From contig JAZGFI010000090.1 in assembly GCA_036479435.1 (NCBI GenBank), forward strand, positions 38,980 through 102,979: a stretch of DNA of 64,000 nt, read 5' to 3'. Below the pieces are notes generated by a model, which had not been told where the DNA came from, made no database searches, and saw only the letters and a list, made by a program, of their open reading frames with translations. Below, in pieces: positions 1 to 64,000 of the stretch. Both the position numbers and the translations under genes were made by a program. Position 1 is the stretch's first letter; the number at the start of each line of letters is the position of its first letter. This DNA is from Planctomycetota bacterium. GTDB lineage: Bacteria; Planctomycetota; GCA-002687715; DRQF01.

Positions 1-133
1 GCAAAAGTGATGGCTTCGTCCGTCGCTTTTTGAATTCTCGTCGCGGGCCGTAAGCTAGCTGCCGCTTCGGCAGTGAGGTGGAACCACACGCGAGCGTCTA
101 GGCGCATCGCCATGAAACTGGGAAAGTGGAAAC

Positions 134-2266
<2,133 letters not shown>

Positions 2267-2321
2267 TCGGCTCGTCTGAGAGCGGTTCTCGGGCCGCTCT
2301 CAGAGCCCAAATTTGCAAGAA

Positions 2322-2366
2322 AACGGGGCGCTTCGAGATGCTGATTCTCGATGCGCCCCGTTCTTT
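2322..2366 (+). terminator. Possible intrinsic terminator after hppA
   Basis: AACGGGGCGC...GCGCCCCGTT stem followed by CTTT. Confidence 0.45.
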
Positions 2367-2442
2367 CGTACTATCCTCGACGCGTTAGCATGGCAGCTAC
2401 CAAGAACCCAAGAGACGAGGAGCCCTCCTAGGTGGAGGACCC

Positions 2443-2835
2443 ATGGAAAGCAAAGAAACCAAAGTTGCGCTGAATCTCTCTCCGGCCGCCCGCGCGCACC
2501 GGCTGGGTGATCTCATGCTTGAGAAAAAAGCACGTGACCTCGTCGTTATCGAGATCGACAAGATCTCTAGCCTCGCGGACTACATCGTGATTGCCACCGT
2601 CGACAACAGTCGCCAACTCAAAGCCGTCGCCCAAGACCTTGACGAAGCCATGAAGGAAGAGGGCGCGCCAAGGCTCGGCATCGAGGGTAGAGATCAAGCC
2701 TGGTGGGTGCTGCTCGATTTCGGCGATGTGATTGTGCACCTCATGCAAGCCGAAGCGCGAGAATTCTACGATCTCGAACAGCTTTGGGCCGATGGAGAGA
2801 TCGTTCGTCGTTCCGATGACGACGGCACCGTCTAA
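2443..2835 (+). CDS. rsfS: Ribosome silencing factor RsfS (Iojap)
   Basis: EKKARDLVVI, ADYIVIAT, WVLLDFGDVIVHLM, REFYDLEQLW; GGAGG ribosome-binding site. Confidence 0.95.
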   Translation: MESKETKVALNLSPAARAHRLGDLMLEKKARDLVVIEIDKISSLADYIVIATVDNSRQLKAVAQDLDEAMKEEGAPRLGIEGRDQAWWVLLDFGDVIVHLMQAEAREFYDLEQLWADGEIVRRSDDDGTV

Positions 2836-2850
2836 TAGGTCCTAACTCCC

Positions 2851-2928
2851 GGTCTTGCTCGCTCGGCCTATCTAGATGCCGAGCGGTCTTACCCGCTGGG
2901 CATCTAGATAGGCCGAGCGGTCTTACTC
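2851..2928. repeat. REP-like palindromic tandem repeat (34-bp period) between convergent genes
   Basis: GGTCTT at 2851, 2885, 2919; perfect 21-bp inverted repeat 2860-2880 / 2899-2919. Confidence 0.8.
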
Positions 2929-3574
2929 ATAGTTCGGCGAGGAAAGCGTCAGCTTCCGCGATGGATTTTTCCATCTCTACAATGAGCGCATCGACGTCGC
3001 TACGCACCGAAATCATCTGCGATTGCAAAGAAGAGATGGCCCGGGCGTTCAGGTTGTGTTTCAAAAACAACACTTGGTCGTGGAACTTCGTTAGCACCGG
3101 TGGCATCTTGCTTTCGGCGCGGCGCATTGCCGTCAGCATCCCGTCGTAGCGGCTTTGGGTGTCACGCCTTAACTGTGCACTTTCGCTGCGAAGGCCTGGA
3201 TCGCTGATCTCTGCGGTTTCGGCTTCCCATTCGAAGAACAAGTCGTGGGCGACTTTTTCGATAGAGTTGATCCGATCGCTCACAGACTCAGCCTCATCGA
3301 CCGAATCTTCGTAACCCGACTTCAGCCGGTCGTAGCGATCTTCCAGTTCACCCCCGTCGAAGTCGTTGAGGTCCCTAAAGGCGTCCAGGGTGCTGCGAAA
3401 CTGGTCGCGAGCGTCCTCTTGTTGTGACCGGGCTTCTTCGACGCGGTCGACCAAGATGTCGCGTTTGTCGATTCCGAGTTTTTCCATGGTGCCGTAGTAC
3501 ACCGAGCTGCAAGCGCTCGTTGCGGCGATGAGGAGCATCAGGACTAGGCTAAGTTGGAAGCGAGGGCTAGGCAT
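2927..3574 (-). CDS. DUF2959-family lipoprotein (coiled-coil)
   Basis: Lipobox-like TSAC, YYGTMEKLGIDKRDILVDRV, LFLKHNLNARAI; start placed at ATG 3574. Confidence 0.8.
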   Translation of the reverse strand: MPSPRFQLSLVLMLLIAATSACSSVYYGTMEKLGIDKRDILVDRVEEARSQQEDARDQFRSTLDAFRDLNDFDGGELEDRYDRLKSGYEDSVDEAESVSDRINSIEKVAHDLFFEWEAETAEISDPGLRSESAQLRRDTQSRYDGMLTAMRRAESKMPPVLTKFHDQVLFLKHNLNARAISSLQSQMISVRSDVDALIVEMEKSIAEADAFLAEL

Positions 3575-3673
3575 GGGGCGGGAACTCCGTACGCGGGGCG
3601 ACCACTGGGCTGGAGGAGTCGCCAAGGGCGTATCCCAAGCTTGGTTCCGCAATTTGCGTGTTCTAAAGAGCGT

Positions 3674-4108
3674 TTAGTTTTCGACGGTCGACGGAAAGCG
3701 TTCGAGCGTAACTTTGCCCTCGAAGCGTTCGAGGATCAGCAGCAGGTTGCGCTCAAGGCTGGGGTGATTGGCAACGAGGTCCGGGCCGCGGTGAGCCGTC
3801 ATCCGGTAGGCCTTGTTGCTATCAGTAACGAAGCCGATCACGCCGCCGTTGGCGTCGCGAAGCGTGTGCTGGTAGCGATCGTTGTCATCATTGTAGTCAC
3901 CATCGATCACATACATCGTCTCGAGAGTGCCGACGGGCTTGCCGTCGAGGAGCACTTTCTGGATGGCAACGGTCTCAAATTTCTCGGCGGGATCCGCAAA
4001 CTTGATATCGGAGACCTGGCGGTGTTCCGATTCGGCAACGCAGCCTGTGCCAATGAAGGCACTGGCAATCAAAGTGAGAATCAACGAGGACGGGCGACGG
4101 TTCGCCAT
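3674..4108 (-). CDS. Hypothetical lipoprotein
   Basis: Hydrophobic signal ending IGTGC; start uncertain (4108 or 4117). Confidence 0.6.
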   Translation of the reverse strand: MANRRPSSLILTLIASAFIGTGCVAESEHRQVSDIKFADPAEKFETVAIQKVLLDGKPVGTLETMYVIDGDYNDDNDRYQHTLRDANGGVIGFVTDSNKAYRMTAHRGPDLVANHPSLERNLLLILERFEGKVTLERFPSTVEN

Positions 4109-4180
4109 GGTGATCATTTCTCCACATCTTCTGCTACGAAAGCCGCTTAGGAGTCTTCGCGAGCGGCGGCATGGTAGCAT

Positions 4181-6175
4181 GTGCCACGCTCGACAGAAAG
4201 AGAATCGAAGGGGACCCCATTGTCGGAACTGATCGAGCGAGTCGAGGGCTTTTTTGGCGCCAAAGGTGAGGCCTCAAAAGCCCTTGAGAATTACCGCGAA
4301 CGGCCCCAGCAAGTCGCTATGGCCAAGGCAGTGGCCCAAGCGGTGGAATCGGGGCACCACCTCGTCGTCGAGGCCGGAACCGGCGTCGGCAAGAGTTTTG
4401 GGTATCTGGTGCCGGCTCTCTTGGCCGCATTATCGGCCAATAAGCGCGTGGTCGTCTCGACTCAGACCATTAGCCTTCAGGAACAGCTTCTGAAAAAAGA
4501 CGTTCCTTTGCTCCAAAGCTGCCTCGGCGAACCCTTTTCGGTGCGAGTCGCCAAAGGCCGGGGAAACTACCTTTCTCCCCGCCGCTTAGAAGTGGCGATT
4601 GCCGAGGCTGGCGAGGCCCGCGGGCGGGAAGTGCTGGCGACGGAACTGGGACGCATTGGTCGAGAGCTCAGCCGCGGTCGGGAGGGGACACGCCAAGAGC
4701 TTTTTCCCGGCCCCCAATACGAAGCTTGGGATCTCGCGCGTTCGGATACCCAAAACTGCCTCGGAAAAAACTGCTCTCACTTTGAGGACGGATGTTGGTT
4801 TCACCAGGCCCGTCGCCAGGTTTTCACGGCCGATCTCGTCATCGCCAATCACGCGCTCTTACTCGCTGACCTCGCGATGCGCGACACGGGCAACCGTCTC
4901 CTTCCCGAGTATGACGTCGTGATTTTCGATGAGGCCCACAGCCTTGAGGCTTTGGCGCGCGAACAGTTCGGGTTTCGATTTTCGCGCCGCGAGCTCTACG
5001 CCGCTCTGTCAAAACTCTATCGTCCTTCGCGGCGGCAAGGTTTGCTGCAGTTCCTTCACGGGGCTGAGCTCGCCCGGGCCATGGTCAGTGAAGTCGCGCG
5101 TGCAGCGGAGCAGTTTTTCGGAGAAGCAGCCCTGTTGGCCGGCCGTGATGGAACTCGAGAACTGACGCCAGATGACTTGCCGGAGGACGTCCTTTCCGAA
5201 TCGCTGGTTGCCCTATCAACTGAGTTGGGACGGCTGGTAAGGGAGGCTTCAGGAGCCGATAGGAAAAAAGAGATCGAGTATCACGCGGCTCGTTTGGACG
5301 ACATGGTCAGCACTCTATCGCAAGTTCTGACCTTGGATGAGAGCGCACGAGTTAACTGGGTCGAACGCGGGCGGAATCGCGACGACGTCGAGCTGCACGC
5401 TAAGCCACTTGAAGTGCGAGATTTCTTGCAGAAGAAGCTCTTTGATGAAGTCGGAAGCGCGATTCTGACCAGCGCTACTTTGTCGGTGGGGGCAAAAGGT
5501 GGGCTCTCATTTTTCGCCAAGACCCTCGGCTGCCCGGATGCGAAACAGCTACAACTCGGTTCGCCCTTTGATTTTCAAAATCGAGTCAAGCTAAGGATTC
5601 CGACCTATCTCGACGAACCTCGCCCTGGCGACGATTACGAAGAGCGTGCAGCCCTCGCCGTCTTACACTACATCGAGCGCACTCAGGGGGGCGCCTTCGT
5701 GTTGTTCACGAGCTACGCGTTTTTGAATCGCATCTTGGATCGCGTTCGCGAGAGGTTGAATCAGCTTGGATTTCCGATCCTGGCGCAGGGGCAGGGAATG
5801 GCTCGTGGGACCATGATTGAGGAATTCGTGAAGGATGAGCGAAGTGTCTTGTTCGGCACGGACAGCTTTTGGCAAGGCGTCGACGTCAAAGGCGATGCCC
5901 TGCGGCTGGTGATCATCACTCGCTTGCCCTTTCCGGTGCCGAGTCTTCCGCTCAACAAGGCTCGTGCAAGGCGGATCGAGAAGAACGGCGGCAATGCCTT
6001 TCGCGAGCTATCCCTGCCCGAAGCCATTATTCGCTTCAAGCAGGGATTTGGTCGGCTCATTCGGACCGAGGAAGACGCCGGTACGGTCGTAGTTTTGGAC
6101 ACGCGATTGCGCACCAAGTTCTACGGATCGAAGTTTCTTGCGGCGATCCCCAGCGTCCCCGTCTTCGAGGATTAA
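4181..6175 (+). CDS. dinG: DinG/YoaA-family ATP-dependent DNA helicase
   Basis: Q motif RPQQ, EAGTGVGKS, DEAH, SATL, QGFGRLIR. Confidence 0.92.
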   Translation: MPRSTERESKGTPLSELIERVEGFFGAKGEASKALENYRERPQQVAMAKAVAQAVESGHHLVVEAGTGVGKSFGYLVPALLAALSANKRVVVSTQTISLQEQLLKKDVPLLQSCLGEPFSVRVAKGRGNYLSPRRLEVAIAEAGEARGREVLATELGRIGRELSRGREGTRQELFPGPQYEAWDLARSDTQNCLGKNCSHFEDGCWFHQARRQVFTADLVIANHALLLADLAMRDTGNRLLPEYDVVIFDEAHSLEALAREQFGFRFSRRELYAALSKLYRPSRRQGLLQFLHGAELARAMVSEVARAAEQFFGEAALLAGRDGTRELTPDDLPEDVLSESLVALSTELGRLVREASGADRKKEIEYHAARLDDMVSTLSQVLTLDESARVNWVERGRNRDDVELHAKPLEVRDFLQKKLFDEVGSAILTSATLSVGAKGGLSFFAKTLGCPDAKQLQLGSPFDFQNRVKLRIPTYLDEPRPGDDYEERAALAVLHYIERTQGGAFVLFTSYAFLNRILDRVRERLNQLGFPILAQGQGMARGTMIEEFVKDERSVLFGTDSFWQGVDVKGDALRLVIITRLPFPVPSLPLNKARARRIEKNGGNAFRELSLPEAIIRFKQGFGRLIRTEEDAGTVVVLDTRLRTKFYGSKFLAAIPSVPVFED

Positions 6176-6185
6176 GCGCCCAGAA

Positions 6186-7241
6186 TCAGCTCTTCTTGCC
6201 AGCGGCGATAATCGACTTGGCTTCGCCGATCGCCGCGCGGTTCGTGGCGATTCCTTCTCGCTTGGCGCGAGCAAAAGTCGATTCGAGAGCGCCCACAACA
6301 TTGGCGATTTTCTTCATCGCAACTTCTTCGTTGTAGCCGCCATCCGCGAATTCGCAGCTGACGTTCACAATGCCGCCGGAGTTGATGACAAAGTCGGGGG
6401 CGTAGAGGATGTTCTTTTCGCGAAGGACATCACCGTGTCGCACTTCGGCGAGCTGGTTGTTGGCAGCACCCGCAACGATGGGGCACTTCAAGCGGGGGAT
6501 GGTCTCGTCGTTAATAATCGCGCCCAAAGCATGAGGCGCAAAAACGTCGCACCCGATGTCGAAGATAGCTTCGGGGTCGACCCACTTGATCTCGGGGTGC
6601 AAGGCGCTGATTGTTTTGATCTTCTCCTGATTGATGTCGGTGGCCGTAATGTGCGCGCCTTCCTTCAGGAGCCTTGCGATCACCGTCTTAGCGACAGCGC
6701 CAACTCCTTGCACGACGATGTGCTTGCCCTGGCAAGAGTCACTGCCAAAAGCCTCCTTCAAACAGGTCTTGATGCCGAGAAAGACTCCGTAGCCGGTGTA
6801 GGGCGAGGGGTTTCCTGAGCCCCCTTGTTCGCGCGACAAGCCGGCAACATAGCGAGTTCCTTTGCGGACTTCAGTGAGGTCTGCGACCCGAATGTTGACG
6901 TCTTCGGCGGTGATGTAGAGACCGTCCAAGAAATCGACGAAACGCCCCATGGCTTGCAGCAGTTCGGGCGTCTTGATTTCACGCGGGTCGCCGATGATGA
7001 CCGACTTGCCACCGCCGAGTCCCGTCCGCGCGATGGCCGACTTGTAGGACATTCCCTTTGACAGTCGCAAGACGTCGGTGAGGGCCGCGTCTTCGTCCTC
7101 GTAGGGCCACATGCGAAGTCCCCCGAGGGCGGGGCCGAGGGTGGTGTCGTGAACCGCAATGAAGGCTTTCAGGCCGGTTTCTTCGTCGTCGGCGCGGACG
7201 ACGCGCTCGTAGCCGTCGACCTTGAGGTCGCTGATTTTCAT
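6186..7241 (-). CDS. Leucine dehydrogenase (Glu/Leu/Phe/Val dehydrogenase family)
   Basis: HDTTLGPALGGLRMWPY, GMSYK, LGGGKSVI, ITAEDV, AGAANNQL; ATG at 7241. Confidence 0.93.
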   Translation of the reverse strand: MKISDLKVDGYERVVRADDEETGLKAFIAVHDTTLGPALGGLRMWPYEDEDAALTDVLRLSKGMSYKSAIARTGLGGGKSVIIGDPREIKTPELLQAMGRFVDFLDGLYITAEDVNIRVADLTEVRKGTRYVAGLSREQGGSGNPSPYTGYGVFLGIKTCLKEAFGSDSCQGKHIVVQGVGAVAKTVIARLLKEGAHITATDINQEKIKTISALHPEIKWVDPEAIFDIGCDVFAPHALGAIINDETIPRLKCPIVAGAANNQLAEVRHGDVLREKNILYAPDFVINSGGIVNVSCEFADGGYNEEVAMKKIANVVGALESTFARAKREGIATNRAAIGEAKSIIAAGKKS

Positions 7242-7657
7242 CGTGGTGAACTCTTTGGGAGAGGGGTCGTCTAAGCAGAGCAAGGCCCAGGGCACGAGGC
7301 TCCCGAGGGCGCATCTTAAGGCTACTCGGCCCCTTGCTCAAATAAGGTCGCAAGCGAGGGTATTTCCTAGGTTTAGGTCGAGAAAGTGGGAAGTTCTCAG
7401 AGCGGAATCACGTTTAAGTTAGTGTTCCCTAATGAGGACGGACTGTCAGCCCTGGAGACACTCACTCGCCCTGGGGAATACAGCGAAAAGGCTGTAAGTG
7501 ACTTTGGCGAAGCTGCTTAAGGTGAAGTGGGGGGATTTAAGCGGCTTTGGTCCGCACCTTGCAACGTCTTTTGCCATCGCCGCCGCGTTTCTTGCGGCCC
7601 TCACAAGTGGAAGGGGGCTGTCAAAGCGCAGGAGGAAAGGAAGAAAGGGCCCAAATC

Positions 7658-8308
7658 ATGACGACGCAACTAAAGCAGAAGACCGACGTCGGCCACATTG
7701 ACGCGGTCGCCAACACGCCCGCCACCAAGTCCAAGACCAAGCGCAGTCAGCGCACTCCAGCCGAACTCGCCGCTGAGCGCAAGCTTATCCGGGCGGTGCA
7801 AGCTGGTGACAAACTGGCCTTCGAGAAACTCGTCAGGTCCTACGAGCAAAAAGTCTTTTGGATCGCCCACAACCTCGTCAATCACACCGAGGACGCCAGG
7901 GACATCGCACAAGAGTCTTTCTTGCGAGTTTACAAAGCCATTGACCGATTTGACCTGAAGTACAACTTCTACACTTGGCTCTACCGGATCGTCGTGAACT
8001 TGGCGATTGACCGTCTGCGGAAAAAAGGCAAACAGAACGCCGTCAGCATCGAGGAATTTCCCACCGATCCTGCGACGAACCAAACGCCTGAAGACCATAT
8101 GCGCCACTCGGAAACTGGAGAAAAGATCTTTGAGGTCTTGGACGCCATGCCCGACAAGTACAAGACGGTCATCTTGCTCCGCGACCTACACGAGATGAGC
8201 TGCGAAGAAATCAGCGAGATCATCGAGTGCACCAACGCGACCACCCGCTGGCGCCTGCACCGCGCCCGCGAGATGTTCAAAGAACGCTGGGCCCGCATCG
8301 TCGTCTGA
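7658..8308 (+). CDS. ECF RNA polymerase sigma factor
   Basis: DARDIAQESFLRVY, FYTWLYRIVVNLAID, region 4 SCEEISEII...RLHRAR. Confidence 0.92.
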   Translation: MTTQLKQKTDVGHIDAVANTPATKSKTKRSQRTPAELAAERKLIRAVQAGDKLAFEKLVRSYEQKVFWIAHNLVNHTEDARDIAQESFLRVYKAIDRFDLKYNFYTWLYRIVVNLAIDRLRKKGKQNAVSIEEFPTDPATNQTPEDHMRHSETGEKIFEVLDAMPDKYKTVILLRDLHEMSCEEISEIIECTNATTRWRLHRAREMFKERWARIVV

Positions 8309-8372
8309 GCTTGGCCCACCCTGTTGCGGGGAAGGCCTAGACTCAGCCGTCCGTTCCCCGTGTGGCCACAAG

Positions 8373-8402
8373 AGGCCCTCCATCATCAATGGAGGGCCTT
8401 TT
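8373..8402 (+). terminator. Intrinsic terminator
   Basis: AGGCCCTCCAT-catca-ATGGAGGGCCT followed by TTT. Confidence 0.7.
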
Positions 8403-8549
8403 GTCGTTGCCGAACTCAGCTTTCCAACAACGGCAGAATTCAGCGACTGAAGTTTGACGGCGGAGGTTCAAACGGCAAGACTGTGTTCCGTTCATGCCGA
8501 ACCTCCCCTTGTCAATCACTGGACACCAGCTGTGAATTTCATCCGGAAC

Positions 8550-10658
8550 ATGAGCATCAAAACGAAGATTGTCCTCATGCTTTTGACGGTGAGCATCACG
8601 TCGATCATGGTGATTGGGTACTTGGGTTATCGCAGCGGTCGCGATTCGCTTCGAGCCAGCATTGAGAACCAACTCATCGGGTTGAGTGAAGTACGGACGC
8701 GCCAAATTCAGGGTTATTTTGAGCGAATCGACAATCAGCTGGGGAGCCTTGCCAACGATCCAACGGTCGTTCAGGCAATGGTCGATTTTCGAGACTCATT
8801 CAAGGCCTTAGAGGACGAAAGTCTCGTTGATGCTGATCTACGAAGACTCTCAGAATGGTACCAGTTCGTCTACTTGAAAGAGCTGAAGAGAAAAACTGGC
8901 GAGGACGCGAACGTCGAGTTCTATCTTCCTGAAAGTCAGTCGGGTCGCGTTGCGCAACACAGATTCATCGCCGCTAACTCGTATGAAGAGGGCGATCGGC
9001 AAATGTTGACGGATACCAAAGACGGCACGGCCTACAGTAAAGTCCACGCGCATCACCATCCCTTTTTTAGGGACTTCGCCGACCGCTTCGGCTACTACGA
9101 TCTTTTCCTAGTCGAGCCGGAGAGGCTCGAAGTGGTCTACTCCGTTTTTAAGGAGTCAGATTTTGGGACTGACCTTAGAGATGGCCCTTATCGAACGAGT
9201 GGCCTAGCGCGGGCGGCAAAAGCGGCAAAAGGCCGAGCGGGTTCGAATGCGGTGACCTTTGTCGACTTTTCGCCTTACCGCCCCTCCTATTACGATCCGG
9301 CCGCATTTTTGGCAATGCCACTTGAGGTCGGCAGCGAACTGATCGGAATTTTGGTGTTGCAGATTTCGATCATAGATCTCAACCGAATCATGACGGATGA
9401 CCGGCACTGGCAAAGCGACGGACTTGGGAAGACTGGTGAGTCAATTTTGGTTGGCGCCGACTACCTGGCGCGGTCGGCAGCACGACCGATGATTGAGGAT
9501 CCCCGGCGTCACATCTCCCGGCTCATCGAACATAATGCGCCGGCGGATGAGGTTGAGAAGATCCGCCGTCACCAGACCACGATCCTGGCCCAAAAAATCA
9601 AGAATTTAGCGACGGTGTCGGCCCTGTCGAGCGGACAAAGCGGTGTTGTGGTGGTCCGCGACTACCGAGATCAAGAGGTATTAGCTTCCTATCGCCCGGT
9701 CGATGTGCCCGGCGCGCGCTGGGCTGTGCTCGCCCAAATGGACCTTGACGAGGCGTTGGCGCCAGTAACGGCTTTCGCTAGGAGTGTCATTCAAACTGCG
9801 CTAGCCATCGTGATCGCCGTCACCATTATCGCCATGATCTTGGCCTGGCTTTTTGAGCGCCCCATTGCGCGCCTTACACAAAGAGCTCAAGCGATCGCAG
9901 AGGGCGGGGAGGAGGTCCCCATCGAGGTGACCTCTAAAGACGAACTGGGAAGACTTAGCGTCTCCTTCAATCAGATGGTCCGCAAGCTCAAAGAAACGAC
10001 GGAAACGGTCCGCCGTCGAAATGCCGAAACCGAGAATCTCATCAGCAGTATTTTTCCGCCCAGTGTCGCCCACAAGATCCGCCAGGGCGACGAGCAGGCG
10101 GCCGATCAGTTCGAGGCGGCCTCTTTGGTCGTGGCTGATGTGATTGGGTTCACGGGCCTCTTGCACCGGCTTCCCGCCAAAGAGTTCGTTCAGATTTTGG
10201 ACGACCTGATGTCACGATTTGATGAAGCCACTGAGCGACATGCAGTGGAGAAGATCAAGACCCTTGGATCGGGTTACCTCGCGGTCGCGGGAGTGCCCAC
10301 ACCAAAGCTTGACCATGTTCGGCGAGCCTTCGACTTTGCTGCCGAGCTTGTGCGTTTGACCAATTCCTTTGCGCGCCAGAACGACCTTGCGATACGGGCC
10401 CGTGTTTTCGTGGATTCCGGACCGATCGTGGCAGGGGTAGTCGGCAAGAATCGAGTCGTCTATGACGTGTGGGGAGACGTCGTCAACAAGGCGTTTCGAA
10501 GTCTCTCGAGTCTCGAAGGCAAGACTGGTGTCTTCGTTTCGAAGTCAGTCGCCTCTCGATTAGAGGATCTTCATCGCTTTCAGAAGACCGAGCTGCACAA
10601 TCAAGAATCCGTGTGGCTCTTTCTTGAAGAACTTGAGTCCAAAGAGAGTAGGGCTTGA
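8550..10658 (+). CDS. Class III adenylate/guanylate cyclase-like receptor (2 TM, Cache-like sensor, HAMP)
   Basis: HAMP KDELGRLSVSFNQM; cyclase motifs ADVIGFT, EKIKTLGSGY, YDVWGDVVN. Confidence 0.88.
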   Translation: MSIKTKIVLMLLTVSITSIMVIGYLGYRSGRDSLRASIENQLIGLSEVRTRQIQGYFERIDNQLGSLANDPTVVQAMVDFRDSFKALEDESLVDADLRRLSEWYQFVYLKELKRKTGEDANVEFYLPESQSGRVAQHRFIAANSYEEGDRQMLTDTKDGTAYSKVHAHHHPFFRDFADRFGYYDLFLVEPERLEVVYSVFKESDFGTDLRDGPYRTSGLARAAKAAKGRAGSNAVTFVDFSPYRPSYYDPAAFLAMPLEVGSELIGILVLQISIIDLNRIMTDDRHWQSDGLGKTGESILVGADYLARSAARPMIEDPRRHISRLIEHNAPADEVEKIRRHQTTILAQKIKNLATVSALSSGQSGVVVVRDYRDQEVLASYRPVDVPGARWAVLAQMDLDEALAPVTAFARSVIQTALAIVIAVTIIAMILAWLFERPIARLTQRAQAIAEGGEEVPIEVTSKDELGRLSVSFNQMVRKLKETTETVRRRNAETENLISSIFPPSVAHKIRQGDEQAADQFEAASLVVADVIGFTGLLHRLPAKEFVQILDDLMSRFDEATERHAVEKIKTLGSGYLAVAGVPTPKLDHVRRAFDFAAELVRLTNSFARQNDLAIRARVFVDSGPIVAGVVGKNRVVYDVWGDVVNKAFRSLSSLEGKTGVFVSKSVASRLEDLHRFQKTELHNQESVWLFLEELESKESRA

Positions 10659-12184
10659 CCATGGGAGAGTTTAGCCGCCAAGAAGTATTTTGGTTCGTCG
10701 CCGTTGCTTTGGTTTTTCCGCTTCTGACGATCTTGCTTGGCGAGGTCGTTGCGCGTCTAGAGAGACGGCGAAGCCAACTTGCGGGACCATTCGCTGGCGT
10801 GCGTTTGTTGATCCTGCCGTTGTTGGCGGTCCATTTCTTCGCCACCCGGGTCGCGGATCTAGATCCTGACTCAATCTTTAGCCGCACGGTCCTCACCCTG
10901 TTTTGGGTCGCGGTTATTCACACCTTGTTTGGTCTCCTCAATGCGGTGTTTTTCTCTGATTCGGAGGACGCCGACTCCTGGCGAACCAAAGTTCCTAAGT
11001 TGTTTCGCGATGTTGTCCGAGTTGTGGTCTTGATCATCGGCGCTTCCATTGTCACATCGACGGTATGGGGAGCCAATCTCGGCGGCCTGGTTGCGGCTTT
11101 GGGGGTTGGCTCGGTGGTCTTGGGGTTCGCTCTCCAAGAAACTCTTGGCAACGTCATGTCGGGCATTGCGCTCCTATTCGAGCGCCCGTTTCGAGTCGGA
11201 GACTGGATAAAAGTCGGCGACCACATCGGCCGCGTTACGGAAGTGAACTGGCGGGCGATTCGCTTACGAACGCGAAAAAATGAAGAGCTGGTGGTTCCCA
11301 ATAGCGTGTTGGGCCGCGAGATCATCACCAACTTTGACATGCCTACGGCGCCATTTGCAGAACAGATATTCTTGGGGTTCTCCTACGACGATCCCCCGAA
11401 CTTTGTGAAGTCCGCTCTGCTAAAGGCGGCGGCGCGAACGCCGGGGATCGCTAATGATCCGCCGGTCCAAGTGCAGACCATCTCCTACGATGATTTTGCT
11501 ATCACTTATCGCATCAGAATTGCCGTTGGTTCCTACGAGAACCTGATGGAGGTTCGTGATCAGTTCATGTCCCGGGTGTGGTATGTCGCCAAGCGCTACG
11601 GACTCTCGATCCCCTTTCCCATTCGGACGATTCAAATCGATCGTAGCTCGAAGGCGGCGGGCGACGTCGATATGGAGGATCTTCGAGCGTTTGCCAACGC
11701 GAGCACCGTCGATGAAGACGCCTTGGCCACCTTGGCTGAGAAGTCGCAGATTCGCAGCTTTGGAAAAGGCGAGACTGTTCTCGAACTAGGCGAGATCTCA
11801 AGGTTCTTTTATATCGTCCTTACCGGCAAAGCCGAATTGTCGAAAGGCGAATCCCTTGCCCCTGTTCCCATCGTGAATTGCGGGCATGGGGAGTTTGTGG
11901 GAGAGAGTGCCTTGATCGGCAATGGCCAGACTCAGGCTCGAGTAAAGGCTCTCGATGATCTAGAGTTGATTGCGATCAATCCCGCAACCATGCACGACAC
12001 CCTTGGCCGGCACATGCAATTTGCTCATGAGATAGATCGCGCCTTGGACCAACGGCGAGCTTTGATGGAAGAGGAATTAGGGACGTTGAGACACTCTCAA
12101 AGTCGTGAGACCTCGGAGTCCGGAGAAGAGCGAATCCTCGCAGGAATTCGCGATTTTCTGCGAGCAGATGGAGTTTCCTCGTGA
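10655..12184 (+). CDS. MscS-family channel with C-terminal cNMP-binding domain
   Basis: GFALQETLGNVMSG, PFRVGDWI, VPNS; cNMP-binding GEFVGESAL. Confidence 0.92.
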   Translation: MTMGEFSRQEVFWFVAVALVFPLLTILLGEVVARLERRRSQLAGPFAGVRLLILPLLAVHFFATRVADLDPDSIFSRTVLTLFWVAVIHTLFGLLNAVFFSDSEDADSWRTKVPKLFRDVVRVVVLIIGASIVTSTVWGANLGGLVAALGVGSVVLGFALQETLGNVMSGIALLFERPFRVGDWIKVGDHIGRVTEVNWRAIRLRTRKNEELVVPNSVLGREIITNFDMPTAPFAEQIFLGFSYDDPPNFVKSALLKAAARTPGIANDPPVQVQTISYDDFAITYRIRIAVGSYENLMEVRDQFMSRVWYVAKRYGLSIPFPIRTIQIDRSSKAAGDVDMEDLRAFANASTVDEDALATLAEKSQIRSFGKGETVLELGEISRFFYIVLTGKAELSKGESLAPVPIVNCGHGEFVGESALIGNGQTQARVKALDDLELIAINPATMHDTLGRHMQFAHEIDRALDQRRALMEEELGTLRHSQSRETSESGEERILAGIRDFLRADGVSS

Positions 12185-13026
12185 AGCGTCGAGGCCACGT
12201 TCTCACCGTCATCTTGGGCCTGATGATTGTTGCGGCGATGGGCTGCCGGCAAGAGCCTAGCGAAGAAAAGCGAAGCATCGAAATTAATGGCTCTAGCTCC
12301 TTGGAACCAGCAATCCTTCACTGGATCAAGAACTATCCCAATGCCGCCGGGAGCAGCATTGACTGGAAAGACACGGGGAGTAACGACGCCATTCAATCCC
12401 TGATTAGGGGTGAGACTGATGTCGCGGCTTCAAGCCGTCGCATGACGTCCCGAGAGCGATTCCGCGTCCAAGAGCTGCGTGTCGCGGAAGCCACCGAGAC
12501 AATCGTCGCCTTAGGAGCCGTGGCGGTACTTGTTCATCCGTCGAACCCGGTTGATGCCCTTGATCTTGCCGCCCTGGCAAAGATCTATTCGGGGCAAGCC
12601 TCAAGCTGGTCTGAATTTGGCGGAAAGGACGCCGAGATCACCATTCACGGCCGTGACAAGTCCTCGGGCACTCGCGCGTTCTTTCAGAAGACCGTGCTCG
12701 GTGTGAGGCCCATCGCGGACTCCATGATCGATCACGAAGAGCACGCGGCGATCGTCGATGCGGTTGCCGCTGATCCCAACGCGGTTGGATTTGGACCTTT
12801 GCGCCGTCTTGAAGGCGTCAAAGTGCTCAAGGTCGGCACGGCGGATCGTGCCCCGGTAGGAGCTAATGCCGAGACTTTGAAATCGGGCGCCTACCCGCTT
12901 TCACGCTCGCTTTTCCTTTACTCGCGCAGTGATGTGGACTCCGTGGTACGCGAGTTCTTGAGCTACGTCATCAGCCCGGAGGGGCAAGCGGCACTGGGCC
13001 CTTTGGGGCTGCAACCAGCGCACTAA
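12181..13026 (+). CDS. PstS-family phosphate-binding lipoprotein
   Basis: Lipobox AMGC; GSSS, TGS, SSR, RDKSSGTR, YPLSRSLFLY; GTGA overlap with upstream gene. Confidence 0.85.
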   Translation: MKRRGHVLTVILGLMIVAAMGCRQEPSEEKRSIEINGSSSLEPAILHWIKNYPNAAGSSIDWKDTGSNDAIQSLIRGETDVAASSRRMTSRERFRVQELRVAEATETIVALGAVAVLVHPSNPVDALDLAALAKIYSGQASSWSEFGGKDAEITIHGRDKSSGTRAFFQKTVLGVRPIADSMIDHEEHAAIVDAVAADPNAVGFGPLRRLEGVKVLKVGTADRAPVGANAETLKSGAYPLSRSLFLYSRSDVDSVVREFLSYVISPEGQAALGPLGLQPAH

Positions 13027-13032
13027 GCCCAC

Positions 13033-13695
13033 CTAAGAGTCGCCGCAAAGGCGGATGACTTCCTCGACCAAGGTCTCAATCCCCGATGCAATGTCTTTGA
13101 TCGGGGCTTCGTACATGTAGGCGGGGCAGGTCACGATTTTTTTCTGCTCGTCGGTGACGGCTCCCTGCACGACGCAGTCTTTGTGCTGGGCTCCGAGTTT
13201 CTCTAGTTCGTTGGCGGTCGTGACGTCGTCGCCAATGGTTAAGAGCGGCTTGTCGTCCCCGAGAGCCAGGGCGAGAAGGGCCGGGGCGATACAGATGCCA
13301 CCGATGGGCTTTTTTTGCTCGTGCATCTCGTGGAGCAAGGTGGCCAGGCCGTCGTGAATATTCGCGGAGGCGCCCTCAATGCCAAAACTCGACAAGTTGA
13401 GCGCAGCCCCAAAACCGCCGGGAAGGATGAGGGCGTCGAGTTCGTTGGCGTTGGCTTTGGAAAGGTCTGAGATCTTGCCCCGGACAACGCGCGCTGATTC
13501 CGTCAAGACGTTTCGGCTCTCCGTCGTTAGCTCGCCGGTCAAGTGATTGCTGACCTGCCTCTGTTCAATGCTTGGGGCAAAGCAAAAGACCTCCGCTCCG
13601 GCGCGATCGAGCGCGAGCAGGGTGATGACGGATTCTGTGATCTCGGATCCGTCCAAATATCCGCATCCGGACAAAATGACTCCAACTTTCGGCAC
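13033..13695 (-). CDS. elbB: ElbB glyoxalase (DJ-1/PfpI family)
   Basis: VILSGCGYLDGSEI, RNVLTESAR, PGGFGAA, ICIAP, VTCPAYM. Confidence 0.92.
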   Translation of the reverse strand: MPKVGVILSGCGYLDGSEITESVITLLALDRAGAEVFCFAPSIEQRQVSNHLTGELTTESRNVLTESARVVRGKISDLSKANANELDALILPGGFGAALNLSSFGIEGASANIHDGLATLLHEMHEQKKPIGGICIAPALLALALGDDKPLLTIGDDVTTANELEKLGAQHKDCVVQGAVTDEQKKIVTCPAYMYEAPIKDIASGIETLVEEVIRLCGDS

Positions 13696-13739
13696 GTTGA
13701 CTCTCCTCAGTGATGATAATGGGGTATGGGGCGGCGGAC

Positions 13740-14024
13740 CTAGTCTTCGCTGTCGAATCCAAACTCATGGCCTTCGGTGGCTTCGCCGCCACTGAAGTCG
13801 AAATCGCCTTTTGAGGTCGCGTGTTCTAAGTCGGAGACCTTGCTCTGCAGTTTCTTGATCATGCGTTTGAAGATCTCGACGCTGCGGTCTTGCTCGACGA
13901 CGACTTCATTCAATTGGTCATAGCTTCGCGACAGGTGTGCAAGCTGTATCTCAAGCTCAGTGATGCGAGCGTTTGCAAGTTCGGCGGGCCGAGCGTCTTG
14001 ATCGCGTTCAGATGGGGCCGACAT
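13740..14024 (-). CDS. slyX: SlyX family protein
   Basis: RITELEIQLAH...QLNEVVVEQ coiled coil. Confidence 0.7.
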   Translation of the reverse strand: MSAPSERDQDARPAELANARITELEIQLAHLSRSYDQLNEVVVEQDRSVEIFKRMIKKLQSKVSDLEHATSKGDFDFSGGEATEGHEFGFDSED

Positions 14025-14127
14025 CGGCGCTCCTCAAGTCAAAACCTAGACGGCTTAAGGCTGCGAGGATAACACACTGGGCTGATCCGGCGTTGTGTTC
14101 TGATGCCGACACGGTCAACATGCAGGC

Positions 14128-14679
14128 ATGCCTATGAGCCGCCAAGAAAAACTAATTGTCGTCATCGTCGGTTTCTCCGTCCTTTCCTTGGTTGCATTTG
14201 TCCTCATTCTGTGGGCAGCGCGGCGCTTGTCCGAGCCGCCAGAGCCAGGGAGTGAGAGATTCGCATCGCACCTTGCGGAACTCGACAACTTCAATCGAGA
14301 TCATTCCGTCCCCGGCCCCGCCATGGCGCCAGACGAGGTTGTCCGGCGGATAGAGGGTTTTGGCTACGAGCTTGGCCGCGAGATCATCGCGGTGCAGGGA
14401 ATCGTCGTGACCGTCGTTGGCTTGAATCGACCGGGGAAGAGCCGCATGCCTAAGGGTGGGTCCGTACCCGCCGCGGCGGCCGGTCAAGGCGTGGATTTCG
14501 GGATTCGTGTGGTCCTCAGGGGCCTTAGTCGGACCTGGCTGAACTGCTATTTCGCGGAAGCGAGCCGCGAGCAACTACAGTTCCTCGAAGCTGGCGACGA
14601 AGTTCGGGTGCGCGGCGTCGTTGCCAAATGGCACGACAAGATCGGCCTGCATTTGTGCCGAATCGCAACCAAAGACTGA
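14128..14679 (+). CDS. Membrane-anchored OB-fold-like protein
   Basis: N-terminal TM helix; C-terminal CYF...LEAGDEVRVRG pattern. Confidence 0.55.
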   Translation: MPMSRQEKLIVVIVGFSVLSLVAFVLILWAARRLSEPPEPGSERFASHLAELDNFNRDHSVPGPAMAPDEVVRRIEGFGYELGREIIAVQGIVVTVVGLNRPGKSRMPKGGSVPAAAAGQGVDFGIRVVLRGLSRTWLNCYFAEASREQLQFLEAGDEVRVRGVVAKWHDKIGLHLCRIATKD

Positions 14680-14698
14680 TCTCGCGAATTGCGGTCAG

Positions 14699-15421
14699 CT
14701 AGCCGACGTCGTCGATCGAATCGACGGTGCGCGCGCCAAAGTAGACTTCTTCGGGACGCTTGCTTCGTTTAACGAACAGCATGACCCAGATCAGAAACGA
14801 GTATAAAGCGGCCACGCCCACGATCTGGTACCAAGGGCTCAAGCCCGTGAGGCGCAGCGTGGCGAGAAGATTTGGCATCACGTCCGTCTTTTCCAAGACG
14901 TCGATTTGGGTTTGGCGCACTTTGATGACCCAAGCGACCAACAGCACCAAAAAGAGTAAGCAGTAATTGCTCATGAGCCGCGCGCGGATCGCGCGCAGAA
15001 AACTGATCTTATAGGTCGGTGTCAGAAGATCTTCGGCAACGTAGAAACCCCAGTTCTCGACCGGGCTGGTCAGGTCACGGCGGAGAATCGGAACGTAGAA
15101 GTTCTCCTCAATGCGCCGTACTCGGTTGCGCCAAGCGTCGTAAAAACGAAATCGGCGGCCTTCTAAATAGAGCATGGTGAAGACCATGTACATGCCCAAG
15201 ACGAGCACAATGAGGCTATCCGCAGGGGAATGGCTAAAGGCGTAGGACAATAGCGCGCCGATGGAAATAACCGCCCAGTTGGTCGTGACATCAAGGCGCG
15301 TGCGCCAAACTTGAGCCCGATGCTGTTCGCCACGATAAAGATGCACCATCGCCGAAATGTACTCGGCGCGAGAAAGAGGTACTTCTTCGAAACTCGATTC
15401 GTCGTGAGGTCTCGCCATCAT
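14699..15421 (-). CDS. DUF2270-family membrane protein
   Basis: HLYRGE, WRTRLDVTTNWAV, EGRRFRFYD. Confidence 0.85.
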   Translation of the reverse strand: MMARPHDESSFEEVPLSRAEYISAMVHLYRGEQHRAQVWRTRLDVTTNWAVISIGALLSYAFSHSPADSLIVLVLGMYMVFTMLYLEGRRFRFYDAWRNRVRRIEENFYVPILRRDLTSPVENWGFYVAEDLLTPTYKISFLRAIRARLMSNYCLLFLVLLVAWVIKVRQTQIDVLEKTDVMPNLLATLRLTGLSPWYQIVGVAALYSFLIWVMLFVKRSKRPEEVYFGARTVDSIDDVG

Positions 15422-15483
15422 GGCTCCTAGTGACCCGAATCATGGCTGGGTCTAGCACGAGCGTAGCAGGCAGCCCTCGCGAT

Positions 15484-15993
15484 TCAACGAGAGTCGGGAT
15501 CTGATGCGCTCGCCTGATCTTGTCGATTGGGGGCCGAAAGCTGCCGCCATGCTTCCCAGGCCACAATGCCGACTGCGGTTGCGAGATTGAGGCTGCGAAT
15601 CGGACCGGGCTGGTCAATACGCAGCCTCGCAGCCCCGAAGTCGCGATGAATCTCGGGGGGGAGGCCCCGAGATTCGCTCCCGAACGCCAAAACATCGTCG
15701 GGTTGGAAGGTGAATTGGCTGAGAGCTGTTTCGCCTTGGGTGGTCACCGCGACGAGACGTCTGTTGCCGGCAGATTCGAGCAAATGCCACACGCTGGCTT
15801 GCCGAAAGAGCTGCACCGCGTCCCAATAGTCGAGCCCCGCCCGGCGTAAAGCCTTGTCCGACATGCCAAACGCTGGTTCGCCCACGATGTGGAGGGGGAC
15901 TTCGTAGGCCGCGCTGATCCGAGCCGCATTACCGGTGTTGGGGGCGATTTCAGGCTCGAAAAGGGCCAAGTGAAAAAGCGGAGATTTCGCCAT
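15484..15993 (-). CDS. trmL: tRNA (cytidine/uridine-34 2'-O)-methyltransferase TrmL (SPOUT)
   Basis: EPEIAPNTGN, LRRAGLDYW, FGSESRGLP, RSLNLA. Confidence 0.93.
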   Translation of the reverse strand: MAKSPLFHLALFEPEIAPNTGNAARISAAYEVPLHIVGEPAFGMSDKALRRAGLDYWDAVQLFRQASVWHLLESAGNRRLVAVTTQGETALSQFTFQPDDVLAFGSESRGLPPEIHRDFGAARLRIDQPGPIRSLNLATAVGIVAWEAWRQLSAPNRQDQASASDPDSR

Positions 15994-16013
15994 GTCGTCA
16001 ACCAGCTCCACGC

Positions 16014-16042
16014 TTGAATTCGCTCTCTCTGTCTCCTATCCT
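16014..16042 (+). promoter_or_regulatory. Sigma70-like promoter of tRNA-Ala
   Basis: TTGAAT-N17-TATCCT, 10 nt upstream of the tRNA. Confidence 0.55.
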
Positions 16043-16052
16043 CTCCCCCTAT

Positions 16053-16125
16053 GGGGACGTAGCTCAATTGGGAGAGCGTCACGTTCGCAACGTGAAGGTC
16101 GTCGGTTCGATCCCGATCGTCTCCA
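16053..16125 (+). tRNA. tRNA-Ala(CGC)
   Basis: Cloverleaf; acceptor GGGGACG/CGTCTCC with G3:U70; anticodon loop TTCGCAA; CCA not encoded. Confidence 0.97.
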
Positions 16126-16160
16126 CTTTAGGCCGCGAGGAATCGCGGGCCGAGATACTG

Positions 16161-16201
16161 ACCGCCGTGGGCTGTGAAACAGCTGCGGCGGTTTCTTTTT
16201 T
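16161..16201 (+). terminator. Terminator after tRNA-Ala
   Basis: ACCGCCG...CGGCGGT stem followed by a T-run. Confidence 0.7.
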
Positions 16202-16216
16202 GCTGCGGCCAGTGAA

Positions 16217-16942
16217 TCAATCGCGGCCGTTTTTCTCCTGCCCTCCGGGGATGTTCCCGCTCACGTACAAGGGAAGGTCGACAGCCTCGATTGCGGCGAC
16301 CCCCGCGATCTGGGTGGTCAAGGCTTGGAGCAACAAAGCGCTCGCCGCAGTACTGGCGGACCCCGCGCGCCGCTGAGGGTCGGGACCGATCTTCACCAGA
16401 GTGTCGCCATAGGGACTGAGATTGTTGAGATTCAGGTGCGCCACCTCGCGCAGTCGCTGCCTGGAGGGGTGTCGGGAGTCGAGCGCTTCGTCGTAGGCGA
16501 AGCTGGAGATGCTGACGACGAAGGCTCCGCTGTCGCGTCCGGCCTTGGCCGCGTCCACCGGCGCGGCATTTACGCCGCTCGTCGAGACCACGATCAAAGA
16601 GTCACGCGCTCCGAGACCCTTGGCCTCCACGAGTTTGTTTGCCCAGCCCGGTTTTTTCTCATGATCCGAAGTTGCCGCCACCGGTTCGTGATCTAGGGTA
16701 ACCCGCGAATCAAAGAGAAACACAGCGGCCTTAAGGCCTCCGGCCCGGTAGTAGATGTCTTGCCCCGCCAAACCGGAGTGTCCGCAACCAAAAACAAACA
16801 GCCGACCACCCTCGCTCAGGCGGCTGCTGATCTCCTCTGATGCCTGGTCCAGAGCCTCGGCATTGCTGCCCTCCAGTGCACTCAGTTGCTCCAAGGCCGC
16901 GGTGAAGAATGCCGTTCGAAATCGTTCGCCGCTCATCTTCAA
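16217..16942 (-). CDS. SIS-domain sugar isomerase-like protein
   Basis: FVFGCGHS, YYRAGGL, VSTSGVNAAPVD, SGNIPGG. Confidence 0.88.
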   Translation of the reverse strand: MKMSGERFRTAFFTAALEQLSALEGSNAEALDQASEEISSRLSEGGRLFVFGCGHSGLAGQDIYYRAGGLKAAVFLFDSRVTLDHEPVAATSDHEKKPGWANKLVEAKGLGARDSLIVVSTSGVNAAPVDAAKAGRDSGAFVVSISSFAYDEALDSRHPSRQRLREVAHLNLNNLSPYGDTLVKIGPDPQRRAGSASTAASALLLQALTTQIAGVAAIEAVDLPLYVSGNIPGGQEKNGRD

Positions 16943-17685
16943 ATCCCTCGTTCGTGATAAAGCCGTTCTTGTTCGGCGTTGAATTGAAAGCCTTCCGGGA
17001 GATTGACGCTCTTATAAATCGCAGGTTTTAGGCCGCGAGCGACCAGGGCTTCTGCGATCTCGACCATCAGCGACCACAAGGCCACGGCGGTGAGGACTCC
17101 TGAACTGGCACCGACTTTGGCATCTAGACCGTTGATCTCAATCAAGGCGTCGCCGAAAGGAGAACCCATGTCCACGACGGCATCGGCGACCTCAAACAAG
17201 CGTTTGCCACTGCTGTGTCTTGGCTCGAGCGTTTTTGAAAACGCAACGGAAGTAAGAACGATGAGCTTGAGGCCGCGTTTTTTGGCCTCCAATCCGACGC
17301 CGACCGTAAAGGGCTCTTTGCCGGAGTTTGAGACTTGGATCAAGACGTCACCGCGGCGGACATGGCTTTTGTCGAGTAGCAGAGCGGCCAAGTCTTCGCG
17401 GTCGTAAAAGTACTTTTGGCGAATCAGGTCGAGACTGGCTTCGCGCCCTGGCGGCAGCCGGTGCTCCGCTTCGACTCTCAATTCTAAGTGGTGAAGGCCC
17501 AAGAATCCGCCGGCGCGGCGGATCGGTTCCTCCTTCATATGGCCGGTGTCGAAGTGGTGCATTGCACCTTTTTCGGCCACACAATCTGCGGCGATGGTGG
17601 CAGCGCGGGTTAGCGCCTCTCCCTCGCGGCTCGCGAAGTCTTCGATCAACGAACCAATGTCGCTTAAGTACTTAAGGCCGAGCAT
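16939..17685 (-). CDS. SIS-domain sugar isomerase-like protein (paralog)
   Basis: FDTGH, RRAGG, VSNSGKE, HSSGKRLFEVAD, SVNLPEG. Confidence 0.88.
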   Translation of the reverse strand: MLGLKYLSDIGSLIEDFASREGEALTRAATIAADCVAEKGAMHHFDTGHMKEEPIRRAGGFLGLHHLELRVEAEHRLPPGREASLDLIRQKYFYDREDLAALLLDKSHVRRGDVLIQVSNSGKEPFTVGVGLEAKKRGLKLIVLTSVAFSKTLEPRHSSGKRLFEVADAVVDMGSPFGDALIEINGLDAKVGASSGVLTAVALWSLMVEIAEALVARGLKPAIYKSVNLPEGFQFNAEQERLYHERGI

Positions 17686-17984
17686 GTGGAGTTTCCTTTT
17701 CCTTTTTCACCATGATTGCAGGGGGCTCTGACTGCCGCGAGCGCGGCGGGGATTTTCATTCATGTTCAGGCCTTTTGATCTTGGGCCGATACATGGGACT
17801 GAGTTGATTCCTCCGCGTACCCAAAGCCGAGCCAAAACTCACCAGACAATTCGCAGATACGGGAAGGACGCTAAGAGTCCTTTATCTCCCCTTCGCTATG
17901 GCGAGGACGGTTTGCTTCCCGCGTCGACCTGACTTTCGACCGCGTATCGGCGTCTGCAAGGACGCCGACCCAAGGAGCGTCCGT

Positions 17985-20540
17985 ATGAACCAAAGTCCAC
18001 GTGCACTATGGCTTTTCTTTGTCGCCACCGTGTTCAGCGTTGGCATCACTTCGAGTGCCGTGCAAGCGCAAGACCTCGGGATTCCCGTCAACGTTGAGAA
18101 TCCGACGGATGTGGATCGGTTCAATGAACCGGTCGCTTCAGGCTCTGCGGTGCCACCGAGTGCCAACCTCTACGATCCCAACCTCGTGCTGCGGATGGTC
18201 GATTCTGCGGGACAGCCGGTTCCGGTAGAATTCAATGTTCTGTCACGCTGGCACGGCAAGCGCGAAGACGTCACGAAGACCGCCAAGTGGGCCTTGATTA
18301 AATTCCTGGCCGACGTTCCGGCAAATCAAATCGCGACCTATTACATCCAGTTTGGCGCCAGAGCCACTGGCTCGATTACCAGGGACGACTCCGCGACTGA
18401 GATTCAGGTGAACACGGGCACGGCGGAGTTTGTGATCGACAAACAAAGCTTCAGCTTCCTGAAGAGTGTCAAAGTCGGGGCGACGATCGTCACCGGCGCT
18501 CCCGGGAGAGTCGATGTTCGCGACACGGCGGGCAACCTTTTGGACCTTTCGCTTGCTTCAACGGTCGTTGAAGACGCCGGCGACGTGCGCACCGTCGTTC
18601 GTCAAAAAGGCAGCATCACCGGGCTTGGGCTTGATTTTACGATCCGCTACTTCTTTTGGAGCGGTCGCAGCGACGTCAAAGTCGAATTCAGGCTCGAGAA
18701 CCAAGGTTCCTACGGTGAAGTCTACGGCATGGGTTCTTCCATCCAGCACGCCTGGTTCGAGGATGTGAACCTCACCTTGACGCTCAATCAAGACGACGGA
18801 GACATTGTGACAAGCGAACAAGACATCGCGAGTCAAGGAGCGGCCTTCGAACTGCGTCAAGACTTCGGTCAAACAACCAGCAACTTGGACATGCTTTCTG
18901 GATTCAAGTACAGCCAGACCCTGTCGGGAGTGGCTCTTTCTGGTGGTGGTCGTTATTCCGGCGCTTTGGCGCTCAATGGATCCACCGCCAGCATTGGGGT
19001 TGCTGTCGATCGTTTTTGGCAGAACTTTCCGAAGTCCTTGTCGAGCAACGCGGATGAGATCTCGGTAGGCCTGTGGCCGGCGTTTGGTAGCGGCCCAGTG
19101 TACTACGGGCAGTGGGGAACTCCTGCCTCGGCAAACATCGACGTCGTGGCCGATGACTTTTACCGATTTGAAGGCGGTCGTTGGAAAACATACGTCGTCA
19201 ACATCGACTTCAAAGTTGCCGGCAATTTCTCACCTTCGGACGTCGCGGCTTCGGCGAAGCGCATCAACAAACCGCTCATGGCCTTGCTGCCGCTGGGATG
19301 GCCGTTTCGCTTTTTCGCCTTCGGGCATCCTTTGATCGAGCGGCGCGAATGGAACGACACTGCCCGAGATCGTTACGAACAGATCGTTCAAGTCCTCGCT
19401 GATGATGACGCGGCTGACGACAGCCCGCTGGGAAAGATCGGCCTTCCGGAGTTCCGCAATCGTGGAGGCACCTACGGGGGCGGGCAGTTCTTTGGATGGA
19501 CCAACTTCGGCGACTTGATTTGGGGTGACGGCTACTGCTCAAACCACTACGACCTACCTTGGTCAATTCTCATTAACTACTACCGCACTGGCGACTACAA
19601 GTTCTTCGATGTCGGTCGCGATATTGCCAACCACCGTCGCGACTACGACCAGTTTCACTCGACCGACCCGTCGATCTATCGCCGCGGCGGCCAGTTCTAC
19701 GAGAAGGGTTGGACCCACGGGAACTTCCGTTCGCCAACCCACACTCACACTTGGGTGAACGGCCTGTTGATCAAGTACATTCTGACCGGAGACGAAGGCG
19801 CCCGCGAGGCGGCCCTTGAAGTCGGCGACTTTCTCGTGCGAGGCGATCCTGGCAACTGGGATGGAGTGTGGGGGGCGCGAATTCTCGGCTGGGAAGTCGA
19901 AGGCCTCATGAACCTCTACAACTACATCGGCGATCCGGTCTACTTGCAGACGGCTCAAGAGGGTGTCGCCCAATGGGAAGTCCTCGAACTGTCCTTCGGT
20001 GGTGGCGGCTACGTCCTCAACAACGGTTGGTCGACGCCCACGAACCAATCATGGATGCACGCCATCGTGCTTTCCGCGATCGGCAAGTACTACCTCACGA
20101 CGCTTGATCCCTCGGTTTTGCCGGTGATGCAGCGCATGGCAGATTGGTTTTTGGTGCATGCGGTCGCTGAGTTGCCCACGGGAGCGTGGAACAACCGAAC
20201 GACAGGGAAGATCTGGGAGTTCTATGACGGGACCGACCACTGGGGAGCGAGCGTCCACCATCAGTGGGCGGTGATCGATGCCCTGGGCTACGCCGCGGTC
20301 GCCTTGCACGACCAGAACTTTATGATGGTCTCCCAGTCGCTCTTCGAGAGTGTCACGCGTTACTTCCAAGGCAGTTCCGGCGATTCGTCGCCGAAAAACT
20401 ACTGGGATTCGGACAGCTTCTCGGCAATTTCTTTCAAGCCCGCGCAGTTTGCAACGTCGGAGACCAAGGCCCTGAGCAACATGGCTCTATGGGGTCAATC
20501 CCATCTCGCCTTTGAGGCGCTCTGGGAGGGCTACTTCTAA
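17985..20540 (+). CDS. Large secreted protein, exo-rhamnogalacturonan lyase (PcRGLX/YetA)-like
   Basis: Signal peptide ending VQA; FWQNFPK, FGWTNFGD, SNHYD, alpha-helical C-terminal region; AAGGAG RBS. Confidence 0.6.
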   Translation: MNQSPRALWLFFVATVFSVGITSSAVQAQDLGIPVNVENPTDVDRFNEPVASGSAVPPSANLYDPNLVLRMVDSAGQPVPVEFNVLSRWHGKREDVTKTAKWALIKFLADVPANQIATYYIQFGARATGSITRDDSATEIQVNTGTAEFVIDKQSFSFLKSVKVGATIVTGAPGRVDVRDTAGNLLDLSLASTVVEDAGDVRTVVRQKGSITGLGLDFTIRYFFWSGRSDVKVEFRLENQGSYGEVYGMGSSIQHAWFEDVNLTLTLNQDDGDIVTSEQDIASQGAAFELRQDFGQTTSNLDMLSGFKYSQTLSGVALSGGGRYSGALALNGSTASIGVAVDRFWQNFPKSLSSNADEISVGLWPAFGSGPVYYGQWGTPASANIDVVADDFYRFEGGRWKTYVVNIDFKVAGNFSPSDVAASAKRINKPLMALLPLGWPFRFFAFGHPLIERREWNDTARDRYEQIVQVLADDDAADDSPLGKIGLPEFRNRGGTYGGGQFFGWTNFGDLIWGDGYCSNHYDLPWSILINYYRTGDYKFFDVGRDIANHRRDYDQFHSTDPSIYRRGGQFYEKGWTHGNFRSPTHTHTWVNGLLIKYILTGDEGAREAALEVGDFLVRGDPGNWDGVWGARILGWEVEGLMNLYNYIGDPVYLQTAQEGVAQWEVLELSFGGGGYVLNNGWSTPTNQSWMHAIVLSAIGKYYLTTLDPSVLPVMQRMADWFLVHAVAELPTGAWNNRTTGKIWEFYDGTDHWGASVHHQWAVIDALGYAAVALHDQNFMMVSQSLFESVTRYFQGSSGDSSPKNYWDSDSFSAISFKPAQFATSETKALSNMALWGQSHLAFEALWEGYF

Positions 20541-20632
20541 TCGAGCCGCATGAGCTGATTAGACCCAAAACCGCAATATAAATTGGATCGGTCTGGTGCC
20601 TGGGGGGGATTTCTGGGCCGACCATATTTATC

Positions 20633-20666
20633 GGCCGCGAGCTTGTAGCTCGCGGCCACTTTTTTT
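20633..20666 (+). terminator. Intrinsic terminator
   Basis: GGCCGCGAGC-ttgta-GCTCGCGGCC followed by a T-run. Confidence 0.85.
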
Positions 20667-20698
20667 GCTCACCGCCTTTGGCGTGCTAAGACTCCTCT

Positions 20699-21340
20699 AT
20701 GCCCAGTATTAAGAGTCGAATCCGCGGCGGCGAAACCGCGATCCTTGAGTACAAAAAGACTTGCCCCACACCTCGTAAACTCGCGCGGGTCATCGCGGCT
20801 TTTGCCAATGGTGCTGGCGGTGAGATCGTCGTGGGCATCTCCGACCAGGCCGAGATCCTTGGTGTTGAGGACCCTGAGGCCGAGATCAACTCCATCGAGA
20901 CTGCGCTCGAGTACTTAGAGCCCAAACCCGAATTGAAAATCGAGACCGTCGTGCACGAGTTGCGCGACCTCGTTTTTGTCACCGTCGCCGCGCGTGATGA
21001 CTTGAAATTCGTTGAACTCTTCGACGACAATCCCAAAAAAGGCCTCGTCTACGTCCGTGTCTTTTCCGAGACGCGGCCCTTGGATCGCGACATCGTCAAA
21101 GACGCGATTCGGCTCCGCCGGCGTTACGGCGGAGACCCGCGTCTATCCGCTGACGAGCTAAAACTCGTCACTTGGCTTTGGACCAATGGCGAAGCCAAAG
21201 AGCCCGTATGTGCCGGCAAGTTCAACTTTTCAGATCGCCGGCTCAGAAAGCTCGCCGAGACCTGCATCGGTAAGGGCCTCGTTATCCACTGCCGCAGTGC
21301 TGATGGCCGCACTTACATCGGTCTTAGACCCGGCACCTAA
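20699..21340 (+). CDS. AlbA_2/Schlafen-domain protein with putative C-terminal HTH
   Basis: GETAILEYK, IAAFANGAGGEIVVGISD, ILGV. Confidence 0.8.
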   Translation: MPSIKSRIRGGETAILEYKKTCPTPRKLARVIAAFANGAGGEIVVGISDQAEILGVEDPEAEINSIETALEYLEPKPELKIETVVHELRDLVFVTVAARDDLKFVELFDDNPKKGLVYVRVFSETRPLDRDIVKDAIRLRRRYGGDPRLSADELKLVTWLWTNGEAKEPVCAGKFNFSDRRLRKLAETCIGKGLVIHCRSADGRTYIGLRPGT

Positions 21341-21428
21341 GCCTCTTTTTCGCCAAGGCCTCGGCGAAGCTCTTTTCCGCTTGCGGTTAGAGATTTAGAG
21401 CCACCCTGATGCTGTCATTCGGGTATAC

Positions 21429-23144
21429 ATGGGCGGGGAAAATCTAGCTCAGGAGGCTCGATCCATGTACCGGCCCCTAAACCTTGGCGCAAAGGCCTTT
21501 GTGTTCTCGCTTTGTCTGATGGGATCTTTGGCCGTCGCTTGCCAGGTTGCCAGCGCACAGTCATTGCCTTCATCTGGTGCCTTGATCACCGAGCCTTTTC
21601 CGGGTGAGGGCACTTGCATCAGCATGGGCGACTTGAACGGCGACGGCTGTGATGAGTTCTATCTCGACCTCGTCGAATTTCGCCCTTTCCTGCATGTGCT
21701 CTTCAAAAGAGCCATCGTCGATGGTGCGACGGGCTTGCCGTTTCGCCTACTCCACGATTGGGTAGCCCCCTTCCAAAGCTTTGTGCCGAGCGAAAGTGCG
21801 TTCCCGCTTGGCGACCTCGACGGGGACGGTGATGGCGAATACGCGATCATGACCGTTGACGACTTTAATCCCTTGAGCATTATCACCTTGGTCGAAGTCT
21901 ACTCTGGGACCGCTGTGGCCCCGCTCTATGTGATTTCTTGGCCAGGGATTTCCTTGCGCGGTCGCAACGTTTTTCCACTTGGTGATGTCGACAGAGACGG
22001 CATCGGCGACATTGGGATACGAGCAACAGCCGCTCCCAGCAGTCCCCGCTCCGAGAGTCTCTTTCAAATCAGTAGTGGGGCCACCGGGTCCTTTATCTTT
22101 GGCACTCAGTCGGCAACGCTGCCGCTTTCTGCCTGGGCCGCGCTTGGCGACGTCAACGCCGACGGCCACGGCGACTACGCCATTTCTTCGGCCGCAGCTT
22201 CGATTCTCCACACCAACGGCGGCGTCGCGACCATTGTCTCTGGCGCCAACTTCAACATCCTGCACACTTTCTTCGGGTCGGTACCCAACGAGTTCCTCGG
22301 CGAACAACTCTTGCCGCTTCCCGACCAAGATGGTGACGGTGCCCAAGACTTATTGATCTTCGCTCGCGGCTACATGGTGAATGGAAGTCTCGTGGGCCGC
22401 GTCCGCGCCCGCTCCAGCGCCACCGGCAATGTGCTATGGCAAATCGTCCCGCCGCCAGGGACCTTTTTTCAGTCGCTAACCGCAGCTGGCGATCTCGACG
22501 GCAACGGCGACGATGACTTCGCGATTCGAATCATCGGCCTCGGCCCTCAGACCTCTCAGATCGTTTACTCCGGCAGCGACGGCAGCGAGTTGTTCCCTCT
22601 CCAATACCCCTCCCTACTTCTGGGCACCGGCATCGGTGAGTCCTTCGTCGGCGACACCAATGGCGACGGTTTCGACGAACTCGCCGTCATGGAATCGATC
22701 ATCACCTCGCCAGTGGGGCCGGGAGTCCCCAACGACATCGGTACCGTCACGATCGCTCGCCGCCAGCTCTACGGCGCCCAGTCCTACGGTGCCGCCACGC
22801 TCGGAAGTACTCTTTCTCTCGATTGGGCCCCTAACGCAGGTCAATCGCAACTGGGCTTCATCGAACTCAACGGTGCTGCGCCCAACGCCCAACTCTTTTT
22901 CGGCGTCAGCCTCGCTCCCTGGGACGGATCGACCTTCGGCGCCAATCACCCCCTGTGGATTTCTCCTTTGCCCCAAGACCTCTTCATCACGGCTTCCGTC
23001 CTCGCCGACGCCAACGGTCAGTTCCGCTCCTTCGAAACCCTCTCACGTCCTGAAATCGCGGGAATTTCCCTCTACCTCCAAGGGGCCCAAACCACCGCCC
23101 CCGACGCCATCTCCAACGGCCTCCAACTCCTCTACGGCAACTAG
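21429..23144 (+). CDS. Secreted FG-GAP/integrin-alpha beta-propeller protein
   Basis: Signal peptide; repeated DxxGDGxxD Ca-binding loops (GDLNGDGCDE, GDLDGDGDGE, GDVDRDGIGD, GDVNADGHGD, GDTNGDGFDE). Confidence 0.88.
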   Translation: MGGENLAQEARSMYRPLNLGAKAFVFSLCLMGSLAVACQVASAQSLPSSGALITEPFPGEGTCISMGDLNGDGCDEFYLDLVEFRPFLHVLFKRAIVDGATGLPFRLLHDWVAPFQSFVPSESAFPLGDLDGDGDGEYAIMTVDDFNPLSIITLVEVYSGTAVAPLYVISWPGISLRGRNVFPLGDVDRDGIGDIGIRATAAPSSPRSESLFQISSGATGSFIFGTQSATLPLSAWAALGDVNADGHGDYAISSAAASILHTNGGVATIVSGANFNILHTFFGSVPNEFLGEQLLPLPDQDGDGAQDLLIFARGYMVNGSLVGRVRARSSATGNVLWQIVPPPGTFFQSLTAAGDLDGNGDDDFAIRIIGLGPQTSQIVYSGSDGSELFPLQYPSLLLGTGIGESFVGDTNGDGFDELAVMESIITSPVGPGVPNDIGTVTIARRQLYGAQSYGAATLGSTLSLDWAPNAGQSQLGFIELNGAAPNAQLFFGVSLAPWDGSTFGANHPLWISPLPQDLFITASVLADANGQFRSFETLSRPEIAGISLYLQGAQTTAPDAISNGLQLLYGN

Positions 23145-23177
23145 GACCCCAAGCCAAATCACGATCCCAAAGTCCAC

Positions 23178-23206
23178 TTGAACCCCGCCTACCCGGCCCC
23201 TATAGT
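23178..23206 (+). promoter_or_regulatory. Sigma70 promoter of tRNA-Val
   Basis: TTGAAC-N17-TATAGT. Confidence 0.7.
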
Positions 23207-23218
23207 CTCCCTCGCTCA

Positions 23219-23292
23219 GGGCGATTAGCTCAGCTGGTTAGAGCGCTTCGTTCACACCGAAGAGGTCACAGGTTCGAATCCTGTATCGCCCA
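23219..23292 (+). tRNA. tRNA-Val(CAC), island integration site
   Basis: Cloverleaf GGGCGAT/ATCGCCC; anticodon loop TTCACAC; T-loop TTCGAAT. Confidence 0.97.
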
Positions 23293-23426
23293 CTTTCTTA
23301 ACTTTCGCCGACGCCTGAACTTCAGGCAACCCGCCCCAAAGGCGGCGCGGCCGCAACCTCAAGAGTTCTCGGTTACCAGTATCCGTTTCAGGATTTGGTA
23401 GCCGTCGAAAGAGGAGACGGCGCGCT

Positions 23427-24647
23427 ATGCCACGCAACAAACGCAACCCAACGTATCGCAATTTCAAACCGCGAGATCTCGGCTTCGTCGAGCTTTTCGT
23501 AGCCGAAAAGAGAAGACCGCAGCGTTTCTACTTCCCCGGTCCCTTCAATTCAGCTCAAAGTAAGGCCGCTTATCACCGCGTCCTCGCTGATTTGCAGTTC
23601 ACCGAATTCGGCGAAGTCCCTAATTGCCTGAAGAAACCAGAAGAGAGAGTAGGAATCTCCGTTTCGAGGCTCGTCGATCTTTACATCGAGAAAGAAGCGA
23701 AGGTCCGTTATCGAACGAAGGACGGTTCGCTTTCCGGCGGCTTTCCTATCGTGAACATCACCCTCCAATACTGGGTCACGCACTTCGGCGATCTTAGGGT
23801 CGAGGAATTCACTCCACGGCTTCTTAAATCTCTTCGAGATCGACTGATCAAGAAACGCCTCGCCCGAAGCACCATCAACGACAAGATGAGAATCATCGTT
23901 ACGGCCCTTAGGTGGGCGGTAGAGGAAGAGTTGGTCCACGAGTCGGCCTGGAGGTCTCTCCAGGCGGTAAGGACGCTCCAGCGGGGGAGAAGCGAGGCTA
24001 AGGAGACCGAGCCGATCACACCCGTGGAAAAGGCGGACGTCGAAGCTGTTCTTCCCCACCTCACTTCCGTGCTACGGGCTATGGTATTGGTGCAGTGGTT
24101 CAGCGGCGCGAGACCCGGCGAGGTCTGCACGATGCGAATTCGCGAGGTGGATAGAAGCGGCAAGAATTGGATCTACAAACCGGAACACCACAAGACCCTG
24201 CATCACGGCAAAAAGAGGTTGCTCGTTTTGGGCCCAAAGGCACGTGAAGAACTATCACTATTGCTTAGGCCAGATCCCGACGCCTACTTCTTTTCGCCCG
24301 AGGTCTCCGAGCGAGAACGCAAAGAACAGCGCCACGCAGATCGAAAAACACCTTTGAGCTGCGGCAACAAACCAGGCAGCGTCCGAACCCCTAACCCAAA
24401 GCGACCACCAGGCGCCTTCTTCTCCACCCAATCCTACGGACGAGCCGTTAAGCGAGCTTGCGTCAACGCAGGCATCGCTCCTTGGACGCCCAACCAACTC
24501 AGGCATTCAGCCGCGACGCGGATCAGAAAAGAGTTCAGCCTCGAACACGCACGTGCTGTACTTGGTCATTCCTCAACTTCAACCACTGAGATCTACGCCG
24601 AAGTCGATAAGACCATCGCCATCGATGTAATGGAACGGATCGGCTGA
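23427..24647 (+). CDS. Tyrosine recombinase/integrase
   Basis: Catalytic GARPGE, HKT, NQLRH, LGH, IYA; lies next to the tRNA. Confidence 0.95.
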   Translation: MPRNKRNPTYRNFKPRDLGFVELFVAEKRRPQRFYFPGPFNSAQSKAAYHRVLADLQFTEFGEVPNCLKKPEERVGISVSRLVDLYIEKEAKVRYRTKDGSLSGGFPIVNITLQYWVTHFGDLRVEEFTPRLLKSLRDRLIKKRLARSTINDKMRIIVTALRWAVEEELVHESAWRSLQAVRTLQRGRSEAKETEPITPVEKADVEAVLPHLTSVLRAMVLVQWFSGARPGEVCTMRIREVDRSGKNWIYKPEHHKTLHHGKKRLLVLGPKAREELSLLLRPDPDAYFFSPEVSERERKEQRHADRKTPLSCGNKPGSVRTPNPKRPPGAFFSTQSYGRAVKRACVNAGIAPWTPNQLRHSAATRIRKEFSLEHARAVLGHSSTSTTEIYAEVDKTIAIDVMERIG

Positions 24648-24753
24648 AGCGACAGTCCAATCTTCTCCTTCATTGGATGCGCGCATTAGGCTCGGATCAA
24701 CTCCAATCATTCATGCGCACGGCGACGGCGTTTCGCTCTTTTTAAGCCCGTAG

Positions 24754-25071
24754 TCTGCAAACAGGACGACTCCGATCACCTACGGAAATAGCCCTGGTTC
24801 AGGTCACGAGGGCCGCAGCCGTCCGGTTCTCGGTGAACGGTACACCACGCAATCCTACGGTCGAGCGATCAAGCGCGCATGCGAGAGAGATAGTATCAAG
24901 CCTCATTGGACGACGCATCAGCTGCGGCATTCTGCGGCGACAATCATCAGAGCCGGCATCGACGCTGAGGCAGCCAGAGTCATTCTTGGCCACTCCGATC
25001 CTCGTATGACTGAGGTCTACGCCGAGAAAGATCTCAAGGCCGCAGTTGAAGCAGCCAAGATGTTTGGTTGA
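24754..25071 (+). pseudogene. C-terminal fragment of a second, related integrase
   Basis: Hand translation RTTPITYGNSPGS...TQSYGRAIKRAC...HQLRHSAAT...LGHSDPRMTEVYAE-stop; in-frame TAG at 24751 upstream and no N-terminal half. Confidence 0.88.
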
Positions 25072-25211
25072 TTCGCATCGAGAACCTCAGTCCTCAGCAT
25101 GGTCGAGTTTTCTGTTTGATGAGGTGATTTCTGCGACACATAGAGAAAGGTCCGGACAAATCTAGACACTGACCGACACCTTGCTTTGTTCCCCGATTCG
25201 GCGTCTTACGT

Positions 25212-25601
25212 TTGATCAGAACGTCGACCAATAGTGGTTCGACTTCGGAGAACAAAAAGATGCGAGACGAAAGCAAGCCAGATAATGGAGCGAAGCACGA
25301 GCCATGCTCAGATGCCAATTGTGAAAGTGAGTCTGGACATGGTTCGAATTCAGTTTTCTCACCCAAGGCCAAGAAGAAGTACCTGACCTTGACTCAGGCA
25401 ACGAAGCTACTTCCAGGTCGGCCGCACAGATCGACGATTTGGCGTTGGTGCAGTGTTGGCGTCAAGACTCCAACGGGGCGCATTTGTCTTAGGCACATGA
25501 TCTTGGGATGCCGGCTGTTGACGACGCAAGAATGGCTCGAGGACTTTGGTGAGCGAGTAGCCAGGGCAAGACGTGCGGCGCGAGCACTTGATCTTGGGTG
25601 A
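25212..25601 (+). CDS. DUF1580-like HTH protein (excisionase-like)
   Basis: LTLTQATKLLPGRPHRSTIWRW...LTTQEWLEDF; true start may be ATG 25260. Confidence 0.75.
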   Translation: MIRTSTNSGSTSENKKMRDESKPDNGAKHEPCSDANCESESGHGSNSVFSPKAKKKYLTLTQATKLLPGRPHRSTIWRWCSVGVKTPTGRICLRHMILGCRLLTTQEWLEDFGERVARARRAARALDLG

Positions 25602-25733
25602 CTCTCATTTTGACGTCGGCTCAGCGAATCCGAATTGCCGGGACCAAGTGTGCATGAGCGAAACGAGGTCTTCTCGACCCATGGCATTAGTGCAACATGT
25701 CGCATTAACCTCGCTTCACTCATGCGTCGTTAG

Positions 25734-25979
25734 CTATTCCTCATTAGGGTTTTCAGTTTGCCCCGGCCAGTTTTTCGGGCAGTCGGCTCTTTCCCATGCT
25801 TCGATTTCATCGAGCCAGAAGAAAACTGTTCCACAGATTTTGATTCGCTTGGGCATGTGGCCTTTGTCCGACCAACGATTGATCGTTTTTTGGCTCACTT
25901 CAAGGCGCTTTGCAGCCTCTGGAACCGTCACACGTATGCGGCCAAAAAACTTGGTATCTTGGGTACTTTCGATAATCAT
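25734..25979 (-). CDS. AlpA-family regulator/excisionase
   Basis: EAAKRLEVSQKTINRW...MPKRIKI...WLDEIEAW. Confidence 0.8.
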   Translation of the reverse strand: MIIESTQDTKFFGRIRVTVPEAAKRLEVSQKTINRWSDKGHMPKRIKICGTVFFWLDEIEAWERADCPKNWPGQTENPNEE

Positions 25980-26505
25980 AATTAATTTATTCGTGGCAGC
26001 TTGATTCGGTCAGACTCACTATCGGTCAAGCGATATCCACTCGACTGTTTGACTCTGGAACCGAATAGCGTGATTCACGACTTTCCTTGATGCGGCAAGT
26101 GGCGCCGCCATTCATCCAAGCGCAGACCAGTTGGCAACCTCAGGAGTGGCTGGATTGTCGGTTCGGTCGAATTGGACGGAGCAGCTCCCGCTTTGTTAGA
26201 GCCGCTGGCCCAGTGATTTTCGCCGCGCATTCCACATACTGTCGAATTCACGGAAGATGAGATTGTTCGGAATTGGACGCGACAGGGAGCTGGCTCAACG
26301 GTGAGACGTCGTGGGTCTCAAGAGAGTGTCCGGCTGAGCAATTTGAAATCTTAGCCCAGTCGCGATGTCCATTCGAAGATATGTGACAATTGGGAGGTTC
26401 TCAACATTTTTCCGGAGGACGATGGCGGTGACGCCAATCTGAAGCACGGAAACCATCCTCCGACAGCCTGCCGAATTGACGCCACCTACTGACTGGGCTG
26501 AATTG

Positions 26506-26967
26506 CTAGTTGTCCGAAGTGCGAGGAATGAGCCCAAGGCCTGCGAGGGATCTATGGCCTGAATCGCCAATGACGACATGATCCAGAATCTCGATCCCAA
26601 GAACATTCCCGGCTTGAAACAGCCTCGTCGTGACGGCGATGTCCTCAGCGCTTGGCGTTGGGTCGCCACTGGGGTGATTGTGCACCAACACGAGAGCAGC
26701 TGCGTTGGCGAGGATAGCCCCTTTGAACACCTCTCTGGGATGCACCAACGAACCGGTGAGCGTCCCCACTGAGATGATCTCGTAGGAGAGGACTTTATTC
26801 TTAGCGTTTAGGTGGATGACGGCGAATCGCTCACGGTCTGTGTCTCGCAGAAATCCCATCACTTGCGCCGCATCTGCTGAGTTAGAGATTCTTTTCGCGA
26901 TAGGTTCGTCCGTTTCGACTCGTACTCTTTTGTAACTGCAGACCAGCTCTCGGATATATTCTTGCAT
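26506..26967 (-). CDS. RadC-like JAB-domain protein (short mobile-element type)
   Basis: VHPREVFK, HNHPSGDPTPSAED, LDHVVIG. Confidence 0.93.
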   Translation of the reverse strand: MQEYIRELVCSYKRVRVETDEPIAKRISNSADAAQVMGFLRDTDRERFAVIHLNAKNKVLSYEIISVGTLTGSLVHPREVFKGAILANAAALVLVHNHPSGDPTPSAEDIAVTTRLFQAGNVLGIEILDHVVIGDSGHRSLAGLGLIPRTSDN

Positions 26968-27104
26968 CTTGAAACTCCTTTAGTTTGAACTGGCTGTTTC
27001 AAGAAAACAAAACACCAGGCCTTAGCGACGTTTGGTGATCTTGGCGGTCTCAGAAGTTGTTCTAGGCTCTGCCGCTATGACACTCCGACCTTCGTGGACA
27101 ATCT

Positions 27105-27758
27105 TTAGGACTTGGTGATTCGCCGATCTCTTGGTGCGCGAGAAGCTCTGGCCTGATGATGTCGGTAGATGGCCCACCATCTGGTATCGACGATGTCGCC
27201 GAACAAGTAGGCCCTGATCCCTGAGGCCCAATGTGGCCAGGCGTGATTGCAAGGTAGTGGCAAGGTCACCTCGAGAAATCGATTGATCACGGATCCAGTT
27301 TCTTTGCGCCGAGATATCTTGATTTGATGCCAGCGTCGTTGGTCAACATCTTCACGCAGTTGTCTGAAGAATTGCGACATCTTTGCTCTTCTCAGGAATG
27401 CAAAAGGACGGGGATGGAGGACGATGCAGGTGCCAGCAGTCACGAAACGGATGACCTTGCCAAACTCAAAGTCGTAGGGTGCCGGCATGGGTTCCACTTC
27501 TCCACCATCGTATGGGTCGTCATGGAGAGGCTTACGTTGCCACGTTGTTTGCCAGTCGGTACTCATGGCAAGGTGAAGCCGTTGTTCTGACGTTAATGTT
27601 GGTACAGGGTGCATTTCGGCTAGTTCATCGAGTCTATCTTCGATGTTACGACCGAGCTCATCCTGGATGTGACCCATCTCGCCAAGGTTGAGTAGGTGTA
27701 TCCGTTCGAGCGAGTCTGAGTGGAAACCTGGGCCTTCAAACCAGTGTGATCTGGACAT
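27105..27758 (-). CDS. Hypothetical protein
   Basis: 217-aa ORF with AAGGAG RBS; no motif recognised. Confidence 0.5.
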   Translation of the reverse strand: MSRSHWFEGPGFHSDSLERIHLLNLGEMGHIQDELGRNIEDRLDELAEMHPVPTLTSEQRLHLAMSTDWQTTWQRKPLHDDPYDGGEVEPMPAPYDFEFGKVIRFVTAGTCIVLHPRPFAFLRRAKMSQFFRQLREDVDQRRWHQIKISRRKETGSVINRFLEVTLPLPCNHAWPHWASGIRAYLFGDIVDTRWWAIYRHHQARASRAPRDRRITKS

Positions 27759-28158
27759 GGACGCTCCTTCTTTGATTTTGAGGTGTATTGAAAGGGGGCC
27801 TAGAAAAAGACCCCCGGGGCATGAAACGCGAAGTCAATTAACCCACGCGTTTCAAATAGATGGCTCGCGAAATTTGTGCGGGAAAACCACCCTAATGGTG
27901 TTTAGGCCAGCAAAACTCACCGATGCTGCTGAGAGTACTCTCGGTCCTTCTTCGATTGCCGGTCCGACGAGTGCGGGTGGAGATGCGCGTCTTTGGATTG
28001 GCGCCGGCGATGAAGTCGTTGAAGGGACGTTTTCGCGGCTTAGCAGCGGGCCGTTTGTCTACTCAAGTGAGCTCAACAGTGAACCGAATAGTCGGCAAAT
28101 TGAAGACCATGCCCCAACCCAGTCCAATGTGCTGGACCTGGGCAGGGCAGATCAGGTG

Positions 28159-29037
28159 CTAGTTGCCAAGCTTTCGAAGTTCAGCGTTTGTTAGCCATTG
28201 ACCATTTTGTGAACACAGCATCCAGATGGCGTTGTCCACGAGCGTTGTCGTTTCGCCGACTTCTTGAGCGAACTCTTCCATGACCGTCATGACCTGGAGA
28301 AATTCATTCTTGTCCAGAGGTTTTGGTTCGGAGCGTCGTGCTTGATCCTTCCAATTTCGGTACTGAACCCAGCCAAACGAACCAACCGCTCGTTTGATGT
28401 GGCGATCGGGTTTTGCAACGTCATAACCGAGATTCTTCAGGGCCTCGGCTGCAAGTGGAACTCCCAATCCGTGGAGTTTGGTTTGTAGGCCTCGATATCC
28501 AAATGCGATGGCAAGCTGTTTGGCGTCTCTTCCTTTCTCTTCGAAAAGGTTGGCAATGTACTGGTCGATCGACCCAAAGTTCCTTGCTCGCCCGAGGAGC
28601 TGCTTCGCTGTCGTGATCGAATACACAAGTTGTTGTCCTAAAAATGCGGACCCAGAGCCTCGACTTTCAAACCAGGGCACTATCCGGTCCTTAACTTCAT
28701 CGATTCCCAAGGCCGCATATCGTTCGATGGAGTAGCCGAAAAAGACGTCTTCGAGCTCGTCTTGGATTCGTTCAATCCTCTCCCAGACGGTGTTACTTGA
28801 AAGCACCGATAAGATGATTCCGCGGAACACTTCGTCATTTGAGAGGGTGAGTCTCCCCTGGCTTCTATCTTCGACAGCCGATAGCTGTCCCCAATCCGCA
28901 ATTCTCTTACGCCAGCCAGCGCTTTGCTGATCAAGGATCTGGCAGATGGTCGACCACCTCTCGCCATGTGTCGCCGACGTGCTTTCCGCTGGAGTCGGTC
29001 TTTCAGGTTCAGGGGCCATGCGAGCGTCACTCTGCAT
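28159..29037 (-). CDS. HhH DNA glycosylase-like protein
   Basis: HGLGVPLAAEALKNLGYDVAKPDRHIKR (HhH followed by KPDxH), VDNAIW. Confidence 0.65.
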   Translation of the reverse strand: MQSDARMAPEPERPTPAESTSATHGERWSTICQILDQQSAGWRKRIADWGQLSAVEDRSQGRLTLSNDEVFRGIILSVLSSNTVWERIERIQDELEDVFFGYSIERYAALGIDEVKDRIVPWFESRGSGSAFLGQQLVYSITTAKQLLGRARNFGSIDQYIANLFEEKGRDAKQLAIAFGYRGLQTKLHGLGVPLAAEALKNLGYDVAKPDRHIKRAVGSFGWVQYRNWKDQARRSEPKPLDKNEFLQVMTVMEEFAQEVGETTTLVDNAIWMLCSQNGQWLTNAELRKLGN

Positions 29038-29353
29038 TGTGGTGTAGTTTTAGTTCGCCAACGGCCAGCACTTCGAAGGTCAGATCATCACCAGCCTTGA
29101 AGCCGAAGCGCGGAAAAAGATCAGAGCCTCTCAGGCGACCGCTTACACCCTCGAATGAAGTGTGGAAGTAGGGAGGATTCGAAGTTGTTGTTCGGATCGT
29201 GCCACGCCATTTCTCTTGCCCAAAGAAAAGATCGACTGGTTCTTTATCTCCGTGGGGAAGAGATGAGGAGTCCCGCCTATCGAAATACAGTTCGAGGTGA
29301 GGAGTCTTTTTATTCGGTTGAATGTCTCGAATGTGACCAATGATCAGCTTCAT
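29027..29353 (-). CDS. Small hypothetical protein, possible DNA-binding beta-barrel
   Basis: 108 aa; GGAG RBS; overlaps downstream gene; C-terminal GFKAGDDLTFEV. Confidence 0.55.
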   Translation of the reverse strand: MKLIIGHIRDIQPNKKTPHLELYFDRRDSSSLPHGDKEPVDLFFGQEKWRGTIRTTTSNPPYFHTSFEGVSGRLRGSDLFPRFGFKAGDDLTFEVLAVGELKLHHNAE

Positions 29354-29385
29354 CTTGTCTCTCCATCGTTAGGGTTTCGAAATTC

Positions 29386-30321
29386 TCAGGATTCTGCCAA
29401 CTCCTCCGAAAGTCCGTCGCCTACGCCATCAAGACCAACAAACTCGTATGAATTACGGCCTTGTCTCATGAGGAACCATGAGTTCTTTCTGCCACTTCGT
29501 TTGACCCCGAGTCGATAGTCAGATGGCAAGGCATGAGTTTCGTTGGAACCGTTGACCAAGTTCAGGTATTCGCGAACGAATTCAGATCGTGTGAATGTGG
29601 TCTTGCCGGATTCGGCGAGAGACTTGGCCGCCTTATAATGGGATAGCTCGCGGCCTCGTAGCTGACCTTCTTCGACTTTCTCAATGGTCTCATTGTGGTT
29701 GCGGATCCGGTCGTCAGGTGTGCGGTCGGTTGAGTCGACGACGATTGGCTCTATTCCCTGTTCCTTCAGCGCCGCTTGAGCTTCTTGCAAATGGCGTTCA
29801 ATTGCCTCAATGAGGATAGGGCACTTGTCATAGAGCACGTATTGCTGAAGAGCACCAATTGGGAGTCCGCAGCCGACGCAAATTCGAGTGCGATCGCCAA
29901 TTCGAGAAAATTCAAACTCGCACTCAGGGCATTTTCCTATCAGGCCAAAATCTGTTTCATGGTCTGGGCACAACAACTGGCCCGGTTTTCTCCTAACCCA
30001 ATGCCAATCAGCGAGTCTGTCGACGGTGTTTAGGCAAAGGGCAACAGTCCCTGGTTCCCCCAAATGTGGAGCTTCAATCCTTGACCGAAGTTGCCTGAGG
30101 GCCGAAGCCTGGTCTCCGGCTCCATGTTCATCCAGTTCATCGCAGATGGCATCGACCAGCCCCCACGGTGCCAGCCTTTTGCCGTGTTCGGATTCCGACA
30201 CGACACTCTGCGCCACAAATGCTTGGCGTGCGATCTCAGCTTGATTCAGATCTAGACGCCTACGATGACGAGCAAGCGTGCTTCCGAGGACTTCGAACGG
30301 TGTTAAATCGTCTCTTATCAT
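29386..30321 (-). CDS. XRE-HTH protein with Cys-rich (Zn-ribbon-like) segment and unknown C-terminal domain
   Basis: LNQAEIARQAFVAQSVVSESEHG; CPDH, CPEC, CVGC; LPSDY...YEFVG. Confidence 0.65.
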   Translation of the reverse strand: MIRDDLTPFEVLGSTLARHRRRLDLNQAEIARQAFVAQSVVSESEHGKRLAPWGLVDAICDELDEHGAGDQASALRQLRSRIEAPHLGEPGTVALCLNTVDRLADWHWVRRKPGQLLCPDHETDFGLIGKCPECEFEFSRIGDRTRICVGCGLPIGALQQYVLYDKCPILIEAIERHLQEAQAALKEQGIEPIVVDSTDRTPDDRIRNHNETIEKVEEGQLRGRELSHYKAAKSLAESGKTTFTRSEFVREYLNLVNGSNETHALPSDYRLGVKRSGRKNSWFLMRQGRNSYEFVGLDGVGDGLSEELAES

Positions 30322-30756
30322 GGTGAATATTAATCAGAATATTATGATATTCAATGTAATATGCGTATTTTCTTAGGCAATTTTGATCAAAGCTGTCCAC
30401 TTTTTGTATGGGGGCCTACCTGCGTAAGTGACGAATAGCAGTAAGGCTTTTTATATTAAGTGCTTAAGGATCATGGCAAGGTGAGCTGATTGAAGGGTTC
30501 GCCCAAGAAAACTTCAAAAATCTCATAGTACGGGGCAAGAGCTTGGTGCCGACATTTTGTTTTTTGTGTGACGGTTTAGGGCTCCATAATGGCCTGTCCT
30601 GGAAGTCCTCGAGGAGGCTCACAGATAGTCCCAGAAGACCTGCGGTTGTAGGCGGGCTTTCGCACAGGCAGGGCAAAAGCTGCTGTGAGGCCCAAAGAAT
30701 GCTCGTGGGGAGACCCTGTCGTCCATCGGCTGCTCGGAGCCATTTCAACGGATCGA

Positions 30757-32412
30757 TTACTTGATCTTAGGCTGAAATCCATACCTTGATTTGTAGTGAC
30801 TCTGCATCGAGTTCCGCAGCAGTTCTTCATCTTCGGCCCGCACAATGAAGGAGTCGTGTACGGGGTGAATTGGGCGGCCCTCCTGCACAAAATCGTTCAT
30901 GATCGCACGCGCAAGTTCTGAGTCTTCGTTTTGGAGCCTCAAACCGACGCCAGTGAAGAACGACTCCTTGATGGGGCTGAGAGCAACGCAGATCCGGTCG
31001 ACGAAGTCGGCGACACTGAGTTCCGTTTCCCAAGGTATCTTTCCGAAATTGACACCCATGCTGATGGCCTTAATCGCCGTCTCTTTTGAGCCGCTGTTCA
31101 AGATGGCTTGAAATGCTGGCTTGCAAGCGTCACGAAGAGTGGGCTTGTCATCCCAATCATCGACCTCGACCTCAGCATAGAGATCACGGCCTTCAACATC
31201 TTCCCCAATGCGGTTGAAGAGGATCCTTGGATGGAGGCAAGAATAATCCAGCTCAACAGTCGCCTTGCCATCAATGCGAATCAGCCTGCGATCGGAAGAG
31301 GGAAAGCTCTGGATATAGGAGCGATAGAAGCGTCCGCCTTGCTGAAACGAAGCGTTGCTGAAGATCCGGCAGAGTCTCAGGAGGTCAGGGGCAAGCACAA
31401 TCCGATCGTTTTCCTCCATGACCAGATGATTGTCATGAGCTATAGGGTCATAAACAAACCGACAACAGAACGAAGAGGATGCAGGCGCGAAATAAGTGTC
31501 GGCAGAGCATTGAACGAAGGACGGGATCAAGGAGTTGCTGACATCAACCCTTCTATTGTGGCTTGATGAATGGTGCCCCTCGTCCTTACGGCTGTGTCTT
31601 TTTCTCCTCAGGAGATAGGCCCGTAAAACGGATTTGGGTATGTCAACGGGATGTCTCTCGTTCAGAGAGTTCAGAGAGATTAGATCTAATCTCATACCCG
31701 TCGTCACCGCAGTTTCCTCGTAGTCGATGAGGGTTTTTTCTTGGTCACGCAACACAATGACTTCGGAGGTCTGGTCGTCAAGGCACGCAGTTGCATCAAA
31801 GGAACTCTCGAGCATCAGATCTCGGAGCCAACCGATGGGGCGTATTTTTGTCATCATGTGACCCTTCTTGCCCCGGAATACGGAGATGCCGCCAAGCTTC
31901 TCAAGACGATCTCTTACTTCAACCATGGCCTCATGGGACAAGCCGAACTCTTGGTATCGGTTGAGCCGGCGGTAGTGCTTGCGATTAAACGAAATGCCGA
32001 GCCAGACCCTACGGTCATCTGCCAACGCTGTATTGACCTGTTCCAAGGCAACCGTGCGAGCGAGATTTGACAGCAGGATGTGGAGAGTACGCCGCTTCAA
32101 TTCGGCATTCTTGAATTTGGTGTAGGAGATTCCAATCCGCGCTATGACTTGAGCCACTAAGTCCCGTGCTGTAGGTGCTCGGTGAACGAGCGAGACCCAA
32201 AGGCTCTTGTCCCGATGATCAATCTTCAAGCATTTCGGCAGGCAACGAATCACGCTGGAGAGAATCGGGGGATCCTGATTGGAAACTGATCCAGTCTTGT
32301 CTACTTCGACACTTGCTAAGGGCCGAGTATCGTCCTGAGCGTCATTTTTCTGTTCAGGCTGCCCAGCGGCTTCGTGTCGTTGATCTGCCCTCGACCTAAA
32401 CTGATCATGCAT
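30757..32412 (-). CDS. Minimal family-A / T7-RNAP-like nucleotide polymerase
   Basis: GGRFY; motif A VELDYS; motif B RxxxK...LN; motif C PVHDSFIV; start uncertain (32412 overlaps upstream stop). Confidence 0.75.
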   Translation of the reverse strand: MHDQFRSRADQRHEAAGQPEQKNDAQDDTRPLASVEVDKTGSVSNQDPPILSSVIRCLPKCLKIDHRDKSLWVSLVHRAPTARDLVAQVIARIGISYTKFKNAELKRRTLHILLSNLARTVALEQVNTALADDRRVWLGISFNRKHYRRLNRYQEFGLSHEAMVEVRDRLEKLGGISVFRGKKGHMMTKIRPIGWLRDLMLESSFDATACLDDQTSEVIVLRDQEKTLIDYEETAVTTGMRLDLISLNSLNERHPVDIPKSVLRAYLLRRKRHSRKDEGHHSSSHNRRVDVSNSLIPSFVQCSADTYFAPASSSFCCRFVYDPIAHDNHLVMEENDRIVLAPDLLRLCRIFSNASFQQGGRFYRSYIQSFPSSDRRLIRIDGKATVELDYSCLHPRILFNRIGEDVEGRDLYAEVEVDDWDDKPTLRDACKPAFQAILNSGSKETAIKAISMGVNFGKIPWETELSVADFVDRICVALSPIKESFFTGVGLRLQNEDSELARAIMNDFVQEGRPIHPVHDSFIVRAEDEELLRNSMQSHYKSRYGFQPKIK

Positions 32413-32725
32413 TGAGATTGGCCTCCGCTGCTGTTCGGAGCGAGTCCAGTCGTCCGTGAGTATCATCGATCCGCCAATCAAGGTATCTGACGCAATCACC
32501 GATCACCTGTTGAACCTCAGCGAAGAAATAGCCGCCCATATGAGAGCAAGTCGGAAGACTCTCCACACCGATTAGGTAACGGATTGCCATGGGGGTCTTA
32601 CGTCGCCTTGAGCCGTCTTTGATGCCGACTTCCATGCCGACCTCGTATGAGTACCTTGAATTCGATCGACCTACTGAGATCTGTTCCCCTACCCAGCTAA
32701 TTTCGTTGTGGGTTGATGCAGCCAT
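32405..32725 (-). CDS. Hypothetical protein coupled to the polymerase-like gene
   Basis: Strong AGGAGG RBS; stop overlaps the ATG at 32412. Confidence 0.5.
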   Translation of the reverse strand: MAASTHNEISWVGEQISVGRSNSRYSYEVGMEVGIKDGSRRRKTPMAIRYLIGVESLPTCSHMGGYFFAEVQQVIGDCVRYLDWRIDDTHGRLDSLRTAAEANLNA

Positions 32726-33118
32726 TTTTTTGCCTCCTATCAAGAGAATTGGGCGTCAGGAGCGATGCCTCAATCACTGATTAGCGCTGACAATTGGTGG
32801 CGGCAATGTGCCTGACTGGGCTTGTCCGAAGATGTCCAGGGAATTCAGCTCCTGCTCTTCGTTGTCGGAGAAATGTAGCGATCGATCGGCATGCCGGTTG
32901 GCAACACAAGCGCAGTGTGTTCTTGACTGTGCAGCTAAATGACTAGCAAGTCATGAGATCGTTGTGATCAGATTTGTCGACGAATGGGCTGTCACAAATG
33001 CGCGCTCCGCAGCGAATGAGATCGACAGGGTAGATGATAAAGACCAAGGGATTCCCATCCGACCAATTCCCTTGCAAGCGATGATTAGGCGAGACGTCCA
33101 GTCGGCATTGCCCAAAAC

Positions 33119-34045
33119 CTACAGCTGTTTCGTTCCGTGGATCGTTGACGGCGCATCGACGAATTTTAGCCCATTCCCCTGGACAAAAATCTTCCATCGA
33201 TGCTCATATTGGGCGATCGAAAGGATGTTGAAGTCGTCAGTTTGCCCGGGTTGTCCATCTTCAATCCCGTCGCCGCATTTCACTCCGCCAAGATCGGTGA
33301 GCACGTACCGGTTATGAAATCGTTCACCGCCTGGGTCATCGAGCCAGCGACTAAATTTAACCGTGCAGCCAATAGGGAGTTTCTTGGCGAATTCGGACGC
33401 TTGTTGTTCAAAGAAAGCAAAGGTGCCTGTACGTTCACCGTGCACGTGGAGCATAAGACTCACTTCGCGACATCCAACCCGCGTGGCGACGACCGATAAC
33501 TCCTCCAACAAGATGCGGCAGCGTGCCTTTTCAAACGCGAAATGTGGATCAACTATGTGTATTTCTTTGGCTTCAACTAGAAAGGAACTCAGAGCTTTGA
33601 CTATTTTCGAAGCGGAGCGCTCAACAACGTCTCCGTTTTCCAAATCCCAAAGTGGATTAGCGAGAACACCCAAGTCCTTGGCAAGTAGAAGTTTTGAGAA
33701 ATTCTCGGCCGACCGCATGGCAATGACCCCTCGGTATGATGCTCGGTCATACTCTGATCGAGCGTTCTCAAGCCACGAGATTTCCGGGTCATATGTCTGG
33801 GCCACCCTTCTGGCACGTGGTCGACCAAGCATCTTGCAGAGTTCGGTTAATCGAGTCTTATCAAATTGTGACAAGTCCATTTCCAACGCGAGAGCATGCA
33901 CAGATCTCACCCACTTGGAGTATTTCGGGATTTCTATAATCACTCGAGGCGTCCCGATTCCAAATTTGTCGACGATGTATCGAAAGTTGGATGGTTTTGC
34001 CCAATCAATGCAAACTTCAGGTTCGACAGCGAAGCAGTGGATCAC
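33119..34045 (-). CDS. Protein with C-terminal PLD/MIT_C-like putative nuclease domain
   Basis: IHIVDPHF and FHNRYVLTDLGGVKCGDG; 1-nt overlap with the ATPase gene. Confidence 0.6.
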   Translation of the reverse strand: MIHCFAVEPEVCIDWAKPSNFRYIVDKFGIGTPRVIIEIPKYSKWVRSVHALALEMDLSQFDKTRLTELCKMLGRPRARRVAQTYDPEISWLENARSEYDRASYRGVIAMRSAENFSKLLLAKDLGVLANPLWDLENGDVVERSASKIVKALSSFLVEAKEIHIVDPHFAFEKARCRILLEELSVVATRVGCREVSLMLHVHGERTGTFAFFEQQASEFAKKLPIGCTVKFSRWLDDPGGERFHNRYVLTDLGGVKCGDGIEDGQPGQTDDFNILSIAQYEHRWKIFVQGNGLKFVDAPSTIHGTKQL

Positions 34046-35514
34046 TATATGAGTTCCCGCATTCGTTCATCGAAAAACCCGTCGGGCCAGTTGTCAAGGA
34101 ATTCACCATCTTCAGAGATTCTCAACTCCTTGATGCAAACGTCCCCGTCAATCTGATCGACATAGAGAACCGCAACATCTTCAGTGGTAACCGGATCCGT
34201 TTCAAACGGCAGTTCACCTTCCGATGTCTCTCGAATTCGACGTAACAACCTCAGGATCAAATGTTCACTGTGGGTTTCAATGAGAAACTGCCTTTCAGAA
34301 CATTGGCTGAGAAACAGATCACCCAATGCGACTTGCATCCTAGGATGAATGTGCAACTCAGGCTGTTCGATCGCGACGATTGTCACAATTTCTCGCGTGC
34401 CCAAGGGTGTATCCATAGTCGGTGACAGTGCGGCAACAACAACCGGGACTACTTGACCAATTCCCTCGCCAAGATCAGCAGGAGACAGGTCCAGAAGTTT
34501 CGTCTCATCAAAAACCACAAGCCGACCGATTTCCGGAAGATGATCAGTGAGCGCATCAAAATTCTCGTCGAGTTCACCATTCATGGCAGCCGCGCGGAGC
34601 CGGTCGAACATCGCACCATCGAACTCACGCAGGGTTTTCCAGACAATTTGATATCCGGTGTCCAGTCTTGACTCGTGACTCAGCCACTTGTTTGCATCTT
34701 TTCGAATAGTTTCGTCAATTGAAAGCAGGTCCCATGCGCCGAGCCCGCACGCCCATCTGCTTTCATCCAAACGCCTTGGTGATCGATAATTGCGATCAGG
34801 TACTTTGCGAATTGGTCCAACATATCTGAAGGTTGAGAGCTCGTCTCTCAACAGATCACATGCGCCGGTCAACAAATCCCCAGCAGACCGATAATAGTTT
34901 TCAACGTCTTCCGAATCCTCGGACTCCTCGAACTGCACGCTGCATCCGACCTCTGGAAGCGCCATCCGATTCCCAATTGAGCAAGCCACTTTGTCGGTGA
35001 GCACGATTGGCAAGTCACCTTCACCTTCGTACCCCAAGATTGGATTCGCGAGATTCAGATTCGTCAACCAGACATTGGAACCACCTGAGCTGCAACCGAA
35101 CTCTGCAAACGGGTCTCCGTTGAACCCAACGGCCAGCCTGTCAACAATTGGCCGTGCAAGGGGAATGCTCCAACAAACCCGAATCTCAACACTAATTGTC
35201 TCGAAACTAAACTCGGCCGACTCCAATTCAACTCCCTCTGACGGCGCAAATTCAAACCCTACAGTGATTGAATTAGTGAGGTCGTGATTGTTGACGTAGC
35301 TCTGATATCCGCCAAGGTCTAAGTCGCCACCGAGGCGTGTGCGCCCAACGTCCGGATCACCAAGTTCAAGCATCGCTTGCGCATAATGAACTGCATGCAT
35401 TACGGTGCTCTTCCCAGCACTATTTGGACCGAACAACAGAGTGATTGGCTTAAGACTCAATTCCTGACGGTCACTAATGCCCTTGAAGTTCTCTATGGAG
35501 ATTCGACGAATCAT
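34045..35514 (-). CDS. ABC-type (AAA_15/21) ATPase with DUF3696-like tail
   Basis: Walker A GPNSAGKS; signature DLGEGIGQVVP; IEQPELHIHP; ETHSEH; WPDGFFD. Confidence 0.88.
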   Translation of the reverse strand: MIRRISIENFKGISDRQELSLKPITLLFGPNSAGKSTVMHAVHYAQAMLELGDPDVGRTRLGGDLDLGGYQSYVNNHDLTNSITVGFEFAPSEGVELESAEFSFETISVEIRVCWSIPLARPIVDRLAVGFNGDPFAEFGCSSGGSNVWLTNLNLANPILGYEGEGDLPIVLTDKVACSIGNRMALPEVGCSVQFEESEDSEDVENYYRSAGDLLTGACDLLRDELSTFRYVGPIRKVPDRNYRSPRRLDESRWACGLGAWDLLSIDETIRKDANKWLSHESRLDTGYQIVWKTLREFDGAMFDRLRAAAMNGELDENFDALTDHLPEIGRLVVFDETKLLDLSPADLGEGIGQVVPVVVAALSPTMDTPLGTREIVTIVAIEQPELHIHPRMQVALGDLFLSQCSERQFLIETHSEHLILRLLRRIRETSEGELPFETDPVTTEDVAVLYVDQIDGDVCIKELRISEDGEFLDNWPDGFFDERMRELI

Positions 35515-35516
35515 GT

Positions 35517-36701
35517 TCAGAGTTCTCCTTTGTATGCGCATTGAGAAAGCGAGTCAAATAACTCAGCAGCGCGTTTTCTGTGGAGCTCGAAGTTCCGTTT
35601 CGCAGAGCGCGCATTGTCATGCAAGGCTAAGAAATCTTCTTGTAAGGGCTTGGGAGGCGTGATTATCTCTAATCCACCAAGGCCTCGAGTGTTGATATTG
35701 TAGTTCCCTGCAGTCGTCTTTGCTTCGCGAATCAAACGAGACCTAAAAGTTGGAAATGACACAACGCTCTGTATGAACTGGCTTGAGGTGGGTGAGCCTG
35801 GTGTGAGGCGCGCTCGTATCAAGTATGAGGCAAAAAGCGCCTCTCGCTTGTCATCGAAAACCGCACACCGACCGATGTGATCAGGATTGCCATTCGTTCT
35901 GACAAAGAGAAGATCGTCTTGCTGAAGAAGGACTCGATTCGCCTCAGCTTGTTCAAGCGTTGTGTATTTTAGGTCAACCCAGTTGATTCCACCGTTCTTT
36001 ATGTTGGGGATGCGAAGAACGGGGCGAGACCCTTCTATTTCGGTCAATGCGCATTTCTTTGAAGTGCCATAGCGCATCTCAGACGTTAAGCTGTCCAGGC
36101 GGCAAGAATCCCACCCCTTGGGATTTTTTACAGGATCACCGAACATATTGTGGAAGGCTGAGCGGAGGAAATCTTCGGTTAGGGCAATGGACTCTTGCCG
36201 TTTTCGTCTGATTGCGTCGGCTTTGTCGAGGATGTCGGCGATGCGCCTTTGTTCAGGGAGAGATGGGAGGGGGACCGAAAGCGTTGCGAGTCTCGAGAAA
36301 GAAATCGCCTTCCGTCGATGAACGGACCCATTCCCTAAGAGTTCATAAGTTGCAAGTGCTTCCGGCGATTTCAGAAATCGAACAAGGTACTCAGGCAAAA
36401 CCTCATTAGTGTCAACTTCGAACCCAGTATACATCGGACTAATAATGCAGTCTTCTGGGCCAATACCAATTGAGCCTTCGTCAAGGTGAATCGTTGCGTA
36501 AGCTATCTCGTTTTTGTGTATCTCTTTGTAGCCTTTGGTATCTCGACTGAATACCTGTTTTTTAAAGTACTCGAGGCTCGGAACGAAGCCACTATGTTTT
36601 GTGACCGCGTAGACGGGCAACTTAGATCCCGTCTTCGCACGCCGCTTGACTTCTCGCGAAACGCTTCCCAACAGGACTCTCGAAAAGGATCGATCCTTCA
36701 A
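35517..36701 (-). CDS. hsdS: Type I RM specificity subunit
   Basis: Two TRDs; [42 protein letters not shown]. Confidence 0.95.
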
Positions 36702-38233
36702 GACAATAGTCCCTCTAATTCATCGAGGTCTGAAGTGATTTCTCTTTCCAACATCCTAATTTTCTCAATAATGATTCGCGGCTTTTCAGTCTTGGCTTCT
36801 TCGTAGACGACTTCCTTGTATCGATTCATGGAAAGGTCGTAATTCTCATCTCTAATTTCGTCAGCCGACACAAAGAAAGCCTGCGCCTTTCGATCATTTA
36901 GTTTCTTGGCGTCTCTTTTTCGCCATTGCTCAACAACATCGGGCAAATCATTTTCTTCAACCGGTCCAAGCGGTGTTTTTTCTTTGGATGCCTCCGCACG
37001 TTTGTCATCTAGAGAATAACCATCCCGCTTAACGTCATAGAAGAAAACGTTGTCTGTTTTTCCACCTTTTGTGAACACGAGGATGGCCGTTGACACACCG
37101 GCATAGGGCTTGAAAACGCCGGACGGCAAGGAGATAACCGCTTCAAGTTGGTTTTCGTCCACGAGCAGTTTGCGCAGCGATTTGTGGGCACCAGATGAAT
37201 TGAAAAGAACGCCGTCGGGAACGATGGTAGCACTCCGACCGCCCAACTTAAGCATCTGTAAAATAAGCCCAACGAATAGTAACTCCGTCTTCTTAGTTTT
37301 GACTTTCCGAATCAGCGAAGGATGCACATCGGCATAGTCAAGGCTACCCTTGAACGGTGGATTCGCAAAGATGACGTCAAAAGCGTTCTCTGCAAACTGT
37401 GGAAACTTCTCAGGAAACGAATTACTCAGGGTATCTCGGTAGTGAATCCCTGGATTGTCGACTCCATGAAGCATCATGTTCATAGCCGCAATGCGCAGCA
37501 TCGTCACATCAAAGTCGAAACCATGAAACATGTCTTTTTGTATGTGCTCGCGATAGGGCTCGAGCTTGTCGCCTGTGAAAATGATGCTGCCGTCCTCAGC
37601 TTTGATTTGTCCGGCTTTGGATGTATGAGTTTCAAGAAGATATTGCATGGCCCCAACTAAGAAACCTGCGGTGCCACAGGCAGGGTCAGCAATTGTTTCG
37701 TCTGGTTTTGGTTCAAGTAGCTCAACCATTAGCCGAATGATGTGTCTTGGAGTTCTGAACTGCCCATTGATGCCGGCTGTAGTCAACTTGCCAAGCAAAT
37801 ACTCGTAGAGGTCACCTTTGGTGTCGCCGGAGGTGAGAGGAAGTTCATCGACCATGTTGACTGCCTGAACCAAGAGGCTCGACTTCTGAATCATCAGCTG
37901 AGCATCAGCCATGTACTCACTGAAAGTGTCTCCTTCGCTGAGATTCCGTAGATGTTTGAATACGTTGTCACGAACCATCGGCATCATTTTCTCACCGCTG
38001 AGGTGCTTGAAGCTCGACCAACGAAACTCCTGCTCATCTTTAGCGAACACTGGCTGAAACTGCTTCTTTGATCTTGCGGCACGTATCTCGCTGGCAGACT
38101 CTTTGACGTCGAGCAAGCGGATGAACATCAGAAATGAGATCTGCTCAATGACAGTGAGGGGATTGGTAATCCCGCCTGTCCAAAAGGCTTCCCATAGTTT
38201 GTCAATCTTGCTTCTAAGTGGACCAGTAATCAT
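36698..38233 (-). CDS. hsdM: Type I RM N6-adenine methyltransferase
   Basis: [24 protein letters not shown]. Confidence 0.97.
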
Positions 38234-41200
38234 GCAGAGTGTCCTCGGACATCAGGAAAGTTGAATCGGTCAATCAGTGTCAGCAGCTCGTCAATGAGTT
38301 TGCCTTCAAAGACGCCATCGACGCCGTTTGAGCTGATTGATGTAAATGGTGGATCATAAAGACGGTCGACTTCGAGACCGCCATTCGCGCAAATGTATGC
38401 TTGAAGAATTGAGATGAATTGCAGCTGCTGTGAAGTCAATTCTGTGTGCTTGTGAATGAACTCAGTAAAACCCACATCCACTGCCTCGGTGTCTAAGCCA
38501 ATGATGCTTCGAAGCGCACGGTGCAAATCACCAGCCACGTCGATCTTGATGGGTAGGTTCTTGAGATCGACCTGTGGGTCGACTCTTAGAATCTTCAATG
38601 CCAGATCGTCCAAGTCCTGTTCCGAGACGGCCTCGCCGGCTTTGATTCGAGCGAGGGTAGGGTCTGCCACGAAGTGTGATTCCAAAACTTCTTGGACGCG
38701 CTGTCTGTAGGCAATGAGCTCTTGGCCATCGACCTTCGGGGTGTGTGACTCGGCCACCATAAAGCTGTCTTTCACATCGATTGTGACAGGATCAATCCTT
38801 GGCGCAGCAATCACAATCTTATGTTTCATGATCGACCGCAGATCAGTTCTCAAGTGCTCAAGGTCCGCAAGAGATGCACTTTCCCAGAACTCATCGCTTC
38901 GAACTTGGAGAATGCTGTCGGTCTTTGCTTTCACCTGGTTCAGATTCTTGGGAAGAGCCTCGACTTCATCTTTCAGCTGGCCAGCCAAGTCTGCGTATTC
39001 GCCAGATTCTTGTAAGAGAGAGGTCTGCATGCTCGTCATCAGCAGGTCGTGTCGATAAGCGTCTTCGTTCCCTCTGATGTCACACCAACGCATGAGTGGT
39101 GACACAATGTCGACCAAGGCTGCGTGGGTAGCGGCAGCAAAGGACTTGAGAGTGGCTTCCGAGCCAAGCTCCTGGAGGTTCTTCCAATGATCTCGGACTC
39201 CGATTGCCTTGGAGTTCTTAAGGAAGTTGATGTCAGCTCGAATCAGCTTTATGGCACCCTGGAAGGCCACTTCGTTCATCTTCTCCAAAGCAACTCGCGC
39301 AAACTCGACTCGAGTCCTGAAGACGCGTTCCATGAGTGACTTCGTCGGCGCTGGACTCTGCTCTTCGAAATGCTCGTCAAAGTACTCAAAGTTGCCCCAA
39401 TGATCGAAGATGAGGAATTCAGTCTTGTGCATGCCAGGACCAAAGAGGTTAGGACAAAGTCTGGTTCCACGTCCGATCATCTGCCAGAACTTGACATAGG
39501 ACTTTATCGGCTTGGCGAAGACCAAGTTCACGATCTCGGGCACGTCGAGGCCGGTATCCATCATGTCGACTGAGATTGCGATGCGAAGCTCGTGGTCTGG
39601 GTTCTTGAAATCATCAATGAGCTGCTCTGCTCTGGGATCGTAGTTGTCGATCACGCGGCAGAAATTGCCACCATACATGGGATAGAGCTCTGAAAAGACT
39701 TCAGAGAGATGCTCTGCATGTTTGTGACCACGGGCAAACACAATGGTCTTCCCTGGTAGGCTTCCAGACTCATCGCTGATTCCATTTTCCATCAGATTTC
39801 GAAGGATGTGACGGCTGGTATCCTTATTGAAAATCTTGCGGTCAATATCGGTTGACTCGTGCTCTATGAGTTGAGCGTCTTCTCTTTGTGCTTCAAGTTG
39901 TCGCTGCTCATCAGCCGTCATTTGGCTGTACTTGATCCCGTCACGAAGAAACTTCGTGGTGACTTTCGAGACTCTAAACGGTGTTAAATATCGAGGTGAG
40001 TGGTTGATGGCTTCTTCAAAGGTGTAGCTGGCCGTTGGATCACGGTCTTCGCAACCAAATAGGTCATAGGTATTGCGATCAACGAGATGAATCGGTGTAG
40101 CTGTCAGGCCCACTTGGCAGGCATCAAAATACCTGAATATGTCACGGTACTTGTTGTAGATGCTGCGATGGGACTCATCTGCGATGATCAAATCGAAGAA
40201 ACCGACATCAAAAGTCTCAAAACATTTGATCATGGCTGGATAAGTGGCGAGATAGATTCTCTTCTCGCGATCGGAAGCGGTCTTCGACGTCACAAACACA
40301 CGTGGCTCGGTGGGCAGAAATTCCTTGAACGTGTTGTCGGCTTGCTTGCGAAGTTCTCGACGGTCACAAAGGAAGAGGATGCGTTTGGCCCAATTGGCTC
40401 GGAGCATGACATCACAAATAGATATCGAAACGCGAGTTTTACCCGTGCCGGTGGCTTGCACAATCAGAGAGTTTCGATGCCCTTCTGAGAACCTCTCTGT
40501 GACCCGCTTGATTGCTTCCATCTGGTACATGCGACCAGCGATTTCCGGCTTGGGTGCGACTAACTCGAGGGTCTTTTTCTGGCTTCGCTGAAAATGCAAG
40601 TATTCGAGGCTGTCCTTGGAATAGAAACCGTAGAGTTTTCTGGGAGGGAAGTTCTGGGCATCATCCCAGAGGTGAGTATTCACACCATTCGTGTAAAAGA
40701 TGATGGGGCGTTGATCGTGCCTTTTCTCAAGTGAATCGGCATAGAGTTTTGCTTGAGTTCTCCCTGCCTCAGCAGACTTCGAAGTCTTCTTGGCCTCTAC
40801 GACTGCCAAAGGTTTGCCATTGTCGCCCCAGAGAACATAGTCTGCATAGCCATCGCCGGATTTTGTTGGCTGACCATCAACCTTGATCTCTTGGCCAACT
40901 TCTTGGGTATCAGCTCCATTGGCACCGACATCCCATCCCGCTTCGACAAGTAAAGCATCGATGAGGAACTTTCGAGTTTCTGCTTCGCTGAATTCAAGTT
41001 CTGTCGCCGCTGTTTGACCGGCTGTACGAAGACTGGCTAATTCCGCTTCTGTGGCTCTTTCGAGTTCTTCTCTCGATTTTCGCTCTTCGTCTAGAGACTT
41101 TAATACATCTGAGAGCTGTGCTTCTTGTCTGGCAAGTTTTTGAAGTAGCTCTTTCTTCTGACGCTTGAGGCTACCCTTTGTCACTTCTTGGACCGTGTCC

Positions 41201-41613
41201 TCGAGTGCGCTAAAGGCAGGTATCTCGTCCGGATTTCCAGCGTCAAAGACGACATGAAACCAACGCCCTACATCGAAAGCTTCCTTAAGAAGTGATCTTA
41301 CGGTGTCTTTTGCAGCTGCCTCGCCATGCGCAGCCCGATTACCTCGAATGCGGAGGGCGTGCATTTTTTGGATGACGATGTCTGGAACCGAGTCTTCAAA
41401 GACACTCGCCATCAAGAGATCATTGAGGTTGGCGCGGAGAGCCTTAGGTAGATTCCTTGCGTCGTAGATATCCTCGACGACCTGCTCGACAAAGGTGCGT
41501 AGCTTCACCAATGCACTGGATGGGTCTGTCGTTGAGTAGCGCTCAGCGAATGCACCCAAGGTGGCAAGTTCAGCTCTTTTGTCTCGGAGGAACTCGAAGT
41601 TCTTAGACTTCAT
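38230..41613 (-). CDS. hsdR: Type I RM restriction subunit (DUF4145-like N-terminus, EcoEI-type C-terminus)
   Basis: ADY...VEAK nuclease, [34 protein letters not shown]. Confidence 0.97.
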
Positions 41614-41780
41614 GGCATCCTCCTATCCTTGCGAGAAGTGTCAATTCCGTTGCATCCGTTTGACTCATCAAGCACCAACCATTCTTGATCAACTCGCTTG
41701 AGTCGTCGCTTTTAGTTGTCGCATGGTGAGTCATCTGGTCACTTCCTTTGGCCGCACAACAATGAGCAGCAGAATTTCAG

Positions 41781-41800
41781 CTATCGCACTTTTCGTGCCG
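41781..41800 (-). promoter_or_regulatory. Sigma54 (-24/-12) promoter upstream of hsdR
   Basis: Minus strand CGGCACGAAAAGTGCGATAG (GG-N10-GC). Confidence 0.75.
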
Positions 41801-43306
41801 TTACGAATCGATGCCATGTTTTTTCATCCGATTGCTTAGTGTCTGATAGCTCGAAAGACCAAGCAGCTTGGCTGCATTGCTCTTATTCCCTGCTGCTTCT
41901 TCTATGGCACGCTCGATGTAATGTCGCTCTACAACGCCTAAGACTACATCTAGATCGAGATCTGTACCAAGAGAACGCCCTAAGATGTCAGATGCCGATG
42001 CAGCAATCGCAGGAAGCAAGGATTCTCTCGCGTCTTCAACCGTCATGGTCGCACCGTCTGACCAAATTGCCATTCTTCGCAAGGTATTGAGCAGCTCGCG
42101 CACATTTCCTGGCCACGAGTGCGACATCATAAGATTTCTTGCGCCAGCAGAGAGTTTCTTATCAACGAATCCTGGCTCGCCTTTCGCCTCATCGTTTACC
42201 TTCTTCATCAAATGGTCAAGCAGAAGCCCCAAATCGCCAGAACGGTCACGTAACGCCGGTATCTTGATGATGGCGACTGCCAGCCTATAAAAAAGGTCTT
42301 CCCTAAATCGACCGGAAGCGATCTCCTCGGTCAACGTCCGGTTTGTGGCGGCCACAATGCGAACGTCGATCTTGGTGGGCTTGGTTGCACCCAAGCGGAC
42401 GACTTCATTTTGATCGAGCACACGCAGCAGCTTGACCTGAGACAGCGCTGGCAATTCACCTATTTCGTCAAGGAATAGAGTGCCACCCTCTGCTGCTTCG
42501 AAGTAACCCTTCTTCTGCTTGGCTGCTCCGCTGAATGCTCCTTTCACGTAGCCAAAGAGCTCAGACTCGACCAATTCCGAGGGAATGGCGCCGCAATTCA
42601 CCGATACGAACTCACCTTTTGAGCGCGGGCTCGCCTTGTGAATCGCTCTGGCCAGCATTTCCTTGCCAGTTCCAGACTCGCCTTCAATCAACACTGGGAC
42701 ATTCCTGATGGCAACACGCCCTGCACGCTGAACCAGGCGGCTCATCACTCGGCTTCGATGGATGATGTCAGCAAATTCAGGTGACTCTGGCGAATCAGCA
42801 TGACTGAGCTCTTTAAGCCGTTCATCTCGTTCACGCAGTAGTTCCGGAATGAAATCCATGGATATGTCGAAGGGAACATCCACGACACGAACACCGTGAT
42901 CTCTCGATGACTCGATCAACTCTGCTTGAAAGCGGGTCTTGCCAAGCAGAATCCACACAGCTGCCATTGCTGGTGTGCCGGGGCTTAAATGAAACGTGAA
43001 TTTGACATCACTCTTTGTGCTTTCTTGAGCAGCCTCACAGCGCTGAACGACGGCTTCATGGATCTCCCCGAACGCAGTAGGTCCACTGAGTGACTCAACC
43101 GCAAGCTCAAGATCACCGCTATACCGCTCTCGGAGCCAATCGACATAGGGCACGGTGTCGGATTCAGGGTAATTCGTCATCAGGACCACGTGGTCATAGG
43201 ACTGCTGGGACAGAGCCTGTGCCACTGGTCCAAGCCCGACTTTGTCTGATTCTTTAGGAGCCCGAAGGTCAGTCAGTCCGACCCAAGACATGAGGATTTT
43301 GCGCAT
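41801..43306 (-). CDS. Sigma54 enhancer-binding protein with CARF/RtcR-like N-terminal sensor
   Basis: GESGTGKE, ESELFG, GAFSGA, FLDEIG, FREDLFYRL, WPGNVREL, Fis-type HTH; N-terminal FHLSPGTPAM; ATG at 43306. Confidence 0.92.
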   Translation of the reverse strand: MRKILMSWVGLTDLRAPKESDKVGLGPVAQALSQQSYDHVVLMTNYPESDTVPYVDWLRERYSGDLELAVESLSGPTAFGEIHEAVVQRCEAAQESTKSDVKFTFHLSPGTPAMAAVWILLGKTRFQAELIESSRDHGVRVVDVPFDISMDFIPELLRERDERLKELSHADSPESPEFADIIHRSRVMSRLVQRAGRVAIRNVPVLIEGESGTGKEMLARAIHKASPRSKGEFVSVNCGAIPSELVESELFGYVKGAFSGAAKQKKGYFEAAEGGTLFLDEIGELPALSQVKLLRVLDQNEVVRLGATKPTKIDVRIVAATNRTLTEEIASGRFREDLFYRLAVAIIKIPALRDRSGDLGLLLDHLMKKVNDEAKGEPGFVDKKLSAGARNLMMSHSWPGNVRELLNTLRRMAIWSDGATMTVEDARESLLPAIAASASDILGRSLGTDLDLDVVLGVVERHYIERAIEEAAGNKSNAAKLLGLSSYQTLSNRMKKHGIDS

Positions 43307-43313
43307 GTCTGAT

Positions 43314-43335
43314 AAATACAAGATTTCTTGTATTT
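43314..43335. promoter_or_regulatory. Perfect palindrome, probable activator binding site
   Basis: AAATACAAGA-TT-TCTTGTATTT. Confidence 0.65.
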
Positions 43336-43524
43336 TGACAAGATACCTTACCTGTATTCTCCAAAACTCTGCTCAAGCAGGCCACAGGGAACGATTTGAA
43401 GATCTTCCACATCACAAAAGATCGTTGCTGATTGATCTCATGGGCCATATCCCCGAACGATAAGGCTCGACCCTATCCATTCTCCCAGCCAGTGCGTCCG
43501 AGCACTCCAAGCACAGAATCCGTT

Positions 43525-43544
43525 TGGCACGCCGGGTGCGATAG
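43525..43544 (+). promoter_or_regulatory. Sigma54 (-24/-12) promoter upstream of the DUF2130 gene
   Basis: TGGCACGCCGGGTGCGATAG, 45 nt before ATG 43590. Confidence 0.8.
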
Positions 43545-43589
43545 AAGAAGCCAACAAGAAACATCAAAACCAATATCGCGAGCAATCAC

Positions 43590-44843
43590 ATGAACAACTC
43601 AATCACTTGTCCTGCATGCAAAACTGACTTCGAGATTAGCTCGGCGTTGCGCATGCAACTCGACGCAAAGATCCGAAGCGAACTTGCCGTAGAAACTGCG
43701 ACCAAAGAGTCGGCGATCAAGAAAGCACAGCTGCAACTCAAAAAAGACCAATCGAAGTTACAGGACTCGGAAGAGGAAATTGCGCAACTCGTCAAAGCTG
43801 GAATCAAGACAGAAACTCACAGACTGGCCACTCAAGCTAAGAAGCAAGCAATGGCCGACCTCGCCGTTGAAACGGAGGCTCATGCTCAAGAGCTGAAAGA
43901 AACGCAGTCGAAGCTCAAGGAATCACAAGCGAACGAACTTCAGTTGAGGAAGAATGAAAGAGATCTGAAGTCACGGGAGGAAGCCATGAAACTCCAAGTT
44001 GCACGTCAGATGGATGCGGAGCGGACTCAGATCATAGACGAAGCGAAGAAGCAGCAAGCTGAGCAGCAACAATTAACGGACGCCGAGAAAGAAAAACAGA
44101 TCTCCGGTCTCAGAGAGACTATTGACCTACTCAAGCGCAAGGCGGAGCAAGGATCCCAACAACTTCAAGGCGAAGTCTTTGAACTGGCTTTAGAGGAATT
44201 GCTCGAAGCTTCCTTCCCTACAGACTCAGTTGTTCCAGTCGCAAAAGGAGTTCGCGGTGGCGATGTGCACCAAACCGTCTTGAATCGGGCCGGACTGGAT
44301 TGTGGTCAGATCATGTGGGAAACGAAAAGGACCACGAGCTGGAATAATGCGTGGCTTGCGAAGGCTCGAGACGATCAACGAGATGCGCGTGCAAGCTGCG
44401 CTGTCATCGTCAGCCAGGCTCTTCCGAATGGGATCCAGACTTTCTCACTGATTGAAGGAGTCTGGGTCTGTTCCTGGAAATGCGTCACAGGGTTGGCGAC
44501 TGCTTTACGACAAGGGCTGATCGAAGTTGGCAAAAGCAAACTTGCACAACTTGGACAGAACCAAAAAATGGAGCTGGTCTACAACTATTTGGCTGGCAAG
44601 GAATTCCAACTTCGTGTGGCCGGTGTAGTTGAGGCATTCATGACCATGAAAAGTGACCTCGAATCAGAGAAACGCGCAATGACTCGTATCTGGTCCAAGC
44701 GAGAGAAGCAATTAGAGCGTGCCTTCAACAACACTGCCGGTCTCTATGGCGATGTGGAGGGAATAATTGGCGCTTCAATGCCGACCATCGAAGGGTTGAC
44801 GTTGCCACTGATTGAAGACACGCAGCAACAAGACAAATCTTGA
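43590..44843 (+). CDS. DUF2130-family coiled-coil protein
   Basis: N-terminal CPAC; long coiled coil; SQQLQGEVFE, KGVRGGD, WETKRT, W.KREKQ. Confidence 0.85.
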   Translation: MNNSITCPACKTDFEISSALRMQLDAKIRSELAVETATKESAIKKAQLQLKKDQSKLQDSEEEIAQLVKAGIKTETHRLATQAKKQAMADLAVETEAHAQELKETQSKLKESQANELQLRKNERDLKSREEAMKLQVARQMDAERTQIIDEAKKQQAEQQQLTDAEKEKQISGLRETIDLLKRKAEQGSQQLQGEVFELALEELLEASFPTDSVVPVAKGVRGGDVHQTVLNRAGLDCGQIMWETKRTTSWNNAWLAKARDDQRDARASCAVIVSQALPNGIQTFSLIEGVWVCSWKCVTGLATALRQGLIEVGKSKLAQLGQNQKMELVYNYLAGKEFQLRVAGVVEAFMTMKSDLESEKRAMTRIWSKREKQLERAFNNTAGLYGDVEGIIGASMPTIEGLTLPLIEDTQQQDKS

Positions 44844-45380
44844 ATCAACTAAACGTTTGCGCAGCTTCCCTTGGGGCAATGGATCAAGGCGATGTGATCA
44901 AAGATCTTCAATGATCGTTCTTGCCACGCCAGGCAAGACGCTCGTTTCTCACCGATTGGTCATTTTCATGAATGTGGGTGCAGTTGTCTTGCAGCAGTGG
45001 GGCACACAGCGAAGCCATTGGTCTTGGGCGAACGAGTTGACAACAGACATGATTGGCTGGGCAAGTCTCGTTCTTGGAGGTTCGTATTTCCGAGACGTGA
45101 GGAAGGGCAGATCTTCAATCTTCGGGTAGACCTATCGGACCTCTCGTTTGATCAGGACTCCAACAGAGCAGGGGAACGAACGTCTTCGGTTGTTCGAAGA
45201 GTAACCGCTTGTTGAGATGTGCGACTCGTGAGGATCAAGCTCGCGGTTACCGTATCCGCAACCGAGCGTAACCCGTTGCGATTCGGTTCAACCAATGCAA
45301 CGCTTGCTACATTTGCAACCGAACAGTAACGTCATGGATGACATGAGGTTGCACAAGAAGTGGGGGAGGCCAGGAACGGC

Positions 45381-45424
45381 TTCACACCGAAGAGGTCACT
45401 GGTTCGAATCCAGTATCGCCCACT
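45381..45424 (+). repeat. attR: duplicated 3' half of tRNA-Val
   Basis: TTCACACCGAAGAGGTCACTGGTTCGAATCCAGTATCGCCCACT. Confidence 0.95.
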
Positions 45425-45427
45425 AAG

Positions 45428-45462
45428 AAAGCCTCGAGTCTTTTGGACTTGGGGCTTTTCTT
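45428..45462 (+). terminator. Terminator, probably the displaced tRNA-Val terminator
   Basis: AAAGCCTCGAGTC / GACTTGGGGCTTT stem followed by T-rich tail, directly after attR. Confidence 0.7.
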
Positions 45463-45607
45463 GTGGGTGGGGCGGGAGTGTTCGCCGCGCAGGGTCTGAT
45501 TAGCAGCCCGATCGTTCTTCGCATTCAAGAGTTGAGCCTATGGCTCTTCCGCGGCGCGGTCACCCTTGCATCATTGGCTCTGGCAGTCACGATCGGCGTG
45601 CCGGGGA

Positions 45608-47497
45608 TCATTTTCCCAGCGTCGCCCAGACGTCATCGCCGACAATCACCTTGCGCCACGATCCGATATTCTCGTAGGTGCCGGGTTTCAAGTCGGACGA
45701 TTTGACGTGGAGGGTGATACTTTTGAAGGACCCTCCCATCGCGGCGAGCTCCGCTTGGGAGTGATGCCCGTCGAAGTAGAACGTACTCCAGCAAGAGCCC
45801 TTAGCGTCCAGTTTCCCGAACACTCTTCCCTTGAGATAAAGGTCGGTGTAGCTGCGCACCTTCAAAGTGCCGTACACATTTCCGGTGAGATAGACGGTCG
45901 CGTAGGACTTGATCCGCAAGGTGCCGTACAAATCGCCGTCGAGATAGGCGTAGCCATAGGAGTTGACCGTAATCTCGCCGTTCATATCCCCCAGCACGCC
46001 GACGGCGCCGTATCGGTTGATCGCAACCTTGCCGCCTTCGACGATACCGTCGAGGGCAAAGACGGCGGCTCTTGAATCGATCGCGATCTCCGTTTGAAGC
46101 CGGTGTGGGACAACAATGTGCTCGCGATCTCTGAGCGCGGTCACGGGAAGTAAGTTCTCGACCACGCCGTAGTCGCCATCCATGAAGCTATGAAAGGTTT
46201 GACCCGGAACCGTGGCTCCGCGCGCCAGGGCGCGGCGAATGGCCTCACTCATTGTCTTTGATGGTTGCCCGTGGGTTCTCGGCAGGCCGAGTTCTCCGCC
46301 ACCGTTGACGCGTTCGACCGCCTCGTAGCCGACCCTGACCCAGCGCTTGAGCGCCTCGGGATGGGGATGCAATTCGAGCAGGCAGAGCTTGTAGACTTTT
46401 CCATTCCTGGCCGCGACGAGTCCCAAACCAATGCGCTTAGGGTCGCAATGTTCATAGAGCCAAAGATCACGCTTGGAAAGAACGAGCGGCGCACTGGTCA
46501 AGAGCTTGAAGGTCTCATTGGGATCGCGGGGAAGTCCGATCGAGGTCATGGGTGATAGAGCGGGCATCGCTCCTTGCGGACAAGACAGTGAAATCCCATG
46601 CCGGATGTCTTGGCAATACAGATCCAGCGTCGAGCGCTCGCGATCAGGAATGGGCCCCTTTTCGCCGAACACGAAGGCGTCCCCGATCCGAAGCGTCACT
46701 TCTCCTTTCGACACCGTCGAGAGTTGCGCTGTGATTGGCGCAACGGCAAACGCGAGCGGGATGGTGGCGCGGTGTGCGACGCGATTCGCCTCTAGTACCT
46801 TGGACTCAGGTGCCTTCGACGACCTAAACTCGAGGGCGTTGCTGTCATTAGGAGCCTCCAGAACCCCCAAGCTCCAACCACCTATCACCATCAGCGCCAC
46901 GGCCGCCGCCGCGACCAGGGCAATCCCGGACCCAGCGACCGAAACTGATTTGCCGGCCGCCGGAACGAGTAAGGCCGCCAAGGCGCCCCGAAGCCCCTCG
47001 GGGTGATGACGAGACGAGGCCTCCAGGTTTGATCGAATCTGTGTCACTCCGGCTCGAATCCGACTGCGAACCGTGTCGACTTTCAACCCCAACTGATTGG
47101 CGATGACCCGAGGAGAATGCCCGTCATGGAAACGCAACAAGACGACCGTGCGTCGCTCCTCGGGCAGCTCCATCACGGATTTCACGATCAATCTCGATAT
47201 CTCCATCCGCTCCAGCAATCGCGAATCCCATTGCGCTTCCGTGACGGCGCTGGCCTGCTCGCGCTCGGCAACGCGTTTTCGACTTCGCACGAGATTCAAA
47301 GAGTGATTGCGGACCACTCGAACCAACCACCCCCTCAAATCCGATGGAGCGGAACCATGACCGCGCAAGGCCGACAACCAGGTTTGCTGCTCGACTTCAT
47401 CGATATCCGCTGAGTTTCTTAGGACTCGCCGCGCCATCGCACGAACGAATTCTCGATGTTCTAGCAGCGCTTCTATTTTCAATTCGACCTGGGCCAT
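45608..47497 (-). CDS. Membrane-anchored ECF sigma factor with extracytoplasmic beta-repeat domain
   Basis: DEVEQQTWL, LRGWLVRVVRN, region 4 HTH, TM helix, four 18-aa repeats; GGAGG RBS. Confidence 0.85.
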   Translation of the reverse strand: MAQVELKIEALLEHREFVRAMARRVLRNSADIDEVEQQTWLSALRGHGSAPSDLRGWLVRVVRNHSLNLVRSRKRVAEREQASAVTEAQWDSRLLERMEISRLIVKSVMELPEERRTVVLLRFHDGHSPRVIANQLGLKVDTVRSRIRAGVTQIRSNLEASSRHHPEGLRGALAALLVPAAGKSVSVAGSGIALVAAAAVALMVIGGWSLGVLEAPNDSNALEFRSSKAPESKVLEANRVAHRATIPLAFAVAPITAQLSTVSKGEVTLRIGDAFVFGEKGPIPDRERSTLDLYCQDIRHGISLSCPQGAMPALSPMTSIGLPRDPNETFKLLTSAPLVLSKRDLWLYEHCDPKRIGLGLVAARNGKVYKLCLLELHPHPEALKRWVRVGYEAVERVNGGGELGLPRTHGQPSKTMSEAIRRALARGATVPGQTFHSFMDGDYGVVENLLPVTALRDREHIVVPHRLQTEIAIDSRAAVFALDGIVEGGKVAINRYGAVGVLGDMNGEITVNSYGYAYLDGDLYGTLRIKSYATVYLTGNVYGTLKVRSYTDLYLKGRVFGKLDAKGSCWSTFYFDGHHSQAELAAMGGSFKSITLHVKSSDLKPGTYENIGSWRKVIVGDDVWATLGK

Positions 47498-47709
47498 GAG
47501 AAACCTCCAAGGGCTTGAATCTCGCTCCACCCCAAGGACACCAGGAGTCAAGATACGGGACCGAATCTCTCAGAGAATTTCGTGTGGTCTTCGAGAACCG
47601 AGCTTGCCACGGAAATAATCAGCCCTACGGTGCCAGTCGTTTTCCGCTTGTTCTAACGGGTCCCACGTCTTGTTGGGAGACGATGTCTTCGCGAGGCCAG
47701 TAAGTTCGG

Positions 47710-48030
47710 CTATTGCGGGTCTTGGTCTTCTACTGGCGCCATCCCGGTCTTTTTTGCCCGGTGGCCCGGTTTGGCGAGGATTTCCACGTAGACGGTCTCA
47801 TGGTCTTGCTCAGCGGTGGCGCCGATGCACTTGCCGAGATCGTTGACGTGAGTGACTTGGGCTTCTGATTCGGTCGGCCCGCATTTGCAGGCGAAATCCC
47901 AAAAGTCGATACCCTCGGGAAGCGCCTTGCGACGTTCCCTTCTTAGATACTTTCGGACCTCAGAGCGTACGGCATCAACGAGCCGGTCCACCTTGGTCTT
48001 GGGGTGCGCAAGTTTGAAGGTTCTTTTCAT
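47710..48030 (-). CDS. DUF6172-like small protein
   Basis: MKRTFKL, KYLRRERRKALPEGIDFWDF, YVEILAKPG. Confidence 0.7.
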   Translation of the reverse strand: MKRTFKLAHPKTKVDRLVDAVRSEVRKYLRRERRKALPEGIDFWDFACKCGPTESEAQVTHVNDLGKCIGATAEQDHETVYVEILAKPGHRAKKTGMAPVEDQDPQ

Positions 48031-48331
48031 AGTAGATCTTTGGGTCTGGAGCGCATCGCTTTAGCTCTTAATTGGGTCAGCGGCATGCCGATGAAATTGA
48101 ACCTTGCGTTAGGAGAGCGATTCGAAGTCTCCAGGCTGGCTGCTCGTCCGATTTTGGAACCTCCGAAACCTAACTTCATTGGCAGGTGCGGGGCCAGCAG
48201 GAAAAGCGTTTGCAGGCGAATTTTCCAGAGGTCTGTGGTGCGACTAAGTTCATTATTGAGCTAACGATTTCTCATCGATTTGGCGTCCATACCTCAGAGA
48301 GCATCGGGTTAGTGACGGGTTTGAAATGGCG

Positions 48332-50305
48332 CTAGGACTCCAGGCCGATTTCTTTGAGGAGAGCTGCGTGATCGGTGTGAATGATCTGGGCGCTTGGGCC
48401 AGGAAAGTCCGGCAGCGTGAGAATCAGCCGTCTGACCTTTCTGCGGTAGTGCTCGTTAGTTTTAGCCGCTTCTCGGGGGCTTAGTCCGTCGAGGGAAGGC
48501 GAGGGTTCGTCGAGCCACTCCTTCTGAGTTTTTTGCAAGAACTCGGTGATGGCCTTGATGGCTTCGGGGTCGATGGGGGCATCATGTTCAAGAGAGGGGA
48601 GTGCGTCGTCGGGGGACGCGGGTTCTTGGTGCAACACTTTTTTGGAGAGGTACTTGACGCAACCCAGGCCGTCTAACCATCGACAAGTCTCGTTCATGTT
48701 CTCGAGTGATTTACAGTGAATGGAAAGCTCGTCACCCAAGATTTCGAATAGGGCACGTAGCAGTCCTAGGGAATCTGGCCCAGCGTCGATTCGGTGGGTG
48801 AGGAGGGCGTAGTTGTCACCGTTGGTGTTGTGGTCGATGTAGGGATCTGCATCGAACGCGGAGATGAGAGCGCGGTAGTCGAGGATCTTGTACCAAGCGT
48901 CAACGGGGACGACTTCGTGACCCTCGCTGGTCCGGTACTCTGGTGGTGATTGGAGGTACTCGCTGAGCCAAGGCCACAGCCGGCCAAGCTCATCAAAGCC
49001 CGATTCGATGTAAGAGTCACCGAAGACGACACCTTGCTCCTCCAAGAAGCCGATGGCGTCTTCTGCCGCCATCGGTGGGATGGCTGGGCCCAGGTTGATC
49101 GCCAAAGTGAAGCCACCAATGGAGTACAAGCCAGCAACAAAGCACGCGCCCGCCGCGGCCGACAAAGACATGGCCACGTCGTTGAGGACGGTGGACTCGC
49201 CATCGAGGAGATTCGTCAGTGTCAAAGAGCGTCCAGCATCGATCTCTTGGACTCGAAACATCGAAGCATGACTGTGCGCACGAGCCTCAAGAAGTTGCCT
49301 CTGCGCCGGGTCTGGTTTTTTGGACAGTAGTAACTTTTCCTCGACCGTCCGGGAGCGCTTCGTGGGCCGGTAGTATCGGCCAACCCATTCAAAAAGGGTG
49401 AACCAGATGACATCCTTGGCAGCGTCGCCGCCGGGGAATGTGATCTCGTCGATGGTGCAGCCAAAAAAGCGCTTCTGGGCGCGCTGGTTGTTGCGTCCAA
49501 GCCGAGCGATTTCCAGGCCTAGCAACTCACAGACTGAAATGCCGACCTCTTGCCAGTCAGAAAACCCAAGGGGGAAGCTCGGAAGCGCAGCTTTCGGCGT
49601 GGTCGGGATTTCCTGATTCTCAGCATCAATGATCTTTATCAGCTTTTCGAAAGACGACTCTTCTTTCTCCCAACTATCCGGATCTTTGATGTGGAGCGGG
49701 TGGGCAAGGTCAGGAGTGCCGCTGGCCGAGGGCGCTTTAATGATGCGGGCTCTCACCGTGGGTTTGAAGGCGGTACCCCCAAGATCGAAGTGGAGAAGTT
49801 TGTCTTCCGTACACTTCATTGGTTTCAGGCAACCCTGTTCATCGGCCTCAAGAACCGCATTGATGATCCACAGTAGCCGTTTTTGGTCGCGCCGTTTCGG
49901 CACGCGAGCCGCATGCCCGGGAGTCATTTGAATAAAAACAGGAACCGACGCCTCGCGCCGCGCGTTGAGGCCAGCCGCATCCAAGATGCGGCGATCATCT
50001 GGAGCCAAAAGGCATAGGTTTTGGAACGAAAATCCCATAAAGGACAGACTTTGTTCCAGGGAAGTTCCCTCCAGGGACTCACCGCGGAGGACTCGCCGCA
50101 AGGTGTCGAGGCCAAGGGGGCCGTCATGCACATTGATCCCGAACTCCATCCCAGATCGTCCCATGAGCGTCGCGATCTGAACTTCGGATTCATCGGGGAT
50201 CTTGAGCGAAATTGCCGCCTCGGAATCGACATCAAACCACAGTCGCCGACGGCGAAACTCCAGCGCGGCTGAGACGAGGGACTTGGTGATGCGATCGGTG
50301 GCCAT
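48332..50305 (-). CDS. Hypothetical multidomain protein with C-terminal Xre/MbcA-like (DUF2384) motif
   Basis: EWLDEPSPSLDGLSPREAAK; start placed at ATG 50305. Confidence 0.6.
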   Translation of the reverse strand: MATDRITKSLVSAALEFRRRRLWFDVDSEAAISLKIPDESEVQIATLMGRSGMEFGINVHDGPLGLDTLRRVLRGESLEGTSLEQSLSFMGFSFQNLCLLAPDDRRILDAAGLNARREASVPVFIQMTPGHAARVPKRRDQKRLLWIINAVLEADEQGCLKPMKCTEDKLLHFDLGGTAFKPTVRARIIKAPSASGTPDLAHPLHIKDPDSWEKEESSFEKLIKIIDAENQEIPTTPKAALPSFPLGFSDWQEVGISVCELLGLEIARLGRNNQRAQKRFFGCTIDEITFPGGDAAKDVIWFTLFEWVGRYYRPTKRSRTVEEKLLLSKKPDPAQRQLLEARAHSHASMFRVQEIDAGRSLTLTNLLDGESTVLNDVAMSLSAAAGACFVAGLYSIGGFTLAINLGPAIPPMAAEDAIGFLEEQGVVFGDSYIESGFDELGRLWPWLSEYLQSPPEYRTSEGHEVVPVDAWYKILDYRALISAFDADPYIDHNTNGDNYALLTHRIDAGPDSLGLLRALFEILGDELSIHCKSLENMNETCRWLDGLGCVKYLSKKVLHQEPASPDDALPSLEHDAPIDPEAIKAITEFLQKTQKEWLDEPSPSLDGLSPREAAKTNEHYRRKVRRLILTLPDFPGPSAQIIHTDHAALLKEIGLES

Positions 50306-50381
50306 GACTGACGACTTATAGTTCGAGCTTAAGGAAAAAGGCGTAGACGATCCGCCATGATACTGGGTCCCGGCTACTTCA

Positions 50382-51692
50382 CTAACGGGTAAAGTTGGCA
50401 ACGCTAGCTTGGCGGCCCCAAGCATGGGCATGTTCGATGATATCGCGAAGGAAAGCCTTAAGGGCACTTCGGCCAGGGGCCTCGGGATGAAGCGGCAGGA
50501 CGCCGATGCGGCCCGAGGGGTCGGCTTGATCTAAGACCTTGCAGGTTGGCGATCGCAAGGGTGCGATCGCCCAGGATCGCAAGGGGGGGCGAGCTGCAGT
50601 GGGCACGCCAGCAACGACGCCAAGATCATAGCTTCCCAACCAATCAAGGTACTTGCCTTTGGCCGAAAGAGTGTCTTCGCTGGTCGACAGCGTGGGGTCG
50701 AGGATAAAGGCATCGGGCCCGCTGGGGCCTGGAACAAGGATCATGAGGTCGGGCGTGGCTTCATTGGCTCCGACACAAGTCCATCCTGAACGGTGTTTTT
50801 TTCCCGCGAGGAGGCGAGGGTCGATCCACAATTCCAACCAAGAGTCTCGGGCAGTGTAGCGCAAGATCCCCGCACCAAACAACGAAGCCGTCACGTCCCC
50901 TCGGCATTCGAACCCGGAATCGACCAGGATGCGGTGGATCTGAAGTCCGCACCAGCGCTGATACAAAAATGGCAAGTCGGGGAGATCGGCTTTTCCGCCG
51001 AGGAGGTGTTGCGCCAACTCGCTGGGGGTCCCCATGGGTTCTTCGATCCGGGGAAGCAGGCGCCGCAGACGAGACCAGGCTTCGCCATTTGGGAACTCCT
51101 TGGGTCTGCGGGTCAAGGGGCGAAGGCGACAACCTGCGGATACGGCGATTGCCGAACGGCAACGTTCCAAAGTAATGCTCGACGATCGGAATTCACGGCT
51201 ACGGCGTAACAAGCGAGGCTCGTCTTCCTGCGCCCAACCGTAGCCGCCCTTGCGTACTGCAAGTAACTGAGCCACGACGTCTTCGTGGCGGCGAGCAGCC
51301 GGAGCAAGCGCCTGCTGCAGTCGGTCAATGAGGTGCAATAGCCAACGTAGCGGAGATTCGGGAGGATTGGATATCTCCTCGTGCTTGATCCACAAAGCGG
51401 GGACGAGGCTTTCGCCAGACTTTGCGTAGTCTGAGCAATGACGGGAGGGGACGGCTCGATCAGGACGGCGAGTTGGGTATTCGCTGAGCTCGCCTCGCGT
51501 TCCCTCTTCTAACTCCTCGACCAGTTTTGGGATGATCCGGCCCATGAGGGCAATAGTGTCGATAAGCAGACCCGCTATCCCATTGCTAGCTCCCGTCACA
51601 TGACGGCGAACGGTAGGTGCGATCCCCGCTTCGAGCATTTCCGGCGATTGCTCGCGTAGGTCTTGAACAATGCGGTCGAAAAACTCCGTCAT
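50382..51692 (-). CDS. McrC/DUF2357-like PD-(D/E)xK nuclease partner
   Basis: LYQRWC and TPDLMI...ILDPT; ATGA overlap with the McrB-like gene. Confidence 0.65.
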   Translation of the reverse strand: MTEFFDRIVQDLREQSPEMLEAGIAPTVRRHVTGASNGIAGLLIDTIALMGRIIPKLVEELEEGTRGELSEYPTRRPDRAVPSRHCSDYAKSGESLVPALWIKHEEISNPPESPLRWLLHLIDRLQQALAPAARRHEDVVAQLLAVRKGGYGWAQEDEPRLLRRSREFRSSSITLERCRSAIAVSAGCRLRPLTRRPKEFPNGEAWSRLRRLLPRIEEPMGTPSELAQHLLGGKADLPDLPFLYQRWCGLQIHRILVDSGFECRGDVTASLFGAGILRYTARDSWLELWIDPRLLAGKKHRSGWTCVGANEATPDLMILVPGPSGPDAFILDPTLSTSEDTLSAKGKYLDWLGSYDLGVVAGVPTAARPPLRSWAIAPLRSPTCKVLDQADPSGRIGVLPLHPEAPGRSALKAFLRDIIEHAHAWGRQASVANFTR

Positions 51693-53590
51693 GCTTGAAT
51701 CACATCGCGTCCCACTTCGAGTGCGTCGCGCCACTTTTCGATGACGGCCGCACTCATGGGCAATCCGCTGTCATGTTTTTGGCGCCAGTCCATCGCCAAC
51801 TCCATGAACATGGCGTCGCTGGTGTCGCCAGCGAGGAGTTGGATCTTGCTCAGCACCTCGTGCACCACAACGTAGTCGAGCGCAGACCATTCATCCAGTT
51901 CCAGCTCAGCTCCTAGGGCTAAGCAGGCTTTGAGCGACAGCGCCGAGCGATAGCTAAATGCAGCTCCCTTGCTTTGGACGAGGAAGTCCAAGTCTTGGAT
52001 AGCATCGACCTGGTCGGAGCTAAGATCTATTTCTAACCGTTCGATGACGGTAGCCGGGTCGACTGTCAACTCAATGACCGCTGAGCGATCTAACACGCGT
52101 GGTGACAGTTTTTTGGTTGTGTGGTCGGTATTGATCGTTGCGACGAAACGAACGGCTGGCGTGATAAAGACCCCGGTGCGCGTCTCCTCGCCGTCGATGG
52201 TAGTGCCGCTGCCGCCGAGGTCGATGGTGCGGCGTACTCTATCATCACCCCGGTATTCAATTCGAACCAAGATATCAGACAACCAGTACTCAGGCTGGCT
52301 AAGATTCAGCTCCTCAAGAATCGCGATGCGAGTTTGCTTGTCGCCAGCATCCCAGGCTTGCTCGGCCTTGATGAGGAAGCGCGTGAAGGGTGTCGCCTCG
52401 AACTTCCCGTTCAATGGATTGACGTAACCCAATAGGTCTTCTCGGCCACGCCAAGTAGAGCCCACCGGAATGATGATGGATCGTTCGCCAGGTGAATCAT
52501 CAAGGAGGCTGGTCGCCAGCGTGCTTTTCCCAACACCTGGCCCACCTCTGAGAATGAGAAAAGGTTTGGTGATCGAAGCGACTTCGAGAGATTGCAGGGT
52601 CGTCGCTCCAAAATTTTGAGCGATGGCAGCACGCATGCTCGGGTCGACAAGTCGGCGGCGGTCTGGGACGGTTGTCGGACTTACTTCAAGGCAAGGGACT
52701 ATGGAGTCGGAGTTCTGAGCAGCGTAGGTGGAGGCAGACGCCGTGGCGGTTGGATTCGATTCGCTCTTAGGCTCCCTCCAACTGTTCTTAAGATCCTCGA
52801 ACGCGCTGCTTCTCGTGCCGCCTCCCGACTCGGCGACGAAACGCCGAGTTTGACCGCCGGATGGAGTGGCAACTTTTTCCGCAGCTTGGTCCAACCACTC
52901 GCTCATATGCTCGATAAAGTGATCAATTCTTAGACGGTGGCTCTCTGATGGCACTAGCTCTGGTCGCTCTGTCAGTTTTTGACGGGCTTCGGTGAACATG
53001 CGAGCCACCAAGTTGCGGTCGATCTCTTTGATGTATTGCCCCCGCAAGTTGCCGTACCTTGGCAGTTGAATTTTCAATTCCTGTAGTCGTGCCCAGCCGT
53101 CTTTGTAGGGCCGCACTCGCCAGTAGTCGTGGTAACCGAGGGTGACCTTCTCGATGGACTCGATTCGGTAGGCCCCATAAATTTGGTGCAGCGACATTTG
53201 GTTCGCAATGCCACCCGGCTCCTCGAATGGGCGGTTGTAAAACAAGGCGATCTGATCGTTCATGGCATTGACGTCGTCGGCGAGGATCCAATCGGCGCCT
53301 CCGTAGTCGATCAATAGCGACGGCTCAACATCGTTGAAAAGATCGATGTGAAAGCAGTTGCTGCGCCCCTGGTCACAATTGTCGCGGCGAAATCTAAGCG
53401 GGCCTCCGCAGTCCCAAGCCGTGGGATTGCTACAGATTGACCCATCCCAGCCTGATCGGTGGCCATTGATCCGCATCGCGAGCGCGTTGCCTTTTCTGAT
53501 GGTGAGCATCGCAAATATCCAACTCAAAACTTGACGACTCGTAGCACTGGGCCGGCCCAAGATCAGGGCCGCGCGAGTTTCTTCGATCAA
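51689..53590 (-). CDS. McrB-like AAA+ GTPase with unusual N-terminal domain
   Basis: GGPGVGKS, LLGYVNPL, EELNLSQPEYW, TINTDHTT, LSPRVLDRS; real start probably 53509 or 53476. Confidence 0.85.
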   Translation of the reverse strand: MIEETRAALILGRPSATSRQVLSWIFAMLTIRKGNALAMRINGHRSGWDGSICSNPTAWDCGGPLRFRRDNCDQGRSNCFHIDLFNDVEPSLLIDYGGADWILADDVNAMNDQIALFYNRPFEEPGGIANQMSLHQIYGAYRIESIEKVTLGYHDYWRVRPYKDGWARLQELKIQLPRYGNLRGQYIKEIDRNLVARMFTEARQKLTERPELVPSESHRLRIDHFIEHMSEWLDQAAEKVATPSGGQTRRFVAESGGGTRSSAFEDLKNSWREPKSESNPTATASASTYAAQNSDSIVPCLEVSPTTVPDRRRLVDPSMRAAIAQNFGATTLQSLEVASITKPFLILRGGPGVGKSTLATSLLDDSPGERSIIIPVGSTWRGREDLLGYVNPLNGKFEATPFTRFLIKAEQAWDAGDKQTRIAILEELNLSQPEYWLSDILVRIEYRGDDRVRRTIDLGGSGTTIDGEETRTGVFITPAVRFVATINTDHTTKKLSPRVLDRSAVIELTVDPATVIERLEIDLSSDQVDAIQDLDFLVQSKGAAFSYRSALSLKACLALGAELELDEWSALDYVVVHEVLSKIQLLAGDTSDAMFMELAMDWRQKHDSGLPMSAAVIEKWRDALEVGRDVIQA

Positions 53591-53719
53591 GGCGCCAGTT
53601 TCGCAGAACTCAAGCCCAAGGTCGAGGCCATCGCAATGGGATTGTAAGGGCAGGCTGCAAAAAACTCTGAGTCGCTCCAGTTCCGGCCTAGCGTCGGTCC
53701 CTTATGCAACTCTCAGGGT

Positions 53720-54046
53720 ATGAGGGGCGCTGAATTTCAACCTATCGACCAAGATCTCGCGCGGTGCATTCCGGAGTGGATGTACGCGGAGAATCATCGG
53801 AGCTGCGTAGAGCACGCGCAGAAGCGTTGGCATGTCATCAAGTCGAGGGGGCGCGAACCACAAGTATTTGACTTGCATGATGGCCCGCTCGCCGGTGCGA
53901 CGTACGTCTTGAGTCGCCAACCTTACGATGGCGAGAAGTTCGGCTGGGTGTACCGCACGGACCGCGGAATTGTCGTCGCGAATTACCGTGCCGATGGCAA
54001 GTCATGGCGCTTTGAAAACTTCAGGGCTCCAGGGAACCCTATTTAA
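53720..54046 (+). CDS. Hypothetical protein
   Basis: 108-aa ORF filling the intergenic gap. Confidence 0.45.
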   Translation: MRGAEFQPIDQDLARCIPEWMYAENHRSCVEHAQKRWHVIKSRGREPQVFDLHDGPLAGATYVLSRQPYDGEKFGWVYRTDRGIVVANYRADGKSWRFENFRAPGNPI

Positions 54047-54081
54047 TTCGCAAGGCGTGATGGGGCTTGTCCGGCCTCAGT

Positions 54082-55245
54082 TTACTTGGCTGACTTCTTG
54101 CAAATGACATCCTTAGAGAGGGCGACGATCGACCAGCCCTCGGCCGCTATCCCCGGTGTTTTTTGCTCGGCATTGTTCTTATTACGATCGAACTGGCAGG
54201 CGAAGACTCCCAGGCGCCGGTCCTTACTGATCTCATGCAAAGGGCCGAAGCGTCTCGGGTCGTCTTGGAAGAGTTGGCTCAGTTTCAGCGTGCCCTCGCG
54301 GGAGTAGCCAATGAGAGCAACGGCGACTGAGTTTAAGCTTAGGTCTTGATGAATGATCGTGATGCCGCTCGTCGTCTTGGATTGTTCCCAGGGGATATAC
54401 GCCCACTTGGTCTTAGAGGATTTGTAGTGGATGCCGGGCATTCGGTTCTTGCTGACGCCAGCGCGCGCACCGTCGCCGCCGAAGCAGCTCTTTGGATAAA
54501 GGTAGCCGTCGGGGCGGTACTGAAGATAAAACGGCACTGTGGAGTTTTTGTGGCGTTCCTTGAAAGGTGTGGCCGAGAAAAGGCTGGCGACGAACTGTTC
54601 AACGAGGAGATTGATGCGCTGGGACCCGATGATGATGTTGGCGCGGTTCTCATTTTTCATCATCCGCCCGTGGAGCCTTGCGACTTCTTTGGTGTCTTTG
54701 TCTAGTTGAGCCGCTAGCAACTTTGCAGTTTCCTTTTGGCTGACGGAGGCCTTCGGCTTGGTCGTTGATCCGCTGTTGTTCAACTCAATGTCGTAGTGGA
54801 AGGGGATGTTTTTCCATTTGAACTGGAAGCGCCCGCCCGCTTGCGTCAGTCCATGGATGAGCCCGGTTGCCGCTTCGGCGTCAGCCCCGGCAATCCACCG
54901 TGGAGAGCCCAGCGAGATTTTTGCGTTCGGCATCGAGCACCTTTCGCCAAGAAAAGCTGTGAGTTCATCGGCGTGTACGAGACGCTCCCAGATCCCAGTA
55001 AATGAGAACAGGGCTCCGGGGAGCATGGCCTGAAGGGCGGGGCGTTTGCTGGGGTCGACGTTCTTGAGCAGCCAATCCGAAAGTCGCTGTAGGTGTTCGA
55101 ACGAAACCGAAGACGTTCTTGAGTTGATGAGTCTCGACACGGTTTGCCGCTCGACGCCTAAGGCCTCTTGAATGTCGCTCGTCTTGCCGTGGAGCTGGAT
55201 GCCGAATTCCTGCGCGAGTTCTTTCAATCGAAATTGGACGGCCAT
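54082..55245 (-). CDS. Cro/C1-type HTH regulator with large C-terminal domain
   Basis: RLKELA...IQEALGVERQTVSRLINS...SFEHLQRL; GGAG RBS. Confidence 0.75.
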   Translation of the reverse strand: MAVQFRLKELAQEFGIQLHGKTSDIQEALGVERQTVSRLINSRTSSVSFEHLQRLSDWLLKNVDPSKRPALQAMLPGALFSFTGIWERLVHADELTAFLGERCSMPNAKISLGSPRWIAGADAEAATGLIHGLTQAGGRFQFKWKNIPFHYDIELNNSGSTTKPKASVSQKETAKLLAAQLDKDTKEVARLHGRMMKNENRANIIIGSQRINLLVEQFVASLFSATPFKERHKNSTVPFYLQYRPDGYLYPKSCFGGDGARAGVSKNRMPGIHYKSSKTKWAYIPWEQSKTTSGITIIHQDLSLNSVAVALIGYSREGTLKLSQLFQDDPRRFGPLHEISKDRRLGVFACQFDRNKNNAEQKTPGIAAEGWSIVALSKDVICKKSAK

Positions 55246-55519
55246 TTTTCCGCTCCATTTTGAGAGACAAATGCGGGTTAAGTTCGGCGTGTCTCGCCGG
55301 GACGGTTTGTCGCTTTTATAGCTGCGTTAGCGGTCGTTCTTGTCATGGCCGCGTCACGGTGTGGTTCAACCTGCCAACACAGTTAGTACCAAGATGTGGT
55401 CCAAAGTCGAAACGCTGTCTTAACAGGTGGTCCTGAGGGAGCTGGCCTCGATGGGGCGAAGCGCGATCTCGCTGCTGGTGGCTCCCGGTGCTGCCCTGAG
55501 GTCTTCGGGTGGGGGCGAA

Positions 55520-58054
55520 TCAAGACTCTGGCTCTTCGTTGAGTCCGTACTTTGCCCTGAGCCGGTGGAGGAAATTGTTGTGGTATTCGCGGACTGATCT
55601 GGGTTCGACGCGGCAATTGAAGGCTTCAGCGCGAGCCAGGTGTCGGCTCGCTATGCGGCCCCGGCGAAAGCGAAGCGCGGTGCCCGCCATTGTAGTGTCC
55701 TCTATGGCCGCCAAAGGGCTGCCAAGCAGCTTGTGGTCCAAAATGAGGCGCGCCCAGTGGAGAGCGTTGAGGTCATCGTGGTCGTTGGCGGCCTTGAAAA
55801 ATCCTCCGACTTTCCGCTGCCAAGAATCTCCTTCAAGGCCAGCGATCGCGAGGAAGGCTTGGCGCTCTGTTGAGGATGTTCGCAGCGACGCGTGTTGACT
55901 TTTCGCCAGTCTTGGCGGCACCGGCTCACTCCAAAACGACAGCCAAAGGCTAGGCCCTTGATCCAACCATTGGGCCAGGAGTATTCGTGCCAAGCGTGGG
56001 ACGGCAGACTCTGCCATGAGGGGTAACCACAGCAATCGGAGGGTGTCATGGATGATGTTGTCCGGGATCTTCTCGAAAGGCATCCTCAGAAGGTGCTTGA
56101 GGTAGTCTGCGTTGAGAACAAGCTCGTCTTCGAAGCGCTCGTAGCCACTTTGAACTTGCAAGGGCCTTGGAGAGAGGAGCCTTTGATGCAGCCACGAAGC
56201 GATCGGCTGAATTTCTTTGTCCTTAGATCGTTGCCAAGCCCCTATCGCGTCCTGGAGCTTTTCGGATTTAGCCTCAGGGTGGTGGAGTAGGCCTAGGGCG
56301 AGGCGGGCGCGATAACCTTCGGCGTGCTCGAACAAGACGCAGGTCAAATCGAGCGATAAGATTCCTTGGCTCGCCGCCACCGCGAGCGTGTCGTAGAGTT
56401 CGGTCTTGAGTGCGGACGACGCTCTTCGAAGGCGTTCGCTGATGGCCTTGTTGTGCGGGGCGGTGATCAGAAACGGCATGCGCCGCAGTACGCGCAAGTT
56501 CCTCCAAACATCGACTTCGTCTTGGGAGTGATCCTCTAAGGTTTTCAATATCTGGTAACGCGTCGCAGAGAAAAACTCTGAGGGCGCGCCGAGATCTAGG
56601 GCCCGGGCTGCTTTTTCTGCGAGAACGTTGGGTCCATGTTCGACTGCCGTCATCAAGGCGTACAACACTTTTTCACCCGAGATCGGAGTTCCGCAGCGGG
56701 CATAGGCATCGATGGCTTGCCGGTAGTTTTGGAAGCTTAGCAGCAGCTCGTGTCCCCAGTTGGATCTGTCTTCGGCAACCGCAGGGCCCAAGAGCAGACG
56801 CGGTGCGATCAAGTCCCGGGCGCGAGGGCACTGAGTTCTCTTCGAGAATCGAAGGATCAGTTTGCTTTTCGCGCATGGTTCTTTGAACAGAGCTTCCTCA
56901 AGCGCCGCTGACCGAAGGCCATGCAGGCCGAAGCGAATGAAGATGCGTCGGAGGAAAGCTGGCGAGAGCTCGCTGGTGGTCGTGTTTGCATCCGATGGGG
57001 AGGAGTCGGGTGTCTCCACGAAGAAGAGCGGCAGCGAGTTCGCGGGGCATCTTTCAATGGGCTTGAGGGCGGCGGTGGCGATGGGCTCTTCGCCGCTCGG
57101 GCCCAATATTGAGAGGGCTGCGTTGCGGGTGTGCTTCAAACGATCGAAGTCGATCCGGAGGATTTGCAAGCGTTTTTCGCGGTGGCTGGGCACAATCAAG
57201 TGGTTGCCGTCCAACTGCATTCCAATCGCCCAGCCGTTTGAAGTCGCGAGGTCGCGGTAGGTCGCGAGGACTTGGCCGTCGTCTAAGTCTAGAAAACGTA
57301 GGGAATTGTCGCGGCCCTTGGTGATCAGGACTTCAGGGGTCGCAGCCAGGGCGAGAATCGCCGCGCTGTGGGCCGCGACGCTAAACAAAGGGCTTCGGAA
57401 CGGGCGCCGCCACAGACAGCATCGTCCGTCTTTGGCGGCCGACGCAAAGGTCTTTGTTCCCGGAATGAAGGCGAGGGCCGCGACCTCAGCGTTGTGCCCG
57501 ACCAAGGTCTCCAGAGGGCGGCCATCGCGGTTGAACACGCAAATGCTGCCATCGCTGCCGACGAGGAAGTAGCTTGAATCTGGCGACCATGCGGCGCAAT
57601 AGCCCGCCTGCGCAATACGGGTACGGATTTGGCCCGTGCGGTCGCGAAGCACGATGGCGTCTCGCGAAGTGCTGACAATCCTGCTGCCGTCTGATGACAT
57701 CAGCACTGAGTTGACTTCGGCCGCGTGCCCATCCACGACGCGCGATACGAGGGAAAGATCGCTTTGTTTACGGACTTCGTAGAGATTCGGGTAGCGGCCG
57801 ACGAAGATCTCGTTGCTCGTGGCGGAGCCCCCCATGCCGATGGCTTCCCCGCCTAGGCCATTCAAGGGAAGCCACTGTTGCGGAGTCAAGGTGTCGAGGT
57901 TGAGCCGCATGAGAAACGTGCGTCCCGCCACGAAAAGGTCGCGGCCGTTTCGCCACATGCGCGCGAACTTCGCTCCACCAGTGGAGCATTCTTCAGGAAG
58001 GTAGATGCTTTTGATGATCTTTAGGCCTTTGGGCAGGGCATGGGGGCTACTCAC
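55520..58054 (-). CDS. WD40-repeat protein with helical C-terminal region
   Basis: GHAAEVNSV..SSDG, AWSPDS, GHNAEVAALAF..SAAKDG..LW, AHSAAILALA..GRDNSLRF; GTGA overlap with the ligase stop. Confidence 0.85.
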   Translation of the reverse strand: MSSPHALPKGLKIIKSIYLPEECSTGGAKFARMWRNGRDLFVAGRTFLMRLNLDTLTPQQWLPLNGLGGEAIGMGGSATSNEIFVGRYPNLYEVRKQSDLSLVSRVVDGHAAEVNSVLMSSDGSRIVSTSRDAIVLRDRTGQIRTRIAQAGYCAAWSPDSSYFLVGSDGSICVFNRDGRPLETLVGHNAEVAALAFIPGTKTFASAAKDGRCCLWRRPFRSPLFSVAAHSAAILALAATPEVLITKGRDNSLRFLDLDDGQVLATYRDLATSNGWAIGMQLDGNHLIVPSHREKRLQILRIDFDRLKHTRNAALSILGPSGEEPIATAALKPIERCPANSLPLFFVETPDSSPSDANTTTSELSPAFLRRIFIRFGLHGLRSAALEEALFKEPCAKSKLILRFSKRTQCPRARDLIAPRLLLGPAVAEDRSNWGHELLLSFQNYRQAIDAYARCGTPISGEKVLYALMTAVEHGPNVLAEKAARALDLGAPSEFFSATRYQILKTLEDHSQDEVDVWRNLRVLRRMPFLITAPHNKAISERLRRASSALKTELYDTLAVAASQGILSLDLTCVLFEHAEGYRARLALGLLHHPEAKSEKLQDAIGAWQRSKDKEIQPIASWLHQRLLSPRPLQVQSGYERFEDELVLNADYLKHLLRMPFEKIPDNIIHDTLRLLWLPLMAESAVPRLARILLAQWLDQGPSLWLSFWSEPVPPRLAKSQHASLRTSSTERQAFLAIAGLEGDSWQRKVGGFFKAANDHDDLNALHWARLILDHKLLGSPLAAIEDTTMAGTALRFRRGRIASRHLARAEAFNCRVEPRSVREYHNNFLHRLRAKYGLNEEPES

Positions 58055-59439
58055 CCTAGACCTCCGAGTTCCGTTTGCCGCTGACGACTCCTTAATTGCA
58101 TCGCGAGGGAGTTGTTAGCTTTCTCCCAACTGACCTCTCCGCCACGGCGAACGAGGTTCTGCAACTCCCAGCCAGGATCGCCGCAGGCCCGCGGAGAGCT
58201 TGGCGCTCGTTCCATGGCGCGATAGGTCCACCAGTATTCCTCTGGCGAGCCCGAAAGATCAGCCTGCTCGTGCAAGAACTCAAGTGTCGTCTCGACCTTG
58301 AAAACGCTGCCCGATCGAACGCTGAGGACGGCGAGCTGGTTCATCAGCTCGCCATCTTGTGGCGAGGCATCACTCGGAAATGGCTGGGATTCCGCATCGC
58401 ATAGTTCTTCATAGGCCGCCTGCTGGATTGCCCATCCGACTGGCACGACACTCGCGACCTCGCGAGCGGGCTTGGAGGCCACCGCATCAATCAGCCGGCA
58501 AAACTTGTCGAAGCCCGCGCGGGCTCCCGAAACGAGTGCTTCTTCTTCGTCTCGAAACGGCAGTAGCCGCTCGGCGATGAGCCGGCAGAGGTCCAAGGCG
58601 CTGACTCGCCGAACCTGACCTCCTTCACTCAGTTCGACACTGCTTGTGGCCGGGAAGCCCACCCAGGGTGCGCTAATGAGTTCGAATCGGGGCAGGCGTT
58701 GGGCGCTCAGCGCCGCCAAGATGAGCAGGGCAGAGCGAATCTCCACATCGGCGACCGCCGGCGAGTAGCCGAGCGCCAACAGTTGATAGCGGTTGAAGCC
58801 TCCGCCGGATTTCGACATTGGTTTGCTGCGGCGAAGTCCACGCTCTGTAGTTCGATGGAAGGTGTGCAGCGCCCGCGGGTCGCGAACGAAGTGGTAGCCG
58901 CCCCGCGGCGACCGAACGAATCCCCCGGCGCCGGTCAATGAAGTAAGCGCGACACAGACCAAGATCAGGAGGTCGGCCGTCTTGTTGTTGGTGGCTTCGT
59001 TCGCGACGCTGACGTTAGTGTGGAGGCCGGTGCCTCGGCTCGACCGGGTACCCTTCGCAAGGGCCGGTGGCGGTCCGGCGAGATCGTCGTTCACGCAGGT
59101 CAAGGAGAACAGGTCTGACTGGCTACCACCGGGAAAGGCGCGCTTCGCGGCAGCGTTGGCGCGGCTCGCGGCGATCATCAACGAATCGAGAATGCCCTCA
59201 ATTGAATTTGCCGGGACGGTGTTTAGTTCCAGTAAGTTGCTGAGCTCTGGGTACGCGCAACCCCAAGGGAAAAAGAGCCGTTGCCCCGAAGTCGAGACGG
59301 AATCCCCCTTCATGAACTCAGCTAGGAGTGCTCGCAGAAATGGCGGACGGCGCGATTCCTCAGGGTCGCCTGAAGACCCCAGCCCTGGAAAGGACTCGAA
59401 TTCGATTTCGTGACCCAGGCTGATCGTGCGGTCCGCCAT
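58051..59439 (-). CDS. Divergent PafA/Dop-family (Pup ligase-like) carboxylate-amine ligase
   Basis: GHEIEF, AYPELSNLLELNT, GLHTNV, LTGAGG, RALHTF..RSKP, RYQL, APSSPRA, VSW, all colinear with PafA motifs. Confidence 0.8.
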   Translation of the reverse strand: MADRTISLGHEIEFESFPGLGSSGDPEESRRPPFLRALLAEFMKGDSVSTSGQRLFFPWGCAYPELSNLLELNTVPANSIEGILDSLMIAASRANAAAKRAFPGGSQSDLFSLTCVNDDLAGPPPALAKGTRSSRGTGLHTNVSVANEATNNKTADLLILVCVALTSLTGAGGFVRSPRGGYHFVRDPRALHTFHRTTERGLRRSKPMSKSGGGFNRYQLLALGYSPAVADVEIRSALLILAALSAQRLPRFELISAPWVGFPATSSVELSEGGQVRRVSALDLCRLIAERLLPFRDEEEALVSGARAGFDKFCRLIDAVASKPAREVASVVPVGWAIQQAAYEELCDAESQPFPSDASPQDGELMNQLAVLSVRSGSVFKVETTLEFLHEQADLSGSPEEYWWTYRAMERAPSSPRACGDPGWELQNLVRRGGEVSWEKANNSLAMQLRSRQRQTELGGLG

Positions 59440-59449
59440 GAGATTTCTG

Positions 59450-59608
59450 CTACTCGCCGCCGCGGCTGGGCCGCTGCAAGGTGGACGATTCGCGGGTCAG
59501 TTCCTCGAGTTTACCTTTGGTCGTCGCGTGCTTTTCGCTTGGGGTGGAGGCGGCCGAGGGCTGGTTGCAAGTGGGTCGGCTAGAGCTGGCTTTCTTGGTG
59601 GTGTTCAT
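59450..59608 (-). CDS. Pup/UBact-like small modifier protein (52 aa, C-terminal GGE)
   Basis: MNTTKK...LQRPSRGGE-stop; low-complexity and likely disordered; AAGGA RBS; 10 nt upstream of the ligase. Confidence 0.8.
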   Translation of the reverse strand: MNTTKKASSSRPTCNQPSAASTPSEKHATTKGKLEELTRESSTLQRPSRGGE

Positions 59609-59866
59609 GGGATGGCTTTTCCTTTCGTGGTTGGAGAGCGGTCCGAACGCTGAGCTTCGGGGGTTCGCAGTCAAGGCGACAGTTCGAGCTGTGTTCTGCA
59701 CTAGCCCTTGCTCAAAATCAAGTGGAAGTTAGGTCTAATAGATGTACTAACGACATAAAGATACCATGAAAGCGTACAATTCAGACATGCTGTCGTGTCG
59801 ATGAAGCGCGGTCAATCGCAAAGAGATGGGGCCGAATGTCGTTTTTGAAGTTACAGCTCCCCGCCG

Positions 59867-60328
59867 GTGACGATCGACGCCTCAACCCACCTGTGTTCGA
59901 TGATGGTCCTTCGATTTGCACAAAAATCTGTCGATCGAATCAACGTGGATGGTGTAGGGCCCCATGGCGAGTCGATGTCAGTGTGGGGAGGGTTCGAGTG
60001 CCGGTGCGATGTGGTGCCGGGCCATCGCGCTGATCGTAGGTGGACGGCTAACTGGCTTGGTCATTTGGGGCCGGTGTCCCAAGGGTTGCCGCTGAATTTG
60101 GGGGATTGGAAGGGCAGGAGCCGCAAGGACGGCCGGTTTTCGATGCACGCGGATCTTGAAATGTTCCGCAGGGCGGCGGTTGGCAAGAGGCTAGTGCTCC
60201 AGGCGCAGACCCTCGACTCTGAACCCATGGCACCCGTTTCATTTTCGATCGGTCAAAAAGGCCTTGAGTTGAGAATTCAGCGCTCCGGAAAACGATCCCC
60301 GAGATCACGGTCACCGCGGCGCAGGTGA
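59867..60328 (+). CDS. Hypothetical protein
   Basis: 153-aa ORF; no motif recognised. Confidence 0.35.
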   Translation: MTIDASTHLCSMMVLRFAQKSVDRINVDGVGPHGESMSVWGGFECRCDVVPGHRADRRWTANWLGHLGPVSQGLPLNLGDWKGRSRKDGRFSMHADLEMFRRAAVGKRLVLQAQTLDSEPMAPVSFSIGQKGLELRIQRSGKRSPRSRSPRRR

Positions 60329-60436
60329 CGGATCTCAGGGTCGTGGTTTAGAGCGGTTGCGAGAATGGAAATGACTGGTGTCGAACTCAGCCCAATGTGA
60401 TGACCGAGCTGCGAACGAAAATTAGATGACTTGGCC

Positions 60437-61609
60437 TCAGTCGCCGATGACGATTTCAAGCCCGGGCGTGAAGGCGTAGCAAGACGCTGCCCCCATGTCG
60501 TATTGGATGAGCTGAAGGTAGACGCTCACTCCACAAAGGCTTTGATCCAAAGCAATCGGCACCGGAAACACGAGCCCTGCCCCGGGAATCCCGAACTCCA
60601 ACATGAAGGTTGAAGGGTCGAAGGGATCAACGGCAAACTCAGCCATGAGCGGCGCGAAAAAGAGGCTTGCGGGAGCAGTTCCCACTAAGAGGCAACCCAC
60701 GGTCGCAAGGCCGGAGGAGTTGTCGGCGACCAGGTTCGGTGTGGCCCCCACGATGGGGTCAGCATCGAAAGCGAGGTTGGGAATGCCCGTCGTTCCGGGG
60801 AACCCTGCGCCGTAGTTTTGGCGGACCGGCACGCCGGGGCAGGCGACGGTGAGAGAAAAAGCGTCGTAGGTCACGCCGGCTTGTGAGAAGTTGTAAAAGC
60901 CGAGGCGTCCGTTCGCGAAGTTCCCCGTGATGTTGATCTCCATGACGCCATCCACGAAGACTTGCAAGGTGGTCGCGTTGAAGACGAATTCGAAATTGTA
61001 GGTTTGGCCAGCGACCCAGCCGGTGTCATTCAGAGTGGCGCCGCGCTGGAGCTCGACGAGCCCTTGGCCTAGCGGCGAGCAGGCCGCGTTGTCAAAGTCG
61101 ACGTGCCCCCAAAACTCATCGGCGGTCGGAATGCCGGTGACCCTCGATACGGCGAGGCCGCGAGCCGCCAAGCTGCCCGGCGTGCATGATGGAGCTTGGA
61201 AGTCGAAGTTTTGGTTGCTGCGTTTCCAGTCTATGAGCAGGTAATCGGCATTGGCGTTGTTGATATCATTCGGCTGGTAGCCCAGCACGAATCCGATGTA
61301 GTCGTCGTCGCCGCCGGAGACGTTGATCTGTCCCGTAATATCAGTGTTGAAGGCCGTGAAATCGCTGTAGAAAAGGGTGGGCTGCCCGTTGATGACTTGA
61401 ATGACGGTGTCGCCACCCATCATCACATTCCATTGCCCGGCGCCGAAACCCGAAACGGCCGGATAGGACTCGGCGGTCCAGGTGTTCAGATTGACCGGTG
61501 CTTGTCCGAATCCAGTTTGGATCATCAAGAGCGCGCAGAAAAGGAGCAGGGAGGGGGAAAAGGCGAAGCTCGTCACGGCTGTTGTCAGGGGGGATCGTTT
61601 CGTGGTCAC
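60437..61609 (-). CDS. Secreted protein with thrombospondin C-terminal (TSP_C)-like lectin domain
   Basis: Signal peptide; DDDYIGFVLGYQ, LIDWK, GRLGFYNFSQ; start uncertain. Confidence 0.72.
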   Translation of the reverse strand: MTTKRSPLTTAVTSFAFSPSLLLFCALLMIQTGFGQAPVNLNTWTAESYPAVSGFGAGQWNVMMGGDTVIQVINGQPTLFYSDFTAFNTDITGQINVSGGDDDYIGFVLGYQPNDINNANADYLLIDWKRSNQNFDFQAPSCTPGSLAARGLAVSRVTGIPTADEFWGHVDFDNAACSPLGQGLVELQRGATLNDTGWVAGQTYNFEFVFNATTLQVFVDGVMEINITGNFANGRLGFYNFSQAGVTYDAFSLTVACPGVPVRQNYGAGFPGTTGIPNLAFDADPIVGATPNLVADNSSGLATVGCLLVGTAPASLFFAPLMAEFAVDPFDPSTFMLEFGIPGAGLVFPVPIALDQSLCGVSVYLQLIQYDMGAASCYAFTPGLEIVIGD

Positions 61610-61804
61610 GGGATTTCTCACTGGCTGTTCAAGAGGTAAGTATGGGCGGTTGCCCCCCAATGAAGCGGATTCGGCGACCGGATGTGACCGAAAAAGCCAG
61701 ATTAGTCTCGCAGCGGCTCAGCGGCGGGTTCGCGCACTCTCATGAATCCCAGATCGGGCCGATGGTCGGCTCGTCATGAGCGGCGACGGTTGGAAGTCCG
61801 AATT

Positions 61805-61840
61805 AAAAAAAGGGCCGCTCGGCTGATCACCGAGCGGCCC
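61805..61840 (-). terminator. Terminator of the qNor gene
   Basis: GGGCCGCTCGG-N7-CCGAGCGGCCC followed by T7 on the minus strand. Confidence 0.85.
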
Positions 61841-61855
61841 GGGCTTGTTTTTGGC

Positions 61856-64000
61856 TTAACTTTTCGTGTTCTTGCGGTAGGAATGGCCCGTTTTGAGCCC
61901 GATCACGAACCAGACCAAAGCAACAGCACCAAGGAAGAAGACGGTGTCGCCAATGACCCGCATCCAGCGGAGGTTCTGCATAATGGGGGTCTGCATGAAC
62001 TCGCTGCTGCGAGCGTACCAGTAACCGTGCTCAACCGAAGCCCAGGTCTGCATGAGGCCGACGGGCAAAAGGCTCAGGATGCACATGGCCATCAGGCCGC
62101 CGTTGAGGCTCCAAAACGAAAACTTGAGCACCCCCTCTTTCCAGTCACGGCCGGGAATGAGCACCCTCATGCACATTAGCATGAGGCCGATGCCAAGCAT
62201 TCCGTAGACCCCGAAGAGGGCGGCGTGTCCGTGCAAAGGTGTCGTGTTCAAGCCCTGCATGTAGTAGAGCGCAATGGGCGGGTTGATCATGAATCCGAAC
62301 AGGCCCGCGCCGACCATATTCCAAAACGCGACAGCAATGAAAAACAGAATCGGCCAGCGATAGCGTTGTACCCACGGTGACGACCGGGATTTGCGAAGGT
62401 CATCCATCGCGTCGAAACCAATGAGGACCAAAGGCACGACCTCAAGGGCACTAAAGACCGCTCCCCAGGCCATGGCCACAGGCGGCGAACCCGAGAAGTA
62501 AAGATGGTGGCAGGTTCCGATGATGCCGCCGGCGAGGAAGATCGTTGCGGACAAAAGGGCGGAGGCCGCCGCCAGTCCCGCGCGGATGAGGTTGAGGCGC
62601 ATGAAGATGAAGGCAATGACAACGGTAGCGAAGACCTCGAAGAAACCCTCTACCCACAGGTGAACCACCCACCAGCGCCAGTACTCGACCATCGAAAGAT
62701 GGGTGTGTTGTCCCCAGGTTAATCCAGCCCCGTAGAAAAGAGCGATGGCACCGCTGGCGACCGCGAGCAAAGCGACGAGTTGTTTTTGGTCACCTTGTCC
62801 AGAAAGGGCCGGGCGCAGCACTCGCAGCATCAAAAAGAGCCAAAGCAACAAGCCGATGAAGAGCCCGATTTGCCAGGCGCGCCCGAGGTCGACGTACTCA
62901 TAGCCTTGGTGGCCAAAGTAGAAAGCCGTCGAATCGGACATCTTGTTTTGAACGCTCAACCATTCGCCGGTCAAAGAACCGCCGACGACGACGAGTAGGG
63001 CTATGAACAAGATGTTGACACCGAGGCGCTGACCTTTGGGTTCTTTGCCGCTGACCAAGGGGCCGATGAAGAGACCCGCAGCGAGCCAGGCCGTCGCGAT
63101 CCAAAACAAGCCCAATTGGATGTGCCAAGTTCGACTAACGCTGTAGGGCAACCACTCGGAAAGGGGGAAGCCGTAAAAGCCATCGCCCTCGACTCCGTAG
63201 TGAGCCGTAATAATCCCGAGCGCCATCTGCAACAAGATGAGCAGCGACACGACCCAAAAGTACTTAAGGGTGGCGCGCTGGGAAGGAGTTGCCTCCCAGG
63301 CTCCCAGTGGGTCTGTTTTCGGTGCGACCGGCTTTTCGAGCTCTTCGCGTTTTGAGGCGTACCACCAGGCCATGGCGGCGATCCCCGCCAAGAGCACGAT
63401 GATGCTGACGCCGGTCCACACCAACGTTTCGCCGATCGCCCGGTTGGCGACCAAGGGTTCGTAGGGCCAGTTGTTGGTGTAGGAGATGTGATCGTCGGGG
63501 CGGTTCGTGGAGGCCGCCCAGGATGTCCAGAAAAAGAAAGACGTGAGCTGTCTTAGGCGTTCGGGATCCGTGACGGCTCCGGCCGGGATCGCATAGTCCG
63601 ATCGTCCCTTGCTGAAGACCTCGGCGTAGTGGGCTTCGAGCGCGCGGTAGGCTTCTCCGCGAATGTCCGCGACGGTAACGGTGCCGGTCTTGGGATCGTA
63701 GGTGTTGGTGCGGATAAGCGTGGTGAGCCGGCCGCTTAGCTGCGCCTGTCGTTCTTCATCGAGCGAATCGTAGTCGCCTTGAAACTCGGCCTTGGCCCAG
63801 CGATTCAAGATGAACATGGATTCTCGGTGCAAATAGTCGGCAGTCCAGTCGGGAGCGACGTAACTGCCGTGTCCCCAAATCGACCCGACTTCCATACCGC
63901 CCATCGTTTGCCAGACGTTTTGCCCGGCTCCGACCTGGCCCTCGCTGATGATGATCTCGCCGGAGCTAGTGACGACCTGTTTGGGAATGGGAGGGGCTCC
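61856..64000 (-). CDS. norB: Quinol-dependent nitric oxide reductase (qNor), 5' end outside the window
   Basis: WGHGSYVAPDW, YTNNWP, WWVVHLWVEGFFE, GTCHHLY, HGHAALFG; frame stays open to the window edge. Confidence 0.96.
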   Translation of the reverse strand, partial: GAPPIPKQVVTSSGEIIISEGQVGAGQNVWQTMGGMEVGSIWGHGSYVAPDWTADYLHRESMFILNRWAKAEFQGDYDSLDEERQAQLSGRLTTLIRTNTYDPKTGTVTVADIRGEAYRALEAHYAEVFSKGRSDYAIPAGAVTDPERLRQLTSFFFWTSWAASTNRPDDHISYTNNWPYEPLVANRAIGETLVWTGVSIIVLLAGIAAMAWWYASKREELEKPVAPKTDPLGAWEATPSQRATLKYFWVVSLLILLQMALGIITAHYGVEGDGFYGFPLSEWLPYSVSRTWHIQLGLFWIATAWLAAGLFIGPLVSGKEPKGQRLGVNILFIALLVVVGGSLTGEWLSVQNKMSDSTAFYFGHQGYEYVDLGRAWQIGLFIGLLLWLFLMLRVLRPALSGQGDQKQLVALLAVASGAIALFYGAGLTWGQHTHLSMVEYWRWWVVHLWVEGFFEVFATVVIAFIFMRLNLIRAGLAAASALLSATIFLAGGIIGTCHHLYFSGSPPVAMAWGAVFSALEVVPLVLIGFDAMDDLRKSRSSPWVQRYRWPILFFIAVAFWNMVGAGLFGFMINPPIALYYMQGLNTTPLHGHAALFGVYGMLGIGLMLMCMRVLIPGRDWKEGVLKFSFWSLNGGLMAMCILSLLPVGLMQTWASVEHGYWYARSSEFMQTPIMQNLRWMRVIGDTVFFLGAVALVWFVIGLKTGHSYRKNTKS

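Follow-up and report, generated by a model that had tools for sequence, protein, structure and literature searches.

Candidate sigma54 promoters and tandem operator-like sites around a CARF activator gene in a mobile restriction-modification island of a Planctomycetota bacterium

According to a 2025 review (PMC12707154), surprisingly little is known about the transcriptional regulation of restriction-modification (RM) systems of type I, and the accessible part of that review does not mention sigma54, RtcR or CARF. Here we analyzed a 64,000-nucleotide stretch of a Planctomycetota genome (the window), in which a gene for a predicted sigma54 activator lies between a type I RM operon and a divergent DUF2130 gene. 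A sequence-only reading had proposed that twin sigma54 promoters put both under this one activator. The question raised by the locus is whether the two promoter-like boxes are real, and to which sites the activator might bind.

The activator and its neighbors on a mobile island

The activator gene (41801..43306, minus strand) encodes a 501-amino-acid CARF-AAA+-HTH protein of the RtcR_PspF2 (PspF-like) family, with Pfam matches PF00158 and PF02954. The full-length match to the PADLOC model PDLC01995 (647 bits, E 8e-195, residues 8-504) was far above those to PspF1 (242 bits) and RtcR (196 bits). PspF1 and PspF2 are reportedly defined in a 2020 paper on CARF classification. In the structure model, residues 1-148 matched the CARF domain of Csm6 (Z 16.7, rmsd 2.2 over 141 residues), and residues 1-149 aligned with the CARF domains of Csm6, Can2, VC1899 and Csa3 at Z 12-16.7. 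The CARF domain is followed by an NtrC-type AAA+ domain and a Fis-type HTH, and the Walker A/B, arginine finger and sensor II motifs are present. The sigma54-contact loop reads GAFSGA, found in only this 1 of 38 aligned family members, 22 of which have GAFTGA; GAFSGA also occurs in two other activators of this genome, which has 16 strong PF00158 matches. In the accessible part of a study of PspF (PMC3467059), the T86S variant binds only one of two sigma54 patches. The start codon is most likely ATG 43306 rather than TTG 43321, because most homologue matches start on this methionine or beside it.

An identity as RtcR proper, the regulator of rtcBA, was rejected, since the NF038308 score was 334 bits against a cut-off of 650 and the rtcB pieces are on other contigs. 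RtcB is encoded in two pieces on contigs C209 and C74, one of them at a contig start, away from the locus. The activator query had no match at E 1e-100 in 22 genomes sampled from the same taxonomic family or order.

Downstream of the activator on the minus strand are hsdR (38230..41613), whose product carries DUF4145 together with nuclease and helicase motifs, hsdM (36698..38233) and hsdS (35517..36701). All three have open frames and match PADLOC REase_I, MTase_I and Specificity_I, respectively. They are followed by a gene for an AAA_15/AAA_21 ATPase with DUF3696 (34045..35541; PADLOC PDC-M55A and NsnB matches) and by a last gene (33119..34045) for a weakly MIT_C/PLD-like protein, assigned from an Atlas cluster with PF16565 on 17% of its members. 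The gene order hsdR-M-S-ATPase-PLD with a divergent DUF2130 gene was thus as the sequence-only reading gave it, except that the "PLD" product had no Pfam, NCBIfam or PADLOC match. The gap between activator and hsdR, 187 bp, is longer than in relatives. A 43-codon open reading frame with a plausible ribosome site (41603-41734, minus strand) fills this unusually long hsdR leader and overlaps the hsdR start, and it may be a chance occurrence.

On the other side, the DUF2130 gene (43590..44843, plus strand; PF09903) encodes a protein that starts with a CxxC motif and is predicted to combine a long coiled coil with a PD-(D/E)XK nuclease-like domain at about residues 187-315 of the model. Fold matches to PD-(D/E)XK nucleases were uniform but weak (best Z about 10, Foldseek E 0.008 or weaker), and E195, D225, E244 and K246 are invariant. 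The divergent genes of myxobacterial loci had no significant BLASTP match to this protein and weak Pfam DUF2130 matches in 2 of 5 tested, so they were rejected as orthologues and are distant relatives.

The whole cassette is carried by a 22.1-kb integrative island (23251..45424), delimited by 44-nt direct repeats (23251-23294 and 45381-45424) and marked by a GC dip, with tRNA-Val(CAC) (23219-23293) at its end and a tyrosine integrase (23427-24647). The rest of the island (23427-32743) contains, besides the integrase, a RadC-like JAB gene, a protein with a weak OGG match (28159-29037), an HTH protein (29386-30321) and a 580-amino-acid open reading frame (30757-32499).

Sigma54-type boxes and their conservation

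The 19-nt element GGCACG-N4-GTGCGATAG is present in two copies facing outward from the activator gene, each with exact GG-N10-GC spacing, as the sequence-only reading had described. The minus-strand copy (element 41781-41799 within box 41781..41800; GG 41799-41798, GC 41787-41786) is the putative -24/-12 box of the hsdR operon, with a predicted start at about 41774, and begins 2 bases past the activator stop codon TAA (41801-41803). The plus-strand copy (element 43526-43544 within box 43525..43544; GG 43526-43527, GC 43538-43539) is the putative box of the DUF2130 gene, with a predicted start at about 43551. No third copy was found in the window at two or fewer mismatches or in the 5.47-Mb genome. 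At up to two mismatches the window holds 2 occurrences of the pattern against 0.19 expected, for a pattern that was defined after the fact.

Each box is weak when taken alone. Using a sigma54 consensus, we found that the hsdR box matched 9 of 12 positions and the divergent box 10 of 12, and that matches at the 9/12 level occur in the genome at 0.47 per kb per strand. The window contains 32 consensus matches at up to two mismatches, which is at chance level (29.9 expected); the divergent box is among them and the hsdR box is not. There is also no genome-wide excess of the sigma54 spacer (15 matches, compared with 11-20 at other spacers). The boxes were accepted as real because of their position and conservation, not because of their consensus score: they have the GG-N10-GC spacing and the correct orientation, they are conserved, and the host has an intact rpoN, RpoN box included. 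The 15 shared bases emphasized by the sequence-only reading are true of this locus (15 of 19) but peculiar to it, since the two boxes agree at 8-12 of 19 bases in 17 other two-box loci. We therefore rejected the identity as a functional signature, and also as a host preference, because the 15 genome-wide matches to a looser box had no common tail.

To assess conservation, we collected 48 loci and used the 39 with full-length matches (L040-L048 were omitted at this stage), which with the window made 40. A downstream box (at least 9/12 within 60 nt of the activator stop) was found in 31 of 40 loci, compared with 2 of 40 on the opposite strand and 2.6% of random windows. A divergent box (at least 10/12 within 330 nt upstream) was found in 20 of 40 loci, compared with 3 of 40 in the same-strand control and 3.2% of random windows. 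Thus, both sites recur in homologous loci, as the sequence-only reading would have it. When the window around the stop was widened to -80..+130, which catches genes with a moved stop at the price of a higher chance rate, the downstream box was found in 36 of 40 loci. The loci are related (52-97% identity, with about 10 lineages below 70%), so that these counts are not independent.

The boxes also co-vary with the genes that they precede. A defence-gene query matched downstream in 32 of the 36 loci with a downstream box and in none of the 4 without, and a divergent box was present in all 17 loci with a divergent DUF2130-like gene and in 3 of 23 without. The downstream box stays while the genes behind it vary, including several HsdR types, fused methyltransferases, vWA-PP2C-kinase and ATPase genes. 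This genome encodes 15 further activators, one of them truncated at a contig end, and none had a box after the stop; among 23 non-CARF activators of other genomes, 1 did. In a survey of 102 DUF2130 loci, 89 of which had enough upstream DNA, a divergent-type box was found in 3 of 3 beside this activator family and in 3 of 86 others. A general sigma54 control of DUF2130 genes was thus rejected (box in 6 of 89 loci). These results supported the assignment of the boxes, on sequence grounds, as conserved sigma54-type promoters tied to this activator family.

Two further observations concern the wider family. Among the downstream boxes of L001-L038, 16 of 36 read GA instead of GC at -13/-12, mostly in myxobacteria, as a conserved non-canonical sigma54 element. 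The same activator family also heads a BREX system (L190:7278-16322), as well as vWA-PP2C-kinase modules and fused methyltransferase-specificity-ATPase genes (loci L053, L054, L024 and L026; L019, L022 and L031). Azotobacter chroococcum and Vitreoscilla filiformis, both cultured and non-pathogenic, are among the carriers of the family.

Tandem palindromes before and within the activator gene

While the boxes of the two-promoter map held, the sequence-only reading had missed two tandem palindromes that are candidate binding sites for the activator. The upstream pair (43317..43352), in which YRYAAG-N4-CTTRYR occurs twice with a period of 20, is 10 bp before the activator ATG, and is a candidate for both the activator operator and the enhancer of the divergent promoter. 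Period 20 fits best in 35 of 40 loci, and an unseeded count of nested palindromic dyads gave 24-27 of 40 upstream regions, compared with at most 7 after shuffling. In the window (43307-43352) and in homologues, the upstream pair shares bases with a -35/-10 arrangement of sigma70-like type, whose -10 ends in T in 29 of 40 loci but not here. Because the start codon closely follows this arrangement, activator transcripts may be short or leaderless. Scans for sigma70 promoters and terminators were at or below chance.

The inner pair (42128..42163) is within the activator coding sequence, in the codons for KKLSAGARNL (codons 382-393), 346 bp from the hsdR box, and is a candidate enhancer of the hsdR promoter. 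It was detected with a matrix built from upstream sites alone. From the first set, 38 genes were used, L032 and L039 being dropped for broken frames, and 12 held-out genes brought the total to 50. The inner pair was the best tandem site in 49 of these coding sequences and beat synonymous recoding in 48, including all 12 held-out genes. Recoding was tested wherever a gene scored highest, so that the p-values are flattered, but this position was identical in 49 genes. At the window locus, the inner pair beat recoding at p of about 0.01. Since four-fold sites are saturated (0.35 versus 0.32 expected), ancestry does not explain the pair.

The codons themselves are unusual. The top four of 494 columns for rare synonymous codons, and 8 of the top 10, fall in the inner pair, and at one alanine position GCA is used in 34 of 38 genes, compared with 288 of 2134 alanine codons overall. 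The rare codons are carried by 9 of about 10 lineages below 70% identity. The same region scored at most 0.6 bits in 23 non-CARF activators, and the pair was absent from more distant CARF activators (33-38% identity). Two such activators (L066 and L068, 33-36% identity) have strong sigma54 boxes 102 nt past the stop without this operator; for that reason, they probably use a different binding sequence. A second, weaker cluster of rare codons is found at codons 459-463 (numbered from TTG 43321; window about 41920-41935), about 130 bp before the hsdR box, and does not fit the IHF consensus. Between the inner pair and the hsdR promoter, no conserved match to an IHF consensus was found.

In the genome, only two tandem operators score at least 18 bits, and both are at this locus; a scan of the window with the window itself omitted from training again gave these two (37 and 23 bits). 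A wider regulon was therefore rejected, as there is no third such operator. Of 46 loci with a box, 38 have a distance of 342-352 bp between the inner pair and the downstream GG, even where the stop codon has moved, a constancy due in part to conserved protein length. At this locus 191 bp separate the upstream pair from the divergent GG, more than the 60-85 bp of 17 other loci. A search for the upstream pair at period 20 failed in 7 of 11 held-out loci, among them 4 of 5 proteobacterial plasmids; one of the loci without it, L061, keeps a strong single site. Taken together, the tandem palindromes are likely to be the activator's own operators.

What remains of the defence regulon proposed by the sequence-only reading is a set of conserved sigma54-type boxes tied to the activator family, an intact rpoN, and operator-like sites flanking both promoters, whereas the twin identity carries no conserved meaning.

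A model for the cassette and its place among known systems

We propose, as the probable reading of these sequences, that the defence cassette is mobile and is governed by its RtcR-like CARF sensor-activator. This protein would bind two tandem operators, of which one precedes its own start and the other is part of its own coding sequence, and would switch on two outward sigma54 promoters, one for the type I RM operon and one for a predicted coiled-coil nuclease. Activator dimers would bind the 20-bp-spaced palindromes. A CARF ligand, which by analogy with RtcR may be a nucleic-acid fragment from damage or infection, would release the AAA+ domain and so trigger both promoters. The upstream pair would reach the DUF2130 promoter by looping and, being only 10 bp from the start codon, probably repress the activator's own promoter, and the inner pair would loop 346 bp to the hsdR promoter. 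Sigma54 promoters need an ATP-driven activator at tandem sites, which are typically 80-150 bp away and can act from farther, as stated in the accessible parts of PMC7910581 and PMC7408454. The 346 bp of the inner pair exceeds this typical range and counts against its reading as an enhancer, as does the lack of a conserved IHF match. At this locus, the low consensus scores of the boxes (9 and 10 of 12) and the serine of the GAFSGA loop, where GAFTGA has threonine, are further points against the model.

It is also conceivable that the promoters are activator-driven and that the inner pair is an auxiliary operator, of which lac O2 is an example, serving an autorepression loop or roadblock. The hsdR promoter would then respond to the upstream pair at a distance of 1.5 kb, or need no specific enhancer. 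Three loci (L030, L032 and L037) keep a strong inner pair with no downstream box or defence gene, so that the pair may serve autoregulation, and sigma54 enhancers can work over at least 1 kb (PMC7408454, accessible part). However, of 5 proteobacterial loci, 4 lack the upstream pair and yet keep the inner pair, three of them with the box at the usual distance, and in L035 the inner pair and downstream box were lost together along with the downstream defence gene, while the upstream pair and divergent box were kept. We consider autorepression an unlikely account of the inner pair.

Somewhat less probable still is that the family layout is real and this copy has decayed or become effectively constitutive, the RM genes being expressed by read-through from the activator promoter and the boxes contributing little. 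The GAFSGA loop, the departure of the boxes from consensus at 2-3 positions, the spacings longer than those of relatives (191 bp, and 187 bp before hsdR) and the failure to find a strong terminator between the genes would fit such decay, but open frames in all genes, the scores of both operator pairs with the window left out of training and the recoding result for the inner pair speak against it. That boxes and palindromes arose by chance, or merely accompany a conserved protein sequence and common descent, is strongly disfavored and very improbable: single consensus matches are at chance level in the window and the twin identity is not conserved, yet the strand, shuffle, synonymous-recoding, saturation and non-CARF controls all argue against it, as does the persistence of the box while downstream genes change.

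Under the activator-driven model, the RM operon need not be fully off before induction. The stretch from activator to hsdR showed no strong terminator, so that read-through from the activator promoter could supply a basal level, and no clear signal of an internal hsdM-S promoter was found in the ends of 14 hsdR genes. It thus seems likelier that induction boosts a basal level than that control is all-or-none; if the RM operon were completely off, the chromosome would stay unmethylated.

The sequence-only reading called sigma54 control of type I RM unusual. It is less so than claimed, because such control was already predicted and because RptR and BrxR are published regulators at RM or defence islands. 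In their accessible parts, Makarova et al. 2014 (PMC4012209) describe a PspF-like family beside R-M systems with predicted sigma54 activation of downstream genes, and Bell et al. 2024 (PMC11090510) predict that RtcR-like CARF activators drive downstream type I RM via sigma54. The present locus agrees with theirs in family (PDLC01995) and gene order, the CARF gene being immediately followed by type I RM, and a member from the 2014 supplement (NC_008757, 126975-128513) is 48% identical to this activator. The promoter boxes, operator sequence, intragenic sites and divergent DUF2130 partner identified here are in neither paper as far as accessible, and DUF2130 identifiers are absent from the accessible PspF-neighborhood table of 2014. 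In the open-access literature, we found no description or test of these cis-elements and no experimental test of signal-gated sigma54 control, predicted since 2014.

The comparison extends to other regulators, each known from the accessible part of its report. RtcR of E. coli and Salmonella, which controls the rtcBA RNA-repair operon, shares the CARF-AAA+-HTH architecture and a divergent sigma54 promoter beside the activator's own (PMC9879122); apart from the NF038308 score, the locus here differs in its restriction and nuclease-like targets and in having an inner operator pair and, downstream, a second promoter. RptR (PMC12255303) and BrxR (PMC9122601) are likewise dedicated regulators of type I RM or BREX islands and have palindromic sites there, but they are repressors, whereas an ATP-driven sigma54 activator is predicted here. 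Tandem activator sites within upstream coding sequences are already established for Nla28-type intragenic enhancers of Myxococcus xanthus (PMC7910581); the sites here belong to the gene of the activator itself and occupy the same codons across many lineages. ShdA/RmuC-like coiled-coil nucleases beside type I RM, named by Bell et al., share with DUF2130 the long coiled coil and a PD-(D/E)XK-like domain, which for DUF2130 is predicted from weak fold matches. DUF2130 differs in starting with CxxC instead of a membrane helix and in being divergently transcribed, and none of 39 DUF2130 members had an RmuC family match.

The regulatory cassette is thus well supported by sequence as real and as belonging to an already predicted family, to which we add a base-level map of two promoters and two operator pairs, one within activator codons. 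These provide base-level targets for the predicted alarm-signal control of defence genes. Silent recoding of 12 codons could probe the inner enhancer with the protein unchanged, and a reporter on these promoters could help in the hunt for the CARF ligand. The inner pair further offers a clear example of how codon choice in distant bacteria can be shaped by a likely regulatory site. With about an even chance of being right, we suggest that the activator gene is a self-contained portable switch, with sensor, motor, enhancer in its own codons and promoter at its stop, which would keep restriction genes low until a nucleic-acid signal arrives. If this is true, type I RM, BREX, vWA-PP2C-kinase modules and fused methyltransferases, like any defence module placed behind the activator, would alike become alarm-inducible.
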